Shown: in pieces, positions 1 to 64,000 of the stretch | Position numbering within the stretch: the first letter of the stretch is position 1 | Layout: each line of letters begins with the position of its first letter | NCBI GenBank assembly: GCA_964199315.1 | Contig: OZ116701.1 | Span: forward strand, 17,298,001-17,362,000 | Direction: 5' to 3' | DNA: 64,000 nt | Source of the DNA: Orbicella franksi | Taxonomy: Eukaryota | Notes under the pieces: model-generated | Database searches by the model: none | The model's input: only the letters and a program-made list of their open reading frames with translations | What the model was told of the DNA's origin: nothing | Program-made: the position numbers and the translations under genes

Positions 1-27
1 TCCCCGAAAGCCATGTAATAAATCCTT

Positions 28-178
28 TATTGACCAAGCTTGTTCGGTTAAAATGGCTGGATATTGGCCTCGTTCTTTTATTTGCGAGTTTATGGACCGA
101 GACGGAGCCGAGGTCCATAAACACGCAAAAAAAGAACTTGGCCAATATCCAGCCATCTTGACCTAACACTTGGTCAAT
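28..178. mobile_element. Palindromic MITE-like repeat (related element in opposite orientation at ~49705-49985)
   Basis: Inverted arms TATTGACCAAG..ATGGCTGGATATTGGCC and GGCCAATATCCAGCCAT..CTTGGTCAATA. Confidence 0.6.
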
Positions 179-779
179 ACCCACACATCTTACTCATACG
201 TCTGTAATCCATGCAGCAATGGATAGATAAACAGCTGTAAGACTGCTGATAATTGGAGAGCCTTGTATATACTGATCCATTTTGTAGCCGTCAGTTAACG
301 GTGAAAATCGGAAATCCTGTTTTATGCTGATTAATTATTTAGTTAAGTTTCAGTCCGTTATTGTCCTTATTGAGTACAGCCGAAAAAAACATCTCCGTGG
401 CAACTGTTTATGTAAATTCTCCTTTGATGCGGCGGATCTCGTTTCTCTTCTAATTTGAATTATGGGGGAGTTATAGTGCCCTCTCACCAGCTACTGGGAA
501 AAACTCTCGGCGAAGATACAGTTAAAGATTTTGAAAACTGCAGTTTTTAAGCGGGGCGAATAAGTTTTGAGCATTTAATTTTGTATTCTCTCAGGCTAGG
601 GTCATAATTTTCAACTCTTTACAACCACTCATTCTAAGTCAATAAGCATCCAATGTGTTTCGCTTCTACAAACGTAACAAAGAGATTTGCCAACCCTCTC
701 CTCCCTCTCACCGTTTCATGTGCGAATCAGTTTCTCGTAGGTAATCAGACATAAATGCAAATATTTCATTTTTCTATAG

Positions 780-3700
780 ACATAAAGTCCAACGCTCACA
801 TTTCAAGACGCAGCTTAAAACCCAACCGCCAGTATCCTGATGGCATTCAAGAAATAAGTGACGGCATCAAGAAGTATGTAACCTCCATTGTTAAGGAATC
901 TGTGGCGTCTTACTGTCTCTCTCCTAACAAAGTGTGCGTGGCAGGTCCCCCCGGACCAAAGGGGATCGAAGGATCTCGAGGTGAACGAGGACCAAAAGGA
1001 AGTACTGGAATCAAGGGCGAAAGAGGTATTTAAGATTAAATCACGTGACCTGTCCCTCGATGCTCTGTTCTAAAGGAGAGCTCGTTAGTCCTTAAGTGAA
1101 ACAGAGGTTTATTTTTAACGTTGTTAGGAGCTTTTGTGTTTTTGTTTTTTGTCTCTGAAAGTCTTCAGTTGTGATCAAATTAACATGGTCAGGGATAAAG
1201 GATAAAAACATGTTGAATAACGTGTCAATCGTGTAGTCGTATCACAACTAAGAGACCCCTAGGTCACCATATGTCCGCCATCTTGGATACACCATGTCGG
1301 ATTTCAAAAGTTGATTTAAAACATCAGAAAAACAATTATAAAAATACAAGCCCCGCAAATAGTTTTGGATAAAGTCGTAATTCAATTCAAAATCCTGGAT
1401 AGATTCTATCAAAAGCGACGAGAAATTAGCCAAATTGCTGTGTTCTTTGCTTCTTGACTTTTTATGGCGTGCGGTCTAACTTATTTCTGACTGTGTCATT
1501 TGAAGAAGAAAATTAGTACACAAAGAACTTGCACAGAACAAATCAAATGATCGCTGTGTCAGTGCCATGTATGTCATCATAAGTCGTGCTGTAAGTTAAC
1601 AACTTATACTTCAAGGAAATGACAACGAGAAAGAAAAAGGTTAAGGGACAAATGAAACTTCGCGATTCAAATTACTGTTACACTTTTTCTATACATTAGA
1701 GCCTAAGTTTAGCTTTAAACGTCTGCCACTGTTTACGATGAATCATTAATTTTATTTCCTTCATTAAATATTTCAGGAGCTCCTGGACATCCTGGACCTA
1801 AAGGTGATGTAGGGGAGTCGATATCTGCTCCAGAAGTGATTGTATGTCCTGCCTCACTCACTGTAACTCAGTACCAGACCGCCACGTTTTCCTGCTCAGC
1901 TGATGGTAATCCAAAGCCTAACGTATCCTGGAATAAAATAAGTGGAACAGAACTGGTGAATAAGGACGGTCAAGGCAATAAGCTCCAGATCAAGAGTGCT
2001 GGTTACAATGACTCGGGGAGTTACGTTTGCACAGCTACAAATGTTTTTGGACGAGCTAAGAAGGTCGTGAAGCTTTTCGTACAAGGTAATCAATTTTATG
2101 ATCGTCACGTACGCTTCAAGCGATACTCTAAGGAGAGCGCTGTTAAGTGTTGCATTATCGTCAATTAGGAAAAATTTACGTTTATTTTAATGTTGCAAAT
2201 TCAACAATGGAGTCCCATCTCCATGCATTTTTAAGTGCGGCCAAATCAATTTGCAAGTGCATCCAAGTAAGGGAGAGGATAAACAATAGCTGCTGTAACC
2301 TTCGCAATTCTTAGAGACTAGCTCTTATATACCCATTGCTTTATTGTACAATTTATACATGCTACATGTTTTAATTTTATATACATTTTTATTATTATTT
2401 CTTATTCGTAAATAATTTTAATTTGTGTGTTTGTGTGTCCCCAATAAGTTGTGAAAACTAAATACATTGACACATTAATAAAGCTTTTACTTACTTTACC
2501 TACTTGATATGTGCGTTTAGACACCTCCCAAATAATAACGATGCTTTTGCTTGCTTGCGTATTTATCAATTTTTTTTATTTTTTTTTTTATTTAGTTACT
2601 TATTTATTTGTTTGCCATGTATTCAAGTTAAGATATTTCCAAAACATTTTGAAACAGTTCTTGATGTCCTTTTGTCAGTCTATTTACTCTGAGTTAACCT
2701 ACGACTTCCCCTTCCGCTGTAATCATACACCGCGCAATATTTCCAGCCCTTTAGTCTGTTAGAATTTAGTTGCTAGCGTTTTTTATTTACTCACACCCTT
2801 TTAATGATAGTTTGAAGTTGTCCAAATTGTTATCTTTGTTGCCGCAGTTTTCTCCTCTTAAAATCTGTCACGCTCACAGTGTGGTTGTGTTACAATAAAA
2901 CTAGATGTAAACTATGTGAGAGTTTAAATTTGTCGTCTGTAATAAATGTATAGCCCGTTCTAGGCTCTCGATCAGTGGGGACGAAAAATAGCAGGCGGGT
3001 GACGAGCAGATCCCGTTCGCTTTTTCGATCGTCCCTAATGACCGAGGACCTACAACTGGCTATACATTTGCAGACGACAAATTTGAACACTCACATAGCT
3101 TACCTGTAGTTTTATTGATCTCAACTCCACTATGCCGTGTGATACGGAGAAGCTTTATACTAAAAGAATGAAGCGTCAATTCAGGATATAAAGATACTAT
3201 CATATCAAGGCCGTAGCTAGTAGCAGGCAAGCCGAGACACTTGCCTCAGTCTCTTTCTTTTTCGTTTTTTGTTGTTTATAATCATCATAAACACCTTTAA
3301 TACCAAGGGAAAGACTTTAAACGTGGGCATTGCCTCGGTCACGATTTCTTCGTGGACATTGTCTCAGTCATAATTTTTTGTAAAAGCCGACAAAGACGAC
3401 AAATACAGGACACGTTATGGGCGTGCAATCAGACGTCCCAAGAGACTGTAGACCATTGACTAACAACTAGACTGTTCACAGTCCTGTATTCTCGTATTTT
3501 TATTCGATCGTTCAAAGCGCAGATACAATCGCGAGAGAACTGGACGCCAGCGCAAAACGGGAGACTTGACAGGGTAGGGGGAGTCAATAGCCCTTTTCAC
3601 GGTTAACTTTGCTCATTTGCATTACAATAAAATCTAGCATGTGTGAGGCAATTTCGGGCTATTTCGTGGTTTTAGCCGGAAATTGCCTCCCATCCACGTT

Positions 3701-6700
3701 GGATTAAATTGTAATGCAAATAAGAAAAATTAACCGTGAAAAGGGCTATTATTCCGCAAGTTGGATGTGAGATAGTAGATAGCCAACGAGGTGCATAGCG
3801 CCGAGTTGGCTATAATCACCTGATATCCAACATGCGCGAGTGGAATAATTGTTTTCATAAAAACGCTCCCAAAATATATAAAATGAAACCAAAAGAATCA
3901 CGCGTGGCTCATAACCCATGATGGCTAAGCCAGTGAAAACTCTTGAATTGCATTAACCAAAGATCCAGTTTTTAAGAAAATGTGATAACCCGGTTAGAAC
4001 TGGCTTTGTCAAACTAGAGTATGTCTCTTCTCTGAGCTTAGTAACCTTAGTAGTTTTCTATCCAAAAGCACGTTTAAAAAAATCTTTGTCTCACGCTTTT
4101 AAATTCAGGAAAGGAAATACCCCTTACTAGCCGTGTTCGAAGTCCGCGCGTTAAGAAACGGACCAAGTTTTTTCCTTCTCGATTTATGACTCAAGCGTAA
4201 AACAGGCTTAACTTACAGTATGGACCGAGAAGACGGCGCTAGTAAGATATTTTTTTTTTTATACTCTACGCGTATTTCTCTGGTTCGAAGCGGTAGAATA
4301 AGGCCCGCTAAATTTACCGATCCTAGGGCGCGTAGTAACTAAGAAGTATAAGAAATGTTAACATGTCCTAATAGTTTCAATCGTTTATTTGTATGTTTAT
4401 TTGTTTTTTCGTCCAGTTCCCCCACAATTCCTCGAGACTCCCGACAGCGTTGTAAAAGTAACAGGAAATTCGGTAGCTTCTCTTTCCTGTCGAGTATTTG
4501 GTTATCCACAACCGACAGTTGTCTGGTCAAGAGGACTTGTGCCGTTACCACAAGGTCGAACTACTGTTATCAATGGCACACTGAATATCTCCAACTTTAA
4601 ACCTCAAGATACTGGTCCTTATCAGTGCAAAGCCACCAATAAGTTGGGATCTGTTAGTGCATTGACAACCTTGAATTATGTCAAACCAGGTGAGTACCGA
4701 AGAAGATAGATCTAGACCGTATTTGTCCCATAATATCTCCCACTTTAGTCCTGAAGACGTTGGTCCTTAATCGTGAAGCTACTAACAAGCTTGGATCTGT
4801 TAGGGCATGATAACCTGCGCAACGTGTGTGTGACAGCACCTAGGAACTAATATTCTTGGGTTTCACGTGACGTCGCAAGCCTTGATCAAATCAGTGTCCG
4901 CCATGTTGGTGTCCTTCGGGTGTCAAATTTATGCCAGTAATAGTCCATTTCTACAGTGAAGCTTCTCTATTATCGCTCTATTATTTCGACAACTACATGG
5001 ATTTCCAGAAAAAAAAAACGATAAAAGTACCGGGCATTAATCTAAAGGTATCCCAGTGCTCTCTGAGAATCCCAAAAGCTTAGAGAGACGAGTAAAGGAA
5101 AGATATTAAGATCTCGGTCATCGGGGTTGACACCCCGCAAGCAAAGCAGCCGAACAGTTCAGTCCAGACCAGAAAATTCAGGATCTACAACAGCCGCAAG
5201 CCTCGAACCATGCAACAGCTTCTAGTTCTGGGCCTGCATCAGCCGGCGCCTCAGCGCATGCAGCCCACATCAGCGCCTTCGAAAGAGGAAATGGATCAGC
5301 TTTATGCCAAACTCAACCAATGCAAAATTAAAGCAGTAGCTTTAAGTTTAATTGATCCTTTTGCTGACCACTTTATCGACCAAAGCCGCTCTGTTCCGGT
5401 AGTTTCAGAGCGAAGTGTTTGCTACAAACTCGTTCACTCTCTAGCACTCTCTTGTTTGTAGCGTCGCCGCGACTCACCGCAGAAATCCACTCGTTTGTCC
5501 TCCTAATAGTGAGTTCCTCCTGTTCTTGCCCTTGATTTGAAATAATCTTAGGTATACGAAAAACCCTGAGCCTCTACGATTCCAACTTTTGTTCGAACAG
5601 CCAACAACGACGCTTAAAACCATCCCCTCTTTCTCGCATGAACTCTTCTTTGGATACGCTTTGTTTACGCTTGAGGGACACCAAGATGGCGGATGGTAAC
5701 CGTTGCTAAGCTATTGGTCACGTGGGGGAAACCCAAGAATTGTTTATTTTAACTATGTATTGTTTCACTGACTGAAACATCTAAAACAGTAACCTACGTA
5801 GACTCCCCAGCTACGCTGAAAGTCGACAGGCAGTTTAGCCTTCCCCGTATTTGTTAGCTACACTGATCCACTTAAGTAGCCTTTGTTATCACTACTATTA
5901 GAGGATCGCTAAAACAGGCATCTTATGGACAGATCGAGATTTAAAAACTCGCGCTGTTACTAGAAATAATTTTTTGTTCTTTGGTTTCTGATGATACCCT
6001 AGAATTGCGCTGTGAACCCTTGTGGTGTAATTGTCGCGCGCACATTGGGAGAATAACCCCATTTTCTCAGAATTAAGCTCAATAGAGAGATACATAATCG
6101 TTTCCGCGTGGTCGTGAACCATGTATCATTTTCTTGATTGTAGCGTGAACCAATTTTAACGCATGTTATGTCAATAATTATCTGAAATGTAAAATTACCC
6201 GGCAGTATTCGTAAAATTCAATTTAATTGTGTCCTCGAGAACAAAGCATGCGAACAAAAATAAGACTTAGTGCCGCTTAAAGTTGTAAACTTTAATTATA
6301 AAACATACATTAATTAATTTACCCCTTCCTCGTCGTTTACGGTTCACAACTATTACTTTACCCTTGGCTTTTGTCCGTTTCTAGCTGATGTTGCAAGTTT
6401 TTATTAGGATCTTTAGATTCAAAGGAATCATCTTAAAGCGTATTGATCACGTGTTAATCAACTTATTATCAAACTCGAGTTAATCTATTTTTATCTATGG
6501 CAGTCTGATTGTCTTTTTTCTGCAAAATATGCAATAAGAGGCTGATGAATACTCCCTCAGTGGCTATTACGCGGTCTTATTGACCTGTTGCAGTGATTTT
6601 GTTAAGACCCTGGTACTCATTCAGACGTTTTATCTACGGAAACTGTTCAGTCTCTTGTTGACTATATAAAGTTTTGCTAAACCTGCCTTTGTTTTTCTTT

Positions 6701-7874
6701 TTGAAGTTCCAGATTTCTGGAGAAATTCGGCGATTATAACAGGAAACTCATTTTATAAAAGTCGCCTTCATGAATTCCTAACACCTGCTGTTGGAAGCTA
6801 CCCTAGTTGGGTCCTGTGTTACCGCGCTTCCACTCACGGCTGGGCTGTCCGTACCTTTCACAGCAGGTGTGATGGGAAACGAAACACGGTTACCATCATC
6901 AAAAAGGGACAGTACGTGTTTGGAGGCTACACTGACATACCTTGGGGTAAATAGAAATTTTCATATGTGTTTTCTTTAATTATAGGCTATTAAGGGACGG
7001 ACCATTAGAAAAGTGATTGGGATGGGAAAAAAAAACAATCATGCAAGGGAAGGTGACTGAAACAGAAACAGTGAATTGCACTGTCGGGTTTACAAAATGT
7101 AACCCCCTGAAGGGCACCTTGGTAAACAATTTAATACCGTTTTCCTGGTCCTGGTGAAATCCCCAATGACCTGGTTTTCTCTACAATTAGGAAAACGGAC
7201 ATTTTTCCCTTTCAAGGCTGATACATTTTGTGCGTAGCAACTTCATCATGGACACTGTAAGCCAAACACCCTTGCAGAAAAATCCTTATAGCTAACCATG
7301 GCTTAAAAGTGATAAAAAAGCATGTTCTTTAAACAGCCGCCCTTTTTAATTCGTTTGCATTCAAGTAAACGCAGCACATACTGTGTTTTGAAAGTCTCGA
7401 CATATAGGAGTGATTTCGCAACTGAAATGTATAAATGACGATTGTGGACACAGATGTGCACACCCATTACGAACCGAAACACTTCTCCCAAGATGGTCGC
7501 CAAGATCAACGTTGGACAAATGTTGTAAACAAAGACAATCATAGAGGTGTTAACACAACTAATGCGTTTAGTATGGACAGTTTGAATCTATTTTACTCAC
7601 TGATACCTAAAATTTACTACCGCTTTAGTTAATTCTTAACTTATTTCATAGAAAGCCACACACTCGTAAATGTAAAAGATCCACGGACTGCAATCAAGGT
7701 TCTAATGAGTGGTGTTACAGTAATTTTGGAGCCAGCCTACAGGCCGTTAAAGCCTGATATCTTGGCACTCGCCTAATTAACTTCTTCCCAACTTCTTCTT
7801 ATAAAACATATTCGCTAAAAAAATAAAGAGTGCAGTAATTGGATCTCGTGTCGTACAAACGCGCGAGACCGATG

Positions 7875-7913
<39 letters not shown>

Positions 7914-8854
7914 AGAGGTCTAATTACTCATTAATCGTATCGATAACAAAATTTCCAAATAAAAAAGTCTTTTGAGAATTTCTTTTGACCGAAAAAGGGG
8001 GAAGCGCCTTCCATAACTGTAGGAAATATTAAAAAGAAAGAAATTAAAGCGCGCGTTATTGACGTTTGAATGGTGAAGGCATCCAATTACAGGTAGGTAG
8101 CTACAACTGGTTGTAACTGGATACCTGTAATTGGACACCCACGTGATCGCGCGCCGATTACGTTACAAAAAGGCGCGCGGAGAACCAATCACGATCGAGA
8201 TGATCCTATATCACAGACAAAAATTTAACGTTGTTTATGATTATGGCAAGATTATTAGCCCGTTTATGTTCTAAATCACTATGGATATAAAAGTGAATAA
8301 AGTAGTATTCCGGTTTTTCTGGATGATGTTCGGAATTTATTTCGTCTATCATGAATTACGGAAAAGGTTAATCATTTGAATCTGCAATTGTAAAACGACA
8401 ATAACTTCCAGAACTGCTTAAGATGAAAGATTATTACTGTATACAGGATCGACGGAGCATACGAAAGTGTTTTTTGTCCTGATTTGGTCGTCAAGCTTCT
8501 TTGCTTAAACTGTAATTCTTATTCAACTTTAATTGTTCCTCTTTAGAGTCCAGCGCTGGAAACGCTGCCACTTCCAATGCGTTCATATTTTCACTCCGCA
8601 ACAAAGAAGGTCTTGGACCATTCAAGAGCTTGTCGACGAACCCATCACAAGCAATTTACAGGAGCCCAAGTTACGGTCCGGTATTTGGTTGGTTTGACTT
8701 CTACATTTCTGACAATGCAAATAGTAACACTCGTTCATACACATATTTTGGCAACTCTTACTCAGTTCCAAGTGGAGTACAAGACAGGAAAACAATCCTG
8801 GCTGGGACTCACAACTTCACACCTGACGAGGTAGAGGTCTTCTACCTTGGCTGA
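780..8854 (+). CDS. Collagen-Ig-Ig-TLDc protein, copy A (5'-partial; TM exon 1 lies upstream of the window)
   Basis: Exons 780-1025, 1777-2085, 4417-4689, 6713-6946, 8547-8854. All have AG/GT boundaries and phase-1 junctions that join into one open frame. Motifs: GPPGPKGIEGSRGERGPKGSTGIKGER+GAPGHPGPKGDVGES (collagen); two Ig domains (C..W..DSGSYVC and C..W..DTGPYQC); TLDc (WVLCYRASTHGW..FHSRCDGK..TVTIIK..VFGGYT..W / AFIFSL / GPVFG / EVEVF). Confidence 0.9.
2952..3061. mobile_element. MITE (AGCC..GGCT ends, AT flanks)
   Basis: Imperfect ~34-bp TIRs. A partial relative lies at ~19845-19915. Confidence 0.6.
3589..3747. mobile_element. Hairpin MITE (AGCCCTTTTCACGGTTAA..TTAACCGTGAAAAGGGCT)
   Basis: About 40 bp of near-perfect inverted arms, with AT on both flanks. 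Confidence 0.7.
4854..5738. mobile_element. Internally deleted DNA transposon, ISL2EU/PHIS-like, with THAP remnant
   Basis: 11-bp TIRs TCTTGGGTTTC/GAAACCCAAGA with AT on both sides; empty site in copy B. Minus strand 5623-5408 reads MVLSVVVGCSNK..RIPKII..EWISAVSR..ERVCSKHF (THAP C2CH signature, one frameshift). A convergent plus-strand coding remnant lies at ~5210-5400. Confidence 0.7.
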
Positions 8855-11379
8855 ACAATAATAATATGTAATCAGTAAAATTAAGCACCCTACAAAACGT
8901 ACGCAAGATTTCAACGCAACATATTGCAGCATTCTTGCGCATGGAAACTTTTGCTATCCCAATGCATTGCACCATCTAACATCTTGGAACATACTGCAAC
9001 CGGATGACCAAACGTGGGCAATAAGTTTTCGAAAAGGATCAGTTGTATGTCTAACATGTTACGTTGAAATATTGCGTGTGTTATAATTTTACCTTCCCGT
9101 TTTTCATTTGATTGTTTTCGACACCCTGAATTCTATATGTTTTGCTCCATATAGAATATCGTCCTGTTTTGAATGCGAATGGACTGTTCTTAAGACCAAA
9201 CTGGGTGCATTTTTTTATGGTTATGTTTTAGATTTGTTTTCATACGGCGCAACGTGAACTGATGAATCACGAATTGGCGTCATGGCATAAGCTGCATAAG
9301 TGATACCTTCCCTTGTTGTAGAGTTGAAATTATCGTTATTATCGTTACGTTACTTTCACTTCACTATTGACTGGGAAAATAAATCTACAGTTGAACCTTG
9401 GTCTCGCTATTTTCGAGGTACGAGGGGCCTCGCTACTTTACGGGGGACAGGGGTCGCTACTTTTGGAATCTATCAGCGGCCACAAATTTTTAACGTTACT
9501 TTTGGGGGGTTACCACGGACATTACGGATAAAGCTTGTGATAACAGATTTATAAGATATACTTTCCACGTTCATAGGTATCATAATTCAAGTATCATGAA
9601 AGCAATTTTCTCTGATAATTGTCTTTTCCTTTAAAGGAAATATTTCAAACTTCGGAAATACTAAAACATCTTTCTTAGCTCAGATGAAGCAAATTAGTTC
9701 GGACCTTTGTTAACCAGCCTTAGTTAGGCGTTATCAAAAAAACGGGAAGCTGAAAAAACAGTTATTAGTGTTTATTCATATTAAATTAACCTTATTTCTA
9801 CAACTATTAGCTACTACTGTCATTCAGCAAGAAATATCTTTGACATAAGTACTGAACGAAATTTGAAGACGCAACAATCACCGCGGGGTCATTTTGGATT
9901 TGTGTTTGAGGTAAACTCGGTAAGAAAAATCACATTTTTATCGTGATAAAGCTTCGTTCTCAAAATGTTCTCCGTCCACACTATAACTCAAAGCCGGCGT
10001 TTTCAAATTCCTCCGGTGTGAAGTTAACAAATTGACCCCAGATTTTCATGCGTCTGTCCTGTTATTGATCATGAATCTCGTCATAACATTGTCAAAGTAG
10101 CTGTGGATCGAAATTCATTGTCAATAACAGGACAGACGAATGAAAAACCGCCGTCAACTTGTTTTTTTGCGAAACTACATGGCATAAATTATAAATTCAT
10201 GTGTCTGTCCGCTTATTGACAATGAAAATTAGCCAAGTAGCGCGAGAATTTCTGCAGTTATTGTAAAAAGCATTTTCGGGACGGATTAGTGTTGACGGTA
10301 GGCCTAACCGTAGAAATAGAGCTGCGTTTTCAAATTTCTCCGGCGTAGTACCGAGGGGCCTTAGTCCGATAGAATGACAGAAATTCATTGAAGGTAGTAA
10401 AGATAATTTGTTGATTTTAAACTTGTTTTGGCCATATGACATCTCGTGCAAAGTGAATTTTCTGCTTGAACCAGGATCTCCGAAAAAGCGATCATTTTCA
10501 ATAGTAATAGGCTTAATGTTGCACGGAAGAAAAAAGTCGTCGTAAGAAAATATATTGGTCTTGTTATATTTTGTTAGAGCCCGAAATCTTTAAAACGTGA
10601 AAAATATACGTGATAATATTGGTTTCGCGACGATCCCGTAACATTAACTGTCACATTAGCCGCAGGGACAGCTGTAGTCAGTCCAGTTAAAACTAGTTGT
10701 GATTGTTTTGGTCTCTATATAGCGTTCAATTGAGTGTCGTAAAACCAAAACCAAAGTAATCACTCTGGCCAATCACAAAGGATACAGACAGTACCGTGAA
10801 CCAATCAAAACTCCTAGTAATTACATGCCGCTCATGCGAAACGCAGGAAAACAAGTGCGAACGAATCACGATTGGTTTTGGTTTTACTTCTGATTGGATG
10901 AAGTGGCGGGAGTTTTTTAAGCCAGTTAATCATGTAGCGTATTTGATGCAAAACCAATGACTTTTCGACATCAAATGAAAACCGTCTATCTATTTGAAGA
11001 TGTAAATAGAAAGCCTGCGACCGACTTTGCATTTGTGTATTTCCCTGTGTTCAACCTCCTCCCGCTTCCTCGGTTGGGACTGAAGATTTTCCTTGAGTCT
11101 TTTACCATGAGTGCAATGTTTTCATGGCCATGGTGTGCACTCTTAAAGACCACACAAGTGACGCCTTAAATTATTCAAAAACTCAAGGGAACAATAAAAA
11201 AATGTGGTGCATTTGTTTTTCCCAATAACTTTCAAATTTTAACGGCAAAGAGCCAATTAATTCCTTCAATGAGATCTGCCTGCAGGGAATCATGGTAGCT
11301 GTATTCATCATCTTGGACTGGATATTTGTTCTGATGAATACAATAACCATGATTCCTTGCAGGAACTTGTCATAGAGGG

Positions 11380-11547
11380 AATAGGCCAATTTGGATATAG
11401 TAAAATTCTAACTTTGTTCTGAGGCCTAGCGGAATAAAACAAAATAAATTAATTATTCATCCCTCAACCTCAATGCGATTACTTTTGTTTTATTCCCGTA
11501 AGCCTGAAATACAAGCAAAAATTTTAATATATCGAAATTGGCCTATT
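11380..11547. mobile_element. MITE (AATAGGCCAATT..AATTGGCCTATT); copies at 27637-27804 and a disrupted one at ~44560-44930
   Basis: About 28-bp TIRs. Present in all three spacers, so it predates the triplication. Confidence 0.65.
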
Positions 11548-12440
11548 GACTATTAGAGGGGAAATCAGCGAAACTCTGCGCTCGCATGACAGATCACCAC
11601 CTCCTTCTTGAACCCAACGAGCTCATGGCAGATATTCAGTGAGAAGTCACCTGTCTAGCTCCACTCCAGTTTTCATTTTTTTAGTTATGCATTACTGTCT
11701 ATTGAAATTTGCCTTGAATGTCTTAACTACATTTCAGAACTTCACGACACAGTAATAGTGCTGTCAGCCTAGTTAATCACCAATAAAAATATTTTTCCGA
11801 GCCAGTTTGACCCACTGTTGATAAGGACGGTATAGCATCTACAGAATCTACATCTACATCTACGTTTTGCAACCTGCAAAGGGATTTTAAAAAACAAATC
11901 ATGTCACATAGGCAGAAGCCGATGGAGAGGAAGCCTTCTATGCAGAAACTCATTGTGCTTGTCACTCATCGCACCTAAAGGGCATCTGCAAAGGAGGCTA
12001 ATGAAGAGGTGCTCCAAAGGAAGCAGGGGCCAGATGAAGGTGGGTCCTTTTTCTCTCCACTAGCGGAAGAAAGTGTGAAAACAATTTTGGCCCATCATGA
12101 GGCAAGGGATCCCATATCTTTTCCAGAGTAGATTTGCAATGGATTTTTATTCTGGATGGTACGTACACAAGCAGCAGCTTTGCTGCCATCAATTACCATG
12201 GAACCTCTATGAAGAAGTTATGTTTATCAGTGTTACATAGTTTATCGTTGCAGCTAGGTAATGGTTCACAGGAATCCCGAGTCCAGAAGAATCTTCCTAC
12301 AGAACCCAGCACTATTAATACTAGAGCAGTTAAATTGGTTTACAATTTTAGCTGTTGAATTTCATTGCTCAAGTAGAACTTTACAGTACATTGTATCATC
12401 GAGCTTGAACATAAAATTGAAACTCTGTGGCGCGCTGATG

Positions 12441-12471
<31 letters not shown>

Positions 12472-12509
12472 CTTTTTTTAAAGTGTGGTTATTTATTCGG
12501 TTTATGACT

Positions 12510-12786
12510 GATTAAAATGATGAGTTCCGTCCAAGAGTATAGAGCCTTTGCATAAATCGCGCCTAAATTTAATTATACACTCTAAGCCTCACGATTCATG
12601 TGTAAAATCCTTGGTCTAGAAACATGAGTACGAGGCTCAGGATGTGTAAAGTATTGTTATTCAAACTTATGCGCCATTTATGCAAAGGATCCTAATTTCC
12701 GCTTTGGTGTTAACAGTGAATGAAGAATTCTCCGGTGGATATGTTAAGTACCAAAGACGACTGGAGCAAATTAAAATCCAAACTGA
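12510..12786 (+). pseudogene. Decayed DUF4419 fragment upstream of receptor copy B
   Basis: AAAATGATGAGTTCCGTCCAAGAGTAT (12514-12540) matches the MMTSVQEY codons. 12695-12786 reads FRFGVNSE*RI..VDMLSTKDDWSKLKSKL with a frameshift, versus FRFGVTYACGIPAVEMLGTEDDWSKLKSKL in the intact gene. The last ~35 nt match almost perfectly. Confidence 0.85.
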
Positions 12787-13285
12787 ACAACCTGTGATTA
12801 CACTACTATCGACGTGGGAAATCTAAAACGTCAAATAAAGAAAACATGGCTTAAGAAATAGACTTCAGTTGCATCCATGACACGGACCAGTGGTTACTCA
12901 GGGGTTTCTCTATTTACAGCAAAAGTTTCTTCTCGAAAAATAAACTCAAAGAGGAAATATGAAGAAAAACGTATCTTTTGCCGCCTTGTTTCTTTACATT
13001 CTTGACCTGATTACACATAATGCCTCCTAGAGCCTGAAGGGATCTGTTGACTGAAACGCTTGATTTTAGTTACCAACACCTGATAACTTCACTCAGAAGT
13101 CCTGATAACTCAATCCTTTCCTGATTGGCATTTTTTCCGTAATGTAATACTACAGATATTCGTTATTTACTTGCCAGTCTGTACCTGCTGTCAAGATCAC
13201 GTATAGTTTACGCGACAGTTTACGCGATTGTTAAGAGAAATTCGATTGTTTCATATCCCACTTCACAATTCAACATCAAAGAGCT

Positions 13286-16200
13286 ATGGATGGCTGCGCT
13301 AAAGAGGCGAAAATAATGTTAATAGAGAAACGTAGCGAGAATCTTCACAAGGCTTCCTCGATTTTATCTGTTAGCGCAATTCTGTTGACGATGGTACTGT
13401 TCATCAGAATGCAGACAGTGGTCGATGACACGAAAATGATGGATTTAAAATTCACTCTGGAAATTCGACAAATCAAAGATGCTTTGAAAGAAAAGAAAGC
13501 TTCTCATCAAGCTCGTGTGAAAGGGAACTTTGATGTTGTCAGTGGTAAGTGATGAAAGAAGAAATATTGAAACATAGGTTTAAAGAAAGTAAATCCCGTC
13601 TTGTTATCGGACCCCTTCTGATGAACAAGGTATCTATTGTCTCAAAGCTTTGCACGTTTTTCACGGTGACAACGAGTTTGATGCAATGCTTATCAGTTAA
13701 CGGTGTCGATGAAAACGAAAGCTGAAGGTTTCTGTCTTCCCTCTATGTAATCCTTTCAGCAGAGAATACAGTTAGCAATTCAAGTAAGCAAAGTTTCGTA
13801 TCGGAACAAGAGTATCATTTTATTTAGTTTGCAGAGCGTTGTAGTCGTGTTACAATTTGGTATCAGCTCGGCCTGGATGGGTTGATAATTCAATTTGTCC
13901 ATTTTGGCGCATTTTGCCGGCATTAAAAGGTTGCCAACCGTTGATGTTTCAAATCACGGAAGTTAGGATTTGAATCTAGTGACTGACGTTTTCACTTTTA
14001 TTGAAATGGAGACATTCAAACGACCAGTGACCCCCATATTTTGTTTTATGAACTGAAACATACAAAACTGCATTGATTTTGCGAAAAACAAGAACAACTG
14101 GAAAATCAACAAACGTTTCATAGTTATATACAGTAAATAGATTTGATCTTCAATCTGAAGACTAATTTAATGCAGATATGCCCTCAAAGACTGTTGTTGA
14201 CCGCAGCTACAAGATTGACAAGATTGTAATCTAAATTAGTCCGCTGGCAGTCCACATCATCAATGCGTTCATGTTCACGAACAATCACTCGTCTGACCCA
14301 AGGAGAAAAGACCGGCTACCAGCAGTCTTAAACCAAATAGACGTCAATAAACCCGGCGTGAACAACAAGAAAAAATTTATTAAAACAATTAAAACGTTAT
14401 CTGGTTGAAAAGTTAGATTAAAATAAGGTCAATAAGCTTTCGGCTGCCAACACGAATGATCAGAAAGACGCGAATGGATGGATATATAGAGTAAAAAGTC
14501 TGAAAAAGTACAGATTAAAAATGTATAATTAAAGTTGTGACAGCTGGATAATGAAAAGAGACTAATTTTATCGTTATTAGTCTAGAATTATTGCCCGCCT
14601 CATGAGTCATGGCGGTGTGCCATGACTTCAGAGTTTGTCGCACACGATAATCGCCTTTGTCACTTACTTTAGAGTTGTCGAAGTCGATTTGATGGTCTTT
14701 TCAACCATGCATGGTTCGAAATGATAGAGCCTGAGTTGCAATTCTATGATGACATGTTCTTTTTCTTCGCGTTTGGAGGCATCTGCTCGTTTCTTTCAGT
14801 ACAGTCACCGCAGGGAATCTTATAAACAACGTTTGTTTGGGGGTGGCTGGGTGGCCTGAATTTCGGCGAAGGGAATTCTTGCCATAAAGTTTTGTAAGGT
14901 CTGGCAACAACTCGAATTCCACTAATACGAAGTAATCTTTGAAGTAGTTCAGTGACACCATTGACGTAGGGCAGACAAGAGAAATCAAAACGGGTCACAG
15001 ATGGCTCAGCCCGCTTGAAAAACATGCACACTAATTCTTCTGAGGAGAGGAAATTATTTCCACAGCAGGTTTATTCTTTAAGATGTTGGTAATGATCGAC
15101 AGGGGGTAACCATTTTCTTCCAAAGCACGAGTAACATGTTTAAGTTCATTATATTTTGCTTCAGTTGTACTTGAGAGGTTGGGCGCCCGATAAGCTGTGC
15201 CGGTTTTGTGCTTCTTGTCATGGTGGGTGTACGTCTAGTAAGCGCTACAGACGTCACAGCTTGAATGCACGAGTTTAATCATGCTGGGCGTAGGCACGAG
15301 AGAAACAAAAGTGATCTTAGGTGTGTGTGATTCAGCTGAAAAAAATAAACCAGACAAAATATTTAAGTACAAAATATAGCGACTAAAGAAAACCGGCTGA
15401 CAACGGAGCAAATAAACTTACAAAACTGTGGCGACTCGAATTCTATAATTTGTACTTCAGGGTTCACAACAGTGAAGTAGCTAAGGAAAACGTGGTAGAA
15501 ACCAGCAGATCGAACTTTCAGTGCTAACAAGCACTAGAGAAAATGAAACACAAAACTACGCATAAAGAAGAACGCTTAAGTACTACAGAGTGGGTTGCAT
15601 AATTCCCAGGGGTCACGGAGAAACGTGACACCCAAAAGCAAAGAAAGTTCTAGTCGCTACATTGGGAACCAATCATTATTTGCTGGTTTTCTATAAACTT
15701 GAATAGAAATTATTCCACTGATCCGGGTGACCAAGGTGTCCAAAAATTAGTTTTATCCATTACTTTCGGTTTCAATCGAGAAAGAGATCTTAGGGTCAAT
15801 GAATTCAAAGTGTCAGAGGGCGTCTTTCTTGTTGATGAGAAAGTGTCGTGGATTTTTTTTTAACAATCCTTGTAAACACAGTAGTTGTTGGAAAGAACAA
15901 ATTACAAAAGGGAGATTATGTCATCAGTATTGAGATTAGTTCTGGAGAATAATGTACTGTCATTATTGAGTTTGTCGCGAATATAGGAGCAAGCTTTCTT
16001 GACAGGAATCGCTGTAAAGGGGAGGACCAACTAATTAATTAACAACCAATTTAACAACATTGTTTTTAGTATTCTCGCAATGAGTACATGCTAATGCCAA
16101 AGATGCAATAGAAGTACTATAATATATCTAACTTACAAATTAAACTGTAATAACATTCTGTCTGTGATCCATGCAGCAGTGGATAGATAGGTAGCTGTAA

Positions 16201-18220
16201 GGCTGCTGATAATTGGAGACCCTTTCATATACCGATCCATTTTGTAGCCGTCAGTTAACGGTGAAAATTGGAAATCCTGTTTTATGCTGATTAATTGTTT
16301 AGTTGAGTTTCAATCTGTTACTGTCCTTCAGAGCAGAGAAAAACGTCTCCGTGGCAACTGTTTATGCAAATGCTCCTATAATACGCATGACGGATATTGT
16401 TTCTCTTCTAATTTGAATTATGTGGGAGTTATAATGCCCTCTCACCAGGTTTCTGGGGAAAATCTCTTGGTGAAAACTGCAGTTTATAAGTAAGGAGAAT
16501 CAATTTTAAGCATTTAATTTTGTATTCTGTGGGGCCAGGGTCTTAATTTTCAACTCTTCACAACCACTCATTCTAAGACAATAAGCATCCAATGTGTTTC
16601 GCTTCTACAAACGTAACAAAGTAATTTGCCAACCGGTTTCGTTGATGTATAACTTTTTGCAAAGAGTGCAAGCTATGCAGTAGATGACATTGGCTGAGGT
16701 ACAGGTGAAATGATCAGTGATCTTGACGGATCGGTTGGGTTCCGATATTTTCTCAGCGTTGCAAATGAAAGGACATGTTTTGCAAACTTTAAATTACTTC
16801 AAAATGATCCCGATACTGGTAGAATCTTTCCGCAACCTCCATTAATTTCATTCAAACGCGACAAAAACATAGGTACTTTTTAGTCAGAAGTGCATTCCAA
16901 ACAAGTGATCAACCCGGAACTTTTATATGCGCACGCGCACGATGCAAAACATATCCTTTCCTCATTTCACCTGTACCTCAGCCAATGTCATCTACTGCAT
17001 AACTTGCACTCTTTGCAAAAAGTTATACATCGGCGAAACTGGAAAACGACTAGGCGACCGATTCCGAGAACACCTTCGTGACGTTGAGAAAGACGACAAA
17101 AACACATCTAAACCGGTCGCGAGACACCTTAATCTCCCCATCAAGGAAGTACATTGTACGGAAAGCCGCAAAACTCTAGAACAAAAATTTATTTTACAAA
17201 TCGGCACTCTTAATCCTCACGGTATCAACGAACGCTTTTCATTCAACTAATTTATTCTGTTGTTTTTCACGTTACCATGCACCAACCAATAGCGTAGCTC
17301 CATCTTTTTGTATATAAACTACACACAACCCACAATTCCTCGATTCGCTCCGACGAAGGGCTAACGCTCGAAACGTCAGCTTTCAAATCTCTTTACGGTG
17401 GCCAATTCACATTATCAACCCAGTTGATAAAACCAAATTATCTTGTTACACTCCCCACCGACGCAGCGCCAGTTTCTTTAGAAACTTACCCCCTCTATTA
17501 ATTGGCCAACCCTCTCTCCCCCCTCTCACCGTTTCATGTGCAAATCAGTTACCTATAGGTAATCGGACATAAATGCCAACATTTCATTTTTCCATAGACA
17601 TAAAGTCCAACCGTCACATTTCACGACGCAGCTTAAAACCAGACCGCCAGTATCCTGATGGCATTCAAGAAATGAGTGACGGGATCAAAAAGTATGTAAC
17701 CTCCATTGTTAAGAAATCTGTGGAGTCTTACTGTCTCTCTCCTAACAAAGTGTGCGTGGCAGGTCCCCCCGGACCAAAGGGGATCGAAGGATCTCGCGGT
17801 GAACGAGGACCAAAAGGAAGTACTGGAATCAAGGGCGAAAAAGGTATTTAAGATTAAGTCACGTGACCTTTCGCTTAATGCTATATTCTAACGGAGAGCT
17901 CGTCAGTCCTTCAGTCAAAACAAAAATTAGAAAATAAGAAAAATAAGTTTTCAATTGCTGGTTTTCAGTGTCACGCAATTCAAAATAGACCAAAATAAAA
18001 ATCAAAACCGGTCGATAGATAAAGTCCAGAATCTGGGAAATGAAAGAAGGTAAATATGCAAAGACTCTCGCCAAAATTCTGGTCACAGCAATTTTTCTTA
18101 TGCGAGATATGCGGAGAAATTTTTTACGCAAATTTATAGAGATTTGTATGGATACGCCATGCTGGTGCCCATCCGTATGGGCACCAACATGGCGGCCGGA
18201 AACCAACAGAAACACCTGTT

Positions 18221-18253
<33 letters not shown>

Positions 18254-18383
18254 CTCGAGGAGCTCTAAAACATTAAAATAATACTTTTTCTAAGACATGA
18301 ACTGTTCAGATAGCCAAGTTCCCCAAAATAAGTCACTTTTTTTAACCATCATGACAGCTCTCAGGGCCGTCATGTAAATGCCG

Positions 18384-18416
<33 letters not shown>

Positions 18417-21400
18417 GTATCACAAAGCCAAGAACCCATTCGGAGCGAAAATTTGTATGAATAATAGTTTTCAGCTGCTCTTATACATCGTTTAAGTAAA
18501 ATTTCAGGAAGATCAATAGTTTGGTAGTTCGAATTTTTGTGACGTCATGTGAAAACCAGCTATACAGGTTTATTTTAAACGCTTTTTAGAGTTTTTGTCT
18601 TTTTTATTTTTTACGCTCATGATACTGGAGGGGCGTCTTTATGCCTTGCTTCTCCCCCAGCCTTCTCCGCTTAGCGTCCTAAGTATTTCTAAAAGCTTAA
18701 GTAATCACTCGTGATCAAATTGATGTGGTATATGAAATATAAAAACTTGTTGAATAACGTGTCATTCATGTAGTCATATCACACCTAAGAAACCCCTAAT
18801 TTCAAAATGTCCACCATCTTTGATACCCCATGTTGAATATCAACTGAAGCATTTTTCAGCTCCGAAGTTGATTTAAAACATCAGAAAAAAAAAACATAAA
18901 AACGCAAACATTGCAAAAATTTTTGAATAAAGTCTTTATTCAATCCAGAATCCTGGATGGGTTCTCTCGGCCGGTGACGAAACATTTGCCAAACTACTGT
19001 GCTCTTTGTATCTTGGCTTTTTCTGACATAACGAACTAACAAATGATTATAAATGACAATACACTGTGTCATTTGAAGAAGACAGTTAGCGCACAAAGAA
19101 CTACCATAGAACAAATCAAATGATCGTTATCTTAGCGCCATGTATGTTATTCGAAATTTGTACTGTAAGTGAAAAACTTATATTCCGAGGAAATGACAAC
19201 GAGAAAGGAAAAGATTAAGGAACAAATGAAACTTAGCGATTCAAATTCCTGTCACACTCCTTTTATATATACATAAGTTTCAAACTAACAACGAGAAAGG
19301 AAAAGGTTAAGGAACAAATGAAACTTAGCGATTCAAATACCTGTCACACTCCTTTTACATATACACTAGTTTCAAACGTCTGCCGTTGTTTACATTGAAT
19401 CATTATTTTTCTGTTGCAGGAGCTCCTGGAGATCCGGGACCTAAGGGTGATGCAGGGGAGTCGATATCTGTTCCAGAAGTGATTGTATCTCCTGCCTCAC
19501 TCACTGTAACTCAGTACCAGACCGCCACATTTTACTGCTCAGCTGATGGTAATCCGAAGCCTAGCGTATCCTGGAGTAAAACAAGTGTCACAGGACAGGT
19601 GAATAAGGAAGTCCAAGGCAATAAGCTCCAGATCAAGAGTGCTGGTTACAATGACTCGGGGAGTTACGTTTGCACGGCTACAAATATCTTGGGACAAGCT
19701 AAGAAGGTTGTGAAACTTTTTGTACAAGGTAATCAATTTTATAATTGTGATATGCCTTAAAGTAGAGCGTTGCTAAGGGGAGCACTTTCGTCTGTTAGGA
19801 AAAGGTTTGCGTGAGTCCGTCACGCTCATTCTGTGGTGCATTTACTGGTCTGTTCCAGGCTCTCGGTCAGTGACGAAGAAAAACGCGGGCGGGCAACGAG
19901 CAGATCCCGGCACACTGGGGATTTAAGCCCCTTTAAACGCTAAGTACGTCTAAGTACACAAACTTTGCTTCCTTTTTTCTCCAAACTTTTCTCCTACCCT
20001 TGAATTCCTGTCTTGATCATTTCAGTTTTAAAAAATCCGACAAAATTTCAAATTATGACGTCATATTTGATGACGTCACATACACATGGTCTATGACGTT
20101 TATAGTTTCATACCATAAAATCATTCGATCGAGTTCATGACTAGTGGAACAATGTACTGAAAACCGTTTCTCAGTATGACAAATATTTTTTGATCTATAA
20201 CAATTTAAATATATTTCACTGGCTCCCCACGGAACTATATTGTTTCTTCAAAATCAATCGTATTGGTTTATTTTCTCCAGTCTTCATTGAAAAATGCTAC
20301 AAATTCGGTAAAATAAAGAACTTAGTGTCCCTAAAAATCGCAGGTATCGCTTTGGATTTTTTGTTTTCAGTTCTCAACTACTTTTGTCTCTGTCTTTCGA
20401 AAACATTAAAAAATGTTAGAATTTACGAGTTTAAAATTAGCAGAATGGTATGGTGTGACGTCATCGTTTATGACGTCATAATCTGACATGCGCTGTCCAC
20501 TGTTTACTTTCCAAGTCTGGTGACGGTATGTTAAGTTTGACACAGCGTGGTATATTTAAAACAATATTTCGGCTGGCCAGACCAGCCTTCTTCAGGTTTA
20601 GATGTTACTTATTTAAAAAATAAAATTACAATATTATATAGTGGTGGATGTCTTAACACATATTTCGAGACTAAAAGGAGTGGCAGAAATCAAAAACAAA
20701 ACAAAAAAGTCTTATAGTCAATTGTGAATTTAGGCGGGAAGACACCAATGCGAAATCTCCATGCTGTAATATCGTTTCTATTTCCGCCACTGCTTTTAGT
20801 TTCGAAGTAGTTTCGCGTAGTAACTAAGAACTATAACAAATATTAATCTGGTCTAATAGTTTCAATCGTTACTGATTTGTTTGTTTGTTTTTTCGTCCAG
20901 TTCCTCCACAATTCCTTGAGATTCCTGCTAGTGTTTTAAAAGTAACTGCAAATTCCACAGCTTCTCTTTCCTGTCGAGTATTTGGTTATCCACCACCGAC
21001 AATTGTATGGTCAAGAGGACTTGCACCGCTACCACAAGGTCGAACCACTGTTATCAATGGTACACTGAATATCTCCAACTTTAGTCCTCAAGATACTGGT
21101 CCTTATCGGTGTAAAGCCACGAATAAGTTGGGATCTGTTGGTGCATTGACAACCCTAAATTATGTCAAACCAGGTGAGTACCAATGAAGATAGATCTAAA
21201 TCGTATTTGTCCCAGAATATCTCCCAATTTAGTCCTCAAGAAGCTGGGCGTTAACCGTGAAGCTACGAACTGTTAGGGTGCGATAACCTGCGCAACATGT
21301 GTGTGGCAGTACCTGGGGACTAATTTTGTTTATTTTAATTATTTATTGCTTCACTGATTGAAACATCTAAAACAGTAGCCTACGCAGACTCCCCAGCTAA

Positions 21401-24400
21401 GCTGAAAGTCGACAGGTAGTTTAGCCCTGTATTTTTGAGTTACACTGCTCAACTTAAGTAGCCTTTGTTATCACTACTATTAGAGGATCGCTAAAAAGGC
21501 ATCTTATGGCCAGACCGAGATTTACAAACTCCCGCTGTTATTAGAAATCAGTTTTTTTGTTTTTCATTTCAGATGATACCCTAATGTTCCGCTGTGCATC
21601 CTTGTGGTGTAATTGGCGCACACATTAGGAAAATAACCCCATTTTCTTACAATTGAGCTCGATAGAGAGATGCATAATCCTTTCCACGTGGTCGTGAGCC
21701 ATGTATCATTTTCTTGATTGTAGCGTAAACCAATTTTAACGCATGTAATGTCAATCAGAATTATCTGAAATGTGAACTTACCCAGTACTGGTAAAGTTAT
21801 AATTGTGCTTTCGAGAACAAACCATGCGAACAAAAAAAAAGAAGTACTTAGTTACGCCTAAAATTGTACGCCTTAATTATGAAACATACATCAGTTAATT
21901 TACCCATCCGTATTAGTTTATGATTTTCAACTATTACTTAACCCTTGGCTTTTGTCTTTTCTAGCTGATGTTGCAAGTTTTTAGTAGGGTCTTTAAATTT
22001 TAACTTGAATTGAGATGTCATTTTTAGATTCAAAGGAATCACCTTAAGCATATTGATCACGTATTAATCAGCTAATTTTCAAACTCGAGTTAATTTGTTT
22101 TTATCTTGGCAGTCTGGTGTTTCTTTCTGCAAAATGGCCATTTATAGTGTAAGAGGTTGATGAACATTCTCACAGTAGCTAGGTGATGATCTTATTGAGC
22201 CGTTGAAGTGATTTTGTTGAGACCATGGTACTCAACTGAAGACATTCAGACGTTTTACTTACGAAAACTTTTAAGTCTCTTGTTGACTGTATAACATTTT
22301 GCTAAACTTGTCTTTGTTTTCCTTTTTGAAATTACAGATTTCTGGAAGAATTCGTTGATAATAACAGGAAATGCCCTTTATGAAAGTCGCCTTCATGAAT
22401 TCCTAACACCAGCTGTTGGAAGCAACCCTAGTTGGGTGCTGTGTTACCGCTCTTCCACTCACGGCTGGGCTTCAAGTACATTCCACAGCAGGTGTGATGG
22501 GAAACGAAACACGGTTACCATTATCAAAAAGGGACAATGCGTGTTTGGAGGATACACTGATATAACTTGGGGTAAATAGAAATTTCCACGTGTGTTTTCT
22601 TTAATTATAGTTTATTTAGGGACGGACCATTAGAAAAGTAAAGGGGGTGGGGAAAATACAGAAAAAAAAAAACATTTATGCAAGGGAGGGTGACTGAAAC
22701 AAAAATTCGTCCAAAGAAGAAGAGAAGCAAAAAAAATTCCTGCAGAGTGAATTGCACTGTCGGGCTTACAAAATGTACCCGCCTGAAGGGCACCGTGGTA
22801 GACACTTTATATTGCAGTTTTCTTGGTCCTGGTGAAATCCCCAATGACCTGGGTTTCTCTACAATTAGGAAAACGGACATTTTTCCCTTTCAAGGCTGAT
22901 ACACTTTGTGCGGAGCAACTTCATCATAGACACTGTAAGCCAAACACCCTTGCAGAAAAATCCTTATAGGTAACCATGGCTTAAAAGTGATTTAAAAAAG
23001 CATGTTCTTTAAACAGCCGCCCTTTTTAATTCGTTTGCTTTCAAGCAAACGCAGCACATACCGTGTTTTGAAAGTCCGACATATAGGAGTGATTTCACAA
23101 CTGACATGTATAAATGACGATTGCGGACACAGATGTGCACACCCATTGCGAACCGTAACACTTCTCCTGAGATGGCCGCCAAGATCAACGATCGACAAAT
23201 GTTGTAATCAAAGACAATCATAGAGGTGTTAACACAACTGATGCGTTTAGTATGGGCAGCTTCAGTCTATTTTAATCCAGGTTCTAATGAGTGGTGTTAA
23301 AGTAATTTTGGAGCCAGCCTGCAGGCCGTTAAAGCCTGACATCTCGGCACTCACCTGACTTCTTCCTAACTTCTTCTTATGATAAAACATGTTCGCATAA
23401 ATAAAGAAATAAAGAGTGCAGTAACTGGACCTCATGTTGTACAACCGCCGCGAGGCCGATTTGAAATTTGGAGGACGATTACTCCCTGAATAGTACGACA
23501 CAAGGTCTAATTACTCATCCATCGTTTAATTTGGGTCAAATTCGTCAAAAACTTGGAAGCCAACTTACCATCATCAACCCGTGCTCTGTTCTCTGATAAA
23601 GCACGCTGTTTCAGCCAATCAGAGCGCGCATTATATGGAAACTTTGTTATAAATCACTATATAAAAGTGAAAAAAATAGTATTCCGGTTTTTCTGGATGA
23701 TGTTCGGAAGGTATTTCCTCTATCATGAATTACGGAAAAGGTTAATCATTTGAATCTTAAAGTTATTGTCGTTTCACAATTTCAGATTCAAATTTCAAAA
23801 TTAAAAAAGTCTTTTGAGAACTGGGTAAGATGAAAGATTGTTATATAGCTGGCGTTTTTCCCGCTACAGCGCGCCCATTCACTGGCTAGTTCATGGTCAC
23901 ATGACATCTAACAATGAAACTGTTACACGCCAAATGCCATGAACGGGCAACATTGCGAAAACTATGACGTTAAACGGGAAAAAGTTCACTGTTACCCACG
24001 AAATGTTGACCGTTGTTGCACGTCATTTGTCAATAAAGTGAATATTTTTTTCCACCGGTTTGACCCATTTTTTTGCTATATCACAAAGCACTTAATGACT
24101 GATCCCTTGGGAAACAGTGAATTTTGTTTCCCGAAAATCTGAATGTTTCCCGAGACGAAGTCGAGGGAAACAATGAAATTTTCGGGAAACAAAATTCACT
24201 GTTCCCCTCGGGACCAGTCATTAAGTGTTAATTATTATTGTATATAGGATCGACGGAGCATACGAAATTATTTTTTGTCCTGATTTGGTCGTCAAATTTC
24301 TATGCTTAATTGTAATGTAATTCCCATTTAATTTAATTTAATTTCCTATTTCATTCTCCTCAAAGACGAATAGCTCATAAGTTGAATCTTAGTATCTCCA

Positions 24401-25329
24401 ATATGTCTGTGAAATCTGATAATCAAGTTAAATATTTAGGACTCATTTTTGATTCCAATTTGAACTGGAAACCATACTTACACGAATTGAGCAAGAAGGT
24501 TTCAAGAGGTATTGGAGTACTATCTAAAATTAGATATTATGTAAATAGAAACATATTACATCAATTATATTATTCAATTATCTACCCCGTCCTCACCTGC
24601 GGTTTATCAATTTGGGGGCAATACTTATAGTGCTACTCTTAAAGCCTTAATAACTCTTCAAAAAAGAGCTATACGTACTATAACTTTTTCAAAACCAGAT
24701 GAACACGCTGAACCTCTTTTTAAGGAATTAAAGATCCTTAAATTAACTGATCTTGTTATCCTTCACAATGCACTCCTCATATATCACTATTACTAAAATC
24801 TTCTTCCATCTTCCTTTGAAAATTTCTTTCAAACAGTAGCATCTGTACACTCATACAATACTAGGCTTGCTTCTAAATCAACCTATTACATCAATACCAT
24901 CAAAACAAACTATGGTAAATTCAACATTCGCTTTGCAGCTGTAAAAGTTTGGAATCACCTTGACGAAAGCATTAAACAACTCCCCCTTAAAACGTTTAAA
25001 AACAAAGTCAAGCTAAACATCTTACAGTCTTACTGTTCATGAGTTTTCAGCTGGTATTTGTTTATTTATTTTATTAATTTATTTATTTATTTTTTATTTA
25101 TCTATTTATTTATTTATTTATTTATTTATTTCTTCTTTTCGTCTCTTTTTTATTGACAAATTAATTGCTTTCATCAAGCTTTAGTGCCAACCTACCTCCT
25201 GTACTTCAACATTACTTAGTTTTACTCAGCTCGATTAGCTTTTTACTTATTCTGAGTAAACATTACCTCTTTTTTGTATTAATATATTATATTGTAAAGT
25301 TTAACTTTTTTTTATTTGGTAATAAAAGC

Positions 25330-25361
<32 letters not shown>

Positions 25362-46025: not shown

Positions 46026-49000
46026 AATTATTCAGATGAATCGGTTTTTCGTTAAATCCAGCTTTTTTCGACACGTTCCGATTTGAGCTGATGTTGTAAA
46101 CATAGCTATCCATTCCTTTTGTAAAATCATCCTTTCCTCAGAAAACTCCGAACTTTTTTCAATATTTTGAAATTCTCTCAAAATCTGATCTTTTAGAAAT
46201 GAAACAAATTTTATGCATGGCGTAATCGAGATTAAAGTGACAATATTAGATCAATGAAAAAAGTCCCGGTAGAGTAATATCATGGGAGAATATACTCTAT
46301 ATTTGTTTAGTTCCTTACGCTCGTTTTTTCCAAATCTTCTCACTTTCCACAGAAATTTCTTTACAATTCTTGTCGCCAAATATAGCGAGGACGAAGAGCT
46401 GTCTGGTTTTGTAGCCTTAAGCTGGAAGTCCGCGCGTGAAAGTTTGAGCCACTCGTCATTGAAAGTCACTCGAATTTCCAGTTTGCTTGCACAAATAGAA
46501 CAGGTTAAATTAGTAATACCTATAAAACTATATAGGTAACAGCCATTATTTGGAGGAAAAAGCGATCTGTACGGGTCTGCAAATGATCCCAGACCGCAAA
46601 TGATCCCCAAATTAGACGGCGAGTGATCTCGCATCGGGAATGATCTCCGATGGGAACCGCAAATGATCCCGACCAAAAACGATGTAATGGCATGGATATG
46701 GGAATGGTGAAGACAGGGAATTGGCGTGATCGGGGTGAAGAGCAATTATTTTTATTAAAATCATCTTAAATTGTGGCTAACAGCTAGCTTTTTTTTGTTA
46801 CTTCTTTCATACTACGATGCTATGAATGGCACCACTCCAATGATCTTCATAAAGGACTTGGAATTTTCTTTACTACATGTCTTAAAATTATGACCGAGCT
46901 TCTTTTCGACAACACACTGTGATAAACGCTACATATTCTTCCTTAACTAGTTACGCATTGGTATGCCGGAGTGGTATACCGTTACATGTTTAAATCAAAT
47001 TGTTTCAGTCCAATAACGTCACCCGGCTGGCAACAACAGCAACAATGTCAGTAAAATCAACAACAAGAACATAGTGTTTTAGATAATAAGCTTCCACCCA
47101 ACATGCGGCACTGTTTGTTTTTGTTGTAACCAATTGCAAACTAAAATTCATCCATTAAACAACTTGTCAGGGGAAAAATATAGCAACAATGTTAGAAATA
47201 GGACTTCTACTTGCTTGGAGCATTGTGTTACTGCGAGTTTCTCGAAAATTCTTTTGTGTTCGAAGCTTAAGCAAACAGCGGACTTGCGATAAAGCAATCT
47301 ATATTGTGTTTTAAGTAAATAAGTTTTAATTCGCTCGCGTAGAGATGGTCGCTGTTCAAACTACGGTTTTGTACAGTAAGAAAGTATAAAGAAAAGTTTT
47401 TTTGTTTTAGTTTAAAGTTTCCTTTCACCTTATCCGAAAAATTATGTATCTTTATGCAGCTTTCTACGCTGAATATACAGCCTACGCATATGACTTCTGT
47501 CAAGTCTTGCATGTTGGCACATTTATCTTGTAGACCGAGTTTAGTTAGTTGACGATTTCAATGAAGCCGACTCTATTCAGATCTCTATTCATGCCTTTTA
47601 GGTTGTCATTAGTTTCAAGATGACTTTACTTAACCGTCTTTATTTTGTTGCTTACATGATGCAATCGTGTATTGCGTTAGTATAAGTAAAATATTCTGTT
47701 CACTATACTACGATTTACATCTCGACGATATACGATTTACATCTCGACGATTTACGAGTTACATTAGAGTGTGGTACATCGAGGACATGTAGCGAAGTAC
47801 GAAGAATAAACGTGTGAAGTCCAAGTTCTTTGAGTGTCCTGATTTCAGTTGTAGCAGATCCGACAATACTTTAGAACCCGTGACAAGTTCCTCTCCCGCA
47901 GCAAGCGAGTCGCTCCGAGCTAATTCCCGGGTCAAGCGCACAAGTTTCCAGCCTGTTCTGTTTTACTTTCTCGACCCTAAAAGCGCCGTTAAGAGAAGAA
48001 CTCTGTCGATTCAACCACAGAAATGCATCAGCAAATTTTCCGAACATTTTCCCACGAAAACACCAATTATTGGCCAAAAATAAAAGTGGTGACCCGTGCG
48101 GGAGACCGGGAGATCCGGTCTGTGTTCAGGAGGCTCCTGGATAATCTGGAGGAGTTGGCACCGTCTGTGAATAGGCTCCCTACAAGCGCGGAAAAAAAAT
48201 AGGGTGAGTGAAGCGAGCCTAGCGGGGCAGGATTTTTCCCTCTCCAGACCACCGCCCGACTATCTCCGCCCACTTGTTTTCTCCTTCCCCTATAACACAA
48301 TCGGAAACCCGTTCACAGGCTAAGTTGGCGGAGATCTTGTATAAGAATTGAGAAGACGTCTCAGTATTTATGTCTAAGCTTTACCCCTGCAAATCCTCTT
48401 CTTTACAGCAACGTTTATATCTCTGTGAATGACATAACATGGCTTTTGAATTCAGATACTTCTTTATGACGACCTTTATTAAGTGGTAAAAAAACTTTTT
48501 CCTTGTGTAGTCTCTCGTTGCTTACATAACTGTCTTCTCGAGCGGCATAAGATGACACCAAACTCTAGCGTCTCTTATAGTTTCAACTGTTTGGGACGAC
48601 TTTCTTTCAGACCTTTCATACGATAGTCGGATTTGGAAATGGTCTGATGCACTGCCAAAAATGATCGGTCCACAAAATTGGCAAAAAATTCCGCTGAAGC
48701 TCATAGTCTTGTGCAAAGTTTAACTATTTGCAATTGACTTATTCCTATTGTGTCGCAATTGTTTGGATCTATAGTGTTATGAAGATTAACAAAGGTCAAA
48801 GACATCAGAGGTCAAGAAAAGAACGAAACAGACCACGAAATGGTATCACGTCTGCCACGGTTTATTAATCTTTTTTTAAGACTCTATTTACTATTACTTT
48901 AAATGAATGGTATCCTTCTATTCCAAAGAACGTTGAGTTATCACGGAAATCTAATTGGTAAATCATGCATCGCCTACTTGTAAAAATCACGCATCACGTT

Positions 49001-50828
49001 ATGATGTCCCGTCCCGCGTCATGCGGCTAAACGAGTTTTTCTTTCCCTTAATTAATTTCTTTGAGACTGTGACGATATGTCAATTGTCTAGGTCAGCCAA
49101 TCAGCAGTAATTTCGACCGTGTGTTCGAGTTGTTGCTCGTTCTTACATCATGGCCGTGTAGCATTGCTTCGTTCTCAGAATAAAGTTCTGTCGAGTTTAC
49201 TGTTTATCAGCCTATCGAGCCTGATTTATACAGAGACAGGGACTTAAATCAAAACGGTTTCTCCCTTGTAATAGAGTGAAGGTGGATCGATCTCAGAGGT
49301 TTAGAAAAGAAAAGAAATGAAAAGAAACGAAAAAAAAAGAAAAGAAGGAAAAGAAACGAGTTAAAGAAAACGGAAAGAAAACTATCTTCGTAAAAAATGG
49401 TATTTCTGTGAAAGTTGCCTTTCAACGCCCCAAGCTTTGTTCCAAAGGCTAACGAATTTTACTCGGGACTACGAAAGATAAACGTTTGATGTAATAAATG
49501 ACAAAAAGTAGACCAACAAAGAAAGATTTAGCAATTTCTTTTGCAATAGATCATGTTCAGTCTTAAATTCGGACAAATCGACTCGTGATGACTTTGGCCC
49601 GGGCCGTTAAGCTGACTTGTGTGGAAGTATGTGTTCCTTTTGGTTGGACCTTTGATATTCTTTAAGATCAGATAAGACTACACATCTGTCTGGCTTTATA
49701 ACAAGTATGTATGGGTTATTAATCGAGCTTGTTTGGTCAAAATGGCTTTTTAATGGCCACTGAAACACGAAAAAAAGAACCAGGTCAATATCCGGTGATC
49801 TTGACCGAACAAGCTTGGTCAATAAAGGATTTATTATATGGAAAAAGAGCACTATCTTTTTGCGGGACACACCGGGTAATATTGAGCGGGCGAGATAGCG
49901 CTATCTTGCCGGCTCGGGTAGCCAATCACAGTCCAGGATTCCGTTTTTCTTGCTTACTCATGGAGCTAGCCAAATTCTCGCATTTCACTGTGGGGCTAAG
50001 TGTTCTAAATCACAGTTGGTTGAATATTCCTCCTGTCTCAATGGTTTTTGCTGAGCTTGTTGATAAGCCTGTAGTGTCTTACTCACGAGATCTCTTGTAA
50101 TTGCTTTTTGTCCTCTCGGGATAACTTTCTCAATGGCCTCAGCTATGAACTCAATAAACTGCCATGTTGGTTTTCACTCTCCGAACCATAACTGGGAACT
50201 GGTTTCGATCTAAAGATAATAAGTTAGCTTTTATTCAGGAGTTTGCTAGAAAAAACTTCAGCTACACGTATAACCGTCTTTAATCGGCATGCGTTTCATT
50301 TCTCTTGAACCACATTTCCATAAGGAAGTACTATAGGGCGGCTTTCAATTTCACGCTTAAAAGCTTATCTCAAAAATAGACGGTTTTGTTCTTGCGGGTT
50401 CATACATGCAGTTATGCTACAATAAACATCTAGTTTTTACTGGCTTGGTGTCAACTTGAGTGAGCTGATTTGATGGAGGTTTTAGAATAGCGTGCGACTA
50501 AATAAACTAAAGCGATTGACGCAGACATTTATCATGTCTTATCTTTCAATGTCTTACAGTTTAAAACAATGTCTTGCAATTGACGCGACATAAAACTGTA
50601 AACAGGAAGTTTTAAGGCCTGTTCAAGGTCAGTGGAGTTCGAAACTGTTTATCATTCGAAAACAGTCAAGATTGGTTGATAATTTTAGTACTTAAAGTTC
50701 ATTGGTTATCATTCGAAAAAAGCAAGGACACTTAATCATAAAATTTGCACATCGGCCAATACTTGTTTAAGAGTGATTATTTATCCGCCAAAGAATTGAT
50801 CTTTTTCGTAAATTTCGCTGCATACAGA

Positions 50829-52036
50829 ATGGAAAACGACCGTTTAAAGTCGTCTGTTATTAGTACTAAACCTAATGATGGATTGGATATCGAATGCATA
50901 TCCCTTAATAGCAACCTGGTTCCATCTAAGTTCCACGACAGCAAGCTTTTGCCAAACCAAGCCAAGCAATTGATTGACAAATCTGCTTTTAGTACGAAGT
51001 GTCACATCGATGAGCTGAGGGAGCAGAACAGCGGAAAAGTAAAGAAAGCTCCAAGACTCCCCGTGTCGAAACAAGTAGTTAATGCTGTAGGATCCGAGGA
51101 GGCAATTTATTCCATTGGAGATTGCCGTTCATTTGGTTTGCCGCCGTTCTGACAGCATACAATAACCACTGGAAACTACGAACCTCTCCAGATGACTGGT
51201 GGTTCTGTGTTATTAAACGAGTCGCCTGCGCCATCGACAGAAACGCCAAAAAAGAGTCTGTTCGTAAGATGTTCGTTGACCACGAAGGAAAGAAAACCAT
51301 CGAGGTAGTATTGCCCGATACAAGCATCTATACTGCCGACTACAGCTGGTTCTTTGATCAAATATCGAAGGGAGTACAAGAGAATATCAGAGCGCCTGAG
51401 TTCGTGGATGGCATGACGGCAGATTTCAGCACCACAACTGCAGTGCAGAAGATTGTTTCGCAGATCACAATGATGACTTCAGTCCAAGAATATTTCCGCT
51501 TTGGTGTGACGTATGCGTGTGGAATTCCTGCAGTAGAGATGCTAGGTACTGAAGACGACTGGAGCAAATTAAAATCCAAACTGAAGGTACTTCGAACACT
51601 GCTGGAACCCATAGAAAACGACCTTGATTTGCCATCAGCATGGTGGGATGTAGTGGAAAACGTGTTTACCAATCTTCTGGCTACTTACAAGGGCAGCGCG
51701 GCTAGCGAATGGTAGAGTCATATTATGGGCTTCGAGAACATGTACGCATGTGGCATGTATTTCCCTGGCGAGTACCGTTACAGAGGATGGATCACCGAGT
51801 TTTTGGAGGGATAAAAACATGTCCTGGATATCGATGAGATGACAAGTGGCCTAGTAAGTGTGCCAATCCACCTCAAACACCCGTCTGGCGTGACGGACAC
51901 TGCCGCAGTTGTAGCAGGAATGCTGGGCTTCACTGTCCACAAGGACGAGAACAAGGAGGTGTCTGTGCAGCCATTCCAAGGCTGGTCTCTTCTGCTCGCC
52001 AGTGACTCCCCTTTTCGCGAATACCGCGAGTCTTAA
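50829..52036 (+). pseudogene. DUF4419-family pseudogene (unit 1)
   Basis: Colinear with the intact copies but has three lesions: a +5 nt frameshift near 51125-51136, a TGG>TAG stop at 51713-51715 and an AAA>TAA stop at 51812-51814. Confidence 0.9.
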
Positions 52037-53567
52037 ATAACGATGTCGAAAGCTTTCTGATTGAGATTACCATTCTGGACATGGTGAATCATCTGTTTGA
52101 ACTACATGTATGGGATATACAATAGTTTATATACAAAAAGGTTATGCAATTTTCTTCTCAAGCTTGATTTATGAGGTACTAGTACTGTACTAGATTTATG
52201 ACAAGTAACAGATGAATGATTCTAGATTTGTGAGAAATACTTTCCACTTTGTTATGTATCACAAGTAATTTATGTGTAGGCCAATTTCCTTTGATAATTC
52301 ATGTTAACTTTTATCAAAATGCAACATTAGAGCCTTGGAAACAAAAAGGCTTCGTAGTTCAGATGACGCAAACTAATTGGCTTCCACCTTTTAAACTAGA
52401 CCTTGAGCTAAGGCGGGGGTGGGGGGGAGGGGGGAGCGCGGTTGTTTTGCTTGCCCTGCCGGCTTTTCTTCCTTCTCTGATTTCTATTTTTTCTTTTTTT
52501 TACCTAAAATAAGGGGAGAGTGAGTCCCCCGGGCCCCTCCCCTAGATCCGGCACTGAGTTCTCTTCTTTTGTTCTAGTAAACGCATTTCGAGTGACTCTT
52601 GGAGAACTGGCTACAGCGTTCGGGCACCCACCGACATCGTTGTGAAATTAAATGACGATTTTGATGTTACTGATCAATCCACATATTAAGTTATGCTTCA
52701 ACAAACCTTCTAACAGAACCCAGCACTACTAATACGAGAGCAGTTACATGTAAATTGGTTGACAATTTTAGTTGTTGAACTTCATTGCTCAAAATAGAAC
52801 TTTAACTACATTGTATCATTGAGCTTGAACATAAAATTAAAACTTTGTACGTCCGCTGATGTTCTACTGTTTTCTTTTTTTAATGTGGTTATGTATCCGC
52901 TGTAAGACTGATCAAAACGATGAGTTCAGTCCAAGAGTATAGACCCTTTTAATAAATCGCCCCTGAATTTAATTATACATTCTAAGCTGAATATTGAATG
53001 TTCCTCCTGTCTCAATGTTTCTTGCTAAGACTGTTGATAAGCCTGTAGTCTTACTCACGAGATCTCTTGTAATTGCTTTTTGTCCTCTCGGGATAACTTT
53101 CTCAATGGCCTCAGCTATGAACTCAATAAACTGCCATGTTGGTTTTCACTCTCCGAACCATAACTGGGAATCTGGTTTCGATCTAAAGATAATAAGTTAG
53201 CTTTTATTCAGGCGTTTGCTAGAAAAAACGTCTGCTACATGTGTAAACGTCTTTAATCGACATGCGCTTCATTTCTCTTGAACCACATTTGCATAAGGAA
53301 GTACTAGGGCGGCTTTCAATTCCACGCTTTTAATCCTATCTCAAAAATAGACGCTTTTGTTCTTGCGGGTTCGTACATGCAGTTATGCATCAATAAACAT
53401 CTAGTTTTTACTGGCTTGGTGTCAACTTGAGTGAGCTGATTTGATGGAGGTTTTAGAATAGCGTGCGACTAAATAAACTAAAGCGATTGACGCAGACATT
53501 TATCATGTCTTATCTTTCAATGTCTTACAGTTTAAAACAATGTCTTGCAATTGACGCGAGATAAAAC

Positions 53568-53859
53568 TGTAAACAGGAAGTTTTAAGGCCTGTTCAAGGT
53601 CAGTGGAGTTCGAAACTGTTTATCATTCGAAAACAGTCAAGATTGGTGTCAATTTGAGTGAGCTGATATGATATTTACGCATCGTCAGTGCCGGGGTGAA
53701 TATGATTTTTTTCAATTTTCAGAGCTAGTAAGGTTTTAGAATAGCGTGCGACAAACGTAAAGCGATTGACGCAGACATTTATCTTGTCTAATAATTCAAT
53801 GTCTTACATTTTAAACAATGTCTTGATATTGGGGCGACATAAAACTGTAAACAGGAAGT
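53568..53859 (+). promoter_or_regulatory. Duplicated putative DUF4419 promoter/5'UTR module with composite Forkhead+ETS motif TGTAAACAGGAAGT
   Basis: The motif occurs at 50597 (once in unit 1) and twice per unit in units 2-4 (53568/53846, 56816/57094, 60064/60342). Each is followed ~17 nt later by a donor-like CAAG|GTCAGT. Confidence 0.4.
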
Positions 53860-54078
53860 TTTAAGGCCTGTTCAAGGTCAGTGGAGCTCGAAACGGTTTA
53901 TCATTGGGAAAACGGCCAAGATTGGTTGATAATTTTAGTACTTAAAGTTCATTGGTTATCATTCAAGAAAGCGAGGACACTAAATCATAACATTTGCACA
54001 CCTGCCAATACTAGTTAAAGTGTGCTTATTTGTCCGCCAAAGAATTGTATAGTTTTCGTAAATTTGACTGCATACAGA

Positions 54079-55284
54079 ATGGAAAATGACGACCGTTTCA
54101 AGTCGTCTGCCATTAGTACTCAACAGGAACATGGATTGGATATCAAATGCATATCCCTTGATAGCAGCCTGGTTCCATCTAAGTTCGACGACTCCAAGCT
54201 TTCGCCAAGCCAAGCCAAGCAATTGATTGACAAATACGCCTTTCGTACCAAGTTTCACATCGATGAGCTAAGGAAGCAGAACAGCGCTAAAGTGAAGAAA
54301 CCTCCAGTACTCCCTGTGTCAAAACAAGTAGTTAATGCTGTAGGATCCGAGGAGGCAATTTATTCCATTGGAGATTGTGGTTTGTTTGCCGCCGTTTTGA
54401 CGGCATACAATAATCACTGGAAACTTCGAACCTCTCCAGATGACTGGTGGTTCTGTGTCATTAAACGAGTCGCCTCTGCCATCGACAGAAACGCCAAAAA
54501 AGAGTCCGTTCGTAAGATGTTCGTTGATCACGAAGGAAAGAAAACCATCGAGGTAGTAGTGCCCGATACAAGCATCTATACTGTCGACTACAGCTGGTTC
54601 TTTGATCAAATATCGAAGGGAGTACAAGAGAACATCAGAGTGCCTGAGTTCGTGGATGGCATGACAGCAGATTTCAGCACCACAACTGCAGTGCAGAAGA
54701 TTGTTTCGCAGATCACAATGATGACTTCAGTCCAAGAATATTTCCGCTTTGGTGTGACGTATGCCTGTGGAATTCCTGCAGTAGAGATGCTAGGTACTGA
54801 AGACGACTGGAGCAAATTAAAATCCAAACTGAAGGTATTGCGGACACTGCTGGAACCCATTGAGAACGACCTTGATTTGCCATCAGCATGGTGGGATGTA
54901 GTGGAAAACGTGTTTAGCAACCTTCTGGCTACGTACCAGGGTAGCCCGGTCAGCGAATGGTGGAGTCATATTATTGGCTTCGAAAACAAGTATGCATGTG
55001 GCATCCTTGTCCGTGGAGAGTACCGTTACAGAGGATGGATCACCGAGTTTTTGGAGGGAAAAAAATATGCCATGGATACCAATAAAATGACGAGTGGCCT
55101 GGTAAGTGCTCCAATCCACCTGAAACACCCGTCTGGCGTGACGGACACTGCCGCAGTTGTAGCAGGAATGCTGGGCTTCACTGTCCACAAGGACGAGAAC
55201 AAGGAGGTGTCTGTGCAGCCATTCCAAGGCTGGTCTCTTCTGCTCGCCAGTGACTCCCCTTTTCGCGAATACCGCGAGTCTTAA
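54079..55284 (+). CDS. DUF4419-family protein, intronless CDS, 401 aa (unit 2)
   Basis: Motifs recognised as DUF4419 (PF14388): LRTSPDDWW, FVDHEGKKTIEV, DFSTTT, MMTSVQEYF, CGIPAVEMLGTEDDW, WWSHI, GWITEF. The first ATG is at 54079, directly after a CAG acceptor-like site. No signal peptide. Confidence 0.85.
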   Translation: MENDDRFKSSAISTQQEHGLDIKCISLDSSLVPSKFDDSKLSPSQAKQLIDKYAFRTKFHIDELRKQNSAKVKKPPVLPVSKQVVNAVGSEEAIYSIGDCGLFAAVLTAYNNHWKLRTSPDDWWFCVIKRVASAIDRNAKKESVRKMFVDHEGKKTIEVVVPDTSIYTVDYSWFFDQISKGVQENIRVPEFVDGMTADFSTTTAVQKIVSQITMMTSVQEYFRFGVTYACGIPAVEMLGTEDDWSKLKSKLKVLRTLLEPIENDLDLPSAWWDVVENVFSNLLATYQGSPVSEWWSHIIGFENKYACGILVRGEYRYRGWITEFLEGKKYAMDTNKMTSGLVSAPIHLKHPSGVTDTAAVVAGMLGFTVHKDENKEVSVQPFQGWSLLLASDSPFREYRES

Positions 55285-57326
55285 ATAACGATGTCGAAAG
55301 CTTTCTGATTGAGATTACCATTCTGGACATGGTGAATCATCTGTTTGAACTACATGTATGGGATATACAATAGTTTATATACAAAAAGGTTATGCAATTT
55401 TCTTCTCAAGCTTGATTTATGAGGTACTAGTACTGTACTAGATTTATGACAAGTAACAGATGAATGATTCTAGATTTGTGAGAAATACTTTCCACTTTGT
55501 TATGTATCACAAGTAATTTATGTGTAGGCCAATTTCCTTTGATAATTCATGTTAACTTTTATCAAAATGCAACATTAGAGCCTTGGAAACAAAAAGGCTT
55601 CGTAGTTCAGATGACGCAAACTAATTGGCTTCCACCTTTTAAACTAGACCTTGAGCTAAGGCGGGGGTGGGGGGGAGGGGGGAGCGCGGTTGTTTTGCTT
55701 GCCCTGCCGGCTTTTCTTCCTTCTCTGATTTCTATTTTTTCTTTTTTTTACCTAAAATAAGGGGAGAGTGAGTCCCCCGGGCCCCTCCCCTAGATCCGGC
55801 ACTGAGTTCTCTTCTTTTGTTCTAGTAAACGCATTTCGAGTGACTCTTGGAGAACTGGCTACAGCGTTCGGGCACCCACCGACATCGTTGTGAAATTAAA
55901 TGACGATTTTGATGTTACTGATCAATCCACATATTAAGTTATGCTTCAACAAACCTTCTAACAGAACCCAGCACTACTAATACGAGAGCAGTTACATGTA
56001 AATTGGTTGACAATTTTAGTTGTTGAACTTCATTGCTCAAAATAGAACTTTAACTACATTGTATCATTGAGCTTGAACATAAAATTAAAACTTTGTACGT
56101 CCGCTGATGTTCTACTGTTTTCTTTTTTTAATGTGGTTATGTATCCGCTGTAAGACTGATCAAAACGATGAGTTCAGTCCAAGAGTATAGACCCTTTTAA
56201 TAAATCGCCCCTGAATTTAATTATACATTCTAAGCTGAATATTGAATGTTCCTCCTGTCTCAATGTTTCTTGCTAAGACTGTTGATAAGCCTGTAGTCTT
56301 ACTCACGAGATCTCTTGTAATTGCTTTTTGTCCTCTCGGGATAACTTTCTCAATGGCCTCAGCTATGAACTCAATAAACTGCCATGTTGGTTTTCACTCT
56401 CCGAACCATAACTGGGAATCTGGTTTCGATCTAAAGATAATAAGTTAGCTTTTATTCAGGCGTTTGCTAGAAAAAACGTCTGCTACATGTGTAAACGTCT
56501 TTAATCGACATGCGCTTCATTTCTCTTGAACCACATTTGCATAAGGAAGTACTAGGGCGGCTTTCAATTCCACGCTTTTAATCCTATCTCAAAAATAGAC
56601 GCTTTTGTTCTTGCGGGTTCGTACATGCAGTTATGCATCAATAAACATCTAGTTTTTACTGGCTTGGTGTCAACTTGAGTGAGCTGATTTGATGGAGGTT
56701 TTAGAATAGCGTGCGACTAAATAAACTAAAGCGATTGACGCAGACATTTATCATGTCTTATCTTTCAATGTCTTACAGTTTAAAACAATGTCTTGCAATT
56801 GACGCGAGATAAAACTGTAAACAGGAAGTTTTAAGGCCTGTTCAAGGTCAGTGGAGTTCGAAACTGTTTATCATTCGAAAACAGTCAAGATTGGTGTCAA
56901 TTTGAGTGAGCTGATATGATATTTACGCATCGTCAGTGCCGGGGTGAATATGATTTTTTTCAATTTTCAGAGCTAGTAAGGTTTTAGAATAGCGTGCGAC
57001 AAACGTAAAGCGATTGACGCAGACATTTATCTTGTCTAATAATTCAATGTCTTACATTTTAAACAATGTCTTGATATTGGGGCGACATAAAACTGTAAAC
57101 AGGAAGTTTTAAGGCCTGTTCAAGGTCAGTGGAGCTCGAAACGGTTTATCATTGGGAAAACGGCCAAGATTGGTTGATAATTTTAGTACTTAAAGTTCAT
57201 TGGTTATCATTCAAGAAAGCGAGGACACTAAATCATAACATTTGCACACCTGCCAATACTAGTTAAAGTGTGCTTATTTGTCCGCCAAAGAATTGTATAG
57301 TTTTCGTAAATTTGACTGCATACAGA

Positions 57327-58532
57327 ATGGAAAATGACGACCGTTTCAAGTCGTCTGCCATTAGTACTCAACAGGAACATGGATTGGATATCAAATGCAT
57401 ATCCCTTGATAGCAGCCTGGTTCCATCTAAGTTCGACGACTCCAAGCTTTCGCCAAGCCAAGCCAAGCAATTGATTGACAAATACGCCTTTCGTACCAAG
57501 TTTCACATCGATGAGCTAAGGAAGCAGAACAGCGCTAAAGTGAAGAAACCTCCAGTACTCCCTGTGTCAAAACAAGTAGTTAATGCTGTAGGATCCGAGG
57601 AGGCAATTTATTCCATTGGAGATTGTGGTTTGTTTGCCGCCGTTTTGACGGCATACAATAATCACTGGAAACTTCGAACCTCTCCAGATGACTGGTGGTT
57701 CTGTGTCATTAAACGAGTCGCCTCTGCCATCGACAGAAACGCCAAAAAAGAGTCCGTTCGTAAGATGTTCGTTGATCACGAAGGAAAGAAAACCATCGAG
57801 GTAGTAGTGCCCGATACAAGCATCTATACTGTCGACTACAGCTGGTTCTTTGATCAAATATCGAAGGGAGTACAAGAGAACATCAGAGTGCCTGAGTTCG
57901 TGGATGGCATGACAGCAGATTTCAGCACCACAACTGCAGTGCAGAAGATTGTTTCGCAGATCACAATGATGACTTCAGTCCAAGAATATTTCCGCTTTGG
58001 TGTGACGTATGCCTGTGGAATTCCTGCAGTAGAGATGCTAGGTACTGAAGACGACTGGAGCAAATTAAAATCCAAACTGAAGGTATTGCGGACACTGCTG
58101 GAACCCATTGAGAACGACCTTGATTTGCCATCAGCATGGTGGGATGTAGTGGAAAACGTGTTTAGCAACCTTCTGGCTACGTACCAGGGTAGCCCGGTCA
58201 GCGAATGGTGGAGTCATATTATTGGCTTCGAAAACAAGTATGCATGTGGCATCCTTGTCCGTGGAGAGTACCGTTACAGAGGATGGATCACCGAGTTTTT
58301 GGAGGGAAAAAAATATGCCATGGATACCAATAAAATGACGAGTGGCCTGGTAAGTGCTCCAATCCACCTGAAACACCCGTCTGGCGTGACGGACACTGCC
58401 GCAGTTGTAGCAGGAATGCTGGGCTTCACTGTCCACAAGGACGAGAACAAGGAGGTGTCTGTGCAGCCATTCCAAGGCTGGTCTCTTCTGCTCGCCAGTG
58501 ACTCCCCTTTTCGCGAATACCGCGAGTCTTAA
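57327..58532 (+). CDS. DUF4419-family protein, 401 aa (unit 3, protein identical to unit 2)
   Basis: Offset exactly 3248 bp from unit 2, with the same translation in the ORF track. Confidence 0.85.
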   Translation: MENDDRFKSSAISTQQEHGLDIKCISLDSSLVPSKFDDSKLSPSQAKQLIDKYAFRTKFHIDELRKQNSAKVKKPPVLPVSKQVVNAVGSEEAIYSIGDCGLFAAVLTAYNNHWKLRTSPDDWWFCVIKRVASAIDRNAKKESVRKMFVDHEGKKTIEVVVPDTSIYTVDYSWFFDQISKGVQENIRVPEFVDGMTADFSTTTAVQKIVSQITMMTSVQEYFRFGVTYACGIPAVEMLGTEDDWSKLKSKLKVLRTLLEPIENDLDLPSAWWDVVENVFSNLLATYQGSPVSEWWSHIIGFENKYACGILVRGEYRYRGWITEFLEGKKYAMDTNKMTSGLVSAPIHLKHPSGVTDTAAVVAGMLGFTVHKDENKEVSVQPFQGWSLLLASDSPFREYRES

Positions 58533-60574
58533 ATAACGATGTCGAAAGCTTTCTGATTGAGATTACCATTCTGGACATGGTGAATCGCCTGTTTGAACTA
58601 CATGTATGGGATATACAATAGTTTATATACAAAAAGGTTATGCAATTTTCTTCTCAAGCTTGATTTATGAGGTACTAGTACTGTACTAGATTTATGACAA
58701 GTAACAGATGAATGATTCTAGATTTGTGAGAAATACTTTCCACTTTGTTATGTATCACAAGTAATTTATGTGTAGGCCAATTTCCTTTGATAATTCATGT
58801 TAACTTTTATCAAAATGCAACATTAGAGCCTTGGAAACAAAAAGGCTTCGTAGTTCAGATGACGCAAACTAATTGGCTTCCACCTTTTAAACTAGACCTT
58901 GAGCTAAGGCGGGGGTGGGGGGGAGGGGGGAGCGCGGTTGTTTTGCTTGCCCTGCCGGCTTTTCTTCCTTCTCTGATTTCTATTTTTTCTTTTTTTTACC
59001 TAAAATAAGGGGAGAGTGAGTCCCCCGGGCCCCTCCCCTAGATCCGGCACTGAGTTCTCTTCTTTTGTTCTAGTAAACGCATTTCGAGTGACTCTTGGAG
59101 AACTGGCTACAGTGTTCGGGCACCCACCGACATCGTTGTGAAATTAAATGACGATTTTGATGTTACTGATCAATCCACATATTAAGTTATGCTTCAACAA
59201 ACCTTCTAACAGAACCCAGCACTACTAATACGAGAGCAGTTACATGTAAATTGGTTGACAATTTTAGTTGTTGAACTTCATTGCTCAAAATAGAACTTTA
59301 ACTACATTGTATCATTGAGCTTGAACATAAAATTAAAACTTTGTACGTCCGCTGATGTTCTACTGTTTTCTTTTTTTAATGTGGTTATGTATCCGCTGTA
59401 AGACTGATCAAAACGATGAGTTCAGTCCAAGAGTATAGACCCTTTTAATAAATCGCCCCTGAATTTAATTATACATTCTAAGCTGAATATTGAATGTTCC
59501 TCCTGTCTCAATGTTTCTTGCTAAGACTGTTGATAAGCCTGTAGTCTTACTCACGAGATCTCTTGTAATTGCTTTTTGTCCTCTCGGGATAACTTTCTCA
59601 ATGGCCTCAGCTATGAACTCAATAAACTGCCATGTTGGTTTTCACTCTCCGAACCATAACTGGGAATCTGGTTTCGATCTAAAGATAATAAGTTAGCTTT
59701 TATTCAGGCGTTTGCTAGAAAAAACGTCTGCTACATGTGTAAACGTCTTTAATCGACATGCGCTTCATTTCTCTTGAACCACATTTGCATAAGGAAGTAC
59801 TAGGGCGGCTTTCAATTCCACGCTTTTAATCCTATCTCAAAAATAGACGCTTTTGTTCTTGCGGGTTCGTACATGCAGTTATGCATCAATAAACATCTAG
59901 TTTTTACTGGCTTGGTGTCAACTTGAGTGAGCTGATTTGATGGAGGTTTTAGAATAGCGTGCGACTAAATAAACTAAAGCGATTGACGCAGACATTTATC
60001 ATGTCTTATCTTTCAATGTCTTACAGTTTAAAACAATGTCTTGCAATTGACGCGAGATAAAACTGTAAACAGGAAGTTTTAAGGCCTGTTCAAGGTCAGT
60101 GGAGTTCGAAACTGTTTATCATTCGAAAACAGTCAAGATTGGTGTCAATTTGAGTGAGCTGATATGATATTTACGCATCGTCAGTGCCGGGGTGAATATG
60201 ATTTTTTTCAATTTTCAGAGCTAGTAAGGTTTTAGAATAGCGTGCGACAAACGTAAAGCGATTGACGCAGACATTTATCTTGTCTAATAATTCAATGTCT
60301 TACATTTTAAACAATGTCTTGATATTGGGGCGACATAAAACTGTAAACAGGAAGTTTTAAGGCCTGTTCAAGGTCAGTGGAGCTCGAAACGGTTTATCAT
60401 TGGGAAAACGGCCAAGATTGGTTGATAATTTTAGTACTTAAAGTTCATTGGTTATCATTCAAGAAAGCGAGGACACTAAATCATAACATTTGCACACCTG
60501 CCAATACTAGTTAAAGTGTGCTTATTTGTCCGCCAAAGAATTGTATAGTTTTCGTAAATTTGACTGCATACAGA

Positions 60575-61783
60575 ATGGAAAATGACGACCGTTTCAAGTC
60601 GTCTGCCATTAGTACTCAACAGGAACATGGATTGGATATCAAATGCATATCCCTTGATAGCAGCCTGGTTCCATCTAAGTTCGACGACTCCAAGCTTTCG
60701 CCAAGCCAAGCCAAGCAATTGATTGACAAATACGCCTTTCGTACCAAGTTTCACATCGATGAGCTAAGGAAGCAGAACAGCGCTAAAGTGAAGAAACCTC
60801 CAGTACTCCCTGTGTCAAAACAAGTAGTTAATGCTGTAGGATCCGAGGAGGCAATTTATTCCATTGGAGATTGTGGTTTGTTTGCCGCCGTTTTGACGGC
60901 ATACAATAATCACTGGAAACTTCGAACCTCTCCAGATGACTGGTGGTTCTGTGTCATTAAACGAGTCGCCTCTGCCATCGACAGAAACGCCAAAAAAGAG
61001 TCCGTTCGTAAGATGTTCGTTGATCACGAAGGAAAGAAAACCATCGAGGTAGTAGTGCCCGATACAAGCATCTATACTGTCGACTACAGCTGGTTCTTTG
61101 ATCAAATATCGAAGGGAGTACAAGAGAACATCAGAGTGCCTGAGTTCGTGGATGGCATGACAGCAGATTTCAGCACCACAACTGCAGTGCAGAAGATTGT
61201 TTCGCAGATCACAATGATGACTTCAGTCCAAGAGTATTTCAGCTTTGGTATGAAGTGTGGATGTGGAATCCCTGCAGTAGAGATGCTAGGTACTGAAGAC
61301 GACTGGAGCAAATTAAAATCCAAACTGAAGGTACTGCGGACACTGCTGGAGCCCATTGAGAATGATCTCGATTTGCCGTCAGAGTGGTGGGATGTTGTCG
61401 AAAAAGTTTTCAGCAACCTGCTGGCTACTTACAAGGGCAGCGCGGTTAGCGAATGGTGGAGCCATATTATGAGCTACGAGAATGTGTACGCATCAGGTAT
61501 GTATTTCGTCCCTGGCGAGTACCACTATAGAGGATGGATCACCGAGTTTTTGGAGGGAAAAAAACGTGCCATGGATATCGATGAGATGACAAGTGGCCTG
61601 GTAAGTGTGCCAATCGACCTCAAAAACCCGTCTGGTGTGAAAGACACTGCCGCTGTTGTGGCAGGAATGCTGGGCTTCACTCTTTACACTGACGATAACA
61701 AGAAGGTGTCTGTTCAGCCATTCCAAGGCTGGTCTCTTCTGCTCGCCAGTGACTCACCTTTTCGCGAATATGGTGAGTCCTAA
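60575..61783 (+). CDS. DUF4419-family protein, 402 aa (unit 4, diverged C-terminal half)
   Basis: Identical to units 2/3 up to nt 61233, then about 30 amino-acid differences plus a one-codon insertion. The frame is intact. Confidence 0.85.
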   Translation: MENDDRFKSSAISTQQEHGLDIKCISLDSSLVPSKFDDSKLSPSQAKQLIDKYAFRTKFHIDELRKQNSAKVKKPPVLPVSKQVVNAVGSEEAIYSIGDCGLFAAVLTAYNNHWKLRTSPDDWWFCVIKRVASAIDRNAKKESVRKMFVDHEGKKTIEVVVPDTSIYTVDYSWFFDQISKGVQENIRVPEFVDGMTADFSTTTAVQKIVSQITMMTSVQEYFSFGMKCGCGIPAVEMLGTEDDWSKLKSKLKVLRTLLEPIENDLDLPSEWWDVVEKVFSNLLATYKGSAVSEWWSHIMSYENVYASGMYFVPGEYHYRGWITEFLEGKKRAMDIDEMTSGLVSVPIDLKNPSGVKDTAAVVAGMLGFTLYTDDNKKVSVQPFQGWSLLLASDSPFREYGES

Positions 61784-62937
61784 ATAAAAGCGTCGGAAGC
61801 TTTCTGATTGGCAATATTATTCTGGACATGGTGAATCATCTGTTTGAGCTATATATATATATATATAGAAAGTAGTTTATATACAAAAAGCCGCTCTGCA
61901 ATTGTTTTCTAAGGCTTGATTTATGAGGTATTGTGCAAGATTTATGAGAAATAATAGATGTATGATTCTTGATTTGTGAAAAATACTTTCCACTTTGTTA
62001 TGTATCATAACTAATTGATGTGTAAGACAATTTCCGTTGATAATTCATGTTAACTTTTTATCCAAATGCAACATTAGAGCCTTCGGAAACAAACAGGCTT
62101 CGTAGTTTCGATGACGCAAACTCATTGGCTTCGACCTTTCAAACCAGACTTTGCCGGTAAGAGGTTATCAAAAAGCGTGAAGCTGAAAAAAGTACTTAAT
62201 AGTGTTTATTCGCCTTCAAAGAACCTTATTTCTAAATTAGCTACGACGTTCATTGTGAAAGAAACATCGTTTATAGACGTTCAGCTTAAATATGGACAGT
62301 GGCTATTTTGCCAGGAGAACTGTATAGCAACTCAGTTTGTTAAAAGAATCAAACAAATGCTACGTAACTATTCTTCTTGCTGTTTTTATTACATGCTTTG
62401 AGCTGTGAAGGATTTTAAAAATTAAATTTTGTCACTTGGGTTGTGATAGTGTATTACCATTTGATAAGCCATGGGTATTTATGTTTCTCTGCTTCCCACG
62501 CTTTTGCAATCTACCGTGTACTTGTCCTGTGTTATTTATTACCTTGGTATCATCACTATGCCATTATAATTTCATCAGTCTTGGTACCCCCGACATAATG
62601 TTTTCAAAAGCTACAGCTGTGAAGCTGACAGAATGCTTTTTGCACTCCCAGGTGATGCTGCTAAGCTAACTAAATTCTAGTTTTAACAGCTTTTTATTTT
62701 CAGATTTCCAGAATTCCAGTTTGTTGTTATTATTCAGGCAGTTGTTGAGTAAAGAAGGGACCCATAGTATATAAATTATCACAATGTAGAAGACCTTAGG
62801 CGACTAGCCACTCAGTCTAAAGCGACGATTAAAGTCTTATTGATCTTAGTGATAAGATCAGATGATCAGAAGACACGTAGTGTACTTTCTAATGGGCTGG
62901 GGGCAATGTTTGCATCATTATTTGACTATTTACGTTC

Positions 62938-63097
62938 CAGTAGCGGATCCAGACCTTGAATTAAGACGGGGAGCGGGGGGGGGGGGCGGTTTTATTTTGC
63001 TTGCCCCGCCGGCTTTTCTTCCATCAGTAATTTCGTCTTTTTTTTACCCAAAGTAAGGGGGGCGGGCCCCCCGGACCCTCCCCTAGATCCGCCAATG
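62938..63097. mobile_element. Harbinger-type MITE; left-truncated copies in units 1-3 (~52397-52556, ~55645-55804, ~58893-59052)
   Basis: TIRs CAGTAGCGGATC/GATCCGCCAATG around a G-rich/C-rich interior. Confidence 0.6.
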
Positions 63098-63454
63098 AGT
63101 TCTCTACTTTTTTCTAGTTAACGCATTTCGAGTGACTCTTTAAGAATTGGTTACCGCGTTTGCGCACCCACCGACGTTGTTGTTAAGCTAAATGACGATT
63201 TTGATGTTACTGATCAATCCACATATTAAGTTATGCTTCAACAAACCTTCTAACAGAACCCAACACTATTAATACGAGAACAGTTAAATTGGTTGACAGT
63301 TTTAGTTGTTGAACTTCGTTGCTCGAGTAGAACTTTAACTACATTGTGTCATTGAGCTTGAACATGAAATTGAAACTTTGTGCGGCCGCCGTTTCATTTT
63401 TTATCTATTTTTTTTTTTTTTTTAAGTGTGGTTATTTATCCGCTGTAAGACTGA

Positions 63455-63729
63455 AATAATGAGTTCAGTCCAAGTGTATAGACCCTTTGCATAAATAACT
63501 GCTAAATTTAATTAATTTATACATTGTAAGCCTCACAATCCTGTGCAAAATGCTTTGTCTGACAACATCAGTACGAGGCTAAGGATGTGTAAGGTATTGT
63601 TATTCAAAGTTTGGCCCCATTTATGCAAAGGATCTTGATTTCCGCTTTGGTGTTGACAGTGAATGAAGAATTCTGCGGTGGATATGTTAAGTACCAAGGA
63701 CGACTGGAGCACATTAAAATCCAAACTGA
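63455..63729 (+). pseudogene. Decayed DUF4419 fragment downstream of unit 4
   Basis: Same relic as 12510-12786. It reads FRFGVDSE*RI-AVDMLSTKDDWSTLKSKL with the same TGA stop. Confidence 0.85.
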
Positions 63730-64000
63730 CGGAACTGTGACTGTACTACTATCGACTTGGAAAATCTAAAACGTCAAATATAGTAAAGAAAACATGGCTT
63801 CAGAATTAGGCTGCAGTTAAGCTTTTGTACATTATGTTGCATTTTTTCGAGCATTTTAGTGGCATTTTCCGGAAAATTATTTTTTTCCCACCTACACAAA
63901 ATAGAAATCTCTTAATGAGTATCGGACACCTTCACACTCTAAGGGGCATTATGGGTGATCCGTGCAAATTAATTTACAAAGAAGTAAAGCTGTAAAACAT

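Follow-up and report, generated by a model that had tools for sequence, protein, structure and literature searches.

Three copies of a collagen-Ig-Ig-TLDc receptor gene and a tandem array of intronless DUF4419 genes lie on one strand of the 64-kb stretch of Orbicella franksi DNA analysed here as a whole (the window; G+C 39%, free of N runs). The flank at 12290-12870, ahead of receptor copy B, is found again behind the last DUF4419 gene, which raises the question of how the same sequence came to accompany both families. A sequence-only reading of this DNA had assigned the two arrays to one larger ancestral unit and had suggested, from their co-duplication, that they may be functionally coupled. 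Our analysis indicates that the flank is probably a passenger fossil, lying where two independent tandem duplications in this coral cluster meet.

Organization of the locus

The coordinates of the features are collected in Table 1. In receptor copy B, exon 1 encodes the membrane anchor and is followed by collagen, two Ig exons and a TLDc domain split across the last two exons. Pfam recognized I-set domains (E 2e-16 and 4e-16) and TLD (PF07534; E 3e-11 and 3e-7) in the exon ORFs of this copy, and collagen-type Gly-X-Y repeats are present in one receptor exon ORF of the ORF list. The studied TLDc proteins (PF07534) are OXR1, NCOA7 and TBC1D24. The receptor resembles this group in that its last two exons match the TLD model, and differs from it in that its TLDc stands after a membrane anchor, collagen and two Ig domains, so that the TLDc would be extracellular. 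Our literature search found no paper combining TLDc, coral and collagen.

Long ORFs in the introns of copy B (16909-17247 and 24337-25039) resemble transposon or retroelement remnants by appearance. The upstream region of copy C is interrupted by a 2.5-kb insertion (29516-32003) that is missing from the spacer between copies A and B and from E', a second Orbicella copy of the relic described below. This insertion contains direct repeats (29643-29829 / 30002-30185 and 29896-29998 / 31670-31772) and inverted repeats (30219-30383 / 31658-31501), and is probably a transposable element. On the minus strand at 45901-46137 lies a 79-residue ORF with a C-x9-C motif and a CHCH match (PF06747, E 0.009) of 16.5 bits, the cut-off being 27.2; it is probably what the sequence-only reading had called a COA4-like relic.

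The DUF4419 genes scored 199.6 bits (54022-55284) and 203.4 bits (60518-61783) with PF14388, the gathering threshold of which is 25 bits. HMMER placed 4930 cluster representatives in this family at E <=0.001, and residues G239, D243, W244, W295, G320, W321 and G364 are invariant (numbering of the protein of 60575-61780). An AlphaFold2 model of this protein, built from 42 homologues, has fair confidence (pLDDT 76.7, pTM 0.76), and a Foldseek search with it gave no match in PDB or the Swiss-Prot AFDB (best E 0.02-0.05, TM <0.15). DUF4419 has no sequence relative in PDB and has weak matches only (<=0.41) in the protein atlas; the literature holds passing mentions of the family and no known function. 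Transcription of the DUF4419 ORF is very probable, since 91-96% of its sampled words are present in many polyA RNA-seq runs, including some very small ones. Raw polyA reads of run X23 gave no match to the relic, to exon 1 of copy B or to the last exon of copy A, a result without bearing on a promoter role or on co-expression. Contigs of the RNA library cover the entire examined stretch thinly and may be DNA carry-over.

Table 1. Features of the window, with positions counted from its first letter. A1-A3 are the alignments referred to in the text.
Feature	Position	Strand	Basis
Receptor copy A (collagen-Ig-Ig-TLDc), exons 2-6	815-8851	+	tblastn using exon peptides of copy B; exon 1 falls outside the window, to its left
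Post-gene DNA of copy A	8855-12270	+	matches B 25385-28449 and C 41459-45684 (self-BLAST)
Junction filler, ~19 nt	12271-12289	.	matches neither copy C post-gene DNA nor the relic unit (A1)
DUF4419 relic copy A	12290-12870	+	BLAST to 63244-63818; tblastn with intact protein; A2
Relic A, non-coding left part with T-run	T-run ~12441-12480	+	alignment and repeat search
Relic A, remnant of codons ~212-221	12511-12541	+	tblastn, A2
Relic A, 150-bp insertion with inverted ends	arms 12542-12575 and 12658-12691	+	repeat search
Relic A, remnant of codons ~222-254	ends 12794	+	tblastn, A2
Relic A, TGA, then shared tail	12795-12797	+	codon comparison
Upstream region before copy B exon 1	12900-13285	+	matches 29277-29515 plus 32004-32147 and L001 13883-14260 (reversed)
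Receptor copy B	13286 to ~25700-25703	+	exon ORFs, Pfam
Relic copy B, first 125 bases only	28521-28645	+	BLAST to 63244-63365 and 12290-12414; A1
Copy C upstream region	28948-29515	+	matches 63929-63999, L001 13348-13717 and, with 29277-29515, 12900-13144 (BLAST)
Receptor copy C, exons 1-6	32147-42124	+	tblastn
Post-gene DNA of copy C	42128-45684	+	A/B match stops at 45684 (BLAST, A1)
DUF4419 tandem array, intronless genes, 3248-base period	50020-62153	+	Pfam PF14388, self-BLAST, A3
First DUF4419 unit, frameshifted	50829-52033	+	two parts, residues 1-104 and 103-402, are read in separate frames
Intact DUF4419 ORFs	54079-55284, 57327-58532, 60575-61783	+	PF14388, E 1e-58 to 7e-60
Terminal relic E, undisturbed form	62951-63818	+	BLAST to 52398-52975 and 12290-12870; A1-A3
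Start of receptor-upstream-like sequence after relic E	63929-63999	+	85% to 28948-29014

The two receptor spacers share one junction

Self-BLAST recovered the resemblance that the sequence-only reading had drawn between 12299-12900 and 63253-63800 as a match of 12290-12870 to 63244-63818 (83.6% over 592 columns, E 5e-151). The further matches it had placed at 28520-28625 and ~28964-29000, to the flank and to the end of the window, were likewise recovered, as 28521-28643 against 63244-63365 (84.6%, E 1e-27) and as 63929-63999 against 28948-29014. Directly after relic copy B come 300 bases of repeat-derived DNA (28646-28947), of which 28762-28845 was found again at two unrelated places in L004, one of the comparison loci described below.

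An abrupt switch in the A-B and B-C spacers, from post-gene sequence to this flank, had also been claimed, and alignment A1 places it at an identical breakpoint in both. The two spacers track the post-gene DNA of copy C to ...GGTTCACAG (A 12270, B ~28503), pass through the filler, which has identical letters in the B spacer at ~28504-28520, and from A 12290 and B 28521 (equal to E 63244) track the relic unit. After 45684, copy C continues into unrelated DNA; the two joined points lie 17,560 bases apart there, in agreement with the earlier figure of about 17.5 kb. E and the units of the DUF4419 array continue leftwards beyond the point equivalent to 63244. The undisturbed right-hand side of the junction is thus seen in C and the undisturbed left-hand side in E and the array units, and judged from these alignments copy C would hold the right-hand breakpoint, at 45684, in its undisturbed form. 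Since C and the E and array units each run past the joined points, the junction with its filler, identical in A and B, would be a single event inherited by both spacers. Contigs of runs X12 and X1 (DNA) and X15 (RNA library) bridge 12132-12424, that of X12 without a mismatch.

The flank derives from a dead DUF4419 gene fragment

The relic retains about 43 of the 402 DUF4419 codons, and the 150-bp insertion splits them. In a tblastn search with the intact protein, residues 212-225 (14 residues, E 0.15) and 235-254 (20 residues, E 1e-4) aligned and nothing else did; at the DNA level, 12695-12787 matches 54740-54833 at 81% (E 4e-13). The relic ORFs have no Pfam match, PF14388 included. The relic is similar to PF14388 in keeping the most conserved motif region of the family (G239, D243, W244 and L247 of the alignment) and differs in its small number of codons. 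By its sequence we class it as a fragment derived from DUF4419, not a member gene, and it would be unable to encode a domain. The same TGA that the sequence-only reading had noticed in both copies stands at the same codon in A and E (63738-63740), where the intact genes have CGG (Arg).

The insertion, a 1-nt deletion after it and the TGA are all common to A, E and E', indicating that the fragment was dead before the Orbicella duplications. The insertion is also present in two relic copies from another coral (L002 11948-12293 and L007 14361-14648), so the death of the relic predates the split of that coral lineage from Orbicella. The 150-bp insertion may be a MITE, its 34-nt inverted ends being 82% complementary; no clear target-site duplication was seen, and its read depth at >=95% identity is ~2-3 times baseline.

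The DUF4419 array ends in the same relic

The stretch 12290-12587 also matches each unit of the array (52704-52987, 55952-56235 and 59200-59483; 79.8%, E 8e-50), which the sequence-only reading had missed. In alignment A3 the units track the relic to the equivalent of A 12587 and E 63514, inside the insertion, and then jump to 50020, the switch falling at the same base in the units. Because the units end within the relic, the array is a second tandem amplicon with its right breakpoint in the same relic. The receptor amplicon, of 16.2 kb, extends from the 63244-equivalent through the receptor to the 45684-equivalent and lacks a live DUF4419 gene; the 3.25-kb DUF4419 amplicon, bounded by 50020 and the 63514-equivalent, lacks receptor sequence. 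They share 270 bases of relic, and it is this overlap that makes the flank match every array unit. Relic E extends both left of the receptor-amplicon breakpoint at 63244 and right of the array-amplicon breakpoint at 63514.

At an offset of 3248, about 6.1 kb of 51875-61233 is identical but for 2 mismatches. Array units u2 and u3 have 3 differences in 3248 bases, a similarity that may stem from a duplication of very recent date, from a difference in copy number or from the assembly. The ~0.8 kb after the last DUF4419 gene (62154-62950) is missing from the inner array units, present in E' and partly present (to the ~62515-62529 equivalent) in L002, L003 and L010; the amplified unit therefore has a deletion of the native 3' flank.

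Copy number and divergence

Reads and contigs of four runs were mapped on 8401-14400, the depth of Logan contigs being a rough guide only to copy number. DNA depth over 11601-14400, the flank included, was at baseline (X12 20-75; X1 ~190-1555), and over 12201-13000 it ranged from baseline to ~3 times baseline. The final 670 bases of the post-gene DNA of copy A are low-copy. Over the transposon pieces at 9801-10400, 10601-11000 and 11201-11600, X12 depth reached 2,000-37,000, and the two DNA runs gave 100-1000 fold baseline. The high-copy repeats of 9801-11600 have many alternative joints, and polyA RNA reads land there, most of them continuing into unlike sequence.

K2P distances were 0.16-0.21 between the Orbicella and L002 relics, 0.137 between relics A and E, 0.132 between A and E', and 0.05 between E and E'. 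For the post-gene DNA they were 0.13-0.18 between A or B and C and 0.024-0.037 between A and B; the three receptor upstream regions gave 0.11-0.12, and array units u2 and u3 ~0. The relic diverges at the rate of its non-coding surroundings and so has no sign of constraint. Self-BLAST along the receptor gene showed a mosaic of A/B/C identity, which points to later exchange between the copies and blurs the dating.

Gene order in other assemblies

An exact match to the DUF4419 protein of 60575-61780 is encoded on scaffold MZGG01001013.1 of GCA_002042975.1, a short-read Orbicella faveolata assembly (PMC10905781); this stretch is locus L001. It is 97.8-99.4% identical to the window, with ~1.5 fewer array units and with N gaps. 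The match from 63929 on extends to the equivalent of 29312 and then meets an assembly gap; the N gaps start 300 bases beyond the window end, and an inverted continuation follows. Within this continuation, a single contig (L001 13818-19359, reversed) holds a stretch like the DUF4419 left flank, a full DUF4419 ORF (85% amino-acid identity) and relic E', and then the upstream region and the first 21 codons of receptor exon 1. At 5-11% divergence, the E' copy is a paralogue and not an allele. It sits inverted between two N gaps, so that its true place and orientation are not fixed. Beyond the second gap, L001 has fragments of receptor introns in reverse orientation, 92% identical to A 1-540 and B 13706-14218; the inverted part, 13718-21209, may be a genuine palindrome or may result from faulty scaffolding.

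Locus L002 (ENA ERZ25878340) does not exceed 87.7% identity to either of the Orbicella copies. Its features, all on the same strand, are receptor exons 5 and 6 followed by post-gene DNA, then the left flank of DUF4419 with a single DUF4419 gene, then a relic and upstream-like sequence; when the contig was extended rightwards, a second relic was found and no receptor within 9 kb. In L004 (ERZ25067879), the tail of receptor intron 5 lies 1.8 kb downstream of the DUF4419 gene and the last exon 2.9 kb downstream, followed by post-gene DNA. Synteny in related assemblies, which had been proposed as a check, thus gave a divided answer with flanks limited to 10 kb: receptor exons stand within 10 kb of DUF4419 at two of the eight loci of other assemblies (L002 and L004), and no receptor exon does so at the other six (L003, L005, L006, L008, L009 and L010), of which L003, L005, L006 and L010 come from further ENA coral assemblies and the other two from Desmophyllum pertusum. 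The closest homologue in Desmophyllum pertusum is flanked by an EF-hand gene and an SMP-C2 gene.

Discussion

A tidy, ordinary segmental-duplication history fits what was observed: the junctions, the lesions common to the relic copies, the low-copy state of the flank, and a gene order that recurs in other coral DNA. The ancestral order on one strand would have been receptor, post-gene DNA, DUF4419 gene, dead relic, receptor upstream region and next receptor. The relic would have decayed first, until ~43 codons were left, with the 150-bp insertion and its inverted ends, one base lost and an end at the TGA. One non-homologous event would then have joined the 45684-equivalent, 3.5 kb behind the receptor, to the 63244-equivalent, within the left, non-coding portion of the relic unit, with ~19 nt of filler, through either a tandem duplication of the relic-to-post-gene stretch or a deletion inside a longer repeat; since both would leave an identical junction, the present DNA does not discriminate between them. 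The product would have been the 16.2-kb receptor unit, with the relic and without a DUF4419 gene. Further copying of this unit, and later exchange between the copies, would have given the A-B and B-C spacers their same junction. Later and separately, the 3.25-kb unit from 50020 to the 63514-equivalent in the relic insertion may have been amplified into the DUF4419 array. We infer this order of events from the divergences. The derivation of the shorter receptor units, through a single junction, from a longer arrangement with both receptor and DUF4419 has good support in the junction of A1 and in the gene order of L001, L002 and L004, so that the larger ancestral unit of the sequence-only reading largely stands.

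The locus is similar to tandem segmental duplications with a pseudogene fragment at the breakpoint, a general route of gene-cluster expansion in animals, in that a unique junction joins points that are distant in the undisturbed copy, later copies inherit this junction, the join has short filler and no long homology, and later exchange gives mosaic identity between copies. It differs in having nested amplicons of two families (16.2 and 3.25 kb) that both break in one 0.9-kb relic; in a region prone to duplication, we see no reason to regard this as more than coincidence.

Two other origins of the pattern have to be weighed against this history. The shared sequence might be a dispersed repeat, a transposon or MITE inserted independently beside both arrays, as its 150-bp piece with 34-nt inverted ends, its long T-run and the high-copy repeats of the adjoining post-gene DNA could suggest. 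However, depth over 12201-13000 stays within about three times baseline, against 100-1000 times for the true repeats nearby, and the exact same junction and filler in A and B would be unexpected for independent insertions. Moreover, DUF4419 coding remnants lie inside the shared sequence, and every copy of it in the window and in L001-L010 adjoins a DUF4419 gene or falls at the receptor junction. The sequence-only reading had itself named a genome-wide dispersed repeat as grounds against its view; with 11601-14400 at baseline we reject such an origin on read depth and consider it very improbable. It is equally improbable that the pattern is an assembly artefact in which repeats were wrongly joined. 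The near-identity of u2 and u3, together with the missing units, the gaps and the inversion just past the window end in the short-read assembly, could raise this suspicion, but A, B and E have diverged by 5-16%, too far for mis-joined alleles, and the independently made short-read assembly contains relic E and its surroundings, 97.8% identical. With the A junction bridged by contigs of three separate runs, this divergence between copies leads us to reject an artefact.

A history of two duplications also bears on whether receptor and DUF4419 form one functional cassette, a surface sensor and a cytosolic effector duplicated as a unit since both must stay together. Their same-strand adjacency in the window, in the E' copy (full DUF4419 ORF and receptor exon 1), in L002 and in L004 would agree with such a cassette, as would the probable transcription of DUF4419. 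Against it, all that the receptor amplicon retained of DUF4419 is a dead fragment of 43 codons, receptor sequence is absent from the DUF4419 amplicon, most DUF4419 loci elsewhere (six of eight) have no receptor exon within 10 kb, the closest homologue in Desmophyllum pertusum sits between EF-hand and SMP-C2 genes, and DUF4419 has no known function. We regard the cassette as unlikely. The two families grew through separate units, and what they have in common is a fragment that was dead before it was copied, which takes away the main argument for coupling; co-duplication does not serve as evidence for it, and functional coupling of the two is unsupported. More speculatively, DUF4419 and the membrane collagen-Ig-TLDc gene could be an old alternating pair in stony corals, the relic predating the L002 split, whose adjacency is kept by joint action (for example an outward TLDc sensor and a cytosolic DUF4419 partner) or by shared regulatory DNA in the relic or upstream region; we find this quite improbable.

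Passenger fossil and duplication seams together provide a datable history for a coral gene cluster with two unstudied families. Caution is needed with the short-read O. faveolata assembly, which is unreliable at this locus. The amplicon boundaries are now fixed for work on expansions of the TLDc receptor or of DUF4419, and the physical link between the two families is old, being common to at least one other coral.
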